DNA from: Candidatus Melainabacteria bacterium
Lineage (GTDB): Bacteria; Cyanobacteriota; Vampirovibrionia; Obscuribacterales; Obscuribacteraceae
DNA: 64,000 nucleotides
Assembly (NCBI GenBank): GCA_003242885.1
Contig: QKMZ01000015.1
Location: 269,568-333,567 of the forward strand
Reading direction: 5' to 3'
Part shown: piece after piece, positions 1-64,000 of the stretch
Layout: the number at the start of each line of letters is the position of its first letter
Numbering within the stretch: the stretch's first letter is position 1
Notes under the pieces: generated by a model
What the model was told of the DNA's origin: nothing
The model's input: the letters and a program-made list of their open reading frames with translations, nothing else
Database searches by the model: none
Made by a program: the position numbers and the translations under genes

Positions 1-258
1 CGCAAACCTGGTGTTCCGTTCTACGCGGACAGACAGATGTCGCAAGCCTGGACATGGGCTACGCTGACTTCAGAACTTAGCCGCATCAATCGCGCCTATG
101 TGATTACGCGATCGCGTAACAAGGGTCCTTTGCTCGAGATGCCTGGATATACAGTGATCAAGGAAGAAGGATTGTATCTGCTGTTGCGCTTCGACAATCC
201 GTTTCCACCGAAAGAACCCTACACCCCCAGCCCCGGCATCCACAGCATGCAACGCTGA
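1..258 (+). CDS. 3' end of an unidentified CDS entering from upstream of the window
   Basis: Frame 1 is open from base 1 (RKPGVPFYADRQ precedes the first Met at 37) to the stop at 256-258. I recognise no motif. Confidence 0.3.
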   Translation, partial: RKPGVPFYADRQMSQAWTWATLTSELSRINRAYVITRSRNKGPLLEMPGYTVIKEEGLYLLLRFDNPFPPKEPYTPSPGIHSMQR

Positions 259-305
259 TTGCAAGAAGGTGTGCAGGAGCGATGCAGTCAGATCTGTCTA
301 AGTAT

Positions 306-1487
306 TCAAACTGCTTGTCCGGCTGCGTATCCTGAAGCCCATGCCCATTGAAAGTTATAACCGCCCAGTTGTCCAGTTACGTCGACTACTTCGCCGATGA
401 AGTAGAGCCCAGGGACTTTCTTTGCTTCCATCGTTTGCGACGATAGCGCGTTGGTATCCACGCCGCCTCTCGTCACTTCGGCTTTCTTGTAGCCGACCGT
501 ACCTTGCGGCGTAATCTGCCAATTTTCTAGCCTGTTGGTTATGGCGCGCATCTTCACTTCGGAAAGTTCGGAAATATTGCCTTTGATGTTTTCCATCTGG
601 CACAAAATTTCCGCCAGTCTACGCGGGATTATTTCCGCCAGAATGTTCTTCACTTCTTTGTTAGAACCTTCCGCGAAGCGCTCATTGAAATAGCGGACTG
701 GGTCTATGTCTGGCGCAATATTGATATGGATCGAATCGCCTTTCTTCCAGTAGAGCGATGCTTGCAAACTTGCAGGACCCGACAATCCTGTGTGCGTGAA
801 AAGGATGTTTTCACGAAATGCAGCTTTGTTGACGGAAACTAGTGAGTCAACAGAAACGCCCGTCAGCTCTTTGAATTTCGATAGATCTGCAGCGCTAAAG
901 TTAAAACCATCCAACGCTGGATTTGTTTCCACCACATTCAAACCAAATTGCTGTGCAATCTGATATCCGAATCCTGTAGCTCCAATTTGTGGAATCGATA
1001 ACCCGCCGGTTGCGATAACGAGTGACTCACAGCTCAATGACTCGGTGTTCGTATAAATGAGAAAGCTGCCGTCGGATTCTTTTTTTACTTCTTTGACTAT
1101 TCTGCCTTTGAGAAATTCAGCTCCAACCTTATCGCACTCGGCCACCAACATATCCACGATCTGGCTTGCAGACCCGTCACAAAAGAGCTGTCCTAGCTTC
1201 TTTTCGTGATAGGCGATTTTGTGTTTTTCAACCATCTCGATAAATTCGCCGGGCGAGTATCGAGACAGCGCGGACTTATGAAAGTGCGGATTGTTGGAAA
1301 CATAGTTATCCGGTCCTGCATTAATGTTGGTGAAATTGCATCGCCCACCGCCGGAGATGAGAATTTTTCTGCCGATGACTGTGGCGTGATCGACAAGCGC
1401 CACGCTGCGACCTCGTCGGCCAGTGTGAATAGCGCACATCATGCCCGCCCCGCCGGCGCCAATTACAACCACATCGAACTTAAGCAT
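306..1487 (-). CDS. HI0933/BaiN-like NAD(P)/FAD-dependent oxidoreductase
   Basis: 393 aa. N-terminal dinucleotide fold VVVIGAGGAGMMCA, GGGRCNFTN motif and C-terminal GLYFIGEVVDVTGQLGGYNFQWAWASG are typical of the HI0933 flavoprotein family. Confidence 0.85.
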   Translation of the reverse strand: MLKFDVVVIGAGGAGMMCAIHTGRRGRSVALVDHATVIGRKILISGGGRCNFTNINAGPDNYVSNNPHFHKSALSRYSPGEFIEMVEKHKIAYHEKKLGQLFCDGSASQIVDMLVAECDKVGAEFLKGRIVKEVKKESDGSFLIYTNTESLSCESLVIATGGLSIPQIGATGFGYQIAQQFGLNVVETNPALDGFNFSAADLSKFKELTGVSVDSLVSVNKAAFRENILFTHTGLSGPASLQASLYWKKGDSIHINIAPDIDPVRYFNERFAEGSNKEVKNILAEIIPRRLAEILCQMENIKGNISELSEVKMRAITNRLENWQITPQGTVGYKKAEVTRGGVDTNALSSQTMEAKKVPGLYFIGEVVDVTGQLGGYNFQWAWASGYAAGQAV

Positions 1488-1585
1488 CCAAAATCTCTTC
1501 TTGATCTCGAGCGATTATACTCTTCAGTTGCAATCGGCTGCGCCCAATTGCAAAACCTGCCAGCAAATCCAAGAGGAAACTTTGC

Positions 1586-3379
1586 ATGTTTGGTTCAAAT
1601 TGCTCCCGGTTTTTTGCTCTTAGCACTTCACTTATTGCCGGGCTGAGTATTTCTGCTTCCGCGACGTCGGCTCTTCCTTTTGTTCACACAGGCTCTTCGC
1701 AAACCGAGCCTACAGCTGCAGATTACGACTACAAAACACCAATTCCAGAATCGGCAGACATAGTTTTCAAAAACGGCGCAATCTGCACAATGGACTCCGC
1801 AAGAAGCTGGTCACAGGCGATTGCAATTAAACGCGGTCGCATCGTATATGTTGGCGGCGACGAGAAGGCGAAAGTTTGGATTGGTCCCAAAACGAAGACG
1901 ATAGACCTAAACGGGCGAATGATATTGCCCAGTTTTCATGACACTCACGTGCATCTCTCTGAGGGCGGAGTCGAGCTTGGTCAGCTCAGTCTCGAAGGCA
2001 GCGCAGATCTCGCTGACGCAATGAAGCGATTGAAAAATTATGCTGAGAAGAACCCCGATCAAAAGTGGATTCTCGGGGGAAATTGGGCGTTGACGCTTTT
2101 CCCGAATGCGAATCCGAAAAAGGAAACGCTCGACGAAGTTGTAAAAGACCGACCGGTGTTCCTAATTTCAAACGACGGACACTCTGCGTGGGCAAATTCA
2201 AAAGCGATTGAATTGTCCGGTGTCACCGCAAAAACGGCTAATCCACCCCTCGGAAGAGTCGAGCGGGACGAGAAAACTGGAGAGCCAAGTGGAGCCTTTC
2301 GTGAGGCTGCCATGGATCTGATCCGGCGAAAGTCTCCTAGAGTGACTGATGCTCAGATGCTGGAAGGCACTAAGAATGCCGTGAAGTACGCTAACTCATT
2401 TGGTATTACGCATGTCACAGAAGCGAATGCTGGCGAAGATATTCTCAAAACTTACAGAAAACTCGATGACGATGATTCGCTCAATTTAAAGGTGAGAGCG
2501 TCACTGGAGACGGATCCTCAAGGTAGTAAGAAGCAGGTAGATCGGGCTCGTGCATTGCGGAGGCGGTACAGCGCAGGAAAACTTTGCGTGGGTGAAGCGA
2601 AATTCTTTGCGGACGGTGTGGTCGAAACGCACACAGCATCGCTATTGACGCCGTATCTCGATAAAAAGGAAGAAACAGGAATTAGCAACTGGACAGATGA
2701 GAAGTTTGCACAAATGGTGACCGAATTTGAGAAAGCAGGATTTCAAATCCACATTCACGCCATTGGTGACAGGGCTGTTCGCCAGGCTTTAGATGCAATT
2801 GAAGCTTCTCGAAAAGCAAATGGTGATCTCGACCTGCGTCCGCACATTGCGCATCTTCAGCTTGTAGATAAAGCGGATTTGGTCAGGTTTCGCAGATTGG
2901 GTGTTACCGCCACATTCCAAGCTCTGTGGGCTTATCGAGATGTTTTCGTCAAGGATTTGACTGTTCCTGTTCTCGGAGAAGAACGGACGAACAGTATGTA
3001 TCCCATAAATAGTTTGCTGAAACACGGAACTGTTCTTTCCGCCGGCAGCGATTGGACTGTTAGTTCTCTCAATCCATTGGATGCCATTGAAGTTGCGGTG
3101 ACAAGAAAGGGACTCGCGGATAAGGCAGAAGACAATAAGGATGAACCTCTCAACCTCGATGAGCGTGTCAATCTGATGGACTTTCTTGCGGCCTACACAT
3201 GTGGTGGAGCGTATGTGGACCATTCCGACAAGGAGTCTGGTTCGCTCGAACCTGGCAAAGCTGCTGACTTGATTGTGCTCGATAAAAACCTTTTTGAAGT
3301 GCCGAATACGGATATTCACAAGGTCAAAGTCATGCAGACCATGCTCGACGGAAAGTTCGTCTACGATCGCGAAAACTAG
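1586..3379 (+). CDS. secreted metal-dependent amidohydrolase (Amidohydro_3 / YtcJ-like)
   Basis: 597 aa. Hydrophobic signal-like N-terminus, HDTHVHL metal-binding motif, IHIHAIGD, GSDW and C-terminal GKAADLIVLD motifs of the large amidohydrolase family. Confidence 0.8.
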   Translation: MFGSNCSRFFALSTSLIAGLSISASATSALPFVHTGSSQTEPTAADYDYKTPIPESADIVFKNGAICTMDSARSWSQAIAIKRGRIVYVGGDEKAKVWIGPKTKTIDLNGRMILPSFHDTHVHLSEGGVELGQLSLEGSADLADAMKRLKNYAEKNPDQKWILGGNWALTLFPNANPKKETLDEVVKDRPVFLISNDGHSAWANSKAIELSGVTAKTANPPLGRVERDEKTGEPSGAFREAAMDLIRRKSPRVTDAQMLEGTKNAVKYANSFGITHVTEANAGEDILKTYRKLDDDDSLNLKVRASLETDPQGSKKQVDRARALRRRYSAGKLCVGEAKFFADGVVETHTASLLTPYLDKKEETGISNWTDEKFAQMVTEFEKAGFQIHIHAIGDRAVRQALDAIEASRKANGDLDLRPHIAHLQLVDKADLVRFRRLGVTATFQALWAYRDVFVKDLTVPVLGEERTNSMYPINSLLKHGTVLSAGSDWTVSSLNPLDAIEVAVTRKGLADKAEDNKDEPLNLDERVNLMDFLAAYTCGGAYVDHSDKESGSLEPGKAADLIVLDKNLFEVPNTDIHKVKVMQTMLDGKFVYDREN

Positions 3380-3486
3380 TCTGACAAGACATCTTCGGCG
3401 ACGAAGTAGGGTTGTTCGCAATACTCGAGCAACGACGAAGAACTACTAGAATCAAACTCGCAATGAAGTGGAACTCTCCAAAATAA

Positions 3487-3514
3487 ATGCGGACGGCAAT
3501 CACGCCGCCCGCAT
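3487..3514 (-). terminator. stem-loop between convergent genes, likely intrinsic terminator of the TadE-like gene
   Basis: ATGCGGACGGC / GCCGCCCGCAT arms (10 of 11 bp) with a 6-nt loop. On the minus strand the hairpin is followed by TTATTTT. Confidence 0.55.
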
Positions 3515-3537
3515 TCCATCATGCGTTGTTGAAAGAG

Positions 3538-4071
3538 TTACTGCAGTCCTTCGGGGTGCTCAGCGTTGGAATTGGCGATGTAAGCGCAATTCGCCGGTTT
3601 TCCAACAATGGGCACTGAACCGATGAAAGGCATCCCGGACATGTTCAGCCAGGGATTGATCGTGAATTGAGTTCTGATTTGATACTCGTAAATGTTGTTT
3701 TGCGTGTCCGCGGGTCCGCCCAAGCCAGAGTTCTTAGTAGCGTAGGTGGTTCCACCGGTGGACAGGTTGGTGGTTGCGATGTACATATCTGCACCGCAAG
3801 AGTTATATCCTCCAAGGGGCGTGATGTTCGCGAATTTTCCAAAGCCCGAATTCCGCAACTTCTTCGTCTCTTGATCCATACCATTTAGTGCTTCTTGCCA
3901 GGTAGTGGACGACCCTGCGACGCTGGCAGCCTGACGCGTAATCATCAAAACAGTTGCCGAACTTGTGGCGAAGCCAATCAAGTTGATGAGCGGAAAGAGA
4001 ATAACCAGAAAGAAGATAAAGAGGACTGGTGCGAATTCTGCGATTGCGCCGCTTCCAGTCGGACGACGCAT
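3538..4071 (-). CDS. TadE-like pseudopilin-type membrane protein
   Basis: RRPTGSGAIAEFAPVLFIFFLVILFPLINL resembles the TadE/TadG N-terminal motif (G-x4-EFA plus a hydrophobic helix). The ORF opens at 4113 and Met at 4071 is the more likely start. No other tad/cpa genes are nearby. Confidence 0.5.
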   Translation of the reverse strand: MRRPTGSGAIAEFAPVLFIFFLVILFPLINLIGFATSSATVLMITRQAASVAGSSTTWQEALNGMDQETKKLRNSGFGKFANITPLGGYNSCGADMYIATTNLSTGGTTYATKNSGLGGPADTQNNIYEYQIRTQFTINPWLNMSGMPFIGSVPIVGKPANCAYIANSNAEHPEGLQ

Positions 4072-4217
4072 TTTCTTGGTTCTGCACGTTGCAACACGGT
4101 GACCCATAGCCACTCAAACCCCCCGGTCGAAAATGGGCAAGGAAACCCACTTATATTATTCCCTGTAAGATAGACAACGATCTCACCCGAGCGGGTGAGG
4201 GTAAAGAGGCGTAAACC

Positions 4218-4586
4218 ATGAAAGATTGTCAGGATAAGCTGTCCAGCGTTGTAGGCAGCAAAGTTGTACGTGCTAGCAGCAGTCTGAACCAGCTTGCCGT
4301 TGAGTTTTCAGGCAATAAATGCCTCTTTCTTGACGTCAAAGTGTCTGAAGATGGACCTTCCATCGAGCCAACAGTGACAGATGCCTCTAATTTCCCTTCC
4401 GAAGGTGATGTTGTCTGTAAGGTTGACTGGAGTTGGATTTCCGGCGGTGAGCTTACCGACATCAAGACGGCCGTGGACCAGTTTAGGCTTATTCTTGTTC
4501 CGCAAGGACCTATAACCGTGTCGGCCGGGGTTTGGCAGGGCAAACCTTTCCTCTCCTTTATGCCTTACAAAGCTCCAGCGAAGTAG
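4218..4586 (+). CDS. hypothetical protein (122 aa)
   Basis: AAGAGG Shine-Dalgarno about 10 nt upstream of the ATG and a clean ORF. No recognisable motif. Confidence 0.5.
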   Translation: MKDCQDKLSSVVGSKVVRASSSLNQLAVEFSGNKCLFLDVKVSEDGPSIEPTVTDASNFPSEGDVVCKVDWSWISGGELTDIKTAVDQFRLILVPQGPITVSAGVWQGKPFLSFMPYKAPAK

Positions 4587-4812
4587 TCCCAGTCGTGCTG
4601 GGCGCGATTTTTTGTTTAGAATCTGCTGGAAAAGCTCGAAACGCCTGCTAGTTTTGCGTTGGATGGCAAAAACTGATGCTTTTCTATGATTTTTAAGCAT
4701 TTTTGTGGGAAATACCGGCGGCCGTGCGTATTTTCCCCAATCGATTCTTTTATGGGAACGGTTTAATATTCTGGCATTGAAGGCAACCCCAGTGCAGAAC
4801 GGAGATTCACCC

Positions 4813-4986
4813 ATGAATCCGACCACGATAACTAACCAAGCCGAAGGCGCCGAGTCCAGAACCCAAAGCGACAATCGCCAAAGTCAATCAGCTGCCGGCT
4901 CCAACGCAAACCAAAACGCCACTCCCGTCTGCAACAATGGAGTATGCATGGTTACCTGGAAGCCTACGAAACCGCAAGCTGCCTAA
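4813..4986 (+). CDS. small hypothetical peptide (57 aa) with a C-terminal Cys pair
   Basis: GGAG about 9 nt upstream of ATG 4813. Polar N-terminal two thirds, then VCNNGVCMVTWKPTKP. The ORF track opens it earlier, at 4705. Confidence 0.35.
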   Translation: MNPTTITNQAEGAESRTQSDNRQSQSAAGSNANQNATPVCNNGVCMVTWKPTKPQAA

Positions 4987-5013
4987 TTGAAAACAAAGCG
5001 CCGACTGCGCTAG

Positions 5014-5229
5014 TTAAGCTTCAACAACCGCTCGTTTCCGCTTAGTCGAAACGGGCGTTTCTGTTTGTTGTGCCTTTGCCTTCATTCTCTTTTCGAGTTG
5101 GGCAACCGAAAAAGGATAAGGACACCAGCCAGCTCCATTCACAGGACATGTTGCAAGCGCTGCACTGGACACTTTTGCCCGACGTGCTTTGGTGCGCTTT
5201 GGAGCCGTCTTTGTGCTCGGTTTTTTCAT
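5014..5229 (-). CDS. small basic hypothetical protein (71 aa)
   Basis: Strong AAGGAG 7-8 nt upstream of the ATG. Lys/Arg-rich ends flank CPVNGAGWCPYPFS. Confidence 0.5.
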   Translation of the reverse strand: MKKPSTKTAPKRTKARRAKVSSAALATCPVNGAGWCPYPFSVAQLEKRMKAKAQQTETPVSTKRKRAVVEA

Positions 5230-5678
5230 GCCGCTCTCCTTGTGAGTCTATATTTGGTATACCACCAAATGCAGAATTGGCGCGCACCTCACTTTAATTT
5301 GCTGGAAAAATCCAGTAATTCTCGCGCCTCTGAAATGCCCGGAAAGGTAGACTAGTGGAGGGATTCTGAGTTCCGTCGATGCGGGAAAATTTTATCTTTC
5401 TCGGTGATCATTTCTTACTTTTGGCATCAAAAGCACGTTCTTATAGTGCGCATTTTTTTTTGGAAAATCATGCGCGAAAAAATATCATTGGTGCATCAGG
5501 CAGGCACTGCATTTCGAATGCCGTAAGTTTTGAGATTGAAGTTGTAGGAAACCGCAGACATCCGTCAAGCCAAATCCAATCTGCCTGAATGCTGCTACTG
5601 TGTATGTGCACGTCGGAGTGATTTTTGTGGTTTTCAACGGTCGCAACACAGAGAATTCAATACGGGGCGGTATTGTCA

Positions 5679-7196
5679 ATGCAAACTGAAGACGGAGAAA
5701 ACACGATTGAACGTTCGACCACGCAAGTTGCACATGCTGATGGCCGCGTAGAACTGACCGATGAGTCTATAATTTCTTCCAGCCCGATCTACAATCATGA
5801 CTTAGCGCCGATTCCAGTCTCTGAGCGCAATTGGTCGACTTACAATTATGCTGCTCTCTGGGTAAGCATGTCTGCATGTATTCCCACATACATGCTTTCT
5901 TCAAGCCTTATTGCAAATGGCATGAACTGGTGGCAAGCAGTTATCACTATTTTGCTCGGCAATATCATCGTGTTGGCGCCGATTCTTCTGAATTCGCATC
6001 CCGGCACCAAATACGGTATCCCCTTTCCGGTTTTTGCTCGCGCGGCATATGGAACATATGGTTCAAATTTGCCCGCGCTTATGCGAGCTATTGTTGCTTG
6101 CGGTTGGTTTGGCATTCAAGCTTGGATTGGTGGACAGGCACTGCATGTACTTTTCAAATCTGTTTTTCCCTCATGGGAAACAGCGCTCGGTGGTCCGATT
6201 GGTGGACATTTGTTAGGTGAATGGATCGGGTTCGCTCTATTCTGGGGGCTAAACATCCTCATCATCTATAAGGGCATGGATCTGCTCAAAAAGGTTGAAG
6301 GTCTTGCTGCCCCATTCGTCATGATCATGTGTTTTGCCATGGTTGTGTGGGCCGTTTCATCCGCTCACGGATTCGGCGGAATGCTGGGTGACGGCGGTAA
6401 ATTCCCAACCTTGTCGGCATTCTTGCCTGTATTTATTCCAAATTTGACTGCCATGATTGGATTTTGGGCGACCCTTTCGTTGAACATGCCGGACTTTACG
6501 CGTTTTGGCAAAAGTCAGAAAGAACAAACCGTCGGGCAAGTCGTTGCGCTGCCTACTGCAATGACCGTTTTTGCATCGATGGGAATTGTGATTACGTCAT
6601 GCGCTCTGGTTATTTATCCGAATACGAGCGGTCAAGAACTTTGGGATCCCGTTAAATTGATCGGTCACTTCTCCAATCCGCTCGTGGTTGCAATCGCGAT
6701 GTTTACGGTCGCAGTGGCGACCCTGGCGGTGAATATTGCGGCAAACGTTGTCTCACCCGCGAATGATTTCGCTAACGCCTTTCCTCGATGGATTAGCTTC
6801 CGCACGGGTGGTCTGATTACAGGGATCTTGGGCATTTTGATGCAACCCTGGCAATTGGTTGCTGACCCCTCCGGCTACATTTATAAGTGGTTGATTGGTT
6901 ATTCGGGCGGACTAGGCGCGATCGGTGGGGTCTTGATAGCAGACTACTGGATCGTCCGCAAGCAAAAGCTCAATCTGGCTGATCTTTATCTTCAGAAAGG
7001 CGAATATACCTATAACAACGGCTGGAATTGGAAAGCTGTGCTCGCCACCATCATCGGTTGTTTCTTCGCCTGGATTGGCGTGGTCGTAGATGTAATGAAA
7101 CCGCTTTATGACTATGGCTGGTTTGTCGGCTTTGCTATGGCAGGCGTCAGCTACATCGCCATGATGAAGGGCGGCGTGCCGAAGAAGCCCGAGTAA
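5679..7196 (+). CDS. NCS1 family nucleobase/allantoin/vitamin-precursor:cation symporter
   Basis: Multi-TM hydrophobic profile. The N-terminal NHDLAPIPVSERNWSTYNYAALWVSM motif is characteristic of NCS1 permeases. Start taken at ATG 5679 (ORF opens at TTG 5625). Confidence 0.85.
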   Translation: MQTEDGENTIERSTTQVAHADGRVELTDESIISSSPIYNHDLAPIPVSERNWSTYNYAALWVSMSACIPTYMLSSSLIANGMNWWQAVITILLGNIIVLAPILLNSHPGTKYGIPFPVFARAAYGTYGSNLPALMRAIVACGWFGIQAWIGGQALHVLFKSVFPSWETALGGPIGGHLLGEWIGFALFWGLNILIIYKGMDLLKKVEGLAAPFVMIMCFAMVVWAVSSAHGFGGMLGDGGKFPTLSAFLPVFIPNLTAMIGFWATLSLNMPDFTRFGKSQKEQTVGQVVALPTAMTVFASMGIVITSCALVIYPNTSGQELWDPVKLIGHFSNPLVVAIAMFTVAVATLAVNIAANVVSPANDFANAFPRWISFRTGGLITGILGILMQPWQLVADPSGYIYKWLIGYSGGLGAIGGVLIADYWIVRKQKLNLADLYLQKGEYTYNNGWNWKAVLATIIGCFFAWIGVVVDVMKPLYDYGWFVGFAMAGVSYIAMMKGGVPKKPE

Positions 7197-7403
7197 AACG
7201 CTGAGCCCAAACTCGAATAGAGCGCCCGCGCGACAGCGCTACTCAGTCTGTGCAGAATGAGCATCAGTAAAATCGGCTCAACAGTCTTTAAACTGTTAGG
7301 GCTTTACTCATCAGGCTCTAAAGAAAGTTGTACCTTGGATTTGTAGGACAAGCCTTTATACCGAACCTGGAGGAGAAGCGATTATTTTCGCTTCGGTTTT
7401 AGC

Positions 7404-8126
7404 ATGAAAGAATCTCGCAAACTCAAAAGTATTGAAGATAAGAAGAACTGGTGGGGCGCTTTATTTCTTTGGATCGTGAATGAAATCGTTTTGCGATTCA
7501 AATTCCGCCGCGTTGAAATTTATGGACGCGACAATGTGCCTAATGATGGTCCTTTCGTCATAGTGAGCAACCACTCGTCACGATTTGACGGGCTGATGGT
7601 GTTGCGCGGGTTGCGCCGAAAGGCGAATTACATGGTTTCTCCAGCAGAGCTGACCGGATATCAGGGTGTGACACTGCCGTGGGTTGGTGCGTTTCCTGCG
7701 GACCCGAAGAGCGATCTGATTGGTTTTTCGGAAGAAGGATTTCGTAAGAACGAGGGACTTGTTGTCTTTCCTGAAGGTACTGTCTATTACGACGGTGTAT
7801 TGCGTCCTTTCAAACTTGGTGCAGCCCGAATTGCTTTAGCAGCGCACAACGATGGTATTCCTATCAAGGTCATTCCAACTTCAATCATGTATGAATGGGG
7901 CCCTTCAAACATAGCCAGAATTATATTTGGCCAGCCTATTGATTTGGAAAGCTACGCAGATAGTTATAAGAACGATTCTCTGACTGCTGCGCGAAACTTG
8001 AGTGAGAGTTTGTATCGGGAAGTTGCATCGCTGAGATCGGAAATCTCAGATCGGCCGAATGCTTGCCTTGAGACAGGCTGTAAGCTAAAGCGCTCGTGGT
8101 CTTTGGAGTTTGAAAAGGTGGCGTAG
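7404..8126 (+). CDS. lysophospholipid (1-acyl-sn-glycerol-3-phosphate) acyltransferase family protein
   Basis: HX4D motif (NHSSRFD) and FPEGT motif of the PlsC acyltransferase family. Confidence 0.8.
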   Translation: MKESRKLKSIEDKKNWWGALFLWIVNEIVLRFKFRRVEIYGRDNVPNDGPFVIVSNHSSRFDGLMVLRGLRRKANYMVSPAELTGYQGVTLPWVGAFPADPKSDLIGFSEEGFRKNEGLVVFPEGTVYYDGVLRPFKLGAARIALAAHNDGIPIKVIPTSIMYEWGPSNIARIIFGQPIDLESYADSYKNDSLTAARNLSESLYREVASLRSEISDRPNACLETGCKLKRSWSLEFEKVA

Positions 8127-8203
8127 ATTTACTCCGTGGGACGCCCTTGAACAGTGTCGAAAGAACGGCATCGAACCCCGTAGAAACCCGTTAAACACTG
8201 TTT

Positions 8204-10360
8204 CTATGACTTATGGACAGATTTTGTCGCCACCAAAAGTTCGCCGGCGAGCCACAGTTTCACCAAATTGTCGAGAATGTTCTCAACGCGCACAGCGCCC
8301 TTCAGCACTGGAAAGTCTCTCGATTCGACGACCGGCAGTTTTTTCAAACCATGCTCACGCATCGTTGAAAGTGCCAGGCTTGTACTTTCATTCTGAGATA
8401 TGAAGATAGGCTCGGGGACCATGATGTCGCGGACGCAGACGCGCAAGCTGCGATCTTGAACAGCGAGTTCGATGGCGCGGAATAAATCCGAGCGTGAAAC
8501 GATACCTACTAATTGTTCGCTGTCGTTAACCACACAGATAAAGTCGAGCTTGTGAATATTGATCATTTCGATTGCTGTTTCTACCGCATCTGTGGGTCTT
8601 AGAGGCGGGTTAGTCATTGGTTCTACCAAGCAAGAAAGCGGAATCGTCTCCAATATTTCTTTAGCTTCGGGCAAGTTTTTCCAAATATTGGTCCGGCGTT
8701 TCATCGCCTTTGCTACTGCGTCTCTCAGTGGCGCCAGACATGAGGATATCTGCGTAAAAACGTTTCGTCCTAAGACTGTCACTTCAACATTGGAGCGAGC
8801 CCTAATTGATGCACTGCGGGCTCCGCTGTCTATCAATGCGCCTTCGCCGAAAAAGTCGCCAGGTCCGAGAATGGCAAGAATTTCTTCGCCGTCTGCTGCA
8901 ATACTGCCTTTTACGACTTCAACTTGTCCTTGCTGAATCACGTAAAACTCGGTAGCGGGATCACCTTCGTGGAAAATGTAATCGCCAGTAGGATGATAGG
9001 CTCGGCTCACGCGGCGCGAGCGATCCGCTTTCATGTGCGCCAGCGTGCGAGGAAAAACCAAGTCGCACATCCACTCAAGTCCAACTTTTATTTGTTGTGA
9101 GAATGACGGCAGCTTCATCAGATATACGCCGCGCCACACGAACCATGCGGGGAAACCACTGATTCGCAATCCCATTATTTCGGCAATGGCACTGCGCCCA
9201 CCGATCGAGCACATTGCTCCCATCATTTTGAATGAGAATGGTTGTGTCGGTTCGCCTTTCAGTCTGCGAATGACGTTGAGCGCGACTTGCGTACCTTGAC
9301 GCTCTGCAAATTGTGCAACAGGTGGAGAAAGTTTGCCGTCCTCTGCATTGATTACTGCGGCGCAATCTCCGATAGCCCAGGTGTGAGGAAATCCAGGCAA
9401 GCTCATGTCCGGCTCTGTTTTCAATCGACCGCGTTCTTTCGGCAAGTCTATGCGATTGATGACGGGCAAAGTGGTAGTACCGATGGTGCAAACGACGGTC
9501 GCTGCTTCCAGGACTGTTCCATCTTTCAAAATCACACCGTCTGGCGTTGCTGCTGCGGCCATGGCATTAAGAACCATCGACACGCCCGATTGTTTCATCT
9601 TGTGCTCTGCGAATGTTCTCAGCGAAAGACTGACCTCCGGCAAGATGTGATCGCCGGAATGAACGATAGTGACAGTAATGTCTTTCTCTTCGATGGTCGA
9701 GAAGAATTTGCGGCTCTTGCGCACCAGGTCGTTAATTTCGCCTGCGACTTCAACGCCTGAAAATCCTCCCCCGACAACGATGAAGGACAGGTAGAAGTGC
9801 TTCATTACTGGGTCTTCGCAGACTTCCGCCTTTTCAAGCATCTCCATGATGTGCGCTTGCAGTGCCAGCGCGTCTCCGACTGTTTTCAATGCAAACGCGT
9901 GATCGTCCATGCCTGGTATCAGCGCCAGGTTGGATGTGTTTCCGCAGCTTATGACAACTTGGTCATAAGCCATTTGGCGACGTTTTCCGTCATAGCCTTC
10001 GTACTCGACTACTTTATTGGCAATGTCGATCGAAAGAACGTCCTCTGTGCGGCACTTAACGCCGTGCAGAAGCTGCCTGAGTGGCGCTGCAACGTCTTTG
10101 GGCTGAACTGCGGCGCTTGCGACTTCCGCGAGCAGAGGATGGAAAACCATATGGTTTTCGCGATTGAAAAGCACAATCTCGTATTCGCTGGGCGAGAGGT
10201 GTTTCGTCAGCGTGCGAGCGCACTTAACTCCGGCAAATCCGCCGCCCAAGATGAGTATTCTTTTGCGACTCTTTTCTTCTGGCATACCTATATTTCGGGT
10301 CCTCGGGGGCGCGGTGTTCCGTTGTGCGGGCTTCCGGCTCGATGGGGTCGACGCGGTCAT
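8204..10360 (-). CDS. type II NADH dehydrogenase-like flavoprotein fused to a cyclic-nucleotide-binding domain and a CBS pair
   Basis: - Two Rossmann GxGxxG motifs (ILILGGGFAGV, FIVVGGGFSGVE) and WAIGDCA, as in NDH-2.
- Then FHEGDPATEFYVIQQG...GDFFGEGALIDSGARSASIRA, a cNMP phosphate-binding cassette.
- Then two CBS-like repeats.
- An alternative start Met is at 10285. Confidence 0.85.
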   Translation of the reverse strand: MTASTPSSRKPAQRNTAPPRTRNIGMPEEKSRKRILILGGGFAGVKCARTLTKHLSPSEYEIVLFNRENHMVFHPLLAEVASAAVQPKDVAAPLRQLLHGVKCRTEDVLSIDIANKVVEYEGYDGKRRQMAYDQVVISCGNTSNLALIPGMDDHAFALKTVGDALALQAHIMEMLEKAEVCEDPVMKHFYLSFIVVGGGFSGVEVAGEINDLVRKSRKFFSTIEEKDITVTIVHSGDHILPEVSLSLRTFAEHKMKQSGVSMVLNAMAAAATPDGVILKDGTVLEAATVVCTIGTTTLPVINRIDLPKERGRLKTEPDMSLPGFPHTWAIGDCAAVINAEDGKLSPPVAQFAERQGTQVALNVIRRLKGEPTQPFSFKMMGAMCSIGGRSAIAEIMGLRISGFPAWFVWRGVYLMKLPSFSQQIKVGLEWMCDLVFPRTLAHMKADRSRRVSRAYHPTGDYIFHEGDPATEFYVIQQGQVEVVKGSIAADGEEILAILGPGDFFGEGALIDSGARSASIRARSNVEVTVLGRNVFTQISSCLAPLRDAVAKAMKRRTNIWKNLPEAKEILETIPLSCLVEPMTNPPLRPTDAVETAIEMINIHKLDFICVVNDSEQLVGIVSRSDLFRAIELAVQDRSLRVCVRDIMVPEPIFISQNESTSLALSTMREHGLKKLPVVESRDFPVLKGAVRVENILDNLVKLWLAGELLVATKSVHKS

Positions 10361-10438
10361 GTCCGGCAGTAGCTGAGCCTAAACTGCCAAGACAAAGGTT
10401 TCCAGGCGATACGCGATGATTATATATGGAATATGCGC

Positions 10439-11320
10439 TTATTTCTCTTCATAGAACCCGCCTTCACCGCGGGTATAGTTGAGCACAGCCGCCATTTTGG
10501 ACATATCACTGAGAATTCGGCGTTCTTTAACGCCTGTCACATTCTGGCGAATGTCGGCTATCAAATCGTTGTTTTTAATGACGCTGTCTACCGAAACCTC
10601 GCTCACCGCGAGATGTCCGCCCTCAAGCAGTTTGAAATGGCGTCTGGCAATGCCGTCTTTGGGTCGCAAATCGGATTGGCTTAACTTGCGATCGCCTGCG
10701 ACGAACTCGAAGCCGGGCGCCAACTGAATTGTCTTCATCTCAGTGCCAGGCGGCTGTACTTGTACACAAACGCTCTTGCCGAGACCGTCAATGTTTTGCA
10801 CCCTTAAAATGCCGTTGTTGAACTGAATCACAGCATCGCCGTCGGATGCGATTGAAATTTTGCCATATGGAACGGTGACCATCGCCATATTTGATGGGCG
10901 TTTTACCGTTACCAGAATGTCGCCCGTCTTCAATGTGACAGCGTAAACAGTCTGTCTCGTGTATTCCGCCGCTGGGCGCGAGCGCACCAATATCCATTCA
11001 CCCGACCCTTTCAGCTGTTCTTCCTTGGGGAACTGGCTGTTAGGTATTTGCTGAATTCCAGAAAGTGCCCAGAGTGCCGGAGTGCTCAATTGAACATTAG
11101 GCGACGTTACGTCCGTCGGCACAAAGACTGGCACCTTCGGGTTAAATGGATTGGGCGGGGGAATTAACGGTATTATTGGTGGTGGCATGCCGTAGGGGCC
11201 GCCAAACGCAGCGAGCTGCGGTGACGAAGCTGCCAATGCAAAACAACCGATAGCGATTGAAGCCATAACAACGGTCGACAAAGTAATTCTGCCGTCATTT
11301 GCTCGCTTGTTGCCCGACAT
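10439..11320 (-). CDS. membrane-anchored or secreted hypothetical protein
   Basis: 293 aa. N-terminal hydrophobic segment (LSTVVMASIAIGCFALAASS), a Pro-rich stretch, then beta-rich sequence. No firm family call. Confidence 0.5.
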   Translation of the reverse strand: MSGNKRANDGRITLSTVVMASIAIGCFALAASSPQLAAFGGPYGMPPPIIPLIPPPNPFNPKVPVFVPTDVTSPNVQLSTPALWALSGIQQIPNSQFPKEEQLKGSGEWILVRSRPAAEYTRQTVYAVTLKTGDILVTVKRPSNMAMVTVPYGKISIASDGDAVIQFNNGILRVQNIDGLGKSVCVQVQPPGTEMKTIQLAPGFEFVAGDRKLSQSDLRPKDGIARRHFKLLEGGHLAVSEVSVDSVIKNNDLIADIRQNVTGVKERRILSDMSKMAAVLNYTRGEGGFYEEK

Positions 11321-11372
11321 CTAGCCCCCAGAACCAATAAGCCCAACTGCAGTATGACTTATTGACTTCTGG

Positions 11373-11405
11373 CATGTAGAAAAGCCTCTAAGGCTTTCCT
11401 ACATG
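11373..11405. other. long near-perfect inverted repeat (13 of 14 bp stem, 5-nt loop)
   Basis: CATGTAGAAAAGCC-tctaa-GGCTTTCCTACATG, about 53 nt upstream of the ATG of the 10439..11320 gene. Confidence 0.5.
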
Positions 11406-11640
11406 GACGAAGCACGCTGCCACAGATTCTTGTAAACACAAGCACCCGATTGCTGCATATTTGAAGGCGGACTGAGAATTAAGAAAGACGCCGGTGCAAA
11501 AGCGCGAGTGTTTTGACGCAATTTATCTTCGCGCGTTATGCGATTTCGATTGTTTTTTGACTGATTATGAATGTGTGTATGAGTACGTTTTGTGTGGTTG
11601 TTGATATTCTCGTGTGACTGGGAGTTTACTTTGTACTAGT

Positions 11641-11870
11641 TTTTTCTTGCTGTGAAACCTCCACTGAAGCGCGATTGAAGTCTTCTTTGTTTTGAATTCT
11701 CCTGTGCGAAGTCGTTGCAAATTTCTTTTGGTTGCGTGTCCTCCTATTACATGTGCGATCGAAGTTTTTTGTTTTTCTAAATACCTCCAGCTTAGTTAGT
11801 TGTGCTCGCTAATTTTTCCTCCTGTGTAAAACGCCTCCGTGTCTTATTTTCTGTTTCACCTCACTTTTGT
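11641..11870. repeat. degenerate roughly 41-44 nt tandem array with periodic CCTCC (GGAGG on the minus strand) in a gene-free region
   Basis: CCTCC or CTCCT at 11658, 11699, 11740, 11784, 11818 and 11834, plus CCTCA at 11859. Units share a T-run, CCTCC, then GCGA..GAAGT. The region has strong T/G versus A/C strand skew. Confidence 0.55.
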
Positions 11871-12483
11871 CTGATTGTGTTTTTTACGTGCATGTTTTTT
11901 ATGCGTGTGATTTGTTTGCTGTCCCCCTTTTTCTTTTGCGATCAGGCGCTCGCCGCAAGGCGGCACTTCAGATCTTGCATGAATACTTGCCCTAGCAACG
12001 TATCAATGCGTGCAATTTCGTAGATAACTGAGCATTTGCCCAGTGATTCCAGTTGATCAAGTTGCAGAACGATGCTTTCTTCTGTTCCGAAAGAAATGCA
12101 CTTGTCTTGTGAGCCTTGGACCGGTCTCTCGTGTCTCATTGGAAGCTTCCCCCATCGAAAATTTTTGTGATGCAAGCCGCCAGCCGCCACTAGAGAACTG
12201 TGGCAGCGATAAAGATCCTTGACATCCTCATGTTAGGTTTCAAATTGAGCAAATGCAAGGGGTAAACATTTAAGCTAAACTTTGGAGAAAAGGGCTTGCC
12301 ATCTCTCTTTGCTTGATAGGAATAGGTTTTCGGATTTGGCTAAGCGAGCATATGAAAAACGGTTCAAGGGGGGACTTTCCCCATGCATTGGAAAACGGTA
12401 AAGCAGCAACATTTTTTCATCGCGAATTTTCGTTGAAAACGAGTATTGAACGAACGTTCAGCAAATAGATGTGAGGACAAAAA

Positions 12484-15063
12484 GTGGCGCAAAACGAACA
12501 GGGTGTGAGTGATTTTGAAAAGCTCGGCGTTTTCTATTTGGGAAAACCTTTTGATCTGGAAAGTGAAAAGGAAGAGCCCGGTTATGTTTTGTATGAATCG
12601 CGCCATCTGACCACACATGCAGTCGTTGTAGGTATGACAGGATCCGGAAAAACCGGGCTCTGTATTGATCTTATTGAAGAAGCTGCGATCGATAACATTC
12701 CTGTTCTAGCAATAGACCCGAAAGGCGATATATCGAATGTTTTGCTCTCTTTCGAAAACCTTTCACCATCAGAGTTTCAACCATGGGTGAGTGCTGAAGA
12801 AGCGCAGTTGAACGGACAGTCAATTGAACAGTTTGCAGCAACGCAAGCGAAAGTTTGGAGTGACGGAATTGCGTCATATGGACAAGATGTAGACAGAATA
12901 AAGCGTCTGAAAAACAGCGCTGATTTTTCAATCTACACACCTTTCAGCACAGCAGGAATTCAACTGTCGGTATTGAAATCGTTTGCGTGTCCGCCCGCTG
13001 AGATTTTAGAAGATGGTGAAACACTGCGCGAGCGTGTTAGCGTTTCCACCCAAAGCTTGTTGAACCTCGCAGGCGTGACTTCTGATCCGCTGCGGGGCAG
13101 AGAAAGCATCTTTCTGGGGACTCTCATCCAAAACGCGTGGCAGAACGGTCAGGATCTATCGTTGATTGATCTAGTTCGCCTTATACAAACTCCGAATTTC
13201 ACCCAAGTTGGCGCGCTCGATTTGGAATCGTTTTTCCCTAAAAAGGAACGCTTCGAATTGGCTATGGCGATCAACAATCTTATTGCTTCACCTGGATTTG
13301 AAACGTGGATGCAAGGTGAGTCGCTGGACATCGGCAAGCTGTTGTACACCGAATCCGGAAAGCCCCGCGTATCAATAATGTCGATTTCTCACTTGGGTGA
13401 CAACGAGCGAATGTTCTTCGTTTCGCTCTTCCTCAATCAGGTAATTTCTTGGATGCGTGCGCAGGCTGGCACTTCAAGTTTGCGCGCAATTCTTTATATG
13501 GATGAGATTTTTGGTTATTTCCCACCTGTTGCAAATCCACCCAGCAAGCAGCCTTTGCTGACTTTGCTCAAGCAGGCGCGAGCATACGGGCTCGGTGTTG
13601 TTCTTGCCACGCAAAACCCAGTCGATCTCGATTACAAAGGATTGGCGAATTGCGGCACGTGGTTTGTGGGGCGCTTGCAGACAGAGCGCGACAAGATGCG
13701 CTTGCTGGATGGATTGGAAGGCGTTGCCAGTGAAAAGTGCACAAGCTTCGACAGGCAGACCCTGGACAAATTGCTTTCGTCCCTGAAGAAGAGAACCTTT
13801 CTTTTGCACAACACGCAAGGGGAAGGTCTGGAGGCGTTCAAAACGCGATTTAGCCTGTCGTATTTGCGCGGTCCGCTTTCGCGCAGCCAAATAAAAACTC
13901 TAATGGACGGCAAAAAGAAAGCGGTGGCGGAAAAGTCTGCGACGTCTTTGCCTCAGGCGGCGTCAGCAGGTTCCCAACCGGCAGAAGCTACAACATCATC
14001 GAGTGCGCCAGCAGCTTCTACTTCTTCCGGTGCGAGTTCAAGGTCCTCAGAAACTGGCTCGGCACCGCCAGTTAAAACTGCCAAACCAGCTGCGGTTGTT
14101 GCTTCCTCTGCGCCTATTTTGCCGCCTGATGTTCCGCAGTACGTTCTACCTATAAAAGGAACGGTCGGCGCAAATAATAAGCTGATTTATGCGCCTTGCA
14201 TAATTGCTGTCAGTCAAGTTCGCTTTGTCGATACGAAATCGAAACTCGATCACGCTGTCTCTCGAACATGGTTGTTGCCTGTTCGCGAAGATCCCGTTTT
14301 CATATTGATGGATGACGGCACTGAAGAAAAGGTGAAGGTCACAGAACTAGAGGCTAAGCCCGCAGCTCCAGCCGATTTCATAAATCCGCCTCAGTGGGTG
14401 TATCAGCCCAAACAATACAAAGCGTGGGAGAAGAAATTTCAAGACTGGTTAGTTTTGAAAGAGAAGCATTTTGTGTTGTCGTGCCCGGCGTTCAAAATGT
14501 CTTCTCTCAAAGATGAATCCGAGCGCGATTTTCGTGCACGTGTTTCACAAAAGGCGAAAGAAGAGCGAGACGCGGGAATCGACAAGCTGCGCGTTAAGTT
14601 TCACGAAAAAATGGCAACGTTGGAAAATAAGATTCGAATTGCAGAACAAGTCGTTGAGCGCGAGCACGAGCAAATGAAAGCGCAAGATATGCAGACTGCA
14701 ATTTCTGTCGGTGCCACCGTTTTTGGCGCCATTCTGGGGGGCGGTCGTCGCCGAATAAGTTCAGGAACACTCGGTCGCGCAACAACAGCTGCCAGAGCCG
14801 CCAATCGTTCTGCTTCAAGCAGAGCCGATGTAGAGCGCGCCAATGAGAATCTCGAAGCGTTGAACCAGAAGATGGGCGACCTTGAACAACAGTTTCAATC
14901 CGAAGTGGCAGCGATGCAGGCGGAGTTGGATAAAGCGGCACAAAGTGTCGAAGTCGTGAATATCGCGCCCAAGAAAACAAACGTTAGCGTAGATGTTTTC
15001 TCATTCGCCTGGGCGCCATATCAAATCACCGACGGCAAATACGTCCCGCTCTGGCGGCAGTAG
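12484..15063 (+). CDS. HerA/FtsK-like P-loop ATPase with a long C-terminal extension
   Basis: - 859 aa with a GTG start.
- Walker A GMTGSGKTG, Walker B-like ILYMDEIFGYF, and VVLATQNPVDLD.
- Then a Ser/Ala/Pro-rich linker and a roughly 300-aa C-terminal region with coiled-coil-like segments. Confidence 0.75.
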   Translation: MAQNEQGVSDFEKLGVFYLGKPFDLESEKEEPGYVLYESRHLTTHAVVVGMTGSGKTGLCIDLIEEAAIDNIPVLAIDPKGDISNVLLSFENLSPSEFQPWVSAEEAQLNGQSIEQFAATQAKVWSDGIASYGQDVDRIKRLKNSADFSIYTPFSTAGIQLSVLKSFACPPAEILEDGETLRERVSVSTQSLLNLAGVTSDPLRGRESIFLGTLIQNAWQNGQDLSLIDLVRLIQTPNFTQVGALDLESFFPKKERFELAMAINNLIASPGFETWMQGESLDIGKLLYTESGKPRVSIMSISHLGDNERMFFVSLFLNQVISWMRAQAGTSSLRAILYMDEIFGYFPPVANPPSKQPLLTLLKQARAYGLGVVLATQNPVDLDYKGLANCGTWFVGRLQTERDKMRLLDGLEGVASEKCTSFDRQTLDKLLSSLKKRTFLLHNTQGEGLEAFKTRFSLSYLRGPLSRSQIKTLMDGKKKAVAEKSATSLPQAASAGSQPAEATTSSSAPAASTSSGASSRSSETGSAPPVKTAKPAAVVASSAPILPPDVPQYVLPIKGTVGANNKLIYAPCIIAVSQVRFVDTKSKLDHAVSRTWLLPVREDPVFILMDDGTEEKVKVTELEAKPAAPADFINPPQWVYQPKQYKAWEKKFQDWLVLKEKHFVLSCPAFKMSSLKDESERDFRARVSQKAKEERDAGIDKLRVKFHEKMATLENKIRIAEQVVEREHEQMKAQDMQTAISVGATVFGAILGGGRRRISSGTLGRATTAARAANRSASSRADVERANENLEALNQKMGDLEQQFQSEVAAMQAELDKAAQSVEVVNIAPKKTNVSVDVFSFAWAPYQITDGKYVPLWRQ

Positions 15064-15070
15064 GGGAGAA

Positions 15071-16090
15071 CTAGCTTGCCATGGCGCCTTTGAAGTCGCG
15101 GGCGAATTTCTCAATGGTTTGATGGCGCTTGTCGGGCGATTTTTCCAATGCTTTGAGAATCACCTGGTCGACGTATTGATTGATGCGTACACCTGGTGTC
15201 ACCGCAGATGGTGCTGTCGGTTTCTTTGTCAAATGCTTTTGGCGAATGTCTAGACCGTTAGGACCTTCAAAAGGTGCTATGCCTGACAGCGCTTCATACA
15301 GAATGCATCCCAGCGAATAGATGTCCGAGCGGTCGTCCAGTGGCTCGCCCATCATACTTTCGGGACTTGCGTAGAGAAGCCCTCGCGCCATCTCGCTGAA
15401 GTTCAAATCAGGTGGAGCTTCCTGTTTTATGCCGAGCGATTGCGAGCGCGAGAAATCGATGAGGGTGACGATGTCAGCGCTGCCTGCGGGTGTCAGTAAT
15501 ATGTGGTTGGGCGTGAGTGAGCCGTGAATCTTCATCAGTTGATGCACAGCCGAAAGTGCATCGCATACTTGAGCGAAAGCGACCGAAACTCGCTTCGGAT
15601 CAACTTTCCTGTCTTGTTTCATCAGGTCACCCAGGCTCATGCCCTCGACCCACTTGAGCGCCATAAACTGCGTTCCTTCCTTTGTAATGCCGAAGTCGTG
15701 AATGCTGATTATGTGTGGATGAGTAAGCGAGCTCAGCAAGTAACCTTCATTCTGGAAGCGCGTGTTGATATTCTTGTCGTTCTTATGTTCGGCATGCAAA
15801 ACCTTGAATGCGACGACTCTATTTGCGTGAACATCGCGTGCTTTGTAAACGCAGCAATGCTGCCCGACTTTTGGAGTAGAGAGAATCGTATATTTATCAG
15901 CAACTGTTTGTCCGACCGAGTAACCACTTGGAGCGGGCATTGCTCCGCTGGCAGAAGGTGAAGAAAGCACCCCGCCATCGAATGGGCAATATTCTAAATC
16001 AGCGCCATATACCCGTTCGCAGTTCGGACACTTCTTTTCCTGACTCTGTTCGACTGACAAAGCACCCACCTCTAACCATCGTTTTCTCAA
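15071..16090 (-). CDS. zinc-ribbon plus Ser/Thr-kinase-like protein (predicted pseudokinase)
   Basis: - N-terminal CPNCERVYGADLEYCPFDGG.
- Kinase fold markers VVAFKV, DFS, ASPES and DIYSLGCILYE are present.
- The catalytic loop reads IHGSLTPNH instead of HRDLKPxN.
- TTG start at 16090. Confidence 0.8.
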   Translation of the reverse strand: MRKRWLEVGALSVEQSQEKKCPNCERVYGADLEYCPFDGGVLSSPSASGAMPAPSGYSVGQTVADKYTILSTPKVGQHCCVYKARDVHANRVVAFKVLHAEHKNDKNINTRFQNEGYLLSSLTHPHIISIHDFGITKEGTQFMALKWVEGMSLGDLMKQDRKVDPKRVSVAFAQVCDALSAVHQLMKIHGSLTPNHILLTPAGSADIVTLIDFSRSQSLGIKQEAPPDLNFSEMARGLLYASPESMMGEPLDDRSDIYSLGCILYEALSGIAPFEGPNGLDIRQKHLTKKPTAPSAVTPGVRINQYVDQVILKALEKSPDKRHQTIEKFARDFKGAMAS

Positions 16091-16183
16091 GCGCGATTAA
16101 ATCCATCGCGATATTAGTCACAAGAGGACCAATACAAAAAATTCCCGTTATTTAGAGTTTTAATCTAATTGTCTATAGAAAAT

Positions 16184-16256
16184 TAGGGTTAGAGGGATTC
16201 GAACCCTCTTCTCCGGTTTGAGAGACCGGCGTCCTTTCCCGGTAGACGATAACCCC
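16184..16256 (-). tRNA. tRNA-Glu (anticodon CUC)
   Basis: - 73-nt cloverleaf.
- Acceptor stem GGGGTTA/TAACCCT with a G1-U72 wobble.
- D arm GTCT..GGAC.
- Anticodon stem CCGGT/ACCGG with loop CTCTCAA.
- 4-nt variable region.
- T arm GAGGG-TTCGAAT-CCCTC and discriminator A.
- CCA is not encoded. Confidence 0.85.
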
Positions 16257-16325
16257 AAGCAAAACTTTCAGGCGACCCATGGGGTTGCTAGCGCAGGACA
16301 ACCCGAAGATGCGATGCAGCACACT

Positions 16326-16346
16326 GGGCGACGCATGGCGTCGACC
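16326..16346. repeat. copy of the dispersed 21-nt palindromic element
   Basis: GGGCGACGC-ATG-GCGTCGACC (one arm mismatch), between the stop of the 16411..17703 gene and tRNA-Glu. Confidence 0.7.
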
Positions 16347-16410
16347 TGACAGTAATAGGGACGAGCAAACTTACGCGCTGCGAAACACACGTACTACGCA
16401 GGCGGTGAAT

Positions 16411-17703
16411 TTAACTGACGACTTTGTCTTTCTTTGGTTCCCAGGTCGCTTGCTTCGTGGGCTGTACGGCAAGGTTGGAAACAGCAGGCAGGTCGTGAAT
16501 CGTCCTTTGGATTTGTCGTTTTGCTTGAGTCTTCCAACCGAATTTTTGGATGATTTCCGGCAAGCTCGAACCGCTCCATTGCCAGTGGTGTAGAGCAACG
16601 ATCGCTTGTTCTACTGACAGAGCGCCTTCATCGATCATTGCCTGGCAGCGCACCGCAATGTGCAGCGTGGCTTCGGATATTTGACCTGCGTTGAGAAGAA
16701 TTTCGTCAAACGGTTTGACCTTACGACCATCGTCGACAATCGCTCTTCTCAGAGCGTCGTCGCTGAGCAGTCCGGCGAGTTTGAGCAAGTCAACAAGTCC
16801 AATCAAGTTGGTTGTCTTGAACTGCGCTTTGCTGACTTCGCTCATGCAAGTTTCTGCAGTCCAACCGTGTTGGTGGATGAGGCCTAGTGCTTCGGATGCC
16901 TCTTCCGTGGTCATGTTTTCTGACCGTACCATCTCCTGCAAGCCCAGGGCTGCATCGAGAACGGCTTCGTTGATAAACCCTGATTGCATTAGAGCCTGTC
17001 CAATCAGCATATCGACCGACAGTGCGAATTCGAGGGCCGTGATCAAGTCGGTTTCGGAAACAACATCCGCCAAAACCAGCAGTTCGCCCAGGCGGATATT
17101 CGGTCTTTCCGGAAGTTTGTAACCGGCTGCCATGATCGCTGCGTCAAGGTTGAAGTCCTTGTCTTTTGCGCCTTTGAGGATGGTTACGGCATCGTCTCGC
17201 GCAATCTCTCCATCGCGAATGAGCGACTGCATTGTCAGTGCCGCTTGAACGACCGAGCTGCTGAGGAAGTTTTTCAAAACGAGAATGCGTCCCAGTGGCA
17301 AACCTAAGTGAGTACTGGTGTGCATTGCATCATCGACTTGTTTGCGCGAGATCAATTCTGCGCCGACTAGCAGGTCGCCCAGCTTGTTTGTGTTGTCGGT
17401 GACGTCTTCGAGTGCGCCCAGATATTCTAGAGAGTCGGTAAGACTCAATCTGCGAGCGGCTGCAACTTCAACTGCACGAACTGCTGTTTCCAGGGTGAGC
17501 AATTTGTCTCTCACCAACGATTGCGCAAGGATGGCGGCTTTGAGCGTGTCATTTCTAATGATGTCCAGCATCACCAGTACACGCCCAATGGGCAGCCCAC
17601 TTTGTCCGGACACCTTCATCGCGTTTGCGAGGTCCTCGACTGTGACGAGCTTGGCTCGTCTTAGGAGTTCGCCGATTAACATCGATTCGCCTGGTTTAAT
17701 CAT
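16411..17703 (-). CDS. protein made of four tandem MshEN/T2SSE_N-like helical repeats, with no ATPase domain
   Basis: 430 aa with four roughly 70-100-aa units:
- LIGELLRRAKLVTVEDLANAMKVSGQSGLPIGRVLVML...
- LGDLLVGAELISRKQVDDAMHTSTHLGLPLGRILVLK...
- LGELLVLADVVSETDLITALEF...
- LVDLLKLAGLLSDDALRRAI... Confidence 0.75.
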   Translation of the reverse strand: MIKPGESMLIGELLRRAKLVTVEDLANAMKVSGQSGLPIGRVLVMLDIIRNDTLKAAILAQSLVRDKLLTLETAVRAVEVAAARRLSLTDSLEYLGALEDVTDNTNKLGDLLVGAELISRKQVDDAMHTSTHLGLPLGRILVLKNFLSSSVVQAALTMQSLIRDGEIARDDAVTILKGAKDKDFNLDAAIMAAGYKLPERPNIRLGELLVLADVVSETDLITALEFALSVDMLIGQALMQSGFINEAVLDAALGLQEMVRSENMTTEEASEALGLIHQHGWTAETCMSEVSKAQFKTTNLIGLVDLLKLAGLLSDDALRRAIVDDGRKVKPFDEILLNAGQISEATLHIAVRCQAMIDEGALSVEQAIVALHHWQWSGSSLPEIIQKFGWKTQAKRQIQRTIHDLPAVSNLAVQPTKQATWEPKKDKVVS

Positions 17704-17908
17704 GTTCTACTCTTCCTGAGGGCACGGAGAGACAAAAGTTGCAACGCCAATCACTAAGGTCTTTAACGGTCGCCCGCATGACATTTAGGAATGGCACCCG
17801 ACATAAAAGCTGCAAAAATTGCAGACAGTGACCGTACTACAATCATGCGTGGCTGACGGCAACCCTCGGTATAGTTTTGCCTGTAATTCGTATAGGGGCT
17901 GCTTATAT

Positions 17909-18505
17909 TTAGGTGACGCTTTCGAGAGCGTTCTTCATTGCAATCGCTGCGCTATCAGTCGGATCTGCCTCGAGAGCACGTCTGACGCATTCTTTCGCGC
18001 CGTTGAAATCCAGGTCCATACCCTTGGCTGCAGCCAAGTGTAGCCATCCGTTGACGTAGTCGGGGTTTATTTCCAGAGCCCGGGAAAGCAAGTCCCGCGC
18101 CTCTTTAGTGAGATTTTCTTGTAGATAAAGTACAGACAAATTGCCATATGGCCATTCAAAGTCGGGAAATTCTCTTATAAGGGCTTTGAATGTTTCCTTG
18201 GCGCCCTCGCAGTCCCCCAGCGCCATCTGGTTAAAGCCTTCAATGTTTCGCTGTTCTGCTAAAAGGGGGACCGGAAACCGGGGAAGCTTGGTTTTGAGGA
18301 AACGACCGGCAGTTTTTGCTATTTCGGATTCAGGCTCGAGTTCTTGCGCGAAAAGTAGCGCATCTCTTGCCTGCTCGGTCCAACCCATGGACTTATATTT
18401 GATTCCCAGGTCGTAATATTCGGCGGCAGAAAGTCCTTCAGGGACTTCTCTTGGAGGTAGTTCCATATGTCTTCTTCCATGGGTGACCGGGTCTTCCCGA
18501 ACCAT
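17909..18505 (-). CDS. TPR repeat protein
   Basis: 198 aa with repeated 34-aa A/Y/L-patterned units (AEYYDLGIKYKSMGWTEQARDALLFAQEL...). Confidence 0.7.
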   Translation of the reverse strand: MVREDPVTHGRRHMELPPREVPEGLSAAEYYDLGIKYKSMGWTEQARDALLFAQELEPESEIAKTAGRFLKTKLPRFPVPLLAEQRNIEGFNQMALGDCEGAKETFKALIREFPDFEWPYGNLSVLYLQENLTKEARDLLSRALEINPDYVNGWLHLAAAKGMDLDFNGAKECVRRALEADPTDSAAIAMKNALESVT

Positions 18506-18563
18506 AATGTCAATTGTAATGTCTAAATAGACACTTTGGTCGTGTTCAGAATCTCTATCTGAC

Positions 18564-19010
18564 CTATAGCTCGATGGCGCTTGTTTTCACGATATATCGC
18601 AAACTTTTGCAAACCTCTTCCATCTGTTCTTCCTTTAAGCCTGGCTCGACCGGATAAGACATAATGCCGCGTCCACGAAAGTACCGGGGCAGGCTATCGG
18701 TGCGCGGGATTACGTGAACATGAAAATGCGGCACGGCTTCGCCCAGGGAAAACGTATAAATGCGCTCTGCGCCGGTCAGTTTTCGAATCAGTGACATGAC
18801 CTGCTTGAGCAATCCGCCGTAACCAGTCGCCTCCTCATCCGTCGCCTCTGTAAGGTCGAGGATGTGACGTCTTGCTTCGATGACAAGATAGCCAAGAATG
18901 TTGGTTTCGCGCGAATGCCTAACAACAAAGCTCTTGGTCTCGAGAATGATGTCTTGAGTGGGTTGCTCTTCTTGTCGTTTGCAAATCAAGCACTGGGCGT
19001 CTTTGGTCAT
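18564..19010 (-). CDS. HIT (histidine triad) family hydrolase
   Basis: Histidine triad HFHVHVIP. N-terminal CxxC-like CLIC. Confidence 0.85.
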   Translation of the reverse strand: MTKDAQCLICKRQEEQPTQDIILETKSFVVRHSRETNILGYLVIEARRHILDLTEATDEEATGYGGLLKQVMSLIRKLTGAERIYTFSLGEAVPHFHVHVIPRTDSLPRYFRGRGIMSYPVEPGLKEEQMEEVCKSLRYIVKTSAIEL

Positions 19011-19092
19011 CTGGGCATCCTTTTCGGGGCAGCGGAGACTCTATAATATGGGCTGCGCGACATATGTTAGATCGTCGGACAGAAGAAAAGAT

Positions 19093-20850
19093 ATGCTTAT
19101 TCGTTATCAAGAAGTTCGTTTGCCCAGGGTTTTCACACTGATACTACTGGCGGTGCTCTTCTGGACTGCATCCGGAAATCTGTCTGCATTTGCCGACGAA
19201 ATTACAAGCTTCGATGCCACCATTGAAGTTCAACCTGATGCATCGCTCGATGTTCGCGAAGATCTTACGGTAAAATTCGATACCCCAAACCGGCATGGCA
19301 TCAAGCGTTTTATTCCCGTAGTCTACGACCGCAAGCACAACAATTACACGATTGATCTTAAGTTGGTGGGAGTAGCGGGAACGGATGGGAAGTATGTTCC
19401 ATTCAAGACCAATCGGCAGGGCCGAGACTTTTTCATTATCATCGGCGATCCAAAGAAATCGGTTATGGGATTGCAGCAGTACCACATCCATTACACGGTT
19501 CGGCGCGCCATCAACTTCTTCGATGATGCTCCGGAAATTTACTGGAACGTGACCGGCAACGAATCACATATGCCGATTGATAAAGTGGTGGCGCGGGTGA
19601 TGTTTCCACCGGTTGCCCAGAAAGGCGAAATTCTAGCTAAAGCCTTTATCGGAGAAGAAGGTTCTACAAAAACTTCACCTTATTCTCTGGAGTTAGGAAG
19701 CGCTACTTTTACTTGTGGAAAGCTCGAACCTGGCGAAGGTTTGACAGTCGTGGTCGGCTTGCCTGCAGGACACGTCAACAAGCCTACTGAGTGGCAGGAG
19801 TTTCTCTACCTCGCTGCTGACTGGTGGCCGCTTGTGGTTTTGCCTGCGATTACACTTTCGGTATGTTTCAACATGTGGTGGTTTTTGGGGCGTGATGCTG
19901 GGAAGCGTCAGGCTGTTGCCGTCGACTGGGAACCGCCTAAAGACTTGTCTCCGGCTGAAGTCGGCACTCTTGTAGACGAGACATGCGACCTATCCGATAT
20001 GGTTTCGACGGTTGTTGATTTGGCTGCCAGAGGATATTTGACGATACGCGAGTTTAAGACTGAGTCGCTTTTCTTCTTGCGCAACAAGGACTACGAATTC
20101 ACCAGGCTGCCTCACAATGAGCGGCAGGACAAGTCTCCGCTCAATTCATTCGAGCAATTATTTCTCAATGCGCTGTTCAAGAAAGGTTACTTTCAGACAG
20201 ATACGGTGCGCCTTTCTGACTTGAAATATAAGTTCTACCTTGAGATGAGGCAGATCGAAAAAGGTATTTATCAATCGCTTATCAACAAAGGAATGTTTTT
20301 GCAAAGTCCTGAAGAGGTGAGACAGAGCTGGATTTGCATCGGTGTCATTATGTTCATTCTCTCGTTTGTTTTAGGGCCCATTCAATCGTCTTACGGGCTA
20401 GGAATGATATTTTCCTCGATTATCGTTTTTTGCTTCTCACGGACCATGCCCGCGCGCACGCGTAAGGGGTGCGAGGCACTTTATCAATGTCTCGGATTTC
20501 AGCGATTCGTCAAACTGGCTGAGAAGGAAAGAATCAAAAAGCTTGTCACGGATGATCCGACAATCTTCGGGCGTTTGCTGCCTTATGCCATGGTCTTGGG
20601 TGCAGCAGACCAGTGGGCAGAAGCCTTTAAAGATCTAGTTGTCTCGCCGCCCGACTGGTACATCTCGAGTGGCTCGAGATTTCAAACTTACTCATTCGTG
20701 CGTGACATTGGAGACAGCACACGCACAATGGGGCAAACATTTACCTCCATGCCATCATCATCATCTTCCTCGGCCGGCTCGGGTGGCAGCGGATTTAGTG
20801 GTGGTTCTTCCGGCGGGGGCTTTGGCGGTGGGGGAACAAGCAGTTGGTGA
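19093..20850 (+). CDS. DUF2207 family membrane protein (paralog 1)
   Basis: - Signal-like N-terminus.
- ITSFDATIEVQPDASLDVREDLTVKFDTPNRHGIKRFIP.
- Internal TM helices.
- Gly-rich C-terminal tail ending GGGFGGGGTSSW.
- Clear paralog of 58926..60740.
- Start taken at ATG 19093 (ORF opens at 18958). Confidence 0.8.
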   Translation: MLIRYQEVRLPRVFTLILLAVLFWTASGNLSAFADEITSFDATIEVQPDASLDVREDLTVKFDTPNRHGIKRFIPVVYDRKHNNYTIDLKLVGVAGTDGKYVPFKTNRQGRDFFIIIGDPKKSVMGLQQYHIHYTVRRAINFFDDAPEIYWNVTGNESHMPIDKVVARVMFPPVAQKGEILAKAFIGEEGSTKTSPYSLELGSATFTCGKLEPGEGLTVVVGLPAGHVNKPTEWQEFLYLAADWWPLVVLPAITLSVCFNMWWFLGRDAGKRQAVAVDWEPPKDLSPAEVGTLVDETCDLSDMVSTVVDLAARGYLTIREFKTESLFFLRNKDYEFTRLPHNERQDKSPLNSFEQLFLNALFKKGYFQTDTVRLSDLKYKFYLEMRQIEKGIYQSLINKGMFLQSPEEVRQSWICIGVIMFILSFVLGPIQSSYGLGMIFSSIIVFCFSRTMPARTRKGCEALYQCLGFQRFVKLAEKERIKKLVTDDPTIFGRLLPYAMVLGAADQWAEAFKDLVVSPPDWYISSGSRFQTYSFVRDIGDSTRTMGQTFTSMPSSSSSSAGSGGSGFSGGSSGGGFGGGGTSSW

Positions 20851-21118
20851 CTTTATCAGCCTGAAAAACCACCCAACATGCGGAAATTTCACCAAATTTA
20901 TCGGCAGCTTTTTGGAGCTTCGATTGTCGAAAAGATGCGCAAACGCCCTCTGCTGGCTGGATAGCGGGATTGTTGGGTGCTGCGAAGGTGGGATGTCAGT
21001 GTTTTTGAGCATTGTTTAGAAAGTCCCAGTAAGATGGAAAAAAGGCTATAGCCCTGTGGGATTTGACCGATCCCCGGAAGGAAGCATGGACGTTTGCGGT
21101 TAGGAGCGCTTAGTAACG

Positions 21119-22144
21119 ATGGTGATAGAAAGAGAACTACCGAAGTTAAAGGCCAGATACAAATGGAGTCTTGCACTCTTGTCTCTGGGATTGGCATTTA
21201 TGCCATCGGCATTTGCGCAGGACGAAGGTCCTTCGGTGACCTTGATGAAGTATGTCGGCAAAGCGCAGGAAGCAATGCGCGCCGGTCGCAATCAGGAAGC
21301 TCGCGATGAGTTTCGCAAAGCAATCGGTTTGGCACCGAAAACGCCAGAGTATTACATCGGCTTGTCCGATGCTTGCTACGCAATGAAGGAATACGATCAA
21401 GTCGCATTTGCCTTGCAGAAGGTTATAGAACTAAATCCAGCTATGAAAGACGAGTGCTCCGGCGAATACGGCGAAGCACTTTTTCATTTGGGACGCTATG
21501 ACGAAGCAGTTCCTTATTTGAAAGCAGGACTTAAATATATCGATTCGCCTGCTGCTAAGGCTAGAAGAACGGCAATTGCTTCGGCTCCTCCGGTTTCAAT
21601 TCCCTCGACGCCTCCACCCTCGGTATTAAGTGCTGCGGCATCGACCCAGCCACACGATACAAAACCGATACCTCTGGCAACAGAAAATCCGGCATCAGCA
21701 GAGGGGTGGCACTCAATCGCTACCAAGCATCACGAAGTCGATATCAATAAAGCAAACCAAACTTTGGCTGGTGCGATTCGTTGCGAAGGCATCGTGATTG
21801 CCGAGTATCAGGGCTATGAGAAGAGTGATAACATCAACTTCTTCCATCCACCCAAAGCAAAATTCAGAATCACCAAAATCTTGAAGGGACCGCCCCTCAA
21901 CAAAGATCTGCCTGTTCGCTACGAGTTCAAAGAGCGTTCTTCGACCTCTGGTGCGCCTGCAGGTTGGAAATTCTCAGATGACAAAATGCCCGCGAAAGGC
22001 AGCCCCTGGATTATCTTCCTTGAGTGGTGCACGCCGCGCGATGGAATGTTTGACACTTACGAAGGATCGTTCGGCAGATTGCCCGCCGATGACGAAAACC
22101 TGAACAAAGTGTATGCGGAGCTCGAGAAGCACAGCAACCGCTAG
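21119..22144 (+). CDS. secreted TPR-containing protein
   Basis: Signal peptide ending AFA-QD, TPR-like units in the N-terminal half, and an unknown C-terminal domain. Confidence 0.65.
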   Translation: MVIERELPKLKARYKWSLALLSLGLAFMPSAFAQDEGPSVTLMKYVGKAQEAMRAGRNQEARDEFRKAIGLAPKTPEYYIGLSDACYAMKEYDQVAFALQKVIELNPAMKDECSGEYGEALFHLGRYDEAVPYLKAGLKYIDSPAAKARRTAIASAPPVSIPSTPPPSVLSAAASTQPHDTKPIPLATENPASAEGWHSIATKHHEVDINKANQTLAGAIRCEGIVIAEYQGYEKSDNINFFHPPKAKFRITKILKGPPLNKDLPVRYEFKERSSTSGAPAGWKFSDDKMPAKGSPWIIFLEWCTPRDGMFDTYEGSFGRLPADDENLNKVYAELEKHSNR

Positions 22145-22191
22145 CCATTGCTGAGCAGTTTCTTCTGATTTGAATTTGGAGGTTTTGTAAA

Positions 22192-22689
22192 ATGATTTTT
22201 CCAGCCCGTCCCCTCAGCCTTGGACTAGCGCTGGCGCTCAGCGTCTCGACACTCTTGGTCGGCAATGCTTCGTACGCCCAAAACAGCAAAAAAGTTGAAT
22301 GGCATCGTTGCCTTATCTCGATCTACAAGTCCAAAAACCAAGTGCCTCAAGCATGCGAAGAGTATGCTGCGCTTGTAAATCTTGATCCAAAGGATGCACA
22401 GGTTCGCTTCGAATATGGTGCCTACCTTCATAAGATGGGTCGAGTCAAAGACGCCATTGTTCAGTATCGCAAGGCAGCAGATATGAATCCTTCCAATCCT
22501 GACTATCAGGGCGCGGTTGGTGATGCTCTCGTCTCCTTGAAAGACTATTCGAGCGCGGTAGCGTACTATCAGAAAGCTGGTCCGAAATATGCAGGCAAGC
22601 TGTCTACGACTGCTGCGTACGTTCAACAGCTCCGACAAATCAATCAGTACAATGCTGAAATCAAAAAGCGCGCTGCTGAAGACGAATAG
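22192..22689 (+). CDS. secreted TPR repeat protein
   Basis: Signal peptide (LALALSVSTLLVGNASYA) followed by three or four TPR units. Confidence 0.7.
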   Translation: MIFPARPLSLGLALALSVSTLLVGNASYAQNSKKVEWHRCLISIYKSKNQVPQACEEYAALVNLDPKDAQVRFEYGAYLHKMGRVKDAIVQYRKAADMNPSNPDYQGAVGDALVSLKDYSSAVAYYQKAGPKYAGKLSTTAAYVQQLRQINQYNAEIKKRAAEDE

Positions 22690-22717
22690 TCGATATAAAC
22701 GTAGCAGCATATGATTT

Positions 22718-22747
22718 AAACGGGCGGCAGATTGTCGCCCGTTTTTG
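22718..22747 (+). terminator. intrinsic terminator after the TPR gene
   Basis: Perfect 9-bp stem AAACGGGCG/CGCCCGTTT with a 9-nt loop, running into a T-tract, 29 nt after the stop codon. Confidence 0.65.
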
Positions 22748-22874
22748 ATTGACATGCGCACGTACTGCGTCCATGCAAAATGTAAAACGGGTCCGAGCTA
22801 CGCGTAAAACGCGTCCTATTTGCGCGCGCCAACCCATCCGAGCCACACGCGAACACGTTTTACAGGTCATGCAC

Positions 22875-24947
22875 TTACGGTGTCGCTGTGCTCTTCTCCG
22901 GGTTTGGCTGATGGCTCAGGATGATTCGATTGCGCCCTTGTTTTTTCGCTTCATACAGACGTGCGTCAGCCGTCTGAATCAGCTCGTAAATCGACTCTCC
23001 ATCCTCCGGGTAGCTGGCCATCCCGCCGGAGAAGCTGCATTTGAATTCTTGCCCATCGTCACCGGTGAAAACCATCTCTCGGAATTCTGCAAGCACTCTA
23101 TTGATAGCAGCGTGCATGGTTTCTTTTGATTCACGTCTGAATCCCAGAATGAATTCTTCTCCGCCCCAACGACCGCGTAGATCTTCTACTCTAAAACGCC
23201 GTGCCAGAAGCTGACCCAGCCCGGTGAGAACTTTGTCGCCAGCAAGGTGTCCGTAGGTGTCGTTGACATTTTTGAACTTGTCCACATCGAGCAGACAAAT
23301 CGTAAAAACTGATTTGTTGCGTTGCCCGTCCGCGAGCAGTTGAGCGAGCTGCTCTGAGAATGCTCTTCTCAAGAGCAATCCCGTGATCGTGTCTTTGTCT
23401 GATCTGTCTTTCAGCATACGCGCGCGATCGAGTCTGACCTTGACGCGAGTAAGCAGCTCTTCGTTGACCACCGGCTTGGGAAGGTAATCATCGCCGCCTG
23501 AGCGGAATGCTTCCAATCTGTTTTCCACACCGGTTTGTCCTGTGAGGAAGACAATCGGCAGATCTTGCCAGCGCGGAATCTGGCGCAGCATGCGGCAAAC
23601 CTCGAAGCCTGTGATACCAGGCATCATGACGTCGAGCAGAAGCAATTCCGGCGGGAAATCTTGCATTACTTCCAAAATTTTGTTCGGATCTGTGAGAATG
23701 CGCACGACTACGCCCTCATTGCGAAGAATGAGCGCAATGGTGTTGGCAAAAAACTCGTCGTCATCGACGAGCAAAATGCGCGGTCTTCCACCGGTGCGAA
23801 TTGCTACCAGGTGTTCGACAGCTTTCTCCAAAGAGTCAGATTCGAGCGGTTTATCTAAGTAAAGCGACGCGCCTGCGTGTGCTGCTTCAACACGATCTTT
23901 GACGAGCGCGTTGCCGGAAATAAATGCTAATGGAAGGGTTTCATATCCGGGCAAATTTCTGAGTTCTCGTGCCAGTTTGAATGACTCATCAGGCACTTCA
24001 GCATGCACATTTATCAGGGCCGCATCCAAGGGCAGGATGCAAGCGCGATCTAGTGCTTCTCTAAAAGTTTTGGCACGAACGATCTCCACGAGCCTTTGTT
24101 TGCCCAGTTCTTCAACGATATCCAAAAATCCGTCGTCCGAATCGACGACAAGAATTCTGGCCATCGATGCTGGCGCTTCCTCGCTTTGTCCTTCCTCTTC
24201 TTTTGCATTGACTACTGAAGCGACATCCTGAGCCTCTTTTTCTCCGAGAATTTTGGCGTCAGCCAATTTGCGATCTACGTCAGCCCAGATGGACATTTGC
24301 TCGCTGGCTGGCTTTTCATGCATGGTGGCAGCAGCGTGCTCAATGAAGAGCATACATTCGCTTACTTGTCTGAATCCCAGAGAGCCGCCTGTACCCTTGA
24401 TTTTGTGCGCTTGCGAACGAACTTCCGCCAATAGGGAAGCATCTTCCGGATCTTCTTTTGACTTGTTGATTGCAACTGCAAGGTCTTCCAGTTTTGATGG
24501 CAACATGCGCGCGTATTTTGAAACGAGCGCTAAGAACATCGTCTCGAAATCTTTGAGCTTACTGGACTGCGGGTCTTCGGGGCTGAGCTTGCCTTCCAAT
24601 TGAGCGCCGAAAACGAAAGGAATCACTGGCTTGTTAACTGCAAGCACGACTCCTAGTTCGCGCTCTAGGCGTTCGCGATTGGCGTGCAATTCTGGCTGTG
24701 ACGCCGCGATAAAAGTAACCGGAATCTTGTTGCCGGTTGCTCGCAAAGCTGTGAGCCAATCAAAGCAATTGTCGTCCGGCAAAGGTGCGCCAAGGAGCAC
24801 CATATCCAGATTCTCTTTCTGGATGACGCCTTTGCCTTCTTTGCCGCTCTCGACCTGAATAACCTTATGACCACGCCCTTCAAGCACAGGCACAATCAGC
24901 TTGCAGAATGATTTATCCTGTTCGACTAGAAGGATGTTTTTTCCCAT
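22875..24947 (-). CDS. multi-domain response regulator / diguanylate cyclase (pseudoREC-Hpt-pseudoREC-REC-GGDEF)
   Basis: - REC1 has the acceptor position changed (DMVLLGAPLP).
- Hpt motif AHKIKGTGGSLGF.
- REC2 is also changed (LDAALINVHAEVP).
- REC3 is canonical (LLLLDVMMPGITG...LPKPV).
- GGDEF domain with GGEEF, and an RVED I-site five residues upstream. Confidence 0.85.
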   Translation of the reverse strand: MGKNILLVEQDKSFCKLIVPVLEGRGHKVIQVESGKEGKGVIQKENLDMVLLGAPLPDDNCFDWLTALRATGNKIPVTFIAASQPELHANRERLERELGVVLAVNKPVIPFVFGAQLEGKLSPEDPQSSKLKDFETMFLALVSKYARMLPSKLEDLAVAINKSKEDPEDASLLAEVRSQAHKIKGTGGSLGFRQVSECMLFIEHAAATMHEKPASEQMSIWADVDRKLADAKILGEKEAQDVASVVNAKEEEGQSEEAPASMARILVVDSDDGFLDIVEELGKQRLVEIVRAKTFREALDRACILPLDAALINVHAEVPDESFKLARELRNLPGYETLPLAFISGNALVKDRVEAAHAGASLYLDKPLESDSLEKAVEHLVAIRTGGRPRILLVDDDEFFANTIALILRNEGVVVRILTDPNKILEVMQDFPPELLLLDVMMPGITGFEVCRMLRQIPRWQDLPIVFLTGQTGVENRLEAFRSGGDDYLPKPVVNEELLTRVKVRLDRARMLKDRSDKDTITGLLLRRAFSEQLAQLLADGQRNKSVFTICLLDVDKFKNVNDTYGHLAGDKVLTGLGQLLARRFRVEDLRGRWGGEEFILGFRRESKETMHAAINRVLAEFREMVFTGDDGQEFKCSFSGGMASYPEDGESIYELIQTADARLYEAKKQGRNRIILSHQPNPEKSTATP

Positions 24948-25063
24948 GAATACCGGGCCCTTGCGCGCTTCCCTGTCTCAAAGTATACCCAGCTTGGCTC
25001 CATCCTCTACGAAACGTCGAACAAGCGCTCAAAAAGACAGGTTTATTAACCGGAGAATGTTTC

Positions 25064-26026
25064 TTATCCAACTTGGCTAATGCTGATTGTTAACTGGTTT
25101 CGAGCCGGCACACCACGTACTTGAACCTTGACAGGCTGATAAAATCCCCAGGGCTCCCCGGCGTATCCGACAGGAGCGACGACCGTAATTTCGGTAGGTG
25201 AAACGCTCACGATTTGGCATTGCAGCGGACCAACATAGACAGAAATGTCCGACTGATTTGGTGAAAAACCTTCCCCGTAGATTGTGAATTGACTGCCCGG
25301 CGGCACCCAGCTGGCGCTCAGGCTGCTGAGATAGGGATAGCTAGCGACAGTCGCTGCCAGTGTCCCTGCTTCCATTCCGCCCACTGATACGCTCACCTTT
25401 GAGCTGCTGCTATCGGCGTAATCGGGCACTTGCACGATCAATTTGTCCGATGACGCTGACAGGCAGCGCGCTCGGTGGGTGCCGAACATGACGACGTTAG
25501 CATCCGGATCGCTGGAAAAATTGCTGCCGAGAATGGTGACCGAATGACCTGGGCTGACCTGGCTCGGATTGAGGCTGGTGACTGTCGGCTGATTTGTCGT
25601 CAGCTTCCAGCTGAATGTGGAACCGCGCTGACCTCCCGCTGTGATCAACATTTGATTTCCGCCCCAAGTCAGCTCACCTGTAACATCTACACTCAAGCTG
25701 CGCTTTCCGCCGAATTCATTTTCAGATACGAAGTGCATCGTCGGTGATGCGATGCGCAACCATTTGAATCCAGGCGCGCTGGCAGAGCCATTGTAGTAAG
25801 TCAGTGTCAGCTGAAGTTTTTCTTGTCCCTTTTGCAAGTTGATCGTTTCTGTGATGCGCTGAATCTGATTGTTGGGTGCAACCATTGGCTGTGACTGCGC
25901 AAGCACAACTTCATCTGCATGCGCGGCACATGGGAAAAGTGTGGAGACGAATAACGCCATTGCGGGCAGCGCCTTGATAGCAATACTTCGATATATAGAA
26001 AACTTAAAGCACGTCGATAAGTTCAA
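25064..26026 (-). CDS. secreted protein with two IPT/TIG-like domains
   Basis: Signal peptide ending AHA-DE. Also PTVTSLNPSQVSPGHSVTILGSNFSS...VMFG and LSSLSASWVPPGSQFTIYGEGFSP...VYVG. Confidence 0.6.
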   Translation of the reverse strand: MNLSTCFKFSIYRSIAIKALPAMALFVSTLFPCAAHADEVVLAQSQPMVAPNNQIQRITETINLQKGQEKLQLTLTYYNGSASAPGFKWLRIASPTMHFVSENEFGGKRSLSVDVTGELTWGGNQMLITAGGQRGSTFSWKLTTNQPTVTSLNPSQVSPGHSVTILGSNFSSDPDANVVMFGTHRARCLSASSDKLIVQVPDYADSSSSKVSVSVGGMEAGTLAATVASYPYLSSLSASWVPPGSQFTIYGEGFSPNQSDISVYVGPLQCQIVSVSPTEITVVAPVGYAGEPWGFYQPVKVQVRGVPARNQLTISISQVG

Positions 26027-26045
26027 AATTTCAACCCCATTTGAT

Positions 26046-26759
26046 TCACTCTTTTAGCCTTTTCCAATTTGATTTTGCAGCTTTTTGAAAGTTGCGTACA
26101 TCTGCTTTTGATAAGCCGCTTATCTCTTCGCCGAATTCATCGTTACTCGCTTTTTCCACCGCGAAATAATGGTAAAGCAAGTAGCGAATCATTGACTGTG
26201 CTTCCGGTGGAACGGTCAGATCCAGCTGCGCGCGCTTGAGTTCTGCCTCATCGACAAAACCATTTTTGTTAACGTCCAGTTTGTCGAAGTGCGCAAGAAA
26301 TAATTCTTCTGCATTGGCAGGACCGAGTATGTCGGAAATATTTCGCAGAAGCTCCAGAGCTCGTCTTTCTGCTTCGGGATGATTGCCCGCACAGCCCATG
26401 GTTTCTGCTTCTATGGCAAGCGCTTGTTCTATTACTTCCTTTGCTTCCGGCAATGCATTGTGCCGTGCGTAAAATCCTGCCAGCTGCGTGCGTGTGAGAA
26501 ATGGCAGTGCCAGTAATTCTCTGTAAGCGGAAAGCAGCTCTGGCAGCGCGTCTTCCGGTAGATGCTTGTTGGCAGGAGAAACACCATTGCGCGATCGATC
26601 CAAGGCAGTGTTGAAGTCACGCATGTATTCCGCACGCGGCAAGCTGTCGGCGGCTTGAACAGCGCGCCTGTACTCGGCTTCCGCTTCTTGAAGATCCTTT
26701 TTCAATTCCAATTGTTTTGCGTTATTGGAATGAATATATGGGTTTGGCACATCTTCCAC
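26046..26759 (-). CDS. helical protein with a canonical EF-hand Ca-binding loop
   Basis: DVNKNGFVDEAE fits the 12-residue EF-hand loop (D-x-N-x-N-G-x-V-x-x-x-E). The rest is helical and TPR-like. Confidence 0.55.
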   Translation of the reverse strand: MEDVPNPYIHSNNAKQLELKKDLQEAEAEYRRAVQAADSLPRAEYMRDFNTALDRSRNGVSPANKHLPEDALPELLSAYRELLALPFLTRTQLAGFYARHNALPEAKEVIEQALAIEAETMGCAGNHPEAERRALELLRNISDILGPANAEELFLAHFDKLDVNKNGFVDEAELKRAQLDLTVPPEAQSMIRYLLYHYFAVEKASNDEFGEEISGLSKADVRNFQKAAKSNWKRLKE

Positions 26760-26819
26760 GCCGCCGGTCCCTCTCGATCAACCTGTAATTGACTGCGCCG
26801 GTGATTCCAGTTTTTGGGC

Positions 26820-28295
26820 TCAGCGTTTGCGTGGATTGGGCCAATTCAACTCAGCGCAAGCATCGTCGAAGCTGGTCCTCATACGGCTGCAGTACTGCAG
26901 TGCAATAGAAATTTGTTCTATTTTCATTACGCCATCGCGAAGCATTGGCACGCAGATGATGGCTGCTTCAAAGGTTTTGTCATCGAGTTTGTTGGCAGCG
27001 CCCAAGATTTTGGAAATGTCACCGCCATGTTTTTTGCGAACTTCGTTGGCTGTTTGAATGTCATTGTCAGTCAAAACTCCAGAGCGTACGAGCAAGTCGA
27101 GTGCGTCTTTTACAGACACCATTGCCTGCGCGGGGGCGCCACCACTTTGCGGCGCGCCGCCTCCGCCTGAAGATCCGGGGGCACCGTCTGCTAGTTCTTG
27201 CATAGCTACAGTAATGAATTGCTCTATAGTTTTTCCTTTGTTGTGATATCGGGCCAGCACGCGCGCTGCATCGCGCGCTGTCAGCTGTTTTTCCTCAACA
27301 AGGTCTTGCATTCTTATGGCTGCATCGAGCGATTGGCTGTTGAGCAAACCTGATTCAAGAAGAAGATTGTTGAGCGTGACATCAGTTCGTTTTGAGATTA
27401 ATCCCATATCGATGGGCATTGGACCTGGCCCGCTGGAAGGTGCCGGAGGCGGCGCTGGTGCGGGATAGCCGGGCTGGGGCGGTGGATATCCGGGTTGCGG
27501 AGGCGGATATCCAGGCTGCATTTGCGGATAGCCCGGCGGTTGCATTTGTGGTGCCGGATAGCCTGGCTGGGGGGGCGGATAGCCCGGTTGGGGCGGGGGA
27601 TAGCCTGGTGCCGGCGGCATGCCCGGATACTGTCCTGCCGGAGGCATACCAGGTTGCATCGGATATCCCGGCTGTGGCGGGTATCCTGGTTGCGGAGGCA
27701 TTGGTGGCATGGGCGGTGCCATTTGAGGCATCGGTTGCGGCACCGGAGGTGGTGGCGGAGCAGGAGGAGGCTCAGGCCTTGGCAGTGGATCCGGATATAC
27801 CGAAGACTGCGCCGGCATGCCGCTGTGAGTGCTTCTAGAAAGACTGTCGGTGACGCGTTGCTTCCAAATATCGTCCGGTTTTTTAACTTCTTCTTGTGCT
27901 TGAGCGGCAAGTGCCTCCGGGCTCGGTCTCAATTCTTCCGGAATAAATCCGCTTGATACTGGGGCCGCGCTGCCTTGACTCGTAGACATGATAATCATCT
28001 CGAGTACGAAATCGAGATCAGAGGGCGGAAATCCTTGGCTAAACAACATTGCATTGTCGCCGCCCGCTTCGTCATAAAGTGTCCAGACCGGGAAATCGCC
28101 ACCTTTTTCCCACAAAACCATAAGTAAGAAATTTCGGCCGACACCTGACCACGGCAATTCGATCGTGGTTCCCCGCCTGCGCTCGCACTCGTCAAACATA
28201 GTGCGAACCAATTTCATATTCGGCTGCTGCGGTTCGTGCGGCAGCCTCATGTTTTTGGGCGGCTCTTCCTTCTGCTGTGGTTTAGGCTTAAACAT
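26820..28295 (-). CDS. unknown N-domain + P/G/Y/Q-rich spacer + MshEN/T2SSE_N-like repeats (paralog A)
   Basis: 491 aa and a paralog of 49886..51607 at both ends. The C-terminal repeats include LNNLLLESGLLNSQSLDAAIRMQ and LVRSGVLTDNDIQTANEVRKKHGGDISKILGAAN. Confidence 0.75.
   Translation of the reverse strand: MFKPKPQQKEEPPKNMRLPHEPQQPNMKLVRTMFDECERRRGTTIELPWSGVGRNFLLMVLWEKGGDFPVWTLYDEAGGDNAMLFSQGFPPSDLDFVLEMIIMSTSQGSAAPVSSGFIPEELRPSPEALAAQAQEEVKKPDDIWKQRVTDSLSRSTHSGMPAQSSVYPDPLPRPEPPPAPPPPPVPQPMPQMAPPMPPMPPQPGYPPQPGYPMQPGMPPAGQYPGMPPAPGYPPPQPGYPPPQPGYPAPQMQPPGYPQMQPGYPPPQPGYPPPQPGYPAPAPPPAPSSGPGPMPIDMGLISKRTDVTLNNLLLESGLLNSQSLDAAIRMQDLVEEKQLTARDAARVLARYHNKGKTIEQFITVAMQELADGAPGSSGGGGAPQSGGAPAQAMVSVKDALDLLVRSGVLTDNDIQTANEVRKKHGGDISKILGAANKLDDKTFEAAIICVPMLRDGVMKIEQISIALQYCSRMRTSFDDACAELNWPNPRKR
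27414..27797 (-). repeat. coding low-complexity tandem repeat (PQPGYPP units)
   Basis: Residues about 167-294 of the 26820..28295 product are almost only P, G, Y, Q and M. This region also spawns long spurious ORFs in other frames. Confidence 0.8.
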
Positions 28296-28583
28296 AGGAA
28301 ATTTCCAAGAACCAGTTACTTATTTTAAGTACCCCTATACGGAGACTTAGTCTCAAAATAATCGCACACAGGCAGATTAATTGGTTGAGATTCCATCACC
28401 CTTTTGGGTAACTGCGCAGCGTTTCGAGCGCCTTAATAGCGCGCCTTTAAGTTTTCTTCCTGGACGTATAAACGTCACTGGCGCTCATTTTAGCTCTGTC
28501 ACGATGGAATTTTTGGGCGATGTAACCTTTCGAACACGTCTGCGTCCTTTATCGGACATCTGCGATTACATCAAACCGGCTTA

Positions 28584-29942
28584 TCAAGGGGCTTCGAAAT
28601 GTCGGTGCAATCCACTCCAGCAATCAATGTAATCGCTTTGCAAAATTCCGCCGGTCATTGCGAATTCTGTAGGCCTGTATACCAGGGAGCTTTCAAACAT
28701 GAAAGCCAGGGTGTTTTCCATTTTTTGAGGCTTCAATTCAATATTCGAAGCTTTCTCGAAAGTTGCGGCATCTGGTCCATGCGCCGACATTTGGTTATGA
28801 AGGCTGCCGCCGCCCGCGACGAAGCCTTCTTCTTTAGCATCGTAAACGCCATAAATGAGACCCATGTATTCGCTCATGCAGTTGCGATGGTAGTAGGGCG
28901 GGCGGAACGTTTTCTCTGCAACCAACCAGCGCGGAGGAAAGATGACGAAGTCTACATTGGCTGTGCCGGGGATTTCGGAAGGCGAGGTCAATACAGTGAA
29001 TATAGACGGGTCGCTGTGGTCGAAAGTGACCGTATTGACTGCGTTAAAGGTCGCCAAGTCGTATTTGTAGGGGTAATAGTTACCGTGCCATGCAACAACA
29101 TCCAATGGAGAATGCTCCATTTCTGCAGTAAACAACTTTCCTTGATATTTGGCGATCAACGTGAGCGGTCGCTCGATGTCTTCGTACGCGGCATGAGGTG
29201 CCAGAAAGTCTCTGGGATTAGCCAATCCGTTTGCGCCGATCGGTCCGAGATCGGGCAGTTTTAGTGCCGGTCCGTAATTCTCTAGAATGTAACCATCTGC
29301 GGTGCCATCCGGAAGGTCGACTTTGAATTTCACTCCTCTCGGAATGACTGCAATTTCTCCAGGCGCCAGTCCGATGGTACCGAATTCGGTGCCAAGCATT
29401 AATCGGCCGCCGCGCGGAACGATCAACAATTCACCGTCCGCGTTGTAGAAAAACGAATCAGTCATTGACTGATTGGCAGAATACAAATGCACGGCGGAGC
29501 CTCGCACACTCGCCGAATCACCATTGCCAGCAATGGTGATTATGCCTTGGACGAAATTTTTCTTTTCTTTGAGAGCCGGCAGTGGATTCCAGCGCAATTG
29601 CTCTGGGCTGATCCATTTTTCACAGTCGAAAGGGCGGCTTTCTATCAAACCTTTGTCGAAAACTTTGAATTTCGAATGCAAAACAGAAGGACGAATTCTG
29701 TACAACCAGCTGCGCTGATTCTCATGTCTCGGAGCGGTGAAAGCAGTGCCGCTCAGTTGCTCTGCGTAAAGGCCAAGGGGCGCCTTTTGCGGCGAATTTT
29801 GCCCGACAGGAAGGGCGCCGGTTTCAGCTTCCGAACTATGGTGATTTGCAAAACCGCTTAGATACTGCAAGCCTTGTTTTTGGTCGTGCATCACCGAATT
29901 CTCTGTTTCTTTAGTACGGGCAGCCTTTCCTGTAGCGGACAA
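28584..29942 (-). CDS. hmgA: homogentisate 1,2-dioxygenase
   Basis: 452 aa with full-length resemblance to HmgA, for example [36 protein letters not shown] and [16 protein letters not shown] later start at Met18 is possible. Confidence 0.9.
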
Positions 29943-29980
29943 AGTCTTTCTCCAAGTGTCGTGTTGTGCCGAATGCTTAA

Positions 29981-30340
29981 CTACTTCGCAAAAATTGCGC
30001 GTGCTTTGGCGTCCATCTTATCTGCTTCCGGTCCGCGTCCAGCGGCACGTAGCATTTTTGCATAATTGTCGTAAATCGGGATCAATTCCTGACACGAAGG
30101 TCCTTTTACCCGAATCAAAAACTCAACGGCTTCTTTGTACATTGGCTCTGCATCAGCATATTTGCCTTGTTGACGGTAAGCATTGGCAAGTGCCGATTTG
30201 CTTTGAGCGATTTTTGGCTCGTTTGGGCTCATTGCTTCAGCTTCTTTGATAGCCAGTTTGAACTGTGCTTCAGCATCCAAAGGTTTTCCTGCCGACAATG
30301 CTTGCTGTCCGGCGATGTTGTAGCGCTCCCAAGTCGACAT
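29981..30340 (-). CDS. small TPR protein
   Basis: 119 aa, three TPR-like units ([27 protein letters not shown]...). Confidence 0.65.
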
Positions 30341-30648
30341 AACAGTCCTCCTGAATGGCGGGCAGAATTTCGTTAGAAATTACTCTCTTCGCCCGATTAA
30401 GGCAAGCGCTAAAACAAAATTAGCTGGGTTGGCATTTGTCCCTAGATTCATGACATGCTCTCTGGAATACCACTTGATTATTAACTCTGGGGATGACTTC
30501 ACTAACATTTGTTTGTCATAGAGTCGTTTTCCTGAGAGATTCGCTAGACTCTTGTTGAACTTATTCGCGGAGATGGACGTTCTTTCTCAGAATTCTCTCA
30601 ATTCTCGGCATTTTTCCCAAGTTTTCCAGGTTTCATAGGACAGGCAAA

Positions 30649-31572
30649 GTGAACGCAAAGCAAAGACGGGCGCTCCTGATCGGCATTGTTGGCTTCATTG
30701 CCATCGGTGGTTTTCCCCCGTGGAAAGACACGAGTCCGGCGCCTGCGGGGACGCCGCTGCCGTTTGCGCCAATCTCCATGCCACCTGTTGTGGAAGGACA
30801 CTCCATTGAGATTGATATCACTCGACTGGCAATCATGTGGATTCTCATGGTCGTAGTCACGGCCGCTTCGATTTGGCTTGGCAAAGACTCTGAAGGCGCT
30901 TCGAAAGGTGGCGCCGGAACCATCACGTACGAGCCGATAAAAATGCCCAAGCCTTCGGCAGCCAAGTCTTCCGGCGCGCAGATACTGGAAACGCTCACCA
31001 TCGACGCAAAAGCGTCAAGCGCCAAGTCCAGTCAGACAAGTGGTCTCAAACTGAAATTTCCGGACGTCAAAGTCGGTGAGCTTCTGACAGAAAGTGAAGA
31101 CGACCCTGAATACTGGACACTAATCAGCGACGCGAAGGGGCGCCTTGAAGTGCCGCAGGGTAAGCGCTTTCAGCTAGAACTTTCGAAAGAGAGGGAAATT
31201 TCTCTGGATTTCTTGTCCAGCATGGGCAACAAAGACGCGCGCTCTGCCATTGTCTCTCTCGATCTTAGCGAAGCTGAGCTCAACAAAGACACGCTCAGCT
31301 ACTTGAAGTATTTGCCGGCTCTTGAAGAGCTTGATCTTTCCGGCACGGAAATTACCGATGAAGACCTCGACGAAATCTCCAAGCTTTCCCAATTGAAAAA
31401 GCTCTGGCTGGACGATACCAATACGTCAAAGGCTGCAGCAGAGAAGCTTTCCGGCTTGAGCAATCTGAAGAAATTGTCCATCAGTCATCTGGACGGCAAT
31501 GAGGTCGAAATTAATTCGCTCAAGTTGCGTATCCCATCTTGTGAAGTTGTTGTTAGAGAGGGCAATACTTAA
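30649..31572 (+). CDS. membrane protein with C-terminal leucine-rich repeats
   Basis: Two N-terminal hydrophobic helices. C-terminal LRR units LDLSEAELNKDTLSYLKYLPALEELDLSGTEITDEDLDEISKLSQLKKLWL. GTG start. Confidence 0.6.
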   Translation: MNAKQRRALLIGIVGFIAIGGFPPWKDTSPAPAGTPLPFAPISMPPVVEGHSIEIDITRLAIMWILMVVVTAASIWLGKDSEGASKGGAGTITYEPIKMPKPSAAKSSGAQILETLTIDAKASSAKSSQTSGLKLKFPDVKVGELLTESEDDPEYWTLISDAKGRLEVPQGKRFQLELSKEREISLDFLSSMGNKDARSAIVSLDLSEAELNKDTLSYLKYLPALEELDLSGTEITDEDLDEISKLSQLKKLWLDDTNTSKAAAEKLSGLSNLKKLSISHLDGNEVEINSLKLRIPSCEVVVREGNT

Positions 31573-31610
31573 TAGACAGAGTGTTGTTGTGATTTTCATA
31601 GGGCAATAAT

Positions 31611-33908
31611 TTGGCCACGGAGAAAAACAACGAGCCGGCGGAATTGGAAGAGCATGAGGCTGTTCCGAATACCGTCACGCCCCATTCGAGTGACGAGCCT
31701 TCCTCTGCCAACAAGTCTATGAAAGACGAGATGGAAGACACTCTTGTCGGCACGACTGTGGTTGGGCGGTACGAAGTTCAGCAGTGCTTAAGCAAACAAC
31801 AATCGAGTTCGCTCTATAAAGCCAGGCATTTGCTCATGGATAGAGCTGTTGCGATCAGGCTTTTGACCGCGACCGATATCCAGAGTTTGAAACGCTTTCA
31901 GGTTGAGGCAAAAGTCGCCAGTAGCCTTAATCACCCAAACATTATTACTGTTTTGGACTTTGGTGTTTCTAACGGGCGACCTTATCTGGTCACAGATTAT
32001 ATCGAAGGCAAAACGCTTGCGGACTTGCTTAAGCAGCACGGCAAGCTTCCTTACGCTCGTACGCTCGATATCTTTTCCCAAGTTTGTGATGCCGTCACTT
32101 ATGCGCACAAGCAAGACTTGCTTATTCGGTGCTTAAAGCCGTCGCAAATATTTGTCTATGACACGCCAGACTACAAAGACTTTGCCAAAGTTGTCGACTT
32201 TGGAATTTCGGAGCGTTTTCTGGAAGACGGTGAAGAGGTTCGCAACCTCGCCAATAAATCCGTCCTCAATGGTGACCCTCATTATCTCAGTCCGGAGTCT
32301 GTGCTGTCGGTCAAACTCGATGCTAAAAGCGATGTATTTACCATTGGTTGTCTGATGTACGAAACGCTTGTCGGCAGACCTCCCAACGAAGGTAAATCGG
32401 CTCACGAAGTTATGCATCGTCAGTTGACAAAGGTACCGCAGGCGGTGCGCGAGGCATCAGGCGGCACCGAGATACCGGAAGCCGTCGAGCGAGTTGTGAT
32501 GCGCGCGATCGAGAAAGATCCAGATCAGCGATATCCCTCTATGGAAGCCCTTTGGACTGACATAGAAGTGCTTAAGCATGGAGCAGACCAGTTAAAGCGC
32601 AGTCAGCGAAAGAAGGCAACCTCTGCGCAAACTGATCCTGCAGTCACTCGAAAGAGAACATTACGTGTGCTCGGCCTTTCTGTCTCGCTTTTCTTAGGCG
32701 TCGTTCTAGGACTAGCGATAGAACCGCTCAAAGAGTCACTTTTGCCTGGTCAGCAAAAGAAGGGACCGGAGAGAACTTCCTGGCAAGAGTTCAATCAAAA
32801 AGGGGAAGAAGCATTCCATCGTGGGGACTACCACGAGGCAGAAGCATTGTTTGGACAGGCTTTAGCCAAGTCCGGTGGATTCGAGCCAGATGATCCGCGC
32901 ATTGCAGAAACACTCAACAATCTGGGAAATCTGTATTTTAATCTCGATCTCTACCCTGAAGCTGAAAACGCCATTAAACGTGCGCTAGCGATTCGAGAGA
33001 AGTCCGGTGGCGCGAATAATCTGTCCGTTGCGGACAGTTTGAATGATCTAGGGATGATCTATCTGACAGAAGGGAAAATACCGGAGGCAAAAAAATTCAT
33101 TCAGCGTTCGTTATCGATTCGCGAGAAAGCTTTGAAGCCTGATGATGAAGACATCGCATCCAGCATGCAAGCCATGGCATCCATTTACCATAAAGAAGGC
33201 AAGCTAAAAGACTCTATGGCTGCTCTGAAGCGTGCTCTGTATATTCGAAAACGCGCGTTAGGGACACAACATTTGGACGTAGCGACTACGTACAACAGTC
33301 TCGGCATTCAACATCAAATGGCTGGTGAAAACGCTGAGGCTAGGCAGTGCTACGAACATGCCAAGCAAATAATTGAAGAGTTGTATGGCGATTCGCACCC
33401 GGCAATGGCTGATGCACTCGTGGGCATCGCTACGCTTGATTTTGTCGAGGGCAACACAAATAGGTCTGAGCAGGAATTCAACAAAGCTCTGGAAGTGAGA
33501 GAAACCGCCCTAGGCGATGAGAGTTTTCGCGTAGCGGAAGTGCTTTCATGCCTTGCAATTTTGAAAGAGCAAACTGGAAAGTTGAAGGAGGCAGAAGCGC
33601 TTTTGCGACGCGCAATAGCGATTGATGAGCAAGCTGTTGGTTTCAACAATCCTGAATCTCTGCGGGTCAATAATAATCTTGTGCGTATTTTGAAAAAACT
33701 CGGCAAGCGTGATGAAGCAAAGCGTCTTGAAAAGAAAATTGTTCAAGGCAAGAAAGCGGCAGCGATGGGACTGACCGGTAAAACCGCGCAGGGTAATAGA
33801 AACTTGCATAATGGAAAGGATTTGCCGAACAGCAAAGGCGTCTCTCCAAGTTCAGACTCAGCCAGAGACAAAAAACTCGCTGAAGAAGGCAGTGCTAGCG
33901 AAGAGTAA
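31611..33908 (+). CDS. Ser/Thr-kinase-like domain (predicted pseudokinase) - TM helix - TPR array
   Basis: - VAIRLL replaces VAIK.
- LIRCLKPSQ replaces HRDLKPxN.
- DFG, SPE and DVFTIGCLMYE are retained.
- TM segment LRVLGLSVSLFLGVVLGLAI.
- Then about seven TPR_12-type repeats.
- TTG start. Confidence 0.8.
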   Translation: MATEKNNEPAELEEHEAVPNTVTPHSSDEPSSANKSMKDEMEDTLVGTTVVGRYEVQQCLSKQQSSSLYKARHLLMDRAVAIRLLTATDIQSLKRFQVEAKVASSLNHPNIITVLDFGVSNGRPYLVTDYIEGKTLADLLKQHGKLPYARTLDIFSQVCDAVTYAHKQDLLIRCLKPSQIFVYDTPDYKDFAKVVDFGISERFLEDGEEVRNLANKSVLNGDPHYLSPESVLSVKLDAKSDVFTIGCLMYETLVGRPPNEGKSAHEVMHRQLTKVPQAVREASGGTEIPEAVERVVMRAIEKDPDQRYPSMEALWTDIEVLKHGADQLKRSQRKKATSAQTDPAVTRKRTLRVLGLSVSLFLGVVLGLAIEPLKESLLPGQQKKGPERTSWQEFNQKGEEAFHRGDYHEAEALFGQALAKSGGFEPDDPRIAETLNNLGNLYFNLDLYPEAENAIKRALAIREKSGGANNLSVADSLNDLGMIYLTEGKIPEAKKFIQRSLSIREKALKPDDEDIASSMQAMASIYHKEGKLKDSMAALKRALYIRKRALGTQHLDVATTYNSLGIQHQMAGENAEARQCYEHAKQIIEELYGDSHPAMADALVGIATLDFVEGNTNRSEQEFNKALEVRETALGDESFRVAEVLSCLAILKEQTGKLKEAEALLRRAIAIDEQAVGFNNPESLRVNNNLVRILKKLGKRDEAKRLEKKIVQGKKAAAMGLTGKTAQGNRNLHNGKDLPNSKGVSPSSDSARDKKLAEEGSASEE

Positions 33909-33967
33909 TGTTTCTGCTTCGAAAGGATTGAAACATCCGAATTAAGCAATTGGACTTTTCAAATCTG

Positions 33968-34456
33968 TTATTTCGCGTCTTCTCGCACAGTCAGGTTGAC
34001 GACAATTGCATTGCTGGCGGTGACGAGATTTTGCGGCGTGATGAGAATTTCATTGCCCCACTTGCCTGTGCCAACTCCAAGCAAAGGTTCGTCCATAAGA
34101 GCCTGGTCGAGGAAAGTTTTTACTCCGTCCTTCTGCCAGTGAAACGGTGGAATAGAGCCAATTACATAGCCTGTGAGTTCAACTACTTTCTCTGGTTTTG
34201 CCAGGGAAATATCGCGCGAACCCAGTGCTTTTTTGAGCAAACCTGAAATCGCATTCTGATCGCCGCCAACCATCACTAGCGAGCATTCCCCTTGTTTTGT
34301 TTCAAAGATAAGCGTCTTTATCATTTGCCGTTCGCGAAAACCTAGAGCATGCGCCACATTTGCAGCCCCCTTCTCAGTTGTTTCCGGAAAGCTTCGCATC
34401 TCATACTCAATATTTTTTTCGTCGAGAAAAATATGCGCAGGTAATTTTTCAGTCAT
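33968..34456 (-). CDS. YbaK/EbsC-type aminoacyl-tRNA trans-editing domain protein
   Basis: 162 aa. KTLIFE and TGYVIGSIPPF motifs match the YbaK/ProX editing-domain pattern. Confidence 0.7.
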   Translation of the reverse strand: MTEKLPAHIFLDEKNIEYEMRSFPETTEKGAANVAHALGFRERQMIKTLIFETKQGECSLVMVGGDQNAISGLLKKALGSRDISLAKPEKVVELTGYVIGSIPPFHWQKDGVKTFLDQALMDEPLLGVGTGKWGNEILITPQNLVTASNAIVVNLTVREDAK

Positions 34457-34572
34457 TTTCCTTTCCAGTGCCGATTCGTCGAAGAGCTAAATAAGTTAGT
34501 CAGCCATTATTTGTATCACTTCTGCGTCGGAAAGAAGATGTGCCGCACACAATTTTATAGAGCGCTTCCGAC

Positions 34573-35409
34573 CTATTTCTTCGACTTGGTGTTCTGGGTA
34601 TTGACCAGTTCGCGTGCTCGCTCTGCTGCTTTGATGACGGCCTTAATCAGAGTGACTCTCAACTTGCCTTCTTCCAATTCCATGAGCCCGTCGATTGTGC
34701 ATCCCGCTGGCGTGGTTACCATGTCTTTCAGAAGGGCGGGGTGAGCTTTGGAGTCCAAGACCATTTTTGCTGAACCGAGCATCGTTTGAGCGGCGAGCAA
34801 GGTCGAAACATCCCGAGGAATTCCCAGCTTCACGCCAGCTTCTGCCAGGGACTCGATGACCACGTAAAGATATGCTGGTCCACTTGCCGACAAGGCTGTC
34901 ACTCCGTCCATCAATGATTCGTCGACAAATACTGTTTCGCCAACGCATTTGAAGATTGCCTCAGCCATTTGTTTGTGTTCGTCAGTCGCACCACTGCCGG
35001 TGCACATACCAGCCATGCCAACATTCATTATTGAAGGCGTATTTGGCATGGCACGCACAACGGGAATGCCTTCTGGTAGGCGCTCTTCGACAAAGCCAGT
35101 TGTGACTGACGCTGCCACCGAAATAACTAGCTGATCCTTTGTGATGACCGACGAAATTTCTTTTAAAACATTGTCCATGTTCTGCGGTTTGACCGCTAGC
35201 AAGATGACATCTTTGCCCTTTACGGCCTGCTGATTGTCGAGCGTAGCTTCAATGTTCAACCGTTCTTTGACGCGCTTGAGAGAATCTTCGTGACCTACTG
35301 TTCCACAAACATCAGACGCGTTAATTGCGTCTTTCTTGAGCAAGCCGGAAATCAGCGCTTCACCAAGCTTGCCGACACCAATGACAGCGAGCTTTTTGTT
35401 TTTCAGCAT
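34573..35409 (-). CDS. proC: pyrroline-5-carboxylate reductase
   Basis: 278 aa. N-terminal Rossmann KLAVIGVGKLGEAL and C-terminal VTTPAGCTIDGLMELEEG, characteristic of ProC. Confidence 0.9.
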   Translation of the reverse strand: MLKNKKLAVIGVGKLGEALISGLLKKDAINASDVCGTVGHEDSLKRVKERLNIEATLDNQQAVKGKDVILLAVKPQNMDNVLKEISSVITKDQLVISVAASVTTGFVEERLPEGIPVVRAMPNTPSIMNVGMAGMCTGSGATDEHKQMAEAIFKCVGETVFVDESLMDGVTALSASGPAYLYVVIESLAEAGVKLGIPRDVSTLLAAQTMLGSAKMVLDSKAHPALLKDMVTTPAGCTIDGLMELEEGKLRVTLIKAVIKAAERARELVNTQNTKSKK

Positions 35410-35433
35410 TTGTTGTATTCCCCTTTACTCAAT

Positions 35434-36759
35434 TTATTTGTCCAGGTCTTTGTGAGTGAATTTTCTGGCGTTTTCACCGGAATAGTCGGCAACAATCTGT
35501 CCTTTGCCGACCAATTTGTATTTGTAGGTAATAATTCCTTCCACCCCAACTGGACCGCGTGGGTGCAGTTTTCCAGTGCTGATGCCTACTTCTGCGCCAA
35601 AGCCATAACGAAAACCATCAGCAAATCTGGTTGATACGTTGTGGTACACGCCCGCAGAATTCACCTCAGCAAAGAAGCGTTCGAAAGCTTCGGGATTTTC
35701 CGTGACGATGCACTCAGTGTGTCCGGAGCCGAAAGTGTTGATGTGCTCGACTGCCTCGTCAAGCGAGTCTACAACTTTGATAGATAACGTGAGGTCGGAA
35801 AACTCCGTTGTCCAGTCGGTATCATCAGCGGTGTCAACATCTTTGAGATGGAAAGTTTCTATGGCGGATTTTTCGACGCGCACTTTTACAATTTTATCTT
35901 TTAGCGCCTCAATGACTTTGGGCAAAAAAACAGCCGCAATCTTGCGGTTCACCAGCAGGGTTTCGATAGCATTGCAGGCGGCAGGGTATTGCGTCTTACA
36001 GTCAACCGCAAGAGAGGTTGCCATCTCTAAATCCGCTTTTTCATCGACGTACAAATGGCAAACTCCATCCGCGTGCCCAAGCACCGGTATGCGAGTGTTT
36101 TCTTGAATGTGTCTGACCAGTTCGTTTGAACCACGCGGCACAACCAAATCAACTTCTTTGTCAAGTTTCAAAAGATCAGAGACTTCCTCTCTCCCTGACA
36201 GAAGCGTAAAGGAACCTTCTGGATAACCCGCCGACTTCAGTCCTTCAGCCAGGCAATTGAAAATCTCGCGATTGGAATTTTCTGCTTCCTTGCCGCCTTT
36301 GATTAGCCCGGCGTTTCCGCTCTTTACCAAAAGCGACATTATTTGAGGCAAGGCATCAGGTCTTGATTCGAAAATCACAAGTATGACGCCGATGGGACAG
36401 CAGACTCGATTGAGTTCTAGTCCGTCATCTAGCTCTCTCTTCAGGCTCGAGGTGCCGAGAATGTCTTCGATCTGTGCGACTTGCCGAACTCCATCTATAA
36501 CACCTCTGAGTTTTTCCGCGTCCAGTTTTAGACGTTTCAAATACGACGAGGGCATCATTCCTTTTTCTACAAGAGCTTCGGCGTTGGCGACGTCAATCTT
36601 GTTCGCTCTAAGAATTCGCGATTCGTTTTTGCCCAACTGCTCCGCCATTGCCATCAGAGCTGCAGCGCGAGTTTCCTTGGACAGGCGTGCCAAGCGGCTT
36701 GAAGCAAGGCGCGCTTGTTTAGCGACTTCCTGAACTTGACTCAAAACCGATTCTGCCAT
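35434..36759 (-). CDS. proA: glutamate-5-semialdehyde dehydrogenase (gamma-glutamyl phosphate reductase)
   Basis: ProA-wide similarity (GVILVIFESRPDA, NAIETLLV, GSGHTECIVTE, NVSTRFADGFRYGFGAEVGIST). Start taken at ATG 36759, which has a GAAGG SD. The ORF opens at GTG 36795. Confidence 0.9.
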   Translation of the reverse strand: MAESVLSQVQEVAKQARLASSRLARLSKETRAAALMAMAEQLGKNESRILRANKIDVANAEALVEKGMMPSSYLKRLKLDAEKLRGVIDGVRQVAQIEDILGTSSLKRELDDGLELNRVCCPIGVILVIFESRPDALPQIMSLLVKSGNAGLIKGGKEAENSNREIFNCLAEGLKSAGYPEGSFTLLSGREEVSDLLKLDKEVDLVVPRGSNELVRHIQENTRIPVLGHADGVCHLYVDEKADLEMATSLAVDCKTQYPAACNAIETLLVNRKIAAVFLPKVIEALKDKIVKVRVEKSAIETFHLKDVDTADDTDWTTEFSDLTLSIKVVDSLDEAVEHINTFGSGHTECIVTENPEAFERFFAEVNSAGVYHNVSTRFADGFRYGFGAEVGISTGKLHPRGPVGVEGIITYKYKLVGKGQIVADYSGENARKFTHKDLDK

Positions 36760-36803
36760 TTTCAGCCTTCTTGCTTCTCCACAGCTCTTGTCCACGCCTG
36801 ATT

Positions 36804-37973
36804 TTACGCGGTTTCGAGCAAAGCGATATTATCACGTGTGACAATCGCGTCATAATTGCGAACGTCGATTTTTGCATCAATGGCGTCAGAGTGCTGACCC
36901 GAGATCTGCTTGGTTTCGTCGCTAGAGTAGTTGGCGATGCCGCGAGCGAACTCGTGCCCAGCTTCGTCAACGATTCCAATCACGTCGCCTCTTTCAAACT
37001 GCCCGCGCACCTGTACTATGCCCGCCGGAAGGAGGCTTGCCTTGCCATTCTTCAACGCGGTCTTTGCACCGTCATTCACCACTAATGCTGCTTTCACCGT
37101 TGTCGCAAAGGCAATCCAGCGCTTCTTCCCAGTCATTCCCGGTGTGGGCAGAAAGAGCGTGCCGATTTCCTCTTCGGCAAACAGGCGAGGAATGACATTA
37201 GGCACCTTTCCACCCGCGATAATTACCGAGCAGCCTGACTGGGTTGCCGTCTTGGCCGCTTCAATCTTGGTTTGCATCCCGCCGCGCCCCATTTTTCCTG
37301 GAGCCGCCGGCCCCGATGCAAGTTTTTCAATGTCCGCGTTTATGCTTGGGACAAGCGGTATGAGCTTCGCATTGTCGCCTTTGCGCGGGTCGTCGGTATA
37401 AAGACCATCTACATCAGTCAAGATAATGAGCAAATCAGCTTCCACTTTGCTGGCAACTAATGCCGAAAGCTTGTCGTTGTCACCGAAATTGACTTTGAGG
37501 AATTCGAACTCTTTGCCTGATTCAATCTCTGCGGTAGACACAGTGTCGTTTTCGTTAATGATTGGCAAAACCTTGAGTCTCATCAACTCTCCGATTGTGC
37601 TGCGCAGATTGAGATAGCGGGTGCGATTCGAAAAGTCTTCTTCTGTCAGGAGTATCTGCGCCGTGATAATATCGAGCGCTTGAAAGGCGTCCGAATAAAG
37701 GGCCATCAGCCTGCCTTGCCCGACCGCTGCACAGGCTTGCTTCATCGGCAGAAGCTTCGGTTTTTTGTCGAGCTGCAGCTTCTGAACGCCCAGCCCGACG
37801 GCGCCAGACGTTACGAGCAGTACTTCCTTACCCTGCTTCATCAGCCCAGCAATGCCTTCAATGAAGGCGTAGAAGCGGCTCAGCGCAATTCCCCCCTCCT
37901 CTTTCATAAGCACGGCAGTGCCAAGCTTTATGACAATTCGCTTTGCCCCGGTCAAAACATCTTTGCGGTCCAT
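36804..37973 (-). CDS. proB: glutamate 5-kinase with C-terminal PUA domain
   Basis: IVIKLGTAVL, VLLVTSGAVGLG, GDNDKLSALVA and GRGGMQTKIEAAK, then a PUA-like C-terminus (GIVQVRGQFERGDVIGIV). Confidence 0.9.
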   Translation of the reverse strand: MDRKDVLTGAKRIVIKLGTAVLMKEEGGIALSRFYAFIEGIAGLMKQGKEVLLVTSGAVGLGVQKLQLDKKPKLLPMKQACAAVGQGRLMALYSDAFQALDIITAQILLTEEDFSNRTRYLNLRSTIGELMRLKVLPIINENDTVSTAEIESGKEFEFLKVNFGDNDKLSALVASKVEADLLIILTDVDGLYTDDPRKGDNAKLIPLVPSINADIEKLASGPAAPGKMGRGGMQTKIEAAKTATQSGCSVIIAGGKVPNVIPRLFAEEEIGTLFLPTPGMTGKKRWIAFATTVKAALVVNDGAKTALKNGKASLLPAGIVQVRGQFERGDVIGIVDEAGHEFARGIANYSSDETKQISGQHSDAIDAKIDVRNYDAIVTRDNIALLETA

Positions 37974-38157
37974 CTAGCTTGCCTTTCGCGGTTGCCCGCG
38001 CGAAATTTCTCTGCCCTGTCGAGAGTGTTAGCAGAATTACCATTGATTTTAAACGCATATCGTCATTCAATAAGGTGGATCTCAGGAGGCTGGACTGTAT
38101 TTCGTGCCGTACACAGGCCCCGAAAACCTCCCCTAAAAACTCTAGAGGATAAGCAAA

Positions 38158-38505
38158 GTGGTAGAGCGAGATAGGAATGGCAAATATCCGGCGTCCATCC
38201 AATTGGGTTCATTAGAAAACCCCACTGGAGAAAAGGTAAAGAGAATCACGCGCGAACAAGTGCGCACCATGCGGACCCAAGAAATCCAAAAGGTCAAACC
38301 GCACTTTACGATTGCGCAAGTCGCCGTCCGCTGGTGGAAAGAACTGCTTGCATATTTTTCTTACAAACCGAAAGAGAAGCGCGCTCCTCAAAATTGCAAG
38401 CTCTATGGACACACGGTCGCGCGCACGCCCGGCGGATTCGAGCCCCGGTGCCGTTTTTGCGATGCCGTGATTGAAGACGTAGATATGCTGCGGTCGAAGG
38501 TTTAG
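38158..38505 (+). CDS. hypothetical protein
   Basis: 115-aa ORF with a GTG start. Possible Cys4 knuckle (CKLYGH...CRFCD). No SD checked convincingly. Confidence 0.3.
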   Translation: MVERDRNGKYPASIQLGSLENPTGEKVKRITREQVRTMRTQEIQKVKPHFTIAQVAVRWWKELLAYFSYKPKEKRAPQNCKLYGHTVARTPGGFEPRCRFCDAVIEDVDMLRSKV

Positions 38506-38585
38506 GGGCGAAGGTCAGCTATGGAGCTGGACTTCGAAGTCAGGTTCAGAATTGATATTCGGCTGATTAAGTGCAATTAGTCGAC

Positions 38586-38777
38586 CTATTTCGTGCTGTC
38601 CACCACCGCTTTCACTGGTGAGTCGAACGCTGGATAGAGGCTGACGATTGTGCTCACAACACTGTCGAGGCTCGCCTGGTCCAGATCTCCAACAGCTTTC
38701 AAAAAGGATTCGGTCGACGAGCGCCTTATCCGGCTGACTTGTTTGCCGATATGGCTGGCCGTTGCATGATTGTCCAT
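38586..38777 (-). CDS. small hypothetical protein (63 aa)
   Basis: AAGGAG 9 nt upstream of ATG 38777. The ORF track opens it at 38840. Confidence 0.3.
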   Translation of the reverse strand: MDNHATASHIGKQVSRIRRSSTESFLKAVGDLDQASLDSVVSTIVSLYPAFDSPVKAVVDSTK

Positions 38778-38960
38778 ATCTTCCGTCTCCTTTTTTATCA
38801 TTTGAATTACCGGGCTAGTAAAGCAATTTAAAAACGTCAAGTTTGGTATCCGACTGACTACGCCACTGTAAGGCGTTTTCGCTCTAAGGTCAGTCCAAAC
38901 TTCACCAGATCAGTCCTGGGGTTTTTCCTTGAAAGGCATTTCTGGCTATACTATTTCTCT

Positions 38961-40373
38961 ATGACGTTTTTACGCGCGGCGCTTGCTATTCTGCTTGTCT
39001 GCATGCTCTCGGCGGGATATTTCCTGTTCGGGAAGTATCAGGCGCTTTCTGAGGCGCATGAATTGCGCCAGCAGGTCGTGACAATTGCAATACCGCGTGG
39101 CGCCACGTTTGAAGATACTTTGGCGCTGCTTTCAAGAGAAGGCATTGTCTCTGACATTTTGCCTTTGCGTATATATCTGAAGGCTACAAACAGTGCACCG
39201 ATCGTGCAAGCCGGTAGTTATCAGTTTCATTCGCCGATTTCACCGCTCGGTGCAGTTGATGTCCTGCGCGGTGGAGCGCATTCAGACAAGCTGACGATTC
39301 TTGAAGGCTGGAATAGATTTGATATCGCACGCGCCATGCGTAGTGTTCCTGCACTTAAGCTCAGGAGTGACACTGAAGCTCTGCCGCTTTTGAATGACGT
39401 ATCGTTGATATCTGACATTGATCCGTTGGCAAGAAACCTTGAAGGATATTTGTATCCGGATACTTACTTCATCGTTGAGCGTATGACGCCAAAGGAAGTC
39501 GTGAAGGGTATGATCACACGCTTTCGCAAGGTGTGGAAAGAACATCTTGCTAGCAAGGCATATGAGCGTAAAACTTCGATTCACGAAGTTGTTACTGTCG
39601 CTTCGTTGATTGAAACCGAAGCCAAGCTCGAGTCGGAGAGACCCAAGGTTGCATCGGTAGTCTACAATCGCATCAGTCGCGGTATGCCGCTTGGTATTGA
39701 TTCGACAATTGTTTACGCCGCAAAGCTTGACGGTAAGTGGCGCAACGATGGAAAGGTTTATCAATCGGATATTGATCGACGCTCGCCATATAACACTCGG
39801 ATTTTCAAAGGTTTGCCACCTGGACCCGTAGGTTCGCCTGGTCTGTCTTCGCTGAAGGCTGCGCTCAGTCCGGAGAACACAACTTACTTGTACTATGTGC
39901 GAAACCCCTACCAAGACAATGGTGCGCACAACTTTTACTCGAGTGCTGCAGAGTTTGAAACTGGTGTTGCGATGCTGCGAAATTGGGAGCGAAAACAGGC
40001 AAGCAACCCAGCTCCAAGTCCAACTGTTTCGCCGCAAACAACTTCGACGCAAGCTGCTTCGACTCCGGTTGTTCCCACTCAATCGCCGGCCGCCCAAACT
40101 ACTGGTGCACCAGGCGTGGTGCCTGCTCCTGGGGCGTTGTTGAAAACACCACAAGCGGGTTATGTTCAAAACCCTCTCAATTCTGGTTCTGCGTCAACCG
40201 CTGCACAGACAAGAGTAAATGCTACACGGCCAAGTTCTGCAAAACAAAACAAAACCGCTAAGCCAGCTCCGCGCCCAACCAAAGTGGCTCAGTCTCAGTC
40301 ACGCAGAACGACACGTGTTCAGAAAAGAAGCACAAAGGTATCCTCGGGTTCTGGACGCAGACATAGAAGGTAA
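38961..40373 (+). CDS. mltG: endolytic murein transglycosylase MltG (YceG-like) with a long low-complexity C-terminal tail
   Basis: N-terminal TM helix. YceG motifs LEGYLYPDTY, ASLIETEA, VVYNRISRGMPLGIDSTIVYA and SPYNTRIFKGLPPGPVGSPG. The last roughly 130 aa are S/T/P/A/Q-rich and end Arg/Lys-rich. Confidence 0.85.
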   Translation: MTFLRAALAILLVCMLSAGYFLFGKYQALSEAHELRQQVVTIAIPRGATFEDTLALLSREGIVSDILPLRIYLKATNSAPIVQAGSYQFHSPISPLGAVDVLRGGAHSDKLTILEGWNRFDIARAMRSVPALKLRSDTEALPLLNDVSLISDIDPLARNLEGYLYPDTYFIVERMTPKEVVKGMITRFRKVWKEHLASKAYERKTSIHEVVTVASLIETEAKLESERPKVASVVYNRISRGMPLGIDSTIVYAAKLDGKWRNDGKVYQSDIDRRSPYNTRIFKGLPPGPVGSPGLSSLKAALSPENTTYLYYVRNPYQDNGAHNFYSSAAEFETGVAMLRNWERKQASNPAPSPTVSPQTTSTQAASTPVVPTQSPAAQTTGAPGVVPAPGALLKTPQAGYVQNPLNSGSASTAAQTRVNATRPSSAKQNKTAKPAPRPTKVAQSQSRRTTRVQKRSTKVSSGSGRRHRR

Positions 40374-40381
40374 TTTTCGAA

Positions 40382-41398
40382 ATGGAAAATGCCGTCAGCG
40401 TTTCGCAGCTCGTCAAGAATTTTGTCCTGAAAAAACGCGAGGGAATGCGCTGGACTGAGTCTGAAGTTAAGGCAGTCGACGGTATCACGTTGTCGATTGA
40501 GAAGGGGCAGTCAGTCGCTTTCATAGGACCTAATGGCGCCGGTAAATCTACGACTATCAAAATGCTTACCGGCATTTTGCATCCGACTTCAGGAGAGGCA
40601 AGTGTACTCGGCTGTGTTCCGTGGAAAGAACGCACACGCCTAGCGAAGCGCATTGGCGTGGTCTTCGGACAGCGCTCGCAATTGTGGTATCACTTGCCAC
40701 CTCGCGATACTTTCGAACTCTTGTCCAAGATTTATGAGATAAAGCAGGACGTTTTCAAATCACGACGAGACATGTTGATCGAGCGTTTTCAACTTTCGGA
40801 GTTTCTCGATACGCCAGTGCGTAAGCTTTCATTGGGACAGCGAATGCGTGCTGAAGTTGCCTGCAGCCTTTTGCATGGGCCAGAAGTGATTTTCCTGGAC
40901 GAACCCACAATTGGCCTCGATGTGATTGCCCGACAAGAATTGCGTGATTTGATCAGTGAGTGGAATAGAGAAAACGGCGTTACTGTTTTTCTTACAAGCC
41001 ACGATGCTGGTGATATCCAGCATGTCGCAAGGCGTGTAATTGTCATAAACCACGGGCGCGTTGTCCTGGACGATCGTGTGTCTCGTGTACGCAGGCAGTA
41101 TTTAAGAGAGAAAGTTCTCAGCGTCAAGTATGCAGATACACCAGAATCCATATCACTTGATGGTGTTAAAACCCTCAAGGAATCGGGACATGCTTTCAAG
41201 TTTGAAGTCGACACATTGGCTGTCCCGATTGAGAAAGTGATGTCGGAGATTATGCGCATTGGCTCCGTTGTAGACATCACAATTGAAGACCCGCCGTTGG
41301 AAGAAGTCATCGCGCACATCTATTCCGCTCCGCCGACTGAGTTTGGTGACGATGCGCCTGATGATGAGCCAGACGAAAATGAGAGTAAATCTTCATGA
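40382..41398 (+). CDS. ABC transporter ATP-binding protein
   Basis: Walker A GPNGAGKSTT, signature LSLGQRMR, Walker B IFLDEPTIGLD. Acidic C-terminal tail. Starts 8 nt after mltG. Confidence 0.9.
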   Translation: MENAVSVSQLVKNFVLKKREGMRWTESEVKAVDGITLSIEKGQSVAFIGPNGAGKSTTIKMLTGILHPTSGEASVLGCVPWKERTRLAKRIGVVFGQRSQLWYHLPPRDTFELLSKIYEIKQDVFKSRRDMLIERFQLSEFLDTPVRKLSLGQRMRAEVACSLLHGPEVIFLDEPTIGLDVIARQELRDLISEWNRENGVTVFLTSHDAGDIQHVARRVIVINHGRVVLDDRVSRVRRQYLREKVLSVKYADTPESISLDGVKTLKESGHAFKFEVDTLAVPIEKVMSEIMRIGSVVDITIEDPPLEEVIAHIYSAPPTEFGDDAPDDEPDENESKSS

Positions 41399-42183
41399 GC
41401 AAGTATTTCTACATTGCTCTGACAAGCATTCGTTCTCGGCTTGCTTATTTAGGTGAACTCGGCAGCAAAACGATCTTCCTGTTCGTCGTTTTGTATATCT
41501 TCCTGTGTCTCTGGAAAGTCACATACGCAGAGACAAACCAAAGTTCGCTCGGCGGATTGAGTTTGAAACAGATGCTCTGGTATTTGGTCGTCACAGAGTC
41601 AATCATCATGTCACTGCCAACTATCGCAACACTGGTCGACCAAGATGTGAGAACCGGCGCACTGGCGATGCAGCTCGTACGTCCAATGTCTTATCCACTG
41701 AACATGTTGGCTCAAACCTCGGGTGAGCGCGTACTTTCGTTCGCTCTCAATTTCTTGGTAGGCTCCATCATTGCACTGATATTTGTCGGTCCTCTGGATT
41801 TCAATTTAAGTGGAATCGCGATGTTCTTACTCTTGATACCACTTTCATTTGCCCTCGACTTCACGATTTACTTTCTGATCGGTTTAGCAGCTTTCTGGCT
41901 TGAGGACACTACCGGCCTGACACTCATCTACTCGCGGATGACCATGATTCTCGGCGGCATGCTAATTCCGTTGGAACTTTTCCCTGACGGCTGGCAGCAG
42001 ATTCTTCGAGTGCTTCCCTTCTCTGCAATTGTGTACGGACCTGCGAGAGTCTTTGTCACTGGCGATCTTCAGGTGTTTCTCTCCGTTCTTATCCAGCAAA
42101 TTGTTGCAATTCTCGTTTTTGCATTTGTGATTCGGATCGTCTACAACCTTGCGCTAAGGCGTGTTTTTTCACATGGAGGTTGA
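41395..42183 (+). CDS. ABC-2 type permease subunit
   Basis: 262 aa with about six hydrophobic helices. 4-nt overlap with the ATPase gene (ATGA). Confidence 0.7.
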   Translation: MSKYFYIALTSIRSRLAYLGELGSKTIFLFVVLYIFLCLWKVTYAETNQSSLGGLSLKQMLWYLVVTESIIMSLPTIATLVDQDVRTGALAMQLVRPMSYPLNMLAQTSGERVLSFALNFLVGSIIALIFVGPLDFNLSGIAMFLLLIPLSFALDFTIYFLIGLAAFWLEDTTGLTLIYSRMTMILGGMLIPLELFPDGWQQILRVLPFSAIVYGPARVFVTGDLQVFLSVLIQQIVAILVFAFVIRIVYNLALRRVFSHGG

Positions 42184-42186
42184 AGG

Positions 42187-42981
42187 ATGAACTGGTTGAC
42201 CTCTTATACAAATCTCGCTTCCGCCTATATCAAAATCAATTTCAAGTCGTTGCTTGCATATCGTGGTGCCTTCATTTCGCAAATGGTGGCGATGTTTATC
42301 AATGACTTTGTTTGGATTGCCTTCTGGTGCTTGTTCTTCACTCGCTTCCCAGTCGTTAAGGGCTGGGGCGTCAACGATGTAATTACACTCTGGGCAATTG
42401 CGGCATCGGGATTCGGACTGGCGCATATGATTATGGGCAATGCACTTGCACTCCCTGGGATCATCATGCGAGGCGAGCTTGATTCGTGGTTGCTCTATCC
42501 TCGTGCGGTTTTGCCGCACCTCTTGCTTGGCAAAAGCAGTGCGAGTTCGTGGGGCGATTTCCTCTTCGGAATTGTCGTATACGCAATTTTTGTAAAACCC
42601 GACCTCCCGCACTTTAGTCTTTTCATGGCGCTTATCTGCTCCGTGGCGGTTTTGTTCGTCGGCTTCAGTGTTTTCACCGGAAGCCTGGCATTTTTCATGG
42701 GAAGCGCGGAATCGGTCTCAGTGCAACTGCGCATCGCGATGATCACATTCAGCACCTATCCGTCGCCAATATTTCAAGGTTTCGTCAAAATCTTGCTGTT
42801 TACCCTATTGCCCGCGATGTTCGTGAGTCACTTGACTGTAAGTGCACTACGAAACATGTCAATGCTTGATGCTTTGTATTCCTTTGGTGGCGCCCTGGGC
42901 GTACTCTTAGCCGGAATAATCATGTTTTACGTCGGTCTTCGCCGCTACGAATCAGGCAACCTCATGGAAATGCGCGGATAA
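42187..42981 (+). CDS. ABC-2 type permease subunit
   Basis: 264 aa with about six hydrophobic helices. Starts 3 nt after the previous permease. Confidence 0.7.
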   Translation: MNWLTSYTNLASAYIKINFKSLLAYRGAFISQMVAMFINDFVWIAFWCLFFTRFPVVKGWGVNDVITLWAIAASGFGLAHMIMGNALALPGIIMRGELDSWLLYPRAVLPHLLLGKSSASSWGDFLFGIVVYAIFVKPDLPHFSLFMALICSVAVLFVGFSVFTGSLAFFMGSAESVSVQLRIAMITFSTYPSPIFQGFVKILLFTLLPAMFVSHLTVSALRNMSMLDALYSFGGALGVLLAGIIMFYVGLRRYESGNLMEMRG

Positions 42982-43053
42982 TTTTTCGCGTCTGCCTTTG
43001 TTGTAATATATGCCGCAGACCTGCGAACCACGGCTCAAGGAAGACTGCTTGGC

Positions 43054-44430
43054 ATGACCGTCGAGATTCCCACGCTAAACGACCAAAATTCGGAAGTGCA
43101 TTTCGAATTGAAGAAGGGCGAATCATTTTTGATTGGTAGATCGCAGGTGCGTAAGTCAGAGCGCCAGATTCTTATTCAAGACATAACTGTTTCCAATCAG
43201 CATGTTGAATTGTTTGCACATCCGGAAGGAATAAGTGCGAAGGATTTGAAGAGTACGAATGGAACTGCCATTGATGGCGAGTGGCTTCGTGCGGGAATTT
43301 CGTTTCCTGTGCGCAATGGTAGTTTGATGCTACTCGGAAAAAAGGGCACCGCGTTTCTCCAGGTGTTTTTCGATTCGAATGGCGATGGCACGCAGAAAGT
43401 AACTGTTCTAAGAACGTCTCCAAAGATTGATGAGGAAACCGAAAACATCGGTGAGGATTCGGAGGTTGCACAATGGCTCGAACGCTGTCGCGAAACCGAT
43501 ACGGCGATTTGTCCTGTTTGCCATAAAACCTATGATGGAAAAAAGGTTTTGATTTGTCCGGCGGATGGTGGCTATCTCGGTAGGCGTGAAGACCCGCAAG
43601 GTGGACCGGTAGCTGCAAAACACTACAAGTTGTGCAACTACATAGGCACTGGGTCACTCACTGAAGTCTACAAAGTCGAGCACGTGCGATTGGACCGCCC
43701 GTACGCACTTAAGGTATTTCATTCCGGTGTTCATCGCGAAACCGAAACTGCTCACATAATTCAATCCGCCAAGCAATGGGCGCGATTGCAACATGCCTCA
43801 ATCGCATCTGTAGTCGAATGGGGTTGGCTCACGAAAGACGAGCTCTTCATCGTCATGGAGTATTTCCAAAATCCATCGTTGGAGCAGTACGTCAAAACAA
43901 ACGGACCGCTCTCGGTGCAAGAGCTTGTGAAAGTATTTGTCCCTGTATGTAACGCACTAAAATACGCGCATGCACAGGGGGTTTTTCACAGCAATCTGAA
44001 GTTAAGTAAGATATATGTCTCGAATCTAAAAGCACATCCGGTTGTGAAAATTTCCGATTTCGGATTGACTGACAAATTGGTGAAGAGCTTAGGATGGGTC
44101 AAAGCAACGTTGCGAACGCGCGACCAAACGGGAGAACCGCTCACAACCAGCCCTGAATACTGGCAAGGCGAAGGTCTGACAGGTGCTTCTGATATTTATG
44201 CGATTGGTTGTGCCATGTATCACGCGCTAACGGGCGTTCCAGTTTTTGAAAAGAAAAGAACAATGGAGACGATTGCCGCACATATCTATTCGGAGCCTGC
44301 ACCGATTCCAGAGAAGCTTCAAGTCCCGCAGGCGATGCGCGATATCGTAGAGCGTTGTTTGAAGAAACAACCAGAAGAGCGGTATCAAACGATAGATGAA
44401 TTGATCTCGGCATTGGAAACCATGGGTTAG
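43054..44430 (+). CDS. FHA domain - zinc ribbon - Ser/Thr-kinase-like domain (predicted pseudokinase)
   Basis: - FHA motifs IGRS...VSNQHVEL...STNGTAIDG.
- Zinc ribbon CPVCHKTYDGKKVLICPADGG.
- Kinase markers YALKVF, ISDFGL, TSPEY and DIYAIGCAMYH are present.
- The catalytic loop reads FHSNLKLSK. Confidence 0.8.
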   Translation: MTVEIPTLNDQNSEVHFELKKGESFLIGRSQVRKSERQILIQDITVSNQHVELFAHPEGISAKDLKSTNGTAIDGEWLRAGISFPVRNGSLMLLGKKGTAFLQVFFDSNGDGTQKVTVLRTSPKIDEETENIGEDSEVAQWLERCRETDTAICPVCHKTYDGKKVLICPADGGYLGRREDPQGGPVAAKHYKLCNYIGTGSLTEVYKVEHVRLDRPYALKVFHSGVHRETETAHIIQSAKQWARLQHASIASVVEWGWLTKDELFIVMEYFQNPSLEQYVKTNGPLSVQELVKVFVPVCNALKYAHAQGVFHSNLKLSKIYVSNLKAHPVVKISDFGLTDKLVKSLGWVKATLRTRDQTGEPLTTSPEYWQGEGLTGASDIYAIGCAMYHALTGVPVFEKKRTMETIAAHIYSEPAPIPEKLQVPQAMRDIVERCLKKQPEERYQTIDELISALETMG

Positions 44431-44458
44431 ATTTCTACCAACAATTAGGAGTGGGCGA

Positions 44459-45298
44459 ATGGTTACATCTACAATTTCTCCGATCGAAGAATTTCATGCA
44501 CTGCACGAAAAGGGGTGTTTTGTAATTCCCAATCCATGGGATATCGGCTCGGCTAAAATACTTGAGCACTTGGGCTTTAAGGCGCTCGCCACAACATCTG
44601 CCGGCTTCGCTTTTTCTCAAGGGTTGCCTGACACTATTGATGCGCTAGACATGGAGATGGTGCTCGCTCATACTCGTGAGATTGTGTCAGCGACAAGGCT
44701 GCCAGTAAACGCAGATTTTCAGAATGGCTACGCCGACTCGCCGGATAAGGTTGCTGAAAATGTAAAACTCTGTGTGAAGACTGGCGTTGCGGGAATTTCT
44801 ATTGAAGATGCCACGGGTGATGAGTCAAACCCTTTGTACGAGCGCGAGTTAGCTATTGAAAAAATCAAGGCTGCAAGAAAAGCAATTGATGATGGAGAAT
44901 CAAAACCGGTCTTAACGGCACGTTGCGAAGCGTACCTCGTTGGTGCGCCGGATGCTTTTAAAATAACTCTGGATCGTCTCGTTGCTTACGCTGATGCTGG
45001 CGCAGACTGCCTTTTTGCACCGATGGTGAGCGACCCTAAAGAGATTGAGGCAATAGTAAAATCGGTTGTTCCAAAGCCGGTCAACGTGATTATCTCCAAC
45101 TCGACCACGGGACTCAACGTTAAGCAGCTTGCAGATTTAGGTGTTCGTCGCATTTCCGTTGGTTCTGCCCTTGCACGTACGGCATACGGTGCCTTCATCA
45201 ACTCCGCAAAAACAATTCTGGACACAGGAACATTCGACAGTTTCAGCTCTGCCGCATCCTTTGCAGAAATGAATGGGATTTTCTCTGCGAAGAAATAA
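44459..45298 (+). CDS. isocitrate lyase / PEP mutase family enzyme (2-methylisocitrate-lyase-like)
   Basis: PNPWDIGSAKILEHLGFKALATTSAGFA, PVNADFQNGY, AGISIEDA and TARCEA are motifs typical of this superfamily. Confidence 0.8.
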   Translation: MVTSTISPIEEFHALHEKGCFVIPNPWDIGSAKILEHLGFKALATTSAGFAFSQGLPDTIDALDMEMVLAHTREIVSATRLPVNADFQNGYADSPDKVAENVKLCVKTGVAGISIEDATGDESNPLYERELAIEKIKAARKAIDDGESKPVLTARCEAYLVGAPDAFKITLDRLVAYADAGADCLFAPMVSDPKEIEAIVKSVVPKPVNVIISNSTTGLNVKQLADLGVRRISVGSALARTAYGAFINSAKTILDTGTFDSFSSAASFAEMNGIFSAKK

Positions 45299-45331
45299 AA
45301 GTCTGCGATTCCAGAACTGCTTGGTTTGAAC

Positions 45332-45697
45332 CTAGTCGTTGACGCCGATTTCAGTGAAGAGATAGGCGCCTTTTACCTTTTCGAAAATGTAGATATCATC
45401 GTTGACAAAGACCATCCATGCCGTTTTGTCTTTGACTGGTGTTTGTTTCAACAAGGCGTCTCTCTTCTTCTTGGAAAAGATTTGGTTGCAATAGACAATG
45501 AATTGCTTCCTGTCCATCGGCTTTTCGTAAGAGTTGTAGGGCAGGCGTGTCATAGAAGCGATTGCTTCTTTATCGTTCTTCTGCAGCGCCGCTTTGAATT
45601 TTGTCCAATATGCATCGAATTCAGCGTCCTTCGCAAACGCGGCAGATGCAGAAAATGCGATGAGTGCGAAGAGCGCGATCAAAGTTCTATTGAGCAT
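45332..45697 (-). CDS. secreted hypothetical protein
   Basis: Start taken at the Met giving signal peptide MLNRTLIALFALIAFSASAAFA. The ORF opens at 45754. Confidence 0.5.
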   Translation of the reverse strand: MLNRTLIALFALIAFSASAAFAKDAEFDAYWTKFKAALQKNDKEAIASMTRLPYNSYEKPMDRKQFIVYCNQIFSKKKRDALLKQTPVKDKTAWMVFVNDDIYIFEKVKGAYLFTEIGVND

Positions 45698-45747
45698 GTA
45701 AATCTCCAATTGAAACAGGCGCAGGCCTACTAGATTGATAGCCCATT

Positions 45748-47055
45748 GTGGCATCGGTACCGCATATAATATCCCATGTCTTTATGAGGAATCTCAGCTT
45801 GCGGCATCCTAAAGCAAGAATCATTCTGTTTTTGTCTGTTGTGCCGCTACTCTTGGCGTTCTTATTCCTTGGCAGTAAGACATACAACAAGTTTGGTTCT
45901 TTGGACTCTAAACACCGGACAGGGTGGAGTCAAAAGGATCTCATTATCACCTACAGCTGTTCTCCACCGCCGGAAGAACCTTATGTAAAGGCGATTGCGG
46001 ATCAAGGCTACAACCTCTTGCCGATTGCGGAGGATGCTCTGCCATTTGCTGAAAAGTACAACGTCAAGGTTTTGCTTCAGCATGGTCTCTTCAATGTCAA
46101 AACGATGGAAAGTCCAATCGAACTTGAGCAGCTAAATGCGCTGATTGATCGAGTTAAAGATAATCCTGCGCTTGAAGGCTATTACATCTTCGACGAACCT
46201 CAGGAAGTTGAATTTCCGAAGCTTGCAAAACTTGTTCGACACATTAAAGCGCGAGATCCCCACCATTTTTGCTTCGTCAATTTGCTGCCAATATTTGGTG
46301 TCAGAACAAAGAAAATCAAAGACCCGTCGCTGATCTACAAAGATTACATCAATGAATACATCAGACAGTTTAAGCCAGATTTGCTTAGTTATGACTACTA
46401 CACATTTGTCAAATACTCGAATTCACCAGCTGCAGGACTCTACTTTATTCACCTTCGGCTGATGCGGGAATGTGCAAGGAAGGCCGAATTGCCATTTATG
46501 AACATCATTCAGGCGTCGCAATTCCAGGTGAGAGATTGGGATATGCCGACTCCTGCACAGCTGCGGTGGCAAGTTTATACTTCGCTCGCTTACGGTGCCA
46601 GGGCTATCAATTATTTTCTGTACTGGGGACCGAAGTCGTTTGCAGGGATGTATCGTGATGGTGTTGCAATCCCGTTGGTCGACGCTGCCGCTCTCTTAAA
46701 CAAAGAGATGAAAGCGTTGAGCTCGACGCTTATGTCGATGGAGTCACTCTACATATTTCAAACTGACCCACTACCACCGGGTGCGTTGCCGATGCCATTT
46801 GGATGCCCGTTACAAATTACCTCACCTGGCCAGTTTGTAGTTGGAGTTTTTGGCGAAGACCGGAAAGAGAAGGCGTTCATGATCGTCAATCGTGATTTTT
46901 CAAAGTCCGTTGTTGCGAGAGTAAAAGTGCTTGGAGCCGAGGCGCTTAGTGAATTGCAGCGCAGCGACTCTAGCTGGAAGACAGTCAACCCGAATCAAAA
47001 TGGGGAATTTGAGATTTTACTTGAACCCGGCGATGGACGGTTCTTTAAGTTCTAG
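45748..47055 (+). CDS. hypothetical protein, possibly a TIM-barrel glycoside-hydrolase-like enzyme
   Basis: 435 aa. N-terminal TM or signal segment. YYIFDEP, FVNLLP and INYFLYWGP resemble clan GH-A-like patterns, but I cannot assign a family. GTG start. Confidence 0.5.
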   Translation: MASVPHIISHVFMRNLSLRHPKARIILFLSVVPLLLAFLFLGSKTYNKFGSLDSKHRTGWSQKDLIITYSCSPPPEEPYVKAIADQGYNLLPIAEDALPFAEKYNVKVLLQHGLFNVKTMESPIELEQLNALIDRVKDNPALEGYYIFDEPQEVEFPKLAKLVRHIKARDPHHFCFVNLLPIFGVRTKKIKDPSLIYKDYINEYIRQFKPDLLSYDYYTFVKYSNSPAAGLYFIHLRLMRECARKAELPFMNIIQASQFQVRDWDMPTPAQLRWQVYTSLAYGARAINYFLYWGPKSFAGMYRDGVAIPLVDAAALLNKEMKALSSTLMSMESLYIFQTDPLPPGALPMPFGCPLQITSPGQFVVGVFGEDRKEKAFMIVNRDFSKSVVARVKVLGAEALSELQRSDSSWKTVNPNQNGEFEILLEPGDGRFFKF

Positions 47056-49675
47056 AGTTTTTCGGAATTGAAAATTTGAAGGTGCTTCCTTTTCCTTCTT
47101 CGCTCTCGACGGAAATCTCTCCGCCGTGCAATTCTACAATTGCCTTGCAGATTGCGAGACCCAAACCGGAGCCACCTGATTTGGTGTGGTCTTGCACGCT
47201 AACTTGCTGGAAGCGGTCGAAAATGTTTGCAATTTTGTCTTCAGGAATACCGCGCCCTTCGTCTTTAATGCGGATAACAACGCTCCCGTTTTCAGATTCT
47301 GCGGTGAGTTTTATAGATGAGTCTCTGGGTGAAAATTTGATTGCGTTTGAAACCAGATTTGTAAGCACGCGAGAAATTTTGTCTTCGTCGACATAGAAAG
47401 TTAAGTCGTCGCTATCAGAACTCTCTGCCCCAATATTGTTGCTGTCAGAATCAGACCGGTCGACGCATGGCGTCGACCCTACGTTAGACTGATGCGTCGC
47501 CCCTGCTCTAGGCGTCGCCCCTGCTCTAGGCGTCGACCGTACGCAGACGATGGAAACGCCCGATTCTGCTGCCAGTGGTGAGAGTGATTGAGCCGTGTGT
47601 TCTAGAACTTTCGAAGCAGAAACATTTTCCTTTTCAAGTTCCATCATGCCCGCTTTGATCTTCTCTACGTCAAGGAGATCGTTGATTAAGCTGAGCATTC
47701 TACTTGCGTTTCTATCCGCAAGACCGAGCATTTTATTGGCTTTCTCGGTTAGCTCACCAAGCAATCCAGTTGCCAGCATCTCGTGAAAATTTCGAATTGT
47801 TGAAAGTGGAGTCCGCAAATCGTGAGTGATCATTGCCACCACTTCCTGCTTCATGCGCTCCGCTTCTTTGCGTTCTGTAATGTCGTGAATGACGCAGAAT
47901 AATGCCTTGTCTGCTTCTGACCAAGTTGCAGACCAGAGCGTGTCGATTTGCTTTCCGTCTTTCCTTACCATGCGTACTTCAAGAAGTTCTGGATCGCTTC
48001 CAGCCTTGAGTTTTTCGATTGCTGCGATAGTTGGTTTTCTATCGTCGAGAAAAACAAGATCGATGAAGACCTTGCCAAACATCTCGTCATGCGTGTAGCC
48101 TAGTATGGTAAGTGAAGCTGGATTGACCGCGCTGAAGTGTCCATGCGCATCAATAGAACAGATTACATCGCTGGCGTTTTCAATAACTGCGCGTTCCTTC
48201 CTTCGTGATTCGGAAAGTGCGTCAGCCATCGTGTGGAAGGTTCGATCCAGTGCTGCGATTTCGTCATTGCCCGCACTTAGCGGATTCAGAGGTAGATTGC
48301 TCGCTAATCTCAGAGCATTGTCACCCATTATACTGACGCGTTTTGTGATACTACGCACGGTGAGCGCGATGATGCTTAAGCATGTAAGAATAATTAGGCA
48401 TTCGGCTATCAGTACGAAGTTTATTCTGCTTCTGTACCAATCCTGCTGCTTGGCGCTACTGGTCGTTCTTTCCATCTCTTGATTCAGCATCGACATGAGA
48501 TTGATCGACGACACATCCTTAATGTTGTTTTGAACTTGCCTCCAAGATGTTTGGCGCGCTGGATTGCTTTCAAGCATCTGGGATTTCCATGTTGTCCATT
48601 CTCTATCCAGTTGGCGGTGCATGTTTTCCAGCAGAGTAAAAACGCGATCGGAAGCGGCCTTGGACGACTGTATGATCGAAAGTTGATCAGGATCTTTGCT
48701 TCGCAATTCTTTGAGCATTTCGAAACGAAAGTTGATCAGGTTGCGCTTGTCCATGTATTTCACAATCAAGTCATCTTCAGCATCGGGAAAAAGCGGATGC
48801 ACGCGATGTTCCGGTCTATTGTCTGGGCGCCCTGCAAGCTTGATGTCCGAGAATATGGATTGAAAGATTGCTGTGTCGATATCTTTGAAGCATGCATCAA
48901 TTTCTTTGATAGCGCTCACCATCTTCAAGGATTCGACATTTCCTTTTGCCTCCGCATCGCTTTGCTGCTGCAGGCTGTGCAGCAGGGCGGCGAAGCCAAT
49001 CAGTTGCAATATCAAAATGACAGTAATCCAGTTGAGACGCTCTGTAATCTTCTTTGCCAGAAGCAGAGCGATTAGCAAAAGGGCAATTGTTGTGAAGCAT
49101 AAGCAGGCGACTTGAATATCATTTACTTGATGGGTCAGCTCCGTCTGGTGAAACTTGAGCTTTTCTGCCTGAGTGTTTAGATTGCTCCTAAGCTCTTTCA
49201 ATTGGTCTGTGATAACGGCCAACTCATGGTTTTGAACTTGCGCCCATTTCTGATCAACTACATGTTGCTGGTTGAGGGGCACCAATTTGTACTGATGCGA
49301 TCGCAGTGCCAGCGTCGCGTTGATGTGTTGCATGGCTGTGTCTTTTGCCGTTGCAATCACACTTTGTTTTTCTTTGTCGTTTTCGACCAACTTTTCGGCT
49401 TCTGCGAATTCGGCATCAAGGTTGGCAATATTTTTTTGAACAATTTGCACGTCTGGTGTTTGTATTGGATCGGCGCAGGTGGCGACTATGTCCAACGCGC
49501 GGCGCGATATGCTGTCGATCTTATTGACTAGGGCTGTGCTGTTCGATGCTTGTGCTGCATCGGTTCGCGCACTCTCACCAAGTTTGAAAATCGTGATCCA
49601 AAACATCGACTCGAAAATGAGTCCTGTGACAATAAGACCGATAAGTTTTGGAGACAGTTTTTTGCCGATTTGCAC
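47045..49675 (-). CDS. sensor histidine kinase (TM - long helical sensor - TM - HAMP - PAS - HisKA - HATPase_c) carrying an in-frame repeat-derived insertion
   Basis: H-box VAMITHDLRTPLSTI, N-box LTNLVSNAIKFSP, G1 DEGRGIP, G2 GGSGLGLAICK. There is an extra stretch of about 40 aa between HisKA and the N-box. Confidence 0.85.
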   Translation of the reverse strand: MQIGKKLSPKLIGLIVTGLIFESMFWITIFKLGESARTDAAQASNSTALVNKIDSISRRALDIVATCADPIQTPDVQIVQKNIANLDAEFAEAEKLVENDKEKQSVIATAKDTAMQHINATLALRSHQYKLVPLNQQHVVDQKWAQVQNHELAVITDQLKELRSNLNTQAEKLKFHQTELTHQVNDIQVACLCFTTIALLLIALLLAKKITERLNWITVILILQLIGFAALLHSLQQQSDAEAKGNVESLKMVSAIKEIDACFKDIDTAIFQSIFSDIKLAGRPDNRPEHRVHPLFPDAEDDLIVKYMDKRNLINFRFEMLKELRSKDPDQLSIIQSSKAASDRVFTLLENMHRQLDREWTTWKSQMLESNPARQTSWRQVQNNIKDVSSINLMSMLNQEMERTTSSAKQQDWYRSRINFVLIAECLIILTCLSIIALTVRSITKRVSIMGDNALRLASNLPLNPLSAGNDEIAALDRTFHTMADALSESRRKERAVIENASDVICSIDAHGHFSAVNPASLTILGYTHDEMFGKVFIDLVFLDDRKPTIAAIEKLKAGSDPELLEVRMVRKDGKQIDTLWSATWSEADKALFCVIHDITERKEAERMKQEVVAMITHDLRTPLSTIRNFHEMLATGLLGELTEKANKMLGLADRNASRMLSLINDLLDVEKIKAGMMELEKENVSASKVLEHTAQSLSPLAAESGVSIVCVRSTPRAGATPRAGATHQSNVGSTPCVDRSDSDSNNIGAESSDSDDLTFYVDEDKISRVLTNLVSNAIKFSPRDSSIKLTAESENGSVVIRIKDEGRGIPEDKIANIFDRFQQVSVQDHTKSGGSGLGLAICKAIVELHGGEISVESEEGKGSTFKFSIPKNSRT
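47458..47543. repeat. cluster of the dispersed palindromic element plus direct sub-repeats, inside the histidine kinase CDS
   Basis: GGTCGACGC-ATG-GCGTCGACC-CTACG, then GCGTCGCCCCTGCTCTAG twice in tandem, then GCGTCGACCGTACG. Confidence 0.8.
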
Positions 49676-49885
49676 GCTGTTTTCTCAATCGTTTTTTTGC
49701 CTTCGGTCTCTATCGACAATATCATGTAGCATTTTTACCTAACCTGCAAAGCCCGGTTAGGTGGTTTGAATGAGGCTCCACGGGTCTGATAAAGCTGGAA
49801 TTGCTTACTAAATAAGATATATAGGTTGATCACTGTTTTCAGGCGGGCACAATTATTCTGAATATTAAATAGTGGGACCTCGTTG

Positions 49886-51607
49886 ATGTACAAACCGAAG
49901 CGCCAGGTTCGCCTGGACCCGATGAAATATCCGCCCCGTATGAGTGACCTGAGGAATCTTCTTCAGGAGGCCACCGTAAATAAGGGTTGCACAGTTGAAT
50001 TGCCGTTTGCTGCGATGAACAGCAAGTGGAGTTTGACCGTCAGGTCTGAAATCGGCGGTACACAGGAGCCCATGTGGACACTTTATGAAGGCGAAGGCTC
50101 CAGTTCGCGAGTCGTGTGGAGCACGCCGTTTGATGACGTTGAGCTTTTGCAGGACGTACTGCATTTGTCTCTGCCTCAAGACCTTCAGAAAGTAGCGATG
50201 CCGCCCGAGGTCGCTGCCGCGCCAGCCAAGTCCGAGCCCGAGCCTAATGGCCAGCCCGACGCCCCGCACTCTTTTGCCGCGTTCGATAAGTCGAGCGCGC
50301 TTATGAAAGAATCGCATACGAATATGCCTGCAGCACAGCAGCCGCAAGCGCCTGGACAACAGCCAGTCAATCCGCAACAACAGCCGAATCAACAGCAGCA
50401 GATGCCACCGGAGCAGCAGATGCCGCCCGGATATCCGCAACCAGTTCCCCCTGGTTATCCACAGCAAATGCCACCTGGCTATCCGCAGCAAATGCCGCCT
50501 GGTTATGGATATCCGCCTGGTTATCCGCAGCAAATGCCGCCTGGATATGGTTATCCGCCGGGCTACGGCTACCCGCCTGGCTATGGATATCCGCCTGGTT
50601 ATCCGCAGCAGATGCCTCCGGGATATGGCTATCCACCTGGATACGGCTACCCTCCGGGCTATCCCCAGCAGATGCCGCCTGGTTATCCGCCGCAACAAAT
50701 GCCACCAGGGTATCCACAACAACCCGGCTATCCTCAACCGCAAGATCCTTCTCAGCCTGCTCAACAAGGGCAGAACGCTGCGTCTGGAACTTACCCTGCA
50801 CACCAAAATCCTTATGCATCTGGAAGTTATCCTGCGGTCGAGCCCTACGGATCTGGCTCTTATCCTGCGATTGGTGGCGGTGGAAAAGATTTGATCGAGA
50901 AGCGTCCCAATTTCTTGTTGGGTCATTTCCTCGTTGAGGCAGGCTTGATTCCAGAACCAACTCTTGATGCGGCTTTGCAGTTGCAGGGGATGGTTAAGGC
51001 TGGTGCGCTCAATCCGAAACAAGCTGGTGAAGCGGTTCGCCGCGCGCACACACGTGGTGGCAAAGTAGACACAAATACTTTTACTGCAACGCCTGCTAAG
51101 AAAGTAGATTCTTCGGACATCCAGGGAACCGCGCCACCGCTTGGTCAAGTTCTCATTGAAGCCGGTCTGATAAGCGTTCCTGTTCTCAAAGCAGCTTTGA
51201 ATTTGCAGGAAGTCGTTCGTACTGGTGCATTGACTCGTGAAGAAGCACTGGAGGCTTTCATTCGAGAGCATTATGGTGTCGACGCAAAAAGCGCGCGCAA
51301 AGCCATCGCTAAGAATTCCATGGATTCGAAAGTTATCGGCTTGCTTGTAAAAGCTGGCTTGCTCACAGAGCAAGACGTGCAAACTGCTCAGACAGTGAAG
51401 AAGAAGCACGGCGGCGATGTGGTCAAAATTCTGACTGCGGCCGGCAAACTCGATAAGGTCTTGCTTGGCGCTGCGAATCAGTGCCATGATCTGATTGAGC
51501 AAAAACGATTGAAGGTTGAACAAGCAATCATCGCGTTGCACTATTGCGAGAGAATGCGAGTAAGTTTTGACGATGCGGTTGAAGAGATGGGATGGGAAAA
51601 GCCATAG
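49886..51607 (+). CDS. unknown N-domain + P/G/Y/Q-rich spacer + MshEN/T2SSE_N-like repeats (paralog B)
   Basis: Begins MYKPKRQ (paralog A begins MFKPKPQ). Shares the N-domain, (PPGYGY/PPGYPQQM)n repeats and C-terminal repeats, and ends SFDDAVEEMGWEKP. Confidence 0.8.
   Translation: MYKPKRQVRLDPMKYPPRMSDLRNLLQEATVNKGCTVELPFAAMNSKWSLTVRSEIGGTQEPMWTLYEGEGSSSRVVWSTPFDDVELLQDVLHLSLPQDLQKVAMPPEVAAAPAKSEPEPNGQPDAPHSFAAFDKSSALMKESHTNMPAAQQPQAPGQQPVNPQQQPNQQQQMPPEQQMPPGYPQPVPPGYPQQMPPGYPQQMPPGYGYPPGYPQQMPPGYGYPPGYGYPPGYGYPPGYPQQMPPGYGYPPGYGYPPGYPQQMPPGYPPQQMPPGYPQQPGYPQPQDPSQPAQQGQNAASGTYPAHQNPYASGSYPAVEPYGSGSYPAIGGGGKDLIEKRPNFLLGHFLVEAGLIPEPTLDAALQLQGMVKAGALNPKQAGEAVRRAHTRGGKVDTNTFTATPAKKVDSSDIQGTAPPLGQVLIEAGLISVPVLKAALNLQEVVRTGALTREEALEAFIREHYGVDAKSARKAIAKNSMDSKVIGLLVKAGLLTEQDVQTAQTVKKKHGGDVVKILTAAGKLDKVLLGAANQCHDLIEQKRLKVEQAIIALHYCERMRVSFDDAVEEMGWEKP
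50423..50737 (+). repeat. coding tandem repeat (18-nt PPGYGY and 24-nt PPGYPQQM units)
   Basis: Directly visible reiteration of ccgcctggttat(ggatat)/ccgcagcaaatg units. Confidence 0.85.
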
Positions 51608-51613
51608 CCGCTG

Positions 51614-52450
51614 ATGTCTAATCAGGAGAAGAAACTGGTCTTTCTTGGCGTTGGCCAGGTCGCTCGGGCGCTGGCTCAGATTGTTTTGGACAATTCTCAG
51701 GCAGATAAGACTGCGAGCAATTACAAACTGTTTGGCACCACGCGCAGTGCTGAGAGAGTTGCAGAAATTCGCAAACTTGGCATAGAACCGCTTATTATAG
51801 AAACGTTCGAAGTCGTTGCGACACATCTCGATGACGCTCTGGTTGTGGTCTCCTTTCCTCCGAATGCAGAAGCAGACGACGCCGCTTGTCGCGCAGCGAG
51901 AAATGCAGCCGGAATCGTCTATATCTCTTCCACCGCTGTCTACGGGAAGAGAGAAGGGTTGGTCGATGAGAACACAGACGTTGAAGGCGAATCTCCTCAT
52001 GCAAAGGCGCGCCTAGACGCCGAGCAAAAGTGGCTACAAGTAGGAGCGTCGATTGTGCGCGCGCCAGGCATTTATGGTGGCGGCAATGGTATGCATCACA
52101 GGCTTTTGAGTGGAAACTATCGTTTGCCGGGCGATGGCAGCAATTTTGTTTCGCGTATTCACGTCCATGATTTAGCTTCGATGATTGTTAGCGTTCTTGA
52201 GCTAAACCAGCGAGGTCGAATTTATCTCGCCGGAGATAATCAACCAACAACGCATAGAGAGATAGTTGAGTGGCTTGTTCAACGCCTTAATCTTCCGTTT
52301 CCCGACTCAATTCCACTCGAGCAGTGTCATTACACTCAGCGCGGCAATCGCCGCGTCGACGCTTCAAAATCAATTAAAGAACTTGGAGTCACATTGAAGT
52401 TTCCCACCTACAAAGACGGTTATTCTCACGAATTGAATATGGGCACTTAG
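51614..52450 (+). CDS. NAD(P)-binding Rossmann-fold protein (atypical extended SDR / epimerase-like)
   Basis: KLVFLGVGQVARAL Rossmann motif, YISSTAVYG and RAPGIYG. Starts 6 nt after paralog B. Confidence 0.65.
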   Translation: MSNQEKKLVFLGVGQVARALAQIVLDNSQADKTASNYKLFGTTRSAERVAEIRKLGIEPLIIETFEVVATHLDDALVVVSFPPNAEADDAACRAARNAAGIVYISSTAVYGKREGLVDENTDVEGESPHAKARLDAEQKWLQVGASIVRAPGIYGGGNGMHHRLLSGNYRLPGDGSNFVSRIHVHDLASMIVSVLELNQRGRIYLAGDNQPTTHREIVEWLVQRLNLPFPDSIPLEQCHYTQRGNRRVDASKSIKELGVTLKFPTYKDGYSHELNMGT

Positions 52451-52491
52451 GTGATTCTTTCACTTCAATAACCATTCACACCCACATCTCT

Positions 52492-53286
52492 CTATTTGTG
52501 TGGCTTCTGAACTCTCTCTCTTGCTGCAGTTTGCATATTTGAGAAAATAACTTTGTCATTTGCGTCACGCATTTCATATCCGCCGTTTGGCAGCAATACT
52601 TGAGTCGACATTTTTCTCTCTTGCTCGTCGAAAGTAATTATCTCGCGCGACTTATCCTTGTGTTCTGTTTCGAGCGAGAATAGCTTTCCATCAGCCATTC
52701 TAGTGGCTCTTGTGATGCTCCTGTCTTTTGGGTCCAGGTAAACATCGACAGTCGATACCACTTCGTTTGTTCCGCCCAAAGTGTTGATCTCCTTAAATCC
52801 ATTGTTTCCGTTCGGTTTAATTGTTGTCTTGATCCCGGACTCTTCACTTCCAGGTTTGACCAGGCGTGTTGACCCTGACTCGCGACCCGCATCGCCTCCA
52901 GTATCACGTGCTGCAAAACCCTTTGTTTCAATTCCTCCGTTGCGCGATTGGTTTTCACCTATGCCGAACAGTTCCTTGAACTGCTCTTTGACGCTCTTTA
53001 AAAACTCAGGAGTGAGTTCTGAAACGAATGGGATATGCTGCCCCATCGATGGTGCGAACCTTGGTGTTCGTGATTCCAATGTTTGTGGTCGCGCCTGTGG
53101 GATATCTCCTTTGTCCGGAATGATTTGCAAAGCAGGCAAATGATCCTTGCTCGTATTTGGATTGCTTGTCAGATTTTGCATCTCGGATAGTTTCAACTCT
53201 GTGAATGGTTGAGCGAAAGTCTGCATGGGTCTGTCCATCAGCTCTCTTAGCTGGGACATGTTCTCAAAATTGTTGACTTCAACCAT
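52492..53286 (-). CDS. hypothetical protein
   Basis: 264 aa from ATG 53286 (the ORF opens at TTG 53328). No recognisable motif. Confidence 0.45.
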   Translation of the reverse strand: MVEVNNFENMSQLRELMDRPMQTFAQPFTELKLSEMQNLTSNPNTSKDHLPALQIIPDKGDIPQARPQTLESRTPRFAPSMGQHIPFVSELTPEFLKSVKEQFKELFGIGENQSRNGGIETKGFAARDTGGDAGRESGSTRLVKPGSEESGIKTTIKPNGNNGFKEINTLGGTNEVVSTVDVYLDPKDRSITRATRMADGKLFSLETEHKDKSREIITFDEQERKMSTQVLLPNGGYEMRDANDKVIFSNMQTAARERVQKPHK

Positions 53287-53468
53287 TTGCAAAACCTCGT
53301 AGTTAACAGAGAATCGCCAGCAACTCAAGCCCTTGCAGTCATTTCCGCTGCGGTGGGATTGCTGTATGCCTCAATAACTTACGAGTTCTTTGTGGTCAAC
53401 GCCGGGCGTATGTGTGGCGAAGTTGTGGCGAAGCCAAACGGGGCGTCTCTCTGTCAATTATCGTAGCG

Positions 53469-53489
53469 GGGCGACGCCATGCGTCGCCC
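53469..53489. repeat. perfect copy of the dispersed 21-nt palindromic element
   Basis: GGGCGACGC-CAT-GCGTCGCCC, a perfect 9-bp inverted repeat, in opposite orientation to the other copies judged by the flanking CGTAGC. Confidence 0.8.
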
Positions 53490-53491
53490 GC

Positions 53492-53511
53492 GGGCGGCAT
53501 CAATGCCGCCC
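53492..53511 (-). terminator. GC-rich hairpin at the end of the LemA-RR-HK-TPR gene string
   Basis: GGGCGGCAT-ca-ATGCCGCCC, a perfect 9-bp stem about 95 nt after the stop of 53607..55232. No clear U-tract follows. Confidence 0.4.
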
Positions 53512-53606
53512 TTACAATCACTGGAAACCTTTAGTGATGCATTACATGCGCCTTCCTGTGTAAATCAAATCAGCACGTCGGTTCGTAATTTAAGGAAGAG
53601 ACTGTC

Positions 53607-55232
53607 TTACCCGGGGAACCGGCGCTTCGGCGCATGAAATGGGAAGGTGAAGATAGTGTTGCCGATTGGCACTGTAATCATCACTTCTTCTTTGCGAGTG
53701 TTGAGGTAGAACAGCTGACCTGTTCTAGATTCGAACGGCTCCAGAGTGACTGGCACTAAGCCGAATGCACCTTGGTGGCGAGAGCGCACGAGGTCCTCTT
53801 CAATGACGGCTTGTGCTTGTTCTTCAAGCTCTTCAGGTGAGCGATTTAGCATGAACTTTTCGGGCGGTAAAATACGCTCTGTTCCGCCCCATTTGCCGTA
53901 GATGCCAAAAATATTCGGTCCGCGAAACATATCATGTCCCTTTGCTGGAACAAATCCGCGGACAACCCGTGTCTTTTGAATATTGGCTAGCCATGGGCGA
54001 TTATATGTGTAATCCCACATCGTTCGCTCGCGACGTCTGTAGTCGAAAGTGTTTTCCGGTATCAAAAGAAACGGTTTGTGAGGTTCGGCCAGTTCTGTGA
54101 GATTTGCCTTGCCGAGCCCGAGATCGACGCGTTTGTCGCCGATGTTTGTTATGCAAATCAGCACGCCCAGGATTTCCCAGCAGTCAACAATTGTGCATGC
54201 GACGCGTACTTGATTTGTGGCGAGGTACTTAAGCGGAAAGTCTGCGTCGGCGAACTCTTGCGACCTGGGACTTCCATCTTCCCACTTGAAGCGCACGCTG
54301 CCCTGGATTTTTGGTGGTTGTTCGAAGTTGACCGATTTGTCTTTGATACTGTAAGAACGCTCGAAATAGTCGCGCGAACGATTGCGTTTTCCGATTGAAT
54401 GATAAAACATTGCCGCATCACGCAGGGCATCAGCCAGATCCATAGAACGAGTACCGGGGCTCTGCTCCAAAATCTCTAGACCCTTTTGAAAGTCAGCGTG
54501 TGCCTCTTCACTCCAACCCTTTGCGCCGGCAATCGCTCCTCTGATGACGTAGCTCTCGCCAAGGTCGTGATCATGCGGATCCAGAAGTCTCTTTCTGATT
54601 TCCAGCGCTTCTTTTATTAGAGGCTCTGCTTTTGCAATCTTTCCTTGATGAAAAGCCACAGCTGCTGCGCCGTGCAACGCATGTGCGTACTCGCGGCTAC
54701 TCGTCCCATGCAGTTTTTTAGACTGGTCAATGCATTGCTGGTAAGTTTCTCCAGCTGCAATGTACTTCTCTTCGTGGAAGTATGCGTCTGCAAGGCCAAG
54801 GCGCGCAGCAATCAGTTGATCTGGCGTGGCGAAAAGCTTCTTCGCCTCTTTTATAGCTTCGAGAAATTTGCTTTGAGCTTCCTCATCAGCCCTTATTGCA
54901 GACGCTTTGAGGCCAGCGTTCATCAGGCGATCGAACATGCTTGCAGTTGAAGGCAAAGTCTGCGTCACTGCCGCTGAGGCCGCTTGGGTTGTACGTTTGA
55001 GAACTTGTTTCTCTCCATCGTCCGACTTTTCTGTTTCTATGTCTCTCTTGTTTGTTGTGTCCGCGCTGTCTCGTATTTTTGTGATGACTGAATTTTCGGT
55101 ACTTTCCGAGCGCTCAGCCTTCTCTTTTGAGTCGTCTGCAAAGTCGTCTGCATTTGCGGGCAAGGCTGCACCGAGAAAAAGCGCTGCGGACAGCGCCAGG
55201 CAAAGCGTTTGTCTGTAATAAGCCTCAGGCAT
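53607..55232 (-). CDS. secreted TPR protein with an unknown roughly 250-aa C-terminal domain
   Basis: The Met at 55232 gives signal peptide MPEAYYRQTLCLALSAALFLGAALPANA. Its ATG overlaps the kinase stop (ATGCCTGA). TPR units lie in the middle. The ORF opens at 55280. Confidence 0.7.
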   Translation of the reverse strand: MPEAYYRQTLCLALSAALFLGAALPANADDFADDSKEKAERSESTENSVITKIRDSADTTNKRDIETEKSDDGEKQVLKRTTQAASAAVTQTLPSTASMFDRLMNAGLKASAIRADEEAQSKFLEAIKEAKKLFATPDQLIAARLGLADAYFHEEKYIAAGETYQQCIDQSKKLHGTSSREYAHALHGAAAVAFHQGKIAKAEPLIKEALEIRKRLLDPHDHDLGESYVIRGAIAGAKGWSEEAHADFQKGLEILEQSPGTRSMDLADALRDAAMFYHSIGKRNRSRDYFERSYSIKDKSVNFEQPPKIQGSVRFKWEDGSPRSQEFADADFPLKYLATNQVRVACTIVDCWEILGVLICITNIGDKRVDLGLGKANLTELAEPHKPFLLIPENTFDYRRRERTMWDYTYNRPWLANIQKTRVVRGFVPAKGHDMFRGPNIFGIYGKWGGTERILPPEKFMLNRSPEELEEQAQAVIEEDLVRSRHQGAFGLVPVTLEPFESRTGQLFYLNTRKEEVMITVPIGNTIFTFPFHAPKRRFPG

Positions 55233-57123
55233 TTTTTTCTTCGTTGTCATCGTCGTCATCGTCTTCGTCTTCGAGATCATCGTATCCGGGCGGAGACTCA
55301 GGTAGTTTAAACCAAAACGTACTTCCTTTTCCCTCTTCTGACATGAGCCCTAGCTGACCCCCGTGCTGCTCGACAATTGCCTTGCAAATCGCCAAACCCA
55401 GTCCGCTGCCGCCCTTTTGCACACGGTCAGGGGTATTGACTTGCTCAAAACGCTCAAAAATTGATTGGTGATATTTTTCAGGAATTCCCGCTCCCCTGTC
55501 TATTACTTTTACTTCAGTAAGTGACTTGTTGACTGATGTGTCAACCGTTATTTTGCTGTTGTGAGGAGAGTATTTGATGGCATTGGAAAGCAGATTGACA
55601 AGCACTTGCACAAGCCGGTCGGGGTCTGCAATCAGCTGTGCCGATGTGCCGGTTTTTTCCAGCTTGATGTTTTCTATTTGAGCAAGATTGTGCACAGCGT
55701 CGAAAGCTCGCTCCACAATTTGATCCATGTCGCATTGTTTGTAGTTCATACGCAAGCGCCCAGCTTCCAATTTATCGATGTCTAGCAGATCGTTAATGAG
55801 TTTTATCAAACGCGTAACGCTGCGCTCGGCCAAGGCGACACTCTTTTGCCCTTGCGCGTTGAGTTCGCCATATATGTCTTCGGCAAGCAACGATAGGAAA
55901 CCCTGGACAGACGTCAGAGGTGACCGTAGTTCGTGGCTGACCATCGACACGAATTCTTGCTTAATACGTTCAACTTCGCGTCTCTCTGAAATGTCGAGAA
56001 TTACGAGCATGAATCTTGCTTCTTCAAATGCTTCGAATTCATTCACCGAGACTTCTACTGGGAATGACTCACCATCGGCTTTTGCGGCTTCAAGTTCTAA
56101 AATATGGTTGCGACCTTTTGTCAAAAGTTTTTGCAAAACGTCTTCAAGACCGGAAGCGGCTTCTTTGGGAAACAGCTTTTGAACGGGCAGGCCGGAGAGT
56201 ACCTCGATATCGTATGCGAACATTCTCTCTGTTGCCGGATTGATAGATTCAATCGCGCCTTCTTTGTTGATAATGATCAGCCCCGTCGGCATGGTTTCTA
56301 CGATTGTTCTTACGCGCTTTTCCGATTGCTGCAGGTTTTCCAAAACAGCATGCTCTTTCTCTGCTGCAACTTTTAATGCAACAGCCATTTCGTTGAAGAC
56401 CTTGTCCAAGTGGGCAATTTCGTCACCCCCCGGCAGTCGTGGGTTGAGTGGCAAACCGCTGGCAAGGCGATAGGTATTGTCCATAAGAACATTGAGTCGA
56501 CGCGCGGTGCCTCGATTGAAGTACACTGCTAGTGAGATTGCGATAATAATATTGAGCACAACGCCGGCAAGAAGAAGCTGTTTTGTTTTTTCCCGCGACT
56601 TAGCCTGCAGTTTGGGGCTGAGGTCTTCGATTTTGCGTTCTTCCAGAGCGAGTGTGTCGAACTTCGCCGCCAGCATGGGAATTTTGCTGCGCATGGAATT
56701 GAGGTAGCTTCGCGCTGATGCTTGTTCGCCCGAATCAATCATTTTTTTGACAGTGCGAAAATCGCTCACTGCGCTGTTCAGAAAAGCCTCCAGGTCATCG
56801 ACCTTTCTTTCTTCTTCCTTGTTGCCCGCGACCAGTTGCTTGAGTTCTTTAAAAACTTCGGGAATCAGCTCAGAGGCATGGTGGTAGCGCTGCGCCATGC
56901 TGAAGGTGCCAATCAGACCGTAGCCGGAAATGCCAGCAGCTTGTTGCGTCATCAGTGAGTGCAGCTTGTTCAATTCTTTGGAGATGGCACGGGCTCGTGC
57001 CTCGCGCTGGACTTCGCGCTCTGTTTCATTGAGCATCTGATACAACGTGGCGACGAACCCCAGCTCGAATATGAGCGGGATAGCAACTAGTATCAGACCT
57101 TTGTGGGAGAGCTTGAGTCTCAC
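55225..57123 (-). CDS. sensor histidine kinase (TM - helical sensor - TM - HAMP - PAS - HisKA - HATPase_c) with a poly-acidic tail
   Basis: H-box VSMVSHELRSPLTSV, N-box LVNLLSNAIKYSP, G2 GGSGLGLAICK. The C-terminus is YDDLEDEDDDDDDNEEKNA. Confidence 0.85.
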   Translation of the reverse strand: MRLKLSHKGLILVAIPLIFELGFVATLYQMLNETEREVQREARARAISKELNKLHSLMTQQAAGISGYGLIGTFSMAQRYHHASELIPEVFKELKQLVAGNKEEERKVDDLEAFLNSAVSDFRTVKKMIDSGEQASARSYLNSMRSKIPMLAAKFDTLALEERKIEDLSPKLQAKSREKTKQLLLAGVVLNIIIAISLAVYFNRGTARRLNVLMDNTYRLASGLPLNPRLPGGDEIAHLDKVFNEMAVALKVAAEKEHAVLENLQQSEKRVRTIVETMPTGLIIINKEGAIESINPATERMFAYDIEVLSGLPVQKLFPKEAASGLEDVLQKLLTKGRNHILELEAAKADGESFPVEVSVNEFEAFEEARFMLVILDISERREVERIKQEFVSMVSHELRSPLTSVQGFLSLLAEDIYGELNAQGQKSVALAERSVTRLIKLINDLLDIDKLEAGRLRMNYKQCDMDQIVERAFDAVHNLAQIENIKLEKTGTSAQLIADPDRLVQVLVNLLSNAIKYSPHNSKITVDTSVNKSLTEVKVIDRGAGIPEKYHQSIFERFEQVNTPDRVQKGGSGLGLAICKAIVEQHGGQLGLMSEEGKGSTFWFKLPESPPGYDDLEDEDDDDDDNEEKNA

Positions 57124-57227
57124 AGCGTACCAATTTATTTGCCGCTGGGATACCGGTCTAGCGCGTCGTTGGACGCTCCAAAGGTGTTATACCCATCTAT
57201 GTATGCAGGGAATTTGAAGAGCAAAGC

Positions 57228-57310
57228 GGTCGACGTATGGCGTCGACCCTACGGTAACTTGACGGGTTGCATCGACCCTACGAACCTGACGCATGGCGTC
57301 GCCCCTACGG
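57228..57310. repeat. three copies or half-copies of the dispersed palindromic element in the RR-HK spacer
   Basis: GGTCGACGT-ATG-GCGTCGACC-CTACGG, then GGGTTGCATCGACCCTACG, then TGACGC-ATG-GCGTCGCCC-CTACGG. Confidence 0.8.
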
Positions 57311-57318
57311 AAGTTTGA

Positions 57319-58005
57319 TTATGCTTTATGCTCTGGCGCATGGAGTTTGTAGCCAACGCCATGAAGAGTTTGAATCACTGACTCTTCATTCTCGCCATCG
57401 ATTTTTCTGCGCAAACGTTTTATGCATGTGCGGACGGTTTCTGGTGCAGCATCATTTTCCGAATGCCAGACGCGGTCGAGCAATGCCTCAGCGCTAAACA
57501 CTTGATTCGGATGGCGCATCAAGAATTCGAGCAGAGCAAATTCTTTTGGCAACAGTCTAATGTCGGCACCATCTTTGGTGACAGCAAAAGTGCGTGGATT
57601 CAAGTTGATACCGGCTGCGCGCAACACGTTGTCGGTGACACTTATCGGGCGTCGAAGGAGCGCGCGTATACGCGCCGATAGCTCTTTCATGTGGAAAGGT
57701 TTCGTCAAATAATCATCGGCGCCTGAGTCCAGTCCCTGCTCAATCTGCTCAGCCAAATCTTGACCGGTGAGCATAAGCACAGGGGTTTTACCGCCGTTCT
57801 GTCGAAACTTCTTCAATATCTGAATGCCGTCGTAGACAGGCAATTGCCAGTCCAAGATAATCAAATCGTAGGAATAGATGCCGATGAGCTCCATAGCCTC
57901 ATCGCCCTTGGAGGCTGTTTCAATCAAATGATGGTCGTGTTTGAGCCAATCTTCGACGATTTGGCGCAGATCGAGATCGTCTTCAACTATCAGTATTTTT
58001 GCCAT
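57319..58005 (-). CDS. OmpR-family response regulator
   Basis: REC domain (ILIVEDD, LIILDWQLP, LTKPF) plus winged-helix output (LLPKEFALLEFLMRHPNQVFS...GVGYKL). Confidence 0.9.
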   Translation of the reverse strand: MAKILIVEDDLDLRQIVEDWLKHDHHLIETASKGDEAMELIGIYSYDLIILDWQLPVYDGIQILKKFRQNGGKTPVLMLTGQDLAEQIEQGLDSGADDYLTKPFHMKELSARIRALLRRPISVTDNVLRAAGINLNPRTFAVTKDGADIRLLPKEFALLEFLMRHPNQVFSAEALLDRVWHSENDAAPETVRTCIKRLRRKIDGENEESVIQTLHGVGYKLHAPEHKA

Positions 58006-58037
58006 GACATTTAGCGTTCATGCGGCAGCTGCTGCTG

Positions 58038-58718
58038 CTAATTCCTTTTTTCCTCAATTGTCGAATTGAGTTTAATCACGCCGCCAGGTTCTTGTGCGGC
58101 GTTACTGTTGCCGAAGCTGACTTTGACCGGGTCGAAGGCATTTGGATCTTCGATGCCGAAATATGTTTGAGGTTTAAAACCCATGGGACCTGCGATGAGC
58201 ACGGAAGGGAAAGTCTCGACAGCGGTGTTCATCTCGCGCACGTTGGCGTTGTAGAATCGGCGAGCCTGGGAAATTCTTGTCTCTGTGTCATTTAGCGCGT
58301 TTTGCAACTGGTTGAAGTTTTCGTTGGCTTTCAATTGCGGGTACGCTTCGCTGAGCGCCATTAGCTTTGTCAGTGCCCCTGTCAGGACATTGTTTGCCAG
58401 AGCTTGCGCTTCGGGGGCTCCAGAGACTGCCGCGGCGCTGTTCCGCGCTTTGATCACCGCCTCCAAAGTGTCTTTTTCGTGACCTGCGTAGCCTTTCACG
58501 GTTTCGACGAGATTGGGGATCAGGTCATAGCGGCGGCGCAATTCTGTCTCGATTGCCGACCAGCTCTCCCTGACGCTGTGTCTGAGCATGACCAGTTGGT
58601 TGTAAGTGCCGACCATCCAGAGAGCAATGACGGCCAGGAAAACCAGCATTCCGATTCCTATGTACATGCAAATCTCCAGAAGGTAGCCCAAGTTGGACGA
58701 TTCGATTATACCTCCCAA
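58038..58718 (-). CDS. lemA: LemA family protein
   Basis: N-terminal TM helix, then YNQLVMLRHSVRESWSAIETELRRRYDLIPNLVETVKGYAGHEKDTL, typical of LemA. The start may be the Met at 58667. Confidence 0.85.
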   Translation of the reverse strand: MGGIIESSNLGYLLEICMYIGIGMLVFLAVIALWMVGTYNQLVMLRHSVRESWSAIETELRRRYDLIPNLVETVKGYAGHEKDTLEAVIKARNSAAAVSGAPEAQALANNVLTGALTKLMALSEAYPQLKANENFNQLQNALNDTETRISQARRFYNANVREMNTAVETFPSVLIAGPMGFKPQTYFGIEDPNAFDPVKVSFGNSNAAQEPGGVIKLNSTIEEKRN

Positions 58719-58875
58719 AACCGCCGCCCGGGAGCATATTGAGCTGCCCGCTTTGCAGGAAGACTCATATATAATTGTTTGATTATAGAATGCGTTGCCA
58801 GGCGGTCAAACGATCAGAATGGGAATAGTTTTCAACAACGTCAGTCGCTAGAAAAGAATCTCCCAACTTTTTTGT

Positions 58876-58907
58876 AACCCAAGTCGTTTTTCAAACCCAA
58901 GTTGTTT
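58876..58907 (+). promoter_or_regulatory. tandem direct repeat in the LemA / DUF2207 divergent intergenic region
   Basis: AACCCAAGTCGTTT (58876-58889) and AACCCAAGTTGTTT (58894-58907) are 18 nt apart and end 19 nt before the DUF2207 ATG. Confidence 0.4.
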
Positions 58908-58925
58908 CAAAAACAAGAGGTCTAA

Positions 58926-60740
58926 ATGAAATTTCTCAGCTCAAAGGTCGCCGGACTGACGAGGCTGACTTTACTGGCATGTGTTCTTTTCGTCTCAACC
59001 AATCCCGCGCTCGCCGATCGAATCAAGTCTTTCAACGCTGACATCAAGCTCGACAAAGATGGAACAGCACATATTGAAGAGACTCTCGTCATGGACTTCG
59101 GAACCAATCGCCGTCATGGCATCCGGCGTTTCATCCCGACTGTCTACAACCGCAAGGGCGGTTTGTACAACATCGTATTGAATGTTACCGGCGTTAAGGA
59201 TCAAAGAAATAACCCATACAAGTTCGAAACCCACAGAGCTGATCGAGATTTGCTTTTGCAGATTGGCGAGCAAGATGTACTCGTCTCCGGCGTGATGACG
59301 TACAAAATCGATTACGACGTGCGGCGCGCGATCAATTATCTTGAGGGTGGTCCGGAATTTTACTGGAACGTCAACGGCAACGAAGGCAAATTCCCTGTTG
59401 ATTCCGCTACCGCAAAACTCTCGTTTCCTGACGGCGTCAACGTCAAAGACGTCAAAGCTACATCGTATGTTGGTTATTTCGGATCTAAAAAACATGCGAG
59501 TGTCGCGCGAGAAGCGAATGACATCACATTCAGTGCCAAGAATTTAAACCCAGGCGAAGGGATGACTATTGTCGCCGGACTGCCGGCATCGGCTATACCT
59601 CAACCAACAAAAGCGCAGCAAGTTCAAGATTGGTTTTTAGATTGGTATCCGCTCGTGGTGCTGCCGCTCGGCACTTCTGTAATGCTTTATCTCTACTGGT
59701 TCTTCCAGGGCAAAGACAGAGGTCCAAAACGTGCAGTCGGTGTCGAATTCACTCCACCTGTTGATCTCACCCCAGCGGAAGTTGGCACATTGATAGATGA
59801 GAAAGTTGATCTGCCAGATGTCACTTCAACACTGATTGATCTTGCTGCCAGAGGTTACATCAGGATTAGACAGATACCGTACAACGGCATTCTCATGATG
59901 AGCGACAAAGACTATGAGTTTAAGAAATTGACTCCGCCTCACAATGCGATTCCTCTGAAGCAGCACGAAACATTTTTTATGGCAGCGCTTTTCGGATATG
60001 TAACCGACACAACTTATTTGTCTTCGTTGCAAGGTAAGTTTCAGCCACATATCGTGGATATCAAAAACTCAATTTGGTCGCAGTTGCTAAACGGTGGTTA
60101 TTTCACTCGCCATCCGGATAATGATCGCGCCCTGTTCCGGGCGATTGGACTTGGATTGATTTTGGTGGCAGGTGGATACATGGCATTCCACACGTGGAAC
60201 GAAGGTGTTGCCGGTGGGGCAGGTTTGGCACTTTCGGGCTTGATCACTCTTTTGTCAGCGGGGGCAATGCCATCGCGTACTGATCTTGGGACTAAAGCGC
60301 TTTCAGAATGCCTCTCATTCAAACGATTTGTAGAAAAGGCTGAAAAACAGCGCATTGCTGTTCTTGCGAAAGATGACCCAACAATATTCGGACGACTTTT
60401 GCCTTACGCAATGGTTTTAGGCTGCGCTGACATGTGGGCAGAGAAATTCAAAGAATTACTTGTAACGCCTCCAGACTGGTATCAACCATACACAGATGGA
60501 AATTCGCCTTCAGTATTTGATCCTGTCTGGTACTTCGATGACCTTGGACGTGGAATGTATTCGATTCAGAATGGCTTCAATCAAGCACCAGTGATTCCAT
60601 CCTACTCCTCGGGCGGAGGTGGTGGCGGTGGTAGTAATGATGGTGGCTGGGGTGGTTTCGGCGGTGGTGGCGGATTCAGCGGATTCGACGGTGGTTTTAG
60701 CGGCGGCGGATTCGGTGGAGGCGGCACGGATTCTTGGTAA
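58926..60740 (+). CDS. DUF2207 family membrane protein (paralog 2)
   Basis: Signal peptide, IKSFNADIKLDKDGTAHIEETLVMDFGTNRRHGIRRFIP, internal TM helices, and a Gly-rich tail ending GGGFGGGGTDSW. Confidence 0.85.
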   Translation: MKFLSSKVAGLTRLTLLACVLFVSTNPALADRIKSFNADIKLDKDGTAHIEETLVMDFGTNRRHGIRRFIPTVYNRKGGLYNIVLNVTGVKDQRNNPYKFETHRADRDLLLQIGEQDVLVSGVMTYKIDYDVRRAINYLEGGPEFYWNVNGNEGKFPVDSATAKLSFPDGVNVKDVKATSYVGYFGSKKHASVAREANDITFSAKNLNPGEGMTIVAGLPASAIPQPTKAQQVQDWFLDWYPLVVLPLGTSVMLYLYWFFQGKDRGPKRAVGVEFTPPVDLTPAEVGTLIDEKVDLPDVTSTLIDLAARGYIRIRQIPYNGILMMSDKDYEFKKLTPPHNAIPLKQHETFFMAALFGYVTDTTYLSSLQGKFQPHIVDIKNSIWSQLLNGGYFTRHPDNDRALFRAIGLGLILVAGGYMAFHTWNEGVAGGAGLALSGLITLLSAGAMPSRTDLGTKALSECLSFKRFVEKAEKQRIAVLAKDDPTIFGRLLPYAMVLGCADMWAEKFKELLVTPPDWYQPYTDGNSPSVFDPVWYFDDLGRGMYSIQNGFNQAPVIPSYSSGGGGGGGSNDGGWGGFGGGGGFSGFDGGFSGGGFGGGGTDSW

Positions 60741-61034
60741 TTTTCGGAAAATGTTGTTCAGAAAACAAAATTCCATTGGCAGTCTAAATTTCTATTGCGA
60801 AACTGGCGTCGATTTTTGGGCGAATTAAATCTGCTGAATCACATTCCTGAAAACTATCGGTTGGCGGCTCGCTTCACAACCGCATCCCTACAAAATCCCT
60901 CAGAGTAGGGAGATTACGCAAGGTTTTCAAGCGATAAGTAATCGTTCACTTTGCTCGACAACGATCATTCAACGACTTAACATAGGAGAGTCAGGTTCGA
61001 ATGAATTTGATTGCTGTTTGTGAGGGATTGGTAG

Positions 61035-61619
61035 TTGTTGCAAGAGCTGCCCGGTAACATCAGTTATCTGAAAGAGTATATTTGCCCGGTTTCTGAACTC
61101 GAAGATAATCTAGTAGAGGTCAGAGATATATTTGGTGGATTGCCGCCTGGTATCATCCCTGGTGCCTGGCGCAAAGGACGCGGATACTACGCTCGCAATC
61201 TTGCTGGTCCGAAGCCGACCAAAGAAATTATTCAGTGTGTTGAACAGTATCTTTTCTATGGTGACCCCAGCCGTAATCTGTTTGCGCTCGGTCACGGCTA
61301 TGACGAGCAACGTCAGTGGGTCATCAATAACATTTTGCTCGATGGTGCTCCGGCACGCAGTCAAGCCAGTTACAGAAAGTTGCCTTTCGAAGTAAAAAGA
61401 CGCGCTCGTCTTTGGGGTGATCGCGTAGCAGATTGCTTGGACCTTGTGGATGAAACTGAGAGCATTGAAGTGCTCAAGACTGCGATTGTTTCTCTAAAAG
61501 CTTTACTGTTCACCGCACCTTCTGATTGCGATGCGCAAGGGCTGCGTTCGGTCATTCGGCATCTGCGCATGGTGCTTTCGCATCACACTGTCGAAGGCGC
61601 TTGGGGCGTCGTTCGCTAA
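61035..61619 (+). CDS. hypothetical protein
   Basis: 194-aa ORF with only a TTG start and no in-frame ATG near the 5' end. No motif recognised. Confidence 0.35.
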   Translation: MLQELPGNISYLKEYICPVSELEDNLVEVRDIFGGLPPGIIPGAWRKGRGYYARNLAGPKPTKEIIQCVEQYLFYGDPSRNLFALGHGYDEQRQWVINNILLDGAPARSQASYRKLPFEVKRRARLWGDRVADCLDLVDETESIEVLKTAIVSLKALLFTAPSDCDAQGLRSVIRHLRMVLSHHTVEGAWGVVR

Positions 61620-61692
61620 AGCTAACCGGGCAATGCATCGCGTTGCCTCTATGGCGAACTCAATTATGGGCGGTTTTGCCCATACGGCAACT

Positions 61693-62376
61693 TCATTTTT
61701 TGTCGCCTTTAGTTTCGAACTTATAGCCGACGCCGTACACTGTTTTTATTTCTGCCTGCAGTTTGTCGCCGAGCTTGTTGCGCAATCTATTCACATAGAC
61801 CTTTACTGCATCAGTTGAAGCTTCTGTATCTGATTGCCAAACTCTTGCGATTATCGCTTCGGCACTAAAGACCTGATTTGGATGGCGCATCAGAAATTCG
61901 AGCAGCGCAAATTCGCGTTTGGTCAGTGGAATTTCAACGCCATCTTTGGTGAACGTGAACGTTTTGGCGTTCAATTCGTAGTCAGCTGTTTTCAAAACAT
62001 TTGCTTGAACACCTTCCGGTCGTCTCAGCAGAGCGCGCACTCGCGCTGCCAACTCTTTCACGTGAAAGGGTTTAGTCAGATAATCATCTGCGCCCGAATC
62101 TAGACCCAGCTCTTTCTCTTCGATCTTGCCGCGCCCCGTCAAGATGATTACTTTGCCTTCTCCGCCGCGATGGCGGTACGTTCTTAAAATGTCGACCCCG
62201 TCTTTATCCGGGAGCCCGAGATCCAACACGATCAAATCGTACTCAGAGACCGCTAATAGCGTCAGCGCATCCGCCCCAGTGCCGGCATGCTCAACCATAT
62301 GTCCTTCGCCTTTCAACAACTCCGTGACTGAATCAGCCAGATTGGAATCGTCTTCGACTATGAGTAGCTTTGCCAT
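61693..62376 (-). CDS. OmpR-family response regulator
   Basis: The Met at 62376 gives MAKLLIVEDDSNLADS. REC markers (LIVLDLGLPDKDG, LTKPF) plus winged helix (LTKREFALLEFLMRHPNQVFS...GVGYKF). The ORF track extends it spuriously to 62625. Confidence 0.9.
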   Translation of the reverse strand: MAKLLIVEDDSNLADSVTELLKGEGHMVEHAGTGADALTLLAVSEYDLIVLDLGLPDKDGVDILRTYRHRGGEGKVIILTGRGKIEEKELGLDSGADDYLTKPFHVKELAARVRALLRRPEGVQANVLKTADYELNAKTFTFTKDGVEIPLTKREFALLEFLMRHPNQVFSAEAIIARVWQSDTEASTDAVKVYVNRLRNKLGDKLQAEIKTVYGVGYKFETKGDKK

Positions 62377-62480
62377 GCTGCCAGTAGTTTTCCAGTTGCC
62401 GGGGTACGTAGTTTCTAGCCTAGCCTGATATATTCTACCCACCGGGACTGCCATCACGTTTTTACCGACCAAAGAGCGGC

Positions 62481-64000
62481 ATGGGATTAAATCTGAAAAT
62501 CGGTCAGTACGGCTTGCTGGTGGCGCTGCTGCCGGTCTTCGTCGCTTTGCTGATTTTGGGATTTCTCGCGCTACAGCTTCAGGAATCTGAGAAGCAGGTT
62601 GAGCGGGAGAGGCAAGCCAAAACATTGATCATGGAGTCTTCCAACCTTCTTCAATGTTTGGACGAGATGAAGCGTGCACTTTCTGGTCTGGCGGAAAGCA
62701 ACGCGCCACTTTTCTCAATTGAGCTCCAAAAGAGGAAAGATCAGTTTGCCGGTTCGCTGAAGAAAATTGAGTCCGGGTTGGTTTCTGCTCCTCAAAAAGA
62801 AGCGTTTGTTCAATTGAAGAGTGCTGCGCTTTCTGCTGTTCAGGAGATTGATGAAACTCAAAAGGCACTCGCAACTGCGCCAAAGGAAGTAGTCGAGTTT
62901 CGCATGAAGGAATCCGACAGGCAGTTGCAGGCTTTGAGAAGCACCCTTAGCAGCAAGCAAGAAGCTTTTAGCAACGCGACTTCCGATATTCAGCAATCGA
63001 GTGCACAGCAAGGTGAAAGCAGTCGCCAGTTTGTGTGGTTAATTCTGCTTGTAGGAACTGTTGCGATGGTCGTTGTCGCTGTTGTTTTATCTCTGGGCTT
63101 TGCGCGTCGGATCACCGGACGATTGAGAATTCTCACTGACAATAGTTTTCGTATCGCCTCGAGAATGCCTCTAAACGAAAAGATGAAGGGCTCGGATGAA
63201 ATTTCTGAGTTGGATAAGAGTTTTCACTGGATGGCAAGTCAGCTCGAAGATTTGACGCGCAAAGAACGCGCGATGACAGAAAATGCTGTGGACGTCATTT
63301 GTTCGATCTCCGACGACGGCAATTTCCGCGAAGTCAATTCCGCTGCCATAAAATTTTGGGGATACAAACCGGAAGAACTACTTGGGCAAAAACTCATTTC
63401 ACTTGTTCGCGAGTCCGATAAAGAGAAGACATCTGAGATGTTTGCATCTGCAAAAAAAACTGGAGATCGAATCGAGCTAGAAAATGCGATTAAGCACAAA
63501 AATGGCAACTTCGTCGAAGTGCTCTGGAGTGGAAGTTGGTCATCAATCGATGGCGCGATGTTTTGTGTAGCTCACGATATAACCGAGAAAAAGCAGATTG
63601 AAAACCTCAAACGTGATTTCGTGAATATGGTCAGTCACGATTTGAGAACACCGCTGACTTCGATTCAAGCTTTTTTGGAAATGCTCTCTGCTGGGTTTTA
63701 TGACAGTACTCCAGAGAAGATGCACAGCAAGGCTAAATATTCAGAAGCGGATGTTGGTCGTTTGATTTCAATGATCAACAGTTTGCTTCAACTTGAAAAA
63801 ATGGAAGCTGGTCACATCGAAATCGTTGCTTCTCATACGCAAGTTGAAGATGTCATTGACAGGTCTTTCAATTCGGTTCAATCTCTTGCAGAACGTTCGA
63901 AAATTACGCTTGTTAAAGATATTTGTGATGCTGTAATCTTCGCGGACGAAGATCAGCTCATACAGGTTCTAGTCAATCTCTTGTCGAATGCAATCAAGTT
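62481..64000 (+). CDS. sensor histidine kinase, 5' portion (runs off the window; absent from the supplied ORF track)
   Basis: - My own translation from ATG 62481 is open to the window edge.
- MGLNLKIGQYGLLVALLPVFVALLILGF (TM1), then a helical sensor.
- FVWLILLVGTVAMVVVAVVLSLGF (TM2), then HAMP (DEISELDKSFHWMASQLEDL) and PAS.
- H-box VNMVSHDLRTPLTSI, and the N-box starts LVNLLSNAIK at the edge. Confidence 0.85.
   Translation, partial: MGLNLKIGQYGLLVALLPVFVALLILGFLALQLQESEKQVERERQAKTLIMESSNLLQCLDEMKRALSGLAESNAPLFSIELQKRKDQFAGSLKKIESGLVSAPQKEAFVQLKSAALSAVQEIDETQKALATAPKEVVEFRMKESDRQLQALRSTLSSKQEAFSNATSDIQQSSAQQGESSRQFVWLILLVGTVAMVVVAVVLSLGFARRITGRLRILTDNSFRIASRMPLNEKMKGSDEISELDKSFHWMASQLEDLTRKERAMTENAVDVICSISDDGNFREVNSAAIKFWGYKPEELLGQKLISLVRESDKEKTSEMFASAKKTGDRIELENAIKHKNGNFVEVLWSGSWSSIDGAMFCVAHDITEKKQIENLKRDFVNMVSHDLRTPLTSIQAFLEMLSAGFYDSTPEKMHSKAKYSEADVGRLISMINSLLQLEKMEAGHIEIVASHTQVEDVIDRSFNSVQSLAERSKITLVKDICDAVIFADEDQLIQVLVNLLSNAIK

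Follow-up and report, generated by a model that had tools for sequence, protein, structure and literature searches.

The reverse strand of the 64-kb stretch of DNA analysed here (the window) carries gene A, which encodes a protein composed of an N-terminal domain, a low-complexity spacer and C-terminal helical modules (Table 1). The same window encodes two paralogues, B and C, and a diguanylate cyclase separated from gene A by two inserted genes. The original prediction had described A as a three-part, 491-residue product whose residues 167-294 are almost pure Pro/Gly/Tyr/Gln/Met and whose C-terminal repeats are not followed by an ATPase domain, a layout that was confirmed by the open reading frame (ORF), its composition and its paralogy. 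The C-terminal T2SSE AAA+ ATPase domain of GspE, PilB and MshE is missing behind the repeats of all three proteins, and the scan of other ORFs in the window found no ATPase domain either. The matches of A, B and C in Pfam-A searches, among them FumaraseC_C, GntR and COQ9_N, were all noise below threshold.

Table 1 Features of gene A, its paralogues and the neighbouring cyclase in the window
Feature	Position	Strand	Description
Paralogue C, 430 aa	16411..17703	-	Four modules (three full MshEN_N sites of 53 residues, one degenerate), cap
Diguanylate cyclase, REC-Hpt-REC-REC-GGDEF	22875..24947	-	Pfam matches; GGEEF, RxxD I-site
Inserted gene, two TIG/IPT domains, hydrophobic N-terminus	25064..26026	-	Pfam TIG E=5e-25
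Inserted gene, 237 aa, one EF-hand-like loop	26046..26759	-	Between A and cyclase
Gene A (target)	26820..28295	-	491-aa three-part cytoplasmic protein, ATG-to-stop ORF
Module 2 and C-terminal cap ...MRTSFDDACAELNWPNP, residues 395-491	26823..27113	-	
24-5-24 MshEN_N frame in module 2, residues 397-449	26949..27107	-	
Inter-module linker, residues 371-394	27114..27185	-	Gly/Ala/Pro/Ser, fast-evolving, pLDDT <50
Module 1, residues 296-370	27186..27410	-	Helical, one lone degenerate 24-residue MshEN-type motif
Lone motif in module 1, residues 307-330	27306..27377	-	
Spacer, residues 167-294	27414..27797	-	Essentially uncharged Pro/Gly/Tyr/Gln/Met, nine PGYP units
Connector, residues 108-166	27798..27974	-	Ser/Ala/Glu-rich, low-confidence, after N-domain
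N-terminal domain core, residues 15-107	27975..28253	-	β-α-β4-α fold (AlphaFold2)
Paralogue B, 573 aa	49886..51607	+	N-domain and spacer, two lone half-sites, degenerate 24-5-24 module, cap

Gene A is a real gene, because it has intact orthologues in ~60 species-level genomes, with low dN (0.02-0.2) at saturated dS; a chance ORF in repetitive DNA was rejected. The exact protein is found on 7 public contigs with identical synteny. Several out-of-frame or antisense ORFs (27398..27910, 27495..27956 and 49865..52000) are composition artefacts, and gene A is not among them. A membrane or secreted protein was also rejected, as A has no transmembrane segment (maximum KD19 = 1.07) and no signal peptide.

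Orthologues of A were found in ~46 Obscuribacterales genomes. All 60 family loci lie in this order, to which the family appears to be confined, every relative falls within Obscuribacterales or Melainabacteria, and all members are proteins from metagenome-assembled genomes of uncultured organisms. The three-part architecture is kept in ~55 full-length genes, with purifying selection on all three parts, although the ω values are upper-bound impressions only because dS is saturated in most comparisons. These findings agree with the original proposal of an expanded, lineage-specific family rather than a decayed pilus gene. The C-terminal modules belong to a family best known from the N-termini of PilB, GspE and MshE ATPases, and A could in principle be such a gene that has lost its ATPase domain. 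This origin is extremely improbable and is effectively refuted by ORFs intact over their full length, dN/dS well below 1 and the lack of any ATPase-like sequence either 3' of the gene or among those ORFs of the window that were scanned. In addition, the MshEN_C subdomain is absent, the N-domain and spacer are foreign to secretion ATPases, and non-ATPase MshEN proteins are an established class for which an NCBI model exists.

The N-terminal domain (~95 residues, α/β) is previously undescribed. AlphaFold2 predicts its core with pLDDT >90 (strand 15-17, helix 27-39, strands 44-50, 55-61, 70-75 and 82-88, and helix 91-105); pLDDT falls below 50 starting at residue 108, in a connector that aligns poorly across the family. 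The original prediction had noted a conserved domain common to A and B in which it recognised no motif, and the relationship is formally significant (E=1.7e-10, 31% identity over 108 aa). No relative was found in Pfam, per-member scans included, and a profile search of PDB sequences gave only a chance-level match to sucrose phosphorylase. Foldseek returned nothing at E<=0.001 from either the PDB (best E 0.07, TM<=0.42, Whirly/PUR-like β4-α folds) or the BFVD viral structures (best E 3e-3, TM 0.39), and none of these matches was taken as a relationship.

A word-index homologue search with the N-domain alone found nothing and a 23-sequence profile recovered only 4 fragments, so an exhaustive HMM search was needed. 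This search identified 444 representative protein clusters. The survey and the structure prediction that had been suggested at the outset yielded two recurring architectures and a confident fold for the domain. Among the best 150 of the 444 clusters, the domain is nearly always at the N-terminus. In the first architecture it co-occurs with the C-region seen in A (66 of 93 long representatives). The second is a fusion to PATAN (DUF4388) and a GGDEF domain predicted to be catalytically dead but to retain its I-site: (PATAN+)GGDEF replaces the C-region in 36 of the best 150 representatives, GG[DE]EF is absent from all 36, and in ~30 an RxxD still precedes the dead slot by five residues. One gene that joins the N-domain to GGDEF (P0015) sits at a contig end, and its genomic context gives no information. 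These sister architectures, with their dead GGDEF (RxxD) and DUF4388/PATAN domains, place the N-domain in putative c-di-GMP effector proteins.

The C-terminal repeats had been likened to the MshEN/T2SSE_N domain, with a profile search against Pfam T2SSE_N (PF05157) as the proposed test. That search found no match (hmmscan, Pfam-A; A and B at E<=1, C at E<=0.01), but homology was supported by other means. NF053729, a 53-residue NCBIfam model with a curated whole-protein cut-off of 38 bits, matches 9 of 10 members of the family. A itself, at 23.8 bits (E=2.9e-5; residues 400-440 on profile positions 4-44), falls below that cut-off. Using hhalign, module 2 of A and B aligned in register with the genuine sites of C (98.2% probability, E=5.8e-14, 86 columns). 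The predicted structures, also suggested originally, are helical (pLDDT 85-91 for module 2 and 57-73 for the helices of module 1), and the most probable natural Foldseek matches of module 2 were MshE (5htl; probability 0.99, RMSD 2.5 Å, 54 columns) and the GSPII-B and GSPII-A domains of PilF. In a search of the PDB with the module-2 profile, the best natural match was the GSPII-A region of PilF (6f8l residues 15-80, E=0.0017; 9g1w, E=0.24). The helical modules of A also resemble generic designed helical repeat proteins. Collectively, sequence and predicted fold indicate that the modules descend from the MshEN_N (GSPII) four-helix c-di-GMP unit.

Module 2 retains the full frame of this unit, that is, two tandem 24-residue motifs with a 5-residue spacer (motif I, 397-420; KKHGG, 421-425; motif II, 426-449), followed by an extra hairpin and the cap. 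The frame was present in 62 of 62 relatives, as was the signature V[RK]KKHGGD in all 62 family sequences examined. Module 1 has a single motif only, matching NF053729 over profile positions 4-25. Between them, the inter-module linker has a dN of 0.11-0.76, which is 1.2- to 16-fold (median ~4-fold) that of the flanking modules. A has no MshEN_C α/β subdomain: AlphaFold2 predicts only helices across residues 295-491, the last 42 of which follow motif II.

The residues of the motif are poorly preserved. In Vibrio cholerae MshE, a full site consists of two motifs with a 5-residue spacer, each 24-residue motif holds one half of c-di-GMP, and either of the substitutions G11L and G40I is enough to abolish binding (PMC5013675). 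The GSPII-A domain of PilF loses affinity 10-30-fold with Ala at Gly3 and no longer binds with Ser at Arg1 (PMC12002112). The first repeat of A, TLNNLLLESGLLNSQSLDAAIRMQ, had been thought to depart from the motif at Gly3 alone; it actually fits 8 of 11 specified positions and deviates at three (Arg1 to Thr, Gly3 to Asn and Leu21 to Ile). Across module 1, motif I and motif II, respectively, the Gly3 slots are occupied by Asn309, Leu399 and Ser428, the Arg1 slots by Thr, Asp and Asp, and position 24 by Gln, Arg and Val, and none of the three combines Arg (or K/P/N) at position 1 with Gln at position 24. Among the 62 relatives, Gly was never found at position 3 of either module-2 motif (F/L/I in motif I; V/S/T/I in motif II), replacement of Arg1 is common to all examined and replacement of Gln24 to nearly all. 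The relaxed published motif, used as a regular expression, found nothing in A or A-type orthologues, but it misses the genuine sites of C too; given this brittleness, we replaced it with per-module profile scores and in-register residue tables. On NF053729, modules 1 and 2 of A score 14.6 and 19.0 bits, at the low end of the nine modules that were scored in the window, compared with ~36-41 bits for genuine sites.

With Gly3 absent from the 24-5-24 frame and both Arg1 and Gly3 missing from the lone half-site, canonical c-di-GMP binding by A is unlikely, and the binding implied by the original prediction is doubtful. In line with the original prediction, A might itself be a c-di-GMP receptor through these repeats, possibly in a non-canonical way. 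Lone half-sites might pair across a dimer, given that one 24-residue MshE motif binds half a c-di-GMP (PMC5013675), or the basic VRKKHGGD loop might touch the phosphates. Such a role would be in keeping with the homology of the modules to MshEN_N, the dedicated cyclase that adjoins A (see below), the receptor-type domains that are the other partners of the N-domain, and the near-canonical half-site kept by orthologues of other genera. We nevertheless regard it as unlikely: all three motif slots lack Gly3 and Arg1 and two of the three lack Gln24, the very substitutions that reduce or abolish binding in MshE and PilF involve Gly3 and Arg1, the profile scores fall well short of those of genuine sites, and the top natural PDB match falls in the part of PilF that contains GSPII-A, the one GSPII domain of PilF that does not bind.

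The paralogues retain more of the motif. B contains two near-canonical lone half-sites (LLG... and PLG...) and, at 46.7 bits, passes the NF053729 cut-off (modules, 24.2, 24.2 and 17.4). Its start is the ATG at 49886 rather than the TTG at 49883, as MYKPKRQVRL is conserved in orthologues. C, which lacks the N-domain and spacer, reaches 108.9 bits over four stretches (modules, 35.8, 41.0, 36.7 and 23.0), also matches the MshEN region of NfrB, and retrieved PilF, PilB and MshE in a phmmer search of the PDB. The C-region of A is related to that of B (E=1.7e-31) and C (E=1.8e-13), and the last module and cap are common to all three. Family HMMs of the N-domain and C-region identified only A, B and C among the six-frame ORFs of the window.

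Half-sites recur across the family. Most A-type proteins have one and B-type proteins have two. The form hLG...Q, seen in 46 of 62 members, persists in orthologues outside the window's clade, and in other genera the half-site is near-canonical (LLGxxLxEAGLIxxxTLEAALKLQ). In the window's clade, the remaining half-site has lost Gly3, whereas the 24-5-24 module never had either Gly3. Lone half-sites could be a new receptor design instead of decay products, an idea that we consider quite improbable. In such a design, a pair of half-sites, brought together in trans by homo- or heterodimerisation or, in B, present in cis, would enclose a single c-di-GMP molecule supplied by the adjacent cyclase; the nucleotide would drive scaffold assembly on the Tyr/Met-studded P/Q/G spacer; clients, for instance PATAN-type regulators of the pilus motor, would be brought in by the N-domain; and the window's clade, with Gly3 lost, would represent a ligand-independent derivative.

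We analysed the genomic context of the family. In the window, the cyclase has GGEEF at residue 595 and RVED five residues upstream. An intact Hpt-REC-GGDEF cyclase, with GGEEF and an I-site, was found downstream on the same strand at 42 of 46 A-type loci, within 300 bp at 28 of these and typically 13-31 bp away. The ancestral neighbour of gene A is an intact multi-receiver diguanylate cyclase encoded in the same orientation and, at the gene level, an effector gene is linked to one cyclase in the manner of DgcJ and NfrB. The two genes inserted between them are more restricted: the TIG/IPT gene was found at 9 loci, all in the window's clade, and the 237-aa gene, which matches Pfam EF-hand models at E ~4e-4 but under their cut-offs, occurs in that clade and at three other loci only (L037, L039 and L041). 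At two Obscuribacter loci (L027 and L031), B-type and A-type genes lie ~5 kb or less apart, with a C-type gene ~7 kb further downstream at L031. The HgmA, LRR and TPR genes near A are equally conserved, and synteny that is conserved within one order may reflect inheritance and not function. Predicted promoters and terminators in 22700..30200 were no more numerous than in shuffled sequence, and no terminator was intergenic, a result that says nothing on an operon.

The spacer is a disordered stretch of ~130-190 aa. In A, its 128 residues comprise 64 P, 14 Q, 14 G, 11 Y and 10 M, or 88% P/G/Y/Q/M, with only 3 charged residues, and the underlying DNA carries 21-bp (7-aa) tandem repeats. Across 58 relatives, the length ranges from 125 to 226 aa and the composition is kept (P 26, Q 15, G 13, Y 7 and M 7%); against close orthologues, dN is 0.02-0.09. 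PopZ-type bacterial hub proteins are organised as an N-domain, a disordered region and a C-terminal helical bundle, a layout that A resembles by analogy. A might instead self-assemble and serve as a structural or hub protein (a tether, polar matrix or condensate former) in which the C-terminus would only oligomerise and the N-domain would bind clients, with c-di-GMP uninvolved and both the MshEN ancestry and the cyclase neighbour historical accidents. A long, uncharged spacer with Tyr and Met in P/Q/G, conserved order-wide in length and composition and constrained in sequence within the clade, would suit such a protein, as would the degenerate ligand-binding residues and the likeness of the modules to designed repeats. 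We think it somewhat unlikely, as separate architectures repeatedly combine the N-domain with domains of the c-di-GMP receptor type, the tight adjacency to the cyclase persists over 38-97% sequence divergence, and B and C keep better c-di-GMP motifs.

The explanation that we tentatively favour is that A is an Obscuribacterales-specific cytoplasmic adaptor or scaffold in a c-di-GMP signalling module. Gene A would probably be co-transcribed with the adjoining cyclase. The N-domain could be the docking or output end, to judge from its nearly constant N-terminal position among the 150 best matches and its pairing elsewhere with PATAN and I-site-only dead GGDEF; the spacer may tether the two ends flexibly or, as a low-complexity region, associate with itself, and the C-terminal modules may be the sensing or assembly end. 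The link of A itself to c-di-GMP is indirect, as its modules lie at the bottom of the range of scores and depart from the published motif. A would more plausibly work through protein-protein contacts, for example with B and C, which have better sites, or with the cyclase. The VRKKHGGD loop, which is invariant, might provide a new site. Counting against the adaptor is the presence, in the window's clade, of two unrelated genes between A and the cyclase.

Melainabacteria/Vampirovibrionia are the non-photosynthetic sister lineage of Cyanobacteria, and to our knowledge nothing is known of c-di-GMP signalling in them; more generally, c-di-GMP receptors are the least complete portion of the parts list of this second messenger. 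The new, confidently folding N-domain is a good candidate for a new effector output or docking domain, because each of two independent architectures joins it to c-di-GMP modules of the receptor type. The 64-kb window also contains a natural MshEN_N series that begins with the full sites of C, continues with the lone half-sites of B (and of most A-orthologues) and ends with the fully degenerate frames of A; it should be useful for defining the true requirements of the motif. The locus carries a caution as well, since A lacks residues that are experimentally essential elsewhere: resemblance to the MshEN motif may not predict binding. The conserved cyclase-effector gene pair makes the adaptor hypothesis directly testable in vitro.

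Several known systems share features with A. The 24+5+24 helical-hairpin frame of V. cholerae MshE (5HTL; PMC5013675) is also found in module 2, but A lacks the MshEN_C α/β subdomain and the ATPase, has replacements at both Gly3, both Arg1 and both Gln24 positions, has an invariant KKHGG where the MshEN spacer is non-conserved, adds a hairpin and a conserved cap, and is not detected by Pfam T2SSE_N. GSPII-A of Thermus thermophilus PilF (9G1W; PMC12002112), the closest natural PDB sequence to the module-2 profile, deviates at few positions, keeps its C-subdomain and lies within a pilus ATPase, whereas the module of A, far more deviant, belongs to a protein that has a disordered spacer and no ATPase. 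MshEN fusions to REC, HD-GYP, CheA and kinases, and stand-alone (MshEN_N)2 proteins, were described by Wang et al. 2016 (PMC5013675). Paralogue C is a clear member of the stand-alone or multi-copy class represented by NF053729 ('cyclic di-GMP-binding domain-containing protein, MshE-related'); A, under the cut-off of that model, has no more than one half-site and one full frame, both degenerate, and adds an N-domain and spacer that are foreign to the class. E. coli NfrB, an MshEN-containing glycosyltransferase, is locally controlled by a dedicated cyclase, DgcJ (PMC8669469). There, an MshEN-type module is functionally paired with one particular cyclase; likewise, at the gene level, A-type genes lie directly upstream of one conserved cyclase. 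A has no enzymatic output domain, and NfrB, unlike A, has a canonical binding site. Catalytically dead GGDEF domains that retain the I-site act as receptors of the PopA/PelD type. Together with PATAN output domains (bioRxiv 10.1101/2021.06.11.447907), such modules are found in the sister architectures of the N-domain. A itself has neither, and the likeness concerns its N-domain family rather than its C-terminus.

The three-part layout of gene A in the original prediction (a domain at the N terminus, a compositionally biased spacer and helical modules at the C terminus) is borne out by its ORF and by the composition of residues 167-294, where Pro/Gly/Tyr/Gln/Met account for 88% (P 64, Q 14, G 14, Y 11 and M 10 of 128), with nine PGYP units and three charged residues. 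The DNA coding for this spacer contains 21-bp tandem repeats. In formal comparison, A resembles paralog B significantly in the N-domain (E=1.7e-10) as well as in the C-region (E=1.7e-31), and the match between A and paralog C is confined to the C-region (E=1.8e-13). Family HMMs run against the six-frame ORFs of the window returned no further N-domain or C-region copy, and the window ORFs scanned included no secretion ATPase, in keeping with the ATPase-less status proposed for A. ORFs at 27398..27910(-), 27495..27956(+) and 49865..52000(-) were rejected as genes; they occupy other frames or the opposite strand of the repeat-bearing A and B spacers, where such ORFs reach up to 711 aa and are rich in Arg/Leu/Ile, and are composition artefacts of repeat DNA.

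Features of the window discussed in the text, with coordinates
Feature	Position	Strand	Remarks
Type-II NADH dehydrogenase fusion	8204..10360	-	718 aa; Pyr_redox_2 and NDH2_C, cyclic-nucleotide-binding domain, two CBS domains
Paralog C	16411..17703	-	three full 53-residue MshEN_N sites, 36-41 bits each; NfrB MshEN region also matched
DUF2207 membrane protein	18958..20850	+	
EF-hand-like protein	26046..26759	-	237 aa; one canonical-looking EF-hand loop, DVNKNGFVDEAE
Gene A	26820..28295	-	ATG-initiated ORF, 491 codons
Homogentisate 1,2-dioxygenase (HgmA)	28584..29942	-	directly upstream of A
HAMP-PAS histidine kinase	47045..49675	-	low-complexity insert STPRAGATPRAGAT...SDSDSNN close to the ATPase domain
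Paralog B	49886..51607	+	
B with NAD-dependent epimerase-like gene	49886..52450	+	
Second DUF2207 membrane protein, with LemA	58038..58718 and 58926..60740	- and +	

When each GTDB species, represented by one genome, was scanned with the two most conserved peptides as queries, 60 loci emerged, mostly labelled as Obscuribacterales, Melainabacteria or Cyanobacteria MAGs and some bearing only generic "bacterium" titles; two or three other organism labels are probably mis-binned. The closest match was MAG 17Bon1m (97% identity). Every complete gene of the family has the three-part layout, with a spacer whose length (125-226 aa, median 194) and almost uncharged make-up (P 26, Q 15, G 13, Y 7 and M 7%) are conserved, unlike its sequence. 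Within the window's clade, dN was low (0.02-0.2) for N-domain, spacer and the two modules alike, with dS saturated, and the short G/A/P linker at residues 371-394 evolves faster, at 1.2 to 16 times the rate of the flanking modules (median about 4 times). A belongs to a genuine, conserved family of three-part cytoplasmic proteins.

The assignment of A to the MshEN/T2SSE_N group held in part. The Pfam T2SSE_N check failed, as Pfam-A gave no match at E<=1 for A and B or at E<=0.01 for C. NF053729 ("c-di-GMP_motif, MshE-related"), a curated NCBIfam model covering the c-di-GMP-binding unit in 53 positions, scored C at 108.9 bits (four stretches), B at 46.7 and A at 23.8 (residues 400-440 against profile positions 4-44), the last below the cut-off of 38 bits. 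Because that cut-off applies to whole proteins, modules were also scored singly. Modules 1-3 of C scored 35.8, 41.0 and 36.7 bits with essentially full-length coverage and module 4 scored 23.0 (positions 4-47); the first two motifs of B scored 24.2 each, over only one profile half, and its module 3 scored 17.4 (positions 5-41). Modules 1 and 2 of A, at 14.6 (positions 4-25) and 19.0 (positions 4-45), rank among the weakest of the nine window modules scored, module 1 being the lowest of all. Homology to the MshEN_N four-helix unit is secure despite these low scores. In hhalign, the last module of the A/B type, aligned over 10 sequences, matched the three full C sites with 98.2% probability (E=5.8e-14, 86 columns in register), and the best natural PDB match of its profile was Thermus thermophilus PilF (E=0.0017). 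The AlphaFold2 model of the A last module (pLDDT 85-91) was searched with Foldseek, where the natural matches of highest probability were MshE 5htl (probability 0.99, RMSD 2.5 A, 54 columns) and GSPII domains of PilF; no hit reached E<=0.001, as expected of a 55-residue helical unit. A therefore descends, with much divergence, from the MshEN_N unit. That it is a pilus ATPase gene in decay can effectively be dismissed.

The headline claim, that A carries a c-di-GMP-binding MshEN repeat, is not borne out by the site residues of this copy. Binding is lost in the MshEN variants G11L and G40I, and XpsE is named as a degenerate natural non-binder (PMC5013675); in PilF GSPII-A, Ala at Gly3 lowers affinity 10-30-fold and Ser at Arg1 abolishes binding (PMC12002112). 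The "first repeat" of A (residues 307-330) is one motif followed by a non-motif hairpin, with Thr for Arg1, Asn for Gly3 and Ile for Leu21. Its last module keeps the 24-5-24 frame (397-420, KKHGG, 426-449), with Asp/Leu/Arg at positions 1/3/24 of motif I and Asp/Ser/Val in motif II. Among 62 relatives, none has glycine at the last-module Gly3 positions (F/L/I in motif I, V/S/T/I in motif II), and the five-residue spacer, non-conserved in MshE, is an invariant KKHGG within a VRKKHGGD signature. The module-1 half-site reads h-L/I-G...Q in 46 of 62 family members (for example, LLGTLLREAGLISEPTLEAALKLQ in Obscuribacter), and its Gly3 loss is specific to the window's clade (TLN in ten cases, TFN, TLA and DVA). 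A relaxed version of the published motif pattern had zero matches in A and all A-type orthologs. Given these replacements, canonical c-di-GMP binding by A is unlikely, and only a non-canonical mode could account for any binding. The implication of the original prediction, c-di-GMP binding by A itself, is improbable, all experimentally critical positions having been lost. B-type proteins each carry two lone half-sites like that of module 1 in A relatives; pairing of such half-sites around one c-di-GMP to drive assembly, the most novel of the readings considered, is improbable. By sequence, C classes as a clear multi-site MshEN_N protein, an ordinary member of the established ATPase-less class, and of the three paralogs it is the probable c-di-GMP binder.

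A tight linkage joins A-type genes to one intact cyclase. The order HgmA, A-type gene and REC-Hpt-REC-REC-GGDEF gene, all on the same strand, recurs in 42 of 46 loci; the gap to the cyclase is <=300 bp in 28 loci (typically 13-31 bp), with one intervening gene in three loci and two, encoding an EF-hand-like and a TIG-domain protein, in the window's clade. In the window cyclase, GGEEF is accompanied by a canonically spaced RxxD I-site. Many A-type loci also have a C-type gene inside the ±10 kb analysed around them. In Obscuribacter, the B-type gene lies within about 5 kb of the A-type gene (L027 and L031), with the C-type gene about 7 kb further downstream in L031, and this proximity suggests that the three types once formed an ancestral cluster.

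Other neighbours were also recurrent. HgmA lies immediately upstream of A-type genes, in the same orientation and at gaps of 55-300 bp, in 42 loci order-wide, a metabolic gene beside a signalling gene pair. The EF-hand-like gene, found between A and cyclase only in the window's clade and three further loci (L037, L039 and L041), encodes a protein that matches Pfam EF-hand models at E of about 4e-4, under the model cut-offs. It adjoins the gene for a PxYP-rich protein; the eukaryotic penta-EF-hand protein ALG-2 binds PPYPxnYP motifs. An epimerase-like gene lies 7 bp downstream of the B-type gene in 18 loci, and a divergent HAMP-PAS histidine kinase gene lies upstream of it in 12. Of the two DUF2207 genes, one shares in the conserved gene order around A (30 loci) and the other forms a divergent pair with the LemA gene. 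The window is dense in signalling genes, including three Ser/Thr kinases (one TPR-fused, one FHA-fused), two PAS histidine kinases, two OmpR-type regulators, and LRR and many TPR proteins. Its NADH dehydrogenase fusion is an unusual and apparently nucleotide-regulated respiratory enzyme.

The N-domain is new. It has no Pfam family and no sequence relative in the PDB, and a literature search found no published description. AlphaFold2, from a shallow six-sequence alignment, gave a confident model of β-α-β4-α topology (mean pLDDT 81, core above 90), for which Foldseek returned nothing convincing in the PDB (best E=0.07, TM<=0.42, Whirly/PUR-like) or BFVD (best E=3e-3, TM 0.39). An HMM search run exhaustively over 1.84 billion representatives recovered 444 clusters at E<=1e-3 (186 at E<=1e-10); in the best 150 of these, the domain is nearly always at the extreme N terminus. 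Named members are all Melainabacteria/Obscuribacterales or generic cyanobacterial MAG proteins, bar one Leptolyngbya label that is probably mis-binned, and are annotated as "hypothetical protein", "DUF4388 domain-containing protein" or, once, "diguanylate cyclase (GGDEF)-like protein". The domain recurs in two independent architectures, each with c-di-GMP receptor-type modules. Among the 93 representatives with a length of 380 aa or more, 66 also contain the family C-region, and 36 of the top 150 join the N-domain to GGDEF, with or without DUF4388/PATAN. None of these 36 GGDEF domains has GG[D/E]EF (the slot reads ADHQF, ETFDY, ETFKY and similar), and about 30 retain an RxxD located exactly five residues before the slot, a combination that we take to be the signature of I-site receptor domains (PopA/PelD-type). 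In Synechocystis, the output role falls to PATAN, which binds PilB1 and PilC of the pilus motor (bioRxiv 10.1101/2021.06.11.447907).

From these uncultured genomes, we tentatively favour, with somewhat less than even confidence, a role for A as an adaptor or scaffold in c-di-GMP signalling organised as a local module. On this view docking or output would fall to the N-domain and sensing or assembly to the helical modules, with the spacer serving as a tether or by associating with itself. A purely structural hub, in which the nucleotide has no role, is a less probable alternative. ATPase-less MshEN proteins are already an established class with an NCBI model, and A differs from MshE/PilB-type ATPases in having neither the MshEN_C subdomain nor the ATPase. 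Three features are new: the family of N-domains, an architecture in three parts that combines lone half-sites with an invariant KKHGG loop, and, in an unstudied phylum, the conserved association of the A-type gene with a cyclase.

Follow-up and report, generated by a model that had tools for sequence, protein, structure and literature searches.

Why does one sensor histidine kinase of the window, i.e. of the whole 64-kb stretch of DNA analysed here, carry a GC-rich palindromic repeat within the reading frame of its ATPase domain? An earlier note on this DNA proposed that a REP-like element had been absorbed as a surface loop of the enzyme, or else that the gene was decaying. The two options were examined at the level of the gene, the repeat family and the orthologues.

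The host kinase and the position of the insert

The host protein has the architecture of a HisKA-type (HK853-like) kinase. HisKA (residues 608-676, 7.6e-18) and HATPase_c (residues 763-872, 5.8e-33) were recognised by Pfam in the 876-aa sequence, and the H-box histidine of the DHp domain as well as the N, G1, F and G2 boxes of the Bergerat-fold CA domain were all located (Table 1). The catalytic residues are invariant across the orthologues (alignment A2), and the gene is under strong purifying selection. Since dN/dS is 0.03-0.08 and every catalytic motif is present, the gene is not decaying, and this option was rejected for the window's copy; the kinase carrying the insert is predicted to remain functional. 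A gene for an FHA-Ser/Thr kinase is a conserved neighbour of the histidine kinase gene.

The insert peptide, CVRSTPRAGATPRAGATHQSNVGSTPCVDRSDSDSNNIGAESSDSDDLTFY, occupies residues 711-761 and makes the stretch between HisKA and the N-box longer than in the two paralogues of the window (peptides at 55600-55668, minus strand, and 63903-63971, plus strand), as the earlier note had observed; the reading frame is preserved and the ORF is open. An AlphaFold (AF2) model was inspected for residues 601-876. The insert, corresponding to model residues 122-154 (protein residues 722-754), has pLDDT values below 50 and is flanked by confident strands, the remaining CA domain being at about 95. The top structural matches of the model are HK853 and WalK (HK853 chains: E = 8e-22, TM 0.64-0.74), and HK853 has a turn of about 6 residues where the insert is located. 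The model thus supports the view that the insert takes the place of the tight turn joining the first two beta-strands of the CA domain, where it would form a disordered surface loop on a confidently predicted HK853-like core.

Table 1. Coordinates of the host gene, its motifs, the parts of the insert and the intergenic repeat copies in the window
Feature	Position	Strand	Remarks
Host gene, membrane sensor histidine kinase (PAS, HisKA, HATPase_c), 876 aa	47045..49675	-	intact ORF, Pfam
H-box HDLRTPL	47804-47824	-	
N-box	47333-47359	-	
G1 box	47246-47263	-	
F box	47204-47221	-	
G2 box	47156-47176	-	
Extra segment, about 43 codons beyond the nearest insert-free orthologue P0099 (833 aa)	47414..47542	-	boundaries approximate
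REP-A, degenerate unit, GTAC + left arm GGTCGACGCC, right arm lost	47529..47542	-	sequence comparison
Tandem 18-nt duplication, coding strand TAGAGCAG-GGGCGACGCC then TAGAGCAG-GGGCGACGCA, encodes repeated TPRAGA	47493..47528	-	same-sense left-arm copies
REP-B, complete unit, GTAG + GGTCGACGC-CAT-GCGTCGACC, encodes V-G-S-T-P-C-V-D-(R)	47458..47482	-	9-bp stem, 3-nt loop
Ser/Asp-rich loop tail, (R)SDSDSNNIGAESSDSDD, not repeat-derived	47405..47457	-	homologous to the post-palindrome tail of other insert-bearing orthologues
Intergenic copy GGGCGACGCATGGCGTCGACC, without exact GTAG tag	16326..16346	-	70 nt from tRNA gene
Intergenic copy GGGCGACGCCATGCGTCGCCC, downstream of TPR gene	53469..53489	+	second GC-rich hairpin follows
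Intergenic array, three direct units each with GTAG tag	57228..57309	-	29 and 27 nt start-to-start

The extra segment starts directly after a conserved Cys codon (47543-47545), and 85 nt of it (47458-47542) consist of REP-unit sequence. It contains a single complete palindrome, REP-B; read on the plus strand, 47458-47483 is GGTCGACGC-ATG-GCGTCGACC followed by CTACG. The part upstream of it in the coding direction consists of same-sense left arms only. The doublet of REP units in the kinase is direct, not inverted. In the plus-strand register the duplication appears as an exact 18-nt doublet, GCGTCGCCCCTGCTCTAG, at 47494-47529, which is found nowhere else in the window and in none of the orthologues compared. 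The earlier description of a repeat cluster at 47405-47539 therefore needs to be narrowed: the palindrome and the tandem doublet are at the site, and REP units cover 47458-47542, but only one palindrome is complete and 47405-47457 is not repeat-derived. The tail encoded there bears no resemblance to the conserved doublet spacer of the REP family. No Rfam family matches at the insert site, the sole Rfam match in the window being a tRNA.

The repeat family

The repeat found in the kinase is a member of a true REP family with a GTAG tag. The three further sites that the earlier note had listed as intergenic all lie between ORFs, the array being located between a response-regulator gene and the gene of a paralogous kinase. 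Four palindrome matches were observed in the window where 0.03 would be expected by chance, and at least 6 units are present in its 64 kb. Exact matches occur in at least 109 DNA stretches of genome contigs from Obscuribacterales/Melainabacteria, with dozens of copies within single MAGs; among the matches listed, MAGs of Obscuribacteraceae/Melainabacteria are the nearest relatives that carry a name. GTAG directly precedes the palindrome on its 5' side in 86 of 112 copies (Obscuribacterales-type); in the kinase REP-B is tagged with GTAG and the upstream unit with GTAC. Stem positions 3 and 19 covary (G-C in 93 copies, T-A in 15, mismatched in 4).

The arrangement of the copies is that of GTAG-type REPs, i.e. 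a multicopy short palindrome (stem 5-13 bp, small loop) with GTAG at one foot of the stem, mostly in extragenic dimers or clusters. Among 49 close pairs of copies 35 are convergent and 13 direct. Inverted doublets with a conserved spacer, as expected of REPINs, were also found: in the MAG CAZJLR01 at least 9 doublets, lying in one or the other orientation, have a start-to-start spacing of 71 nt and the same conserved spacer. Searches with tblastn, using approximate sequences of E. coli RAYT and IS608 TnpA as queries, and with HUH/Y regular expressions gave no credible RAYT/Y1 transposase, either in the window or in about 0.9 Mb of related loci centred on REP copies. Mobilisation by a RAYT is thus putative.

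Members of the family lie mostly outside genes. Among 171 copies in 880 kb, the kinase copies are the only ones deep inside a credible gene, and intragenic copies make up less than 1% of those sampled. We also looked at 10 candidate ORFs spanning other copies; on inspection all of these looked like spurious Arg/Cys-rich frames or 5' extensions.

Gain and loss of the insert among orthologues

The insert is not confined to one strain. The kinases of the window, L004, L001 and L002/L003 have the palindrome in common, in the same codon phase and followed by a homologous tail (C[GT]G-TCY-G...), even though insert-bearing orthologues are only 63-66% identical in amino acid sequence. The idea that the insertion might be strain-specific thus fails at this distance; what stands is that its presence is polymorphic at 90% identity or more, through repeated deletion. 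One cluster at this level (>=90%) contains proteins of 833, 840 and 867 aa. Nor do orthologues universally carry a segment unrelated to the repeat, since those with an insert have the same palindrome and their sister sequences have no insert. A protein search with the C-terminal part yielded just two further orthologues, both partial.

In the clade of the window the tree is (window+,(L118 partial,(L004+,L119-))), with bootstrap values of 99-100%. Because of this topology the empty site of L119 is derived; in other words, at least one loss of the insert is demonstrated phylogenetically. The 'CVAR' of P0103 was considered as the footprint of a microhomology deletion within the palindrome, and was discarded as its DNA, TGT-GTG-GCG-CGA, gives no clean footprint.

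From this distribution we infer a single ancient origin of the insert. An alternative is that TGC-GTA-G... is a preferred target of the REP-mobilising enzyme and that three kinase clades were hit separately at the same codon position. A single origin requires at least 4 losses, whereas three insertions that struck a hot spot independently fit the patchy distribution, i.e. three clades each having insert-free sisters, with fewer events. They would also account for a palindrome that looks young everywhere, near-identical while synonymous sites elsewhere are saturated. The number of units varies by lineage: L001 has 1, L002 and L004 have 2 each, and the window and L120 have more. In L006, which lacks the insert, the site has the sequence TGC-GTA-G and so contains CGTAG. 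Intergenic REPs do turn over, as the array-bearing gap between the response-regulator and paralogous-kinase genes is 196 nt in the window and 11 nt in L005. What makes separate insertions unlikely in our opinion is that all four insert-bearing lineages agree in phase, in orientation and in a homologous tail of 10-15 codons, which is not REP sequence and is missing from intergenic copies, and that the empty site is demonstrably derived within the window's own clade. Moreover, L002 and L004 share a degenerate unit homologous to REP-A 30 nt upstream of REP-B, i.e. both the doublet spacing and the decayed upstream right arm.

Nucleotide-level conservation of the palindrome

The identity of 4-fold degenerate third positions is 0.32-0.41 over the whole gene, as against 6/7, 5/5 and 5/5 within the palindrome, where orthologues agree at 24-25 of 27 nt. 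Where the window and L004 differ, the substitutions are either compensatory (T-A to G-C) or wobble, and in each of these two lineages both units carry the same lineage-specific variants. The conservation of synonymous sites points to conversion, turnover or constraint at the nucleotide level, selection on the peptide being a less likely cause. We infer that the palindrome was most likely kept by conversion or replacement from genomic copies, together with self-templated correction between the inverted repeats. Against this, gene conversion would have to act across a tract of 21-27 nt, which is at the lower limit known for homologous recombination.

The palindrome could also be selected as a nucleic acid and be dual-coding and beneficial, either as an mRNA hairpin (a translational pause before CA folding, or a block to decay) or as a binding site on the DNA for a REP-binding protein. 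The excess of conservation over the synonymous expectation, the compensatory or wobble changes, and the contrast of fast-evolving peptide flanks with a static palindrome are all in line with this, as is the stable RNA hairpin predicted for REP-B (-16.9 kcal/mol, z = -3.3). We nevertheless consider it quite unlikely: several lineages have cleanly deleted the insert from an otherwise conserved kinase, L001, L002 and L120 have lost pairing at the outer end of the stem, larger-context folds of the orthologues are no better than shuffles (z -0.3 to -0.6), and conversion from genomic copies explains the conservation equally well. It is similarly doubtful that the palindrome is a maintained, dual-purpose landing pad, kept by the REP machinery or by hairpin selection, whose turnover (gain of units, tandem duplication, deletion) yields a fast-evolving, disordered Ser/Thr/Asp-rich loop; if this were so, the loop could be put to use in regulation, for example through phosphorylation by the neighbouring FHA-Ser/Thr kinase.

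An assembly error at the GC-rich repeat or an incipient pseudogene is hardly credible, for even though the 18-nt doublet is unique, the exact protein is absent from a collection of 15 billion proteins and the L120 contig, 99% identical to the window, loses kinase homology exactly at the palindrome, the same palindrome is present within in-frame inserts of many independent assemblies (JGI, NCBI, ENA, Logan; contigs up to 688 kb), and the constrained ORF is intact.

Proposed history

We favour, with a probability of about 0.72 for the explanation as a whole, a REP insertion in an Obscuribacteraceae ancestor that was tolerated as a disordered loop and followed by indels and losses while the palindrome was maintained. 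The identity of the repeat, its position in the modelled fold, the purifying selection on the host, the sharing of the insert and one loss are its directly established parts. Two GTAG-tagged REP units in direct orientation would have inserted into the turn that links beta-strands 1 and 2 of the CA domain, in the ancestor of several Obscuribacteraceae lineages. The insertion would have been tolerated because the REP has no stop codon when read this way and because the turn faces the solvent. Its translation would have given a kinase that still functioned a disordered loop of about 45 residues. The loop may then have evolved near-neutrally and been prone to indels: one arm of the upstream unit would have decayed, the 18-nt tandem duplication would have arisen in the window's lineage, and sister lineages would have deleted the insert repeatedly, wholly or in part, the complete palindrome staying near-identical in its DNA. 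The absorption of a REP-like element as a surface loop, as first suggested in the earlier note, is thus supported by the identity of the REP family, by the modelled disordered insert in the turn and by purifying selection.

Comparison with known systems

Intragenic GTAG-tagged REPs were described by Di Nocera, De Gregorio & Rocco (2013, BMC Genomics 14:522, PMC3733652). The present family resembles theirs in its short stem-loop, the 5' GTAG tag, and the mostly intergenic location with head-to-head dimers and clusters. A few of their GTAG-REPs lie wholly within ORFs of known proteins, dimers or groups encoding 20-30 aa and clusters 43-82 aa, and the authors propose that such REPs occupy flexible loops or linkers and are neutral. 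Their hosts are mostly replication and repair proteins, whereas the host here is the CA domain of a histidine kinase; the main text of that paper mentions neither Obscuribacterales/Melainabacteria hosts nor this palindrome sequence. Going beyond that study, the orthologues provide evidence on age, repeated loss and nucleotide-level conservation.

The second parallel is with the Rickettsia palindromic elements (RPEs), which have inserted into protein-coding genes with the frame kept (Ogata et al. 2000, as described in PMC10969869 and PMC3733652). According to these two papers, RPEs too are palindromic repeats translated within functional proteins, at positions considered compatible with the fold, retained across species and sometimes excised. 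The kinase likewise has an open frame, a constrained host and a predicted surface-exposed site, as expected of an RPE-like 'decorated' protein. In the same accounts RPE-1 is about 100-150 bp long, compared with 25 nt for the unit here, and is present dozens of times in the genes of a reduced intracellular genome, whereas here intragenic copies are rare and the host lineage, unlike Rickettsia, is free-living and has a large genome.

The family has several traits of REPIN-RAYT systems (Bertels & Rainey 2011, PMC3116915; Nunvar et al. 2010): its palindrome is tagged with GTAG, each genome has many copies of it, convergent doublets occur in which the spacer is conserved, and it persists in related lineages. 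Those systems are defined by a single-copy RAYT gene flanked by REPs, which our search of the window and related DNA did not find, and their doublets are inverted, in contrast to the direct doublet of the kinase.

The kind of event is thus already known, and the kinase is a well-documented new example rather than a new phenomenon; current understanding is unchanged, because intragenic REPs and RPEs are established. In the searchable literature we found no prior description of the GTAG-REP/REPIN-like family of Obscuribacterales, which is documented here in non-photosynthetic relatives of the cyanobacteria. The locus provides a phylogenetically resolved case in which mobile palindromic DNA is predicted to have become protein sequence in a signalling enzyme. 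Because close relatives have the insert in full, in part or not at all, it amounts to a natural experiment, bearing both on the tolerance of folded domains to insertions and on the behaviour of a repeat family inside genes.

The kinase gene and its insert

The 51-residue stretch quoted by the earlier note was found at residues 711-761 of the 876-aa sensor kinase encoded in the window; the insert lies between the first two strands of the CA domain. The coding strand of this region reads TGC / GTAC-GGTCGACGCC / TAGAGCAG-GGGCGACGCC / TAGAGCAG-GGGCGACGCA / TCAGTCTAAC / GTAG-GGTCGACGC-CAT-GCGTCGACC / GG TCT GAT... A complete hairpin is formed by the last unit alone; those upstream of it are same-sense left arms. 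The palindrome, the doublet, both paralogue peptides and the three intergenic relatives were all located (see table), and palindrome matches in the window number 4 against 0.03 expected by chance.

Features of the insert and its surroundings in the window
Feature	Position	Strand	Remarks
FHA + Ser/Thr protein kinase gene	43054..44430	+	a few genes from the histidine kinase
Sensor histidine kinase gene	47045..49675	-	PAS, HisKA (residues 608-676), HATPase_c (763-872)
Ser/Asp-rich tail of insert	47405-47457		not derived from the repeat
Palindrome GGTCGACGC-ATG-GCGTCGACC, then CTACG	47458-47483		in kinase insert
18-nt doublet	47494-47529		found at this site only
Paralogue peptide	55600-55668	-	
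Paralogue peptide	63903-63971	+	
REP copy	16326-16346		between ORFs
tRNA gene	16184-16256	-	Rfam RF00005, 61 bits; 70 nt from REP copy
REP copy	53469-53489		between ORFs
Second GC-rich hairpin (GCGGGCGGCATCAATGCCGCCC)	53490-53511		different sequence; directly adjoins REP copy
Three direct REP units	57228-57309		between ORFs, in 196-nt gap
Paralogous CHASE3-PAS kinase gene	55225..57123		one side of gap
Response-regulator gene	57319..58005		other side of gap
574-aa ORF	49883..51607	+	long degenerate PPGYPQQM/PPGYGY repeats
DNA repeat families D1-D3	50405-50722		in 574-aa ORF
Gly/Tyr/Pro-coding repeats	27474-27700	opposite	resemble those of 574-aa ORF

The earlier note had proposed that a REP-like element was absorbed as a surface loop, or else that the gene is decaying. 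Decay is rejected: none of the H, N, G1, F and G2 motifs is missing, and dN/dS against the three closest relatives is 0.06-0.08 for the whole gene and 0.03-0.05 for the DHp-CA region. The earlier note's description and its preferred reading, absorption as a surface loop, are supported.

Residues 601-876 were modelled with AlphaFold2. The mean pLDDT is 80.9, with about 95 for the DHp helices and for the CA domain, and model residues 122-154 (protein 722-754), part of the insert, have values below 50 and lack secondary structure. This segment is flanked by strands 107-113 (VSIVCV) and 159-162 (LTFY). The insert is modelled as a disordered loop, and the ATP lid is a different segment (model residues 216-238). 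Structural matches of the model include HK853, WalK and further HisKA kinases, with E values as low as 8e-22, and in the sequence alignment the insert replaces the short turn of HK853 (NVLFESN-VPCPVEAYID).

Distribution of the insert

A survey of a 5.8-billion-protein collection gave nine orthologue clusters with conserved synteny around the kinase. The insert is present in P0001 (94% amino acid identity to the window outside the loop), P0002 (66%) and P0005 (63%); P0003, P0004, P0007, P0008, P0009 and P0097 have a short turn without insert (59-67% for the full-length sequences; for P0097, a fragment of 195 aa, 65% over the query). The insert is not strain-specific, a possibility that the earlier note had raised. 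The FHA-Ser/Thr kinase gene is kept near the histidine kinase in all orthologous loci (L001, L002, L005, L006, L007, L119). The histidine kinase has no adjacent response regulator and therefore looks like an orphan.

Sequences at 90% identity or more, i.e. the window's own clade, show four loop states: full (window, 876 aa), a shorter insert (P0001, P0104 and P0105, 867 aa), partial (P0103, 840 aa, CV-AR-NEDDSNSED) and empty (P0098-P0102, 833 aa, C-NSDD). The nucleotide tree, calculated without the loop, is (window+,(L118 partial,(L004+,L119-))) with bootstrap values of 99-100%, where the signs denote presence or absence of the insert. By this tree the empty site of L119 is a derived deletion, and loss is demonstrated in this case. 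The other two clades have a patchy pattern, which is most simply read as repeated loss. A less probable alternative is that a hot spot received the insert three times independently; the insert-free locus L006 has TGC-GTA-G at the site, which could be a preferred target. Yet every insert-bearing orthologue has the insert after a conserved TGC-GTN and carries GTA[GC]-G[GT]TCGACGC-CAT-GCGTCG[AC]CC in identical phase. Next come C[GT]G-TCY-G... and a tail rich in Ser, Asp and Glu, and the intergenic REP copies lack this tail; moreover, L002 and L004 both have a degenerate unit at a distance of exactly 30 nt upstream. Agreement in phase, tail and doublet geometry speaks for inheritance of the insert from a common ancestor.

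Contig L120 is 99.1% identical to window 43166-47483, and the homology ends precisely where the palindrome has its GTAG (47483). Upstream of this point (L120:1-300), instead of the first ~730 codons of the kinase, there is a further REP unit that is intact (GGTCGACGCCATGCGTCGAGC), together with AT-rich DNA that is unrelated. Either the REP cluster of a near-identical strain has undergone a rearrangement or insertion, or the assembly is broken here.

The REP family

An exact-pattern scan for the palindrome, with one genome per species, matched at least 109 DNA stretches; the matches listed were mostly from Obscuribacterales, Obscuribacteraceae and 'Melainabacteria' MAGs, with dozens within single genomes. 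Among 112 copies from these loci, 86 have GTAG immediately before the stem, the consensus reads tTGTAG-GGGCGACGC-CAT-GCGTCGCCC-Gg, and stem positions 3 and 19 covary (G-C 93, T-A 15, mismatched 4). Close pairs are convergent doublets in 35 of 49 cases. In MAG CAZJLR01 at least nine doublets have a common 71-nt start-to-start spacing and a conserved spacer, which is the signature of REPIN-like units copied whole; convergent doublets with the conserved ~50-nt spacer occur at L038, L040, L047, L081 and L092, and the inverse orientation at L017, L094 and L103. Such units have apparently not been described before in Obscuribacterales, and we found no literature linking REPs with Obscuribacter or Melainabacteria. 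A limited search of the window and of ~0.9 Mb of related DNA found no gene for the cognate transposase (RAYT), a defining feature of REPIN-RAYT systems.

Residence inside genes is rare for this family. In 880 kb of Obscuribacterales-type DNA there were 171 copies, exact or near-exact, and only the kinase copies and one Arg/Cys-rich frame, implausible as a gene, lay 60 or more codons away from each end of an ORF of at least 250 aa.

The gap that holds the triple array at 57228-57309 is shorter in other loci (L005, 11 nt; L119 and L002, 74-90 nt), and the array may therefore have been inserted into an operon in this lineage specifically. The hairpin next to the copy at 53469 could be a terminator or belong to another repeat family. 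An identical element, GTAG + GGGCGACGCCATGCGTCGCCC, is found in Gemmatimonadales MAGs (L010, L015, L030, L037, L044, L062, L086, L111; GC 0.65-0.68; GTAG in 8 of 12 copies) and in one Desulfovibrio and one Dehalococcoidia MAG (L011; L084), which suggests a cross-phylum REP class or a horizontally spread mobiliser.

Conservation of the palindrome

It is conspicuous that the loop peptide evolves fast, the window and P0001 being greatly different there and 94% identical elsewhere, whereas the palindrome is nearly invariant: lineages that agree at only 32-41% of their 4-fold third positions gene-wide have 24-25 of its 27 nt in common, and third positions inside the palindrome match in 6/7, 5/5 and 5/5 cases. 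The window and L004 differ at four positions, namely by a compensatory pair (T-A to G-C), an A-T to G-T change and a change in the loop, and each lineage has the same variant in both REP units. This pattern points to a constraint at the DNA or RNA level rather than on the peptide.

Candidate causes are conversion or replacement with the numerous copies in the genome as source, insertion of new units beside an existing one, and self-templated correction of quasi-palindromes. Selection for the hairpin is another candidate, as the predicted structure is stable (-16.9 kcal/mol, z = -3.3), but the clean deletion of the insert in several lineages and the broken outer stem pairs in L001, L002 and L120 speak against an essential function. 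We favour conversion or turnover with moderate confidence.

Comparison with known systems

The tag, palindrome, copy number and doublets of the family are hallmarks published for GTAG-type REPs (PMC3733652; PMC3116915). In their catalogue of GTAG and CGTC REPs that lie within ORFs for known proteins, Di Nocera et al. (2013) list dimers encoding 20-30 aa and clusters encoding 43-82 aa, and proposed that they reside neutrally in loops (PMC3733652). The classic case of an in-frame palindromic element is that of the Rickettsia RPEs. The kinase insert is like these in every feature that could be tested. The category is thus already known; the kinase adds a new host lineage and a new host protein class, together with unusually clear evidence on the age of the insert, its repeated loss and its maintenance at the nucleotide level.

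Follow-up and report, generated by a model that had tools for sequence, protein, structure and literature searches.

Gene B of an uncultured Obscuribacterales bacterium, whose three-part product carries no annotation, encodes what we consider a plausible, non-canonical candidate c-di-GMP receptor, a variant of the known MshEN kind. Its C-terminal array holds two clean 24-residue MshEN motifs, each an orphan standing apart from the second motif that a canonical site would pair it with, and residues that contact the ligand in known receptors are nearly invariant in both. The function that fits these sequences best is non-canonical c-di-GMP sensing through an MshEN-derived array, a reading to which we give roughly even chances. 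With about the same confidence, we propose that the product is a cytoplasmic signalling adaptor specific to Obscuribacterales (Vampirovibrionia/Melainabacteria). The stretch of DNA analysed here, 64,000 nucleotides in all and called the window below, also encodes two paralogs, A and C.

Gene B and its family

Gene B runs from an ATG, with a TTG one codon 5' of it, to a TAG stop at 51605-51607. Its features, in window positions, are these:

49886..51607, + strand: gene B, complete CDS (573 aa plus stop), ATG start
49886..50200, + strand: N-terminal alpha/beta domain (aa 1-105), from alignment A2/A3 and AF2
50201..50890, + strand: low-complexity P/Q/G/Y-rich linker (aa 106-335), predicted disordered from its composition
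50413..50723, + strand: tandem 18/24/42/78-nt repeat array encoding (PPGYGY)/(PPGYPQQM)n, from Tandem Repeats Finder
50915..50986, + strand: unit 1, orphan 24-residue MshEN motif LLGHFLVEAGLIPEPTLDAALQLQ (aa 344-367), strict motif match
50987..51061, + strand: unit 1 extension GMVKAGALNPKQAGEAVRRAHTRGG (aa 368-392), truncated half motif without the (R/K/L)LGxx start, from alignments A1/A6
51137..51208, + strand: unit 2, orphan 24-residue MshEN motif PLGQVLIEAGLISVPVLKAALNLQ (aa 418-441), strict motif match
51209..51277, + strand: unit 2 extension EVVRTGALTREEALEAFIREHYG (aa 442-464), truncated half motif, from alignments A1/A6, with AF2 helices H108-123 and H128-140
51329..51487, + strand: unit 3, GSPII-like, 24+5+24, KVIGLLVKAGLLTEQDVQTAQTVK / KKHGG / DVVKILTAAGKLDKVLLGAANQCH (aa 482-534), from NF053729
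51488..51604, + strand: conserved C-terminal cap DLIEQKRLKVEQAIIALHYCERMRVSFDDAVEEMGWEKP (aa 535-573), from alignment A1, pLDDT 94-98

Related loci were gathered with the narrower family alignment A6, and N-domain, linker and C-terminal array lie in one open reading frame at 53 of 54 orthologous loci from Obscuribacterales/Melainabacteria genomes. The layout, likewise found in 53/54 loci, consists of a WTLYEGEG-type alpha/beta N-domain, a P-rich linker, one or more orphan units, a degenerate unit and a cap, with ALHYC..R..F..A..ELGW in the cap as the family's C-terminal signature (53/54 loci; alignments A1, A3 and A6). The MYKPK start of B is conserved across orthologs, and B and paralog A resemble each other at both ends, as the sequence-only reading had pointed out: they begin with MYKPKRQ and MFKPKPQ and end with the cap DLIEQKRLKVEQAIIALHYCERMRVSFDDAVEEMGWEKP and with SFDDACAELNWPNPRKR, respectively. 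The cap is common to paralogs A and C and all relatives. We define this N-domain/linker/MshEN-like array family here and, going by its sequences, regard it as uncharacterised; we found no experimental work on any member in the literature. The true architecture of B is hidden in most databases because public gene calls split the gene at the repeat, leaving ~240-aa fragments and a spurious antisense ORF. One relative, P0028, has the same array fused to a Ser/Thr kinase, an architecture class already known for MshEN. One member of the paralog-C cluster bears the JGI label 'predicted small secreted protein'; A, B and C all lack a visible signal peptide, and we rejected a secreted-protein reading.

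Two orphan MshEN motifs under conservation

The two 24-mers had been singled out from the sequence alone as fitting the MshEN consensus everywhere except position 1, and the window-wide statistics bear this out. The strict pattern LGxx[LVI][LVI]xxG[LVI][LVI]xxxxLxxxLxxQ matches twice in the six-frame translation of the whole 64 kb, both times in gene B, against an expectation of 1.8e-5, and a match arose in 1 of 200,000 sequences made by shuffling the last 250 aa of B. By these counts the resemblance of the B 24-mers to the MshEN/GSPII motif is genuine and not due to chance. The absent leading Arg is no problem: in PilF GSPII-B, K and L stand in its place, and the consensus as now published begins (R/K/L)LG (PMC11731258). 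The LLG start of unit 1 fits this extended consensus, as PilF GSPII-B does, and in PilF an L at position 1 goes with high affinity (PMC11731258).

The contact residues L2, G3, L21 and Q24 are nearly invariant in orthologs of ~50 Obscuribacterales genomes; for unit 1 the family counts are L2 32/34, G3 33/34, L6 34/34, L21 33/36 and Q24 36/36. The spacing from unit 1 to unit 2 is 69-74 residues in every ortholog with both motifs (74 in B), and it is kept across ~50 species-level genomes down to ~38% identity. A perfect motif is also kept in relatives with a single orphan unit (for example P0030, P0031, P0036 and P0039), so pairing of units 1 and 2 within a chain cannot be the general rule. Conservation extends past the motifs themselves. 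Nowhere is the family more conserved than in AEAVRRAH.RGG, a segment of the unit 1 extension; in the fragment numbering of A1/A6 its residues A57, E59, A60, R63, H65, R67 and G69 are invariant and V61, R62 and A64 are conserved to at least 90%. In the AF2 model, helix 2 of the unit 1 motif runs into the start of the extension as one helix (H34-48), followed by a second (H54-66).

Profile and structure tests of the array

NCBIfam model NF053729 ('c-di-GMP_motif, MshE-related') spans 53 profile positions and has a curated cutoff of 38 bits. Gene B as a whole protein scores 46.8 bits (E = 1.9e-12), above the cutoff, but this is the sum of three partial stretches of which none reaches 38 bits alone: unit 1 gives 24.5 bits over positions 2-24, unit 2 gives 24.0 bits over positions 1-26 and unit 3 gives 17.3 bits over positions 5-41. 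The motif matches claimed from the sequence thus hold up against the profile for the whole protein and fall short of it for each unit singly. The same reading had called unit 3 a classic T2SSE_N unit. Its 24+5+24 spacing is indeed canonical, but G3, L21 and Q24 are replaced in both motifs, and Pfam T2SSE_N (PF05157) has no match in B at E <= 10. Family-wide, G3 of unit 3 becomes I/L/V in motif I or S/V/A in motif II, L21 varies and Q24 becomes R/K. T2SSE_N likewise has no match at E <= 0.1 in paralogs A or C, and Pfam as a whole gives no relevant match in A, B or C.

Searched against the PDB, the family profile matches MshEN/GSPII pilus ATPases only, with PilF 6f8l as the best (E = 1.4e-5), and unit 3 is the best-scoring stretch of B against PilF GSPII-A and GSPII-C; single-sequence searches are weak (E >= 0.054 for B, >= 0.0038 for C). 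The AF2 model of the array has a pLDDT of 86.7, and its local Foldseek matches, which at E 2.5-6.6 are not significant, are MshE 5htl (probability 0.89, 60 columns), PilF 6ejf (rmsd 1.9, 48 columns) and 9g1w. The top Foldseek ranks for the whole C-terminal model are designed helical repeats at TM ~0.16, which we discarded as meaningless.

A functional MshEN site consists of two motifs and a 5-residue spacer, 53 residues in total, and each guanine in MshE and PilF is contacted by residues (leucines) of both motifs (PMC5013675, PMC11731258). This two-motif, 53-residue site with its ~5-residue spacer is absent from units 1 and 2 of B. The 25 residues before unit 2 (aa 393-417), which occupy the place of motif I in paralog C, are poorly conserved and of low pLDDT. 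We considered and rejected a hidden motif I upstream of units 1 and 2, as the sequence there is GSY-rich or poorly conserved, with low pLDDT, and aligns with motif I of paralog C only as a gap-rich linker. It is improbable, then, that each clean 24-mer is a self-sufficient canonical MshEN site and that B binds two ligands in the manner of MshE. The agreement of both 24-mers with every specified consensus position except the first, and the passing NF053729 score of whole B, are what one would expect of such sites; in the solved complexes, however, a 24-mer binds half of the ligand and needs a second motif 5 residues downstream, the profile matches of units 1 and 2 reach positions 1-26 of 53 only, and the 29 residues on either side of these motifs are low-complexity, disordered or non-matching.

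Paralogs A and C

16411..17703, - strand: paralog C, 430 aa, three MshEN_N modules of the full 53 residues, a degenerate one and the cap; NF053729 108.9 bits
26820..28295, - strand: paralog A, three-part layout as in B with one orphan motif, from NF053729

Paralog C, which does not appear in the sequence-only reading of B, is the key comparator. Its four modules score 35.6, 41.0, 36.8 and 23.1 bits against NF053729; modules 1-3 cover profile positions 2-50, 1-53 and 1-52 of 53, and module 4 covers 4-47. By profile score, paralog C and not B is the window's best canonical candidate for c-di-GMP binding. It has neither the N-domain nor the PPGY linker, it finds B by BLASTP at E = 1e-21, and units 1 and 2 of B align to motif II of its complete 24+5+24 modules. 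Judged from these alignments, paralog C is clearly the evolutionary template of B. The ancestor of the array would have been a chain like paralog C, built of complete 24+5+24 c-di-GMP modules, with units 1 and 2 retaining only motif II and the helix that follows it, and unit 3 retaining the spacing and losing the contact residues. Paralog A, at 23.8 bits, lies below the NF053729 cutoff, and in its orphan motif TLNNLLLESGLLNSQSLDAAIRMQ G3 is replaced by N.

The linker and its PPGY repeat

The 18/24-nt repeat reported between the two ends of B is recovered by Tandem Repeats Finder with periods of 18, 24, 42 and 78 nt; the product has 14 PPGY, 6 PPGYGY and 6 PPGYPQQ. Copy number does differ between close relatives, a comparison that the sequence-only reading had proposed: PPGY occurs 14 times in B and 12 times in its L001 ortholog, the indels falling at unit borders, and loci more than 91% identical have between 11 and 15 PGY. 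Ortholog linkers measure 167-344 aa with 38-72% P, Q, G and Y. We picture the linker as a disordered spacer, variable in length and copy number, that slippage-prone 18/24-nt repeats generate.

One could instead take the PPGY region as the defining part, making B a structural, condensate-forming or PY-motif (PPxY) ligand protein with the helical tail as an oligomerisation module, and the 14 PPGY copies, the 93% of P, Q, G and Y in the best 100-aa window and the presence of a long P-rich linker in all orthologs speak for it. We think this very improbable. Repeat sequence and copy number are not conserved, falling to ~40% PQGY and 0-8 PGY copies in more distant orthologs, whereas the flanking domains are conserved; the family member P0036 has almost no linker; and a signal peptide is not visible.

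The N-terminal domain in other architectures

Residues W64, L66, Y67 and G71 of the N-domain are invariant in A2/A3, and its AF2 model (pLDDT 84.6) has the topology b-a-b-b-b-b-a. Foldseek found no significant neighbour in the PDB (best E = 0.055, TM <= 0.45), and the matches scatter over a ribosome hibernation factor, Whirly and C-Ala, so no fold was assigned. An exhaustive profile search returned 380 cluster representatives; among the 98 sampled, 48 carry NF053729, 24 carry GGDEF and 23 carry PatA_N. In a set of sister proteins the N-domain precedes PatA_N and a GGDEF domain whose A-site is dead ([FY]ETFxY) and whose RxxD I-site is kept in 9/9 sequences. A dead A-site with a retained RxxD is the hallmark of degenerate-GGDEF c-di-GMP receptors such as PelD and PopA. 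This likeness belongs to the sister proteins; B itself has no GGDEF or PATAN domain, and PF14332 (PatA_N), with no match in B, was found only in sister proteins with the N-domain.

A paralog-C-like gene follows the PATAN+GGDEF sister gene in two of three readable loci. In both, L067 and L069, this array gene begins 2-6 nt after the sister gene (E = 3e-18 and 1e-26) and its product has the same cap tail as B, which ties the N-domain to MshEN-like arrays through fusion and neighbourhood. Because the GGDEF domain of the sisters combines a dead A-site with a retained RxxD, these architectures suggest that the N-domain is a common output domain of c-di-GMP sensors.

Genomic neighbourhood

47045..49675, - strand: HAMP-PAS-HisKA-HATPase_c histidine kinase gene, divergent, 210-nt gap, from domain matches
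51614..52450, + strand: epimerase-like Rossmann gene, Pfam Epimerase 23.2 bits
53607-55280: convergent TPR gene after the epimerase-like gene, conserved synteny

Both neighbours described from the sequence are where they were said to be: the histidine kinase gene is divergent from B across the 210-nt gap, and the Rossmann gene starts with an ATG at 51614, 6 nt (CCGCTG) after the B stop. The histidine kinase adjoins B in the closest relatives only, and because of this limited adjacency we treat it as weak evidence of a functional link and set it aside as a partner. At most orthologous loci, as far down as ~40% identity, the epimerase-like gene comes next on the 3' side in the same orientation, and it is a probable operon partner of B. 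The window also encodes, at 22875-24947, a REC-REC-GGDEF protein with a GGEEF motif, a sign that this genome uses c-di-GMP and a point in favour of sensing by B. Neither the window nor conserved synteny places pilus or secretion genes beside B. The sole Rfam match in the whole window is one tRNA, and a c-di-GMP riboswitch upstream of B was rejected on that ground; a promoter and terminator scan gave nothing above chance.

Sensor or scaffold

The rival that we take most seriously, though we hold it to be distinctly less probable than c-di-GMP sensing, is that the array is a protein-interaction scaffold of alpha-clip/GSPII hairpins that binds no nucleotide, its conserved L, G and Q serving packing and a protein partner. 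PilF GSPII-A has a near-perfect motif beside a degenerate one and fails to bind c-di-GMP, and restoring its consensus was not enough for binding (PMC11731258; PMC12002112). B has no canonical two-motif site; binding has been lost in many MshEN homologs (XpsE); and unit 3 and the cap equal units 1 and 2 in conservation while having no ligand residues. The partner could be a type IV pilus or secretion component, given that the N-terminal region of PilB1 is a binding site for a PATAN domain (bioRxiv 10.1101/2021.06.11.447907), a case that involves PATAN and the N-terminal regions of PilB-type ATPases. Three observations count against a scaffold: G3, L21 and Q24 drift in known non-binding GSPII domains, but they are near-invariant in units 1 and 2 and drift in unit 3; the other architectures of the N-domain are c-di-GMP modules; and no pilus or secretion gene accompanies B in the window or in conserved synteny. 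The near-invariance of the contacts in units 1 and 2, set against their drift in unit 3, fits selection for a ligand site and not for the fold alone, as far as alignments can tell.

If the array does sense c-di-GMP, we propose that it works as follows. The array at the C-terminus, all-helical and of MshEN_N (GSPII, 'alpha-clip') descent, would hold c-di-GMP with its orphan half-sites together, or with a half-site and the conserved RRAH helix after unit 1; with the ligand in place, the array would change its conformation or its state of assembly, and this in turn would shift the engagement of the N-terminal ~100-aa alpha/beta domain, a putative partner-binding output domain. A more specific version, which we judge unlikely though not far-fetched, is a 'split' MshEN receptor, in which one c-di-GMP is clamped between two orphan half-sites, with the RRAH helix assisting, so that the ligand drives closure or dimerisation of the array instead of docking into a preformed bundle, as an assembly or scaffold switch under c-di-GMP control. 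The half-sites might come from the same chain, as units 1 and 2, or, in the one-unit relatives, from two chains that supply one unit each, and the Tyr/Pro/Gln-rich, prion-like linker would tether the array to an undescribed output domain.

MshEN is, to our knowledge, one of two truly widespread c-di-GMP receptor modules, and the rule for it so far has been two motifs, one ligand. Isolated half-sites selected across an order would mean either that this rule can be broken, by ligand-induced pairing, or that the motif has a second, ligand-independent role, and either outcome would sharpen motif-based prediction of c-di-GMP receptors. The B family also opens a first way into c-di-GMP output in the Obscuribacterales; these uncultured bacteria form a sister lineage to cyanobacteria, and we found no literature on the subject. 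[quoted passage not shown]

Comparison with known c-di-GMP receptors

The MshEN domain of Vibrio cholerae MshE (5HTL; Wang et al. 2016, PMC5013675) has the same 24-residue helix-turn-helix motif as B, with a shared LG, hydrophobic pair, G, hydrophobic pair and L...L..Q. In MshE two motifs separated by 5 residues form a four-helix bundle that binds one c-di-GMP, whereas the intact motifs of B lie 74 residues apart, each followed directly by a truncated half motif to give a predicted three-helix unit. Unlike MshE, B has no ATPase domain; it contains the MshEN_N part without the T2SSE_N1 subdomain, like known 'MshEN_N only' proteins, and the Pfam T2SSE_N model is blind to it. The best PDB profile and structural matches to B are the GSPII-A, -B and -C domains of Thermus thermophilus PilF (6EJF, 6F8L, 8PDK, 9G1W), and both proteins are tandem series of GSPII units of differing degeneracy. 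The binding-competent PilF domains keep both motifs, whereas B has one good motif per unit, as GSPII-A does; the terminal Gln is kept in the B motifs, unlike in GSPII-A.

Cyanothece cce_1044, a stand-alone (MshEN_N)2 protein, and paralog C are small soluble MshEN_N-only proteins with complete 53-residue modules and without the N-terminal domain and P/Q/G/Y linker of B. In E. coli NfrB (PMC8669469), as in B, a C-terminal MshEN regulatory domain occurs outside secretion ATPases, and NCBIfam NfrB models match paralog C and unit 1 of B weakly; NfrB joins a complete MshEN domain to a glycosyltransferase, whereas B joins its orphan motifs to no enzymatic domain.

Gene B and its paralogs

Gene B probably starts with the ATG at 49886, because orthologs open with MYKPK or MFKPK. 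The sequence-only reading had paired B with paralog A by the likeness of their ends, and these do match; a third paralog, C, was found by tblastn.

49886-51607, +: gene B ORF, encoding 573 aa
aa 1 to ~105 of B: conserved N-terminal domain (N-domain)
aa ~106-335 of B: low-complexity region, P+Q+G+Y up to 93% in the best 100-aa window
aa ~336-573 of B: all-helical C-terminal region
26820-28295, -: paralog A
16411-17703, -: paralog C, 430 aa

Relationship to MshEN

[quoted passage not shown] In a six-frame translation of the whole window, LGxx[LVI][LVI]xxG[LVI][LVI]xxxxLxxxLxxQ matches exactly twice, both times in B (expected 1.8e-5), and shuffling the C-terminal 250 aa of B gave the strict motif in 1 of 200,000 shuffles. 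A Pfam search of A, B and C returned no match. Against NF053729, an NCBIfam model of 53 positions with a cutoff of 38 bits ([quoted passage not shown]), the whole of B scores 46.8 bits (E = 1.9e-12), but no unit alone reaches 38, and B therefore clears the cutoff only through summed partial matches. Whole-protein scores are 108.9 bits for paralog C and 23.8 bits for paralog A.

Table. NF053729 scores by unit (bits; profile positions of 53)
B unit 1: 24.5; 2-24
B unit 2: 24.0; 1-26
B unit 3 (aa 482-534): 17.3; 5-41
C module 1: 35.6; 2-50
C module 2: 41.0; 1-53
C module 3: 36.8; 1-52
C module 4 (degenerate): 23.1; 4-47

A profile of 17 orthologs searched against all PDB sequences matched MshEN/GSPII pilus ATPases only, with PilF 6f8l first (E = 1.4e-5), followed by PilB and MshE. 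The AF2 model of aa 324-573 is all-helical (pLDDT 86.7), units 1 and 2 each forming three helices of short, long and medium length, and Foldseek gave local matches, with E-values that are not significant, to MshE 5htl (probability 0.89) and to two PilF structures, 6ejf (rmsd 1.9 A over 48 columns) and the GSPII-A domain 9g1w. Taken together, the profile and structure tests make it almost certain that B is homologous to MshEN_N, the alpha-clip helix hairpin, but its place in the functional c-di-GMP-binding class is not secure.

An orphan arrangement of motifs

In MshE and PilF GSPII-B, two 24-residue motifs with a 5-residue joint form a four-helix bundle, where each guanine rests on a triangle of leucines, two from one motif (positions 17 and 21) and the third from its partner (position 2), and the backbone amides of positions 3 and 4 and the terminal Gln hold it further (PMC5013675, PMC11731258). 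The MshEN reading of B stands as far as the relationship goes, but B departs from the canonical arrangement. After each clean motif come 1 residue and then a shortened copy starting at motif position 6 (unit 1, GMVKAGALNPKQAGEAVRRAH; unit 2, EVVRTGALTREEALEAFIREH), with neither the spacer nor the (R/K/L)LGxx start of a second motif. That each clean motif is a literal canonical c-di-GMP site, as the motif match itself would have it, seems to us very improbable with the partner motif missing. The leading Arg, correctly noted as absent from both motifs, is no obstacle, because GSPII-B has K and L there, its K167L variant binds at 2 nM, and (R/K/L)LG is now the wider consensus (PMC11731258); unit 1 of B opens LLG. 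When B is aligned with C by BLASTP (E = 1e-21), the clean motifs come to lie opposite motif II (the second motif) and the next helix of complete C modules, with motif I of C opposite the inter-unit linker of B, which is poorly conserved and of low pLDDT. By this alignment, B looks like a C-type array in which two modules have lost motif I.

Unit 3 had been taken for a classic T2SSE_N unit, and it does have the 24+5+24 spacing, with a KKHGG spacer, but its contact residues G3, L21 and Q24 are degenerate. Across the family I/L/V or S/V/A stands in place of G3, L21 varies, R/K mostly replaces Q24 in motif I, and just 16/39 keep this Q in motif II; loss of binding in XpsE has been linked to substitutions of this type.

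Conservation across the family

The family search gave 39 relatives, and a scan of species-representative genomes gave 61 loci, nearly all in Obscuribacterales/Melainabacteria MAGs and including Candidatus Obscuribacter phosphatis; the closest locus, JAVLKG010000001.1, is 99% identical in the C-terminal region. N-domain, linker and array share one ORF of 502-695 aa in 53 of the 54 loci with both ends, and the two motifs lie 69-74 residues apart at every locus where both were detected. Unit 1 keeps L2 (32/34), G3 (33/34), L6 (34/34), G10 (30/34), L21 (33/36) and Q24 (36/36), and unit 2 is similar, while in their unit 3 the same proteins vary freely at these positions. It is possible, though rather unlikely, that the array is a ligand-independent alpha-clip interaction scaffold, as the orphan layout and degenerate unit 3 might suggest; the contrast between units would be expected from selection on a ligand site and not on the hairpin fold. 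The family's most conserved segment, the AEAVRRAH.RGG helix after unit 1, gives a basic patch that could replace the missing ligand contacts. A perfect motif also occurs in relatives with a single orphan unit (P0030, P0031, P0036, P0039), so that, if ligand is bound, pairing may involve motifs of different chains as well as those of a single chain.

The N-terminal domain and c-di-GMP signalling

The AF2 model of the N-domain (pLDDT 84.6, topology b-a-b-b-b-b-a) has no convincing neighbour among PDB structures. An exhaustive profile search gave 380 cluster representatives, the domain always N-terminal, and 98 sampled representatives carry NF053729 in 48, GGDEF in 24 and PatA_N (PATAN, PF14332) in 23. 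In a second architecture (N-domain, linker, PATAN, GGDEF) the GGDEF A-site is dead, [FY]ETFxY replacing GG[DE]EF, and the RxxD I-site five residues upstream is kept in 9/9 aligned sequences. A dead A-site with a kept I-site is characteristic of c-di-GMP receptors with a degenerate GGDEF. Among the three loci of this second architecture whose DNA could be read, two have a paralog-C-like array gene next, 2-6 nt downstream, encoding 420-430 aa with the conserved C-terminal cap common to B.

L067: N-domain/PATAN/GGDEF gene, 8001-9656; array gene, 9663-10955 (E = 3e-18)
L069: N-domain/PATAN/GGDEF gene, 4001-5794; array gene, 5797-7059 (E = 1e-26)

These pairs look like a two-gene form of the B architecture. 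In B and A, then, a single protein carries both N-domain and MshEN-like array, and elsewhere the two are operon neighbours, a Rosetta-stone type link; the N-domain connects the family with c-di-GMP signalling.

Genomic neighbourhood

47045-49675, -: histidine kinase gene (HAMP-PAS-HisKA-HATPase_c)
51614-52450, +: epimerase-like Rossmann gene
53607-55280, -: convergent TPR gene
22875-24947, -: Hpt, receiver (REC-REC; three Response_reg stretches), GGDEF gene with a GGEEF motif
16184-16256, -: tRNA gene just downstream of paralog C
15071-16090, -: Ser/Thr kinase gene just downstream of paralog C

Both neighbours earlier proposed for B are borne out, the divergent kinase gene lying 210 nt upstream and the Rossmann gene beginning 6 nt past the stop codon. 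The kinase adjoins B only in close relatives; its HisKA and HATPase_c domains are separated by a low-complexity, strain-specific insertion (~aa 700-745, STPRAGATPRAGATHQSNVGSTPCVDRSDSDSNNIGAESSDSDD, TPRAGA duplicated) that the 838-aa L001 ortholog of the kinase lacks. The epimerase-like and TPR genes stay beside B orthologs down to ~40% identity across Obscuribacterales, and this kept adjacency suggests a functional link with B. A riboswitch search found none.

The organism very likely makes c-di-GMP, because the window encodes a GGDEF protein with GGEEF, a probable active diguanylate cyclase. Its gene is 1.9 kb from paralog A, and the interval contains, on the same strand, one gene with a TIG domain (25064-26026) and one of EF-hand/TPR type (26046-26759). 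By profile score, paralog C is the window's strongest canonical c-di-GMP-binding candidate; it is a stand-alone array whose modules 1-3 cover 49 to all 53 profile positions. Elsewhere the window holds an unusual fusion of an NDH-2-like pyridine nucleotide-disulphide oxidoreductase with cyclic-nucleotide-binding and CBS domains (8204-10360, -) and two DUF2207 membrane-protein paralogs (18958-20850, +, ending in a Gly/Ser-rich tail, SSSSSSAGSGGSGFSGGSSGGGFGGGG; 58926-60740, +).

The PPGY repeat and annotation of the family

Tandem Repeats Finder recovers the tandem repeat described earlier, with overlapping periods of 18, 24, 42 and 78 nt over 50413-50723, coding for 14 PPGY, 6 PPGYGY and 6 PPGYPQQ. 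Copy number, which had been proposed for comparison between strains, does differ: the ortholog at locus L001 (identity 96% in the N-domain, 94% in the C-terminal region) has 12 PPGY against 14 in B, with indels at unit borders. Loci more than 91% identical have PGY counts of 11-15 and linkers of 199-230 aa, and more distant orthologs keep a linker of 167-344 aa, yet with only 38-60% PQGY. This variation in copy number and composition shows the repeat to be a fast-evolving, slippage-prone spacer and not a conserved functional sequence.

49865-52000, -: antisense ORF over gene B, spanning the repeat, 711 aa without stop codons
5141-5932, -: antisense ORF in L001

The repeat also disrupts annotation. 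Public gene calls for relatives give a ~240-aa C-terminal fragment and a spurious antisense ORF, to which the one over B in the window is equivalent; because gene callers choose such an antisense ORF, most database relatives of B are C-terminal fragments. The exact sequence of B has no match in a 15-billion-protein collection, and its named relatives are annotated "hypothetical protein".

Comparison with known receptors

Whether B responds to c-di-GMP is, in our judgment, evenly balanced, and we regard it as a candidate receptor. PilF GSPII-A, with one near-perfect and one degenerate motif, does not bind c-di-GMP and did not regain binding when the consensus alone was put back (PMC11731258, PMC12002112), a direct precedent that counts against binding by B. 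In the relative P0028 (355 aa), the C-terminal end of a kinase domain of Ser/Thr type (Pfam PF00069) runs straight on into a B-type array with units 1-3 and the cap, and the protein has neither N-domain nor PPGY linker; MshEN fused to a Ser/Thr kinase is an architecture class already listed for MshEN. Compared with these systems, B is a variant of a known receptor type, its receptor role putative, joined to an N-terminal domain family not previously described.
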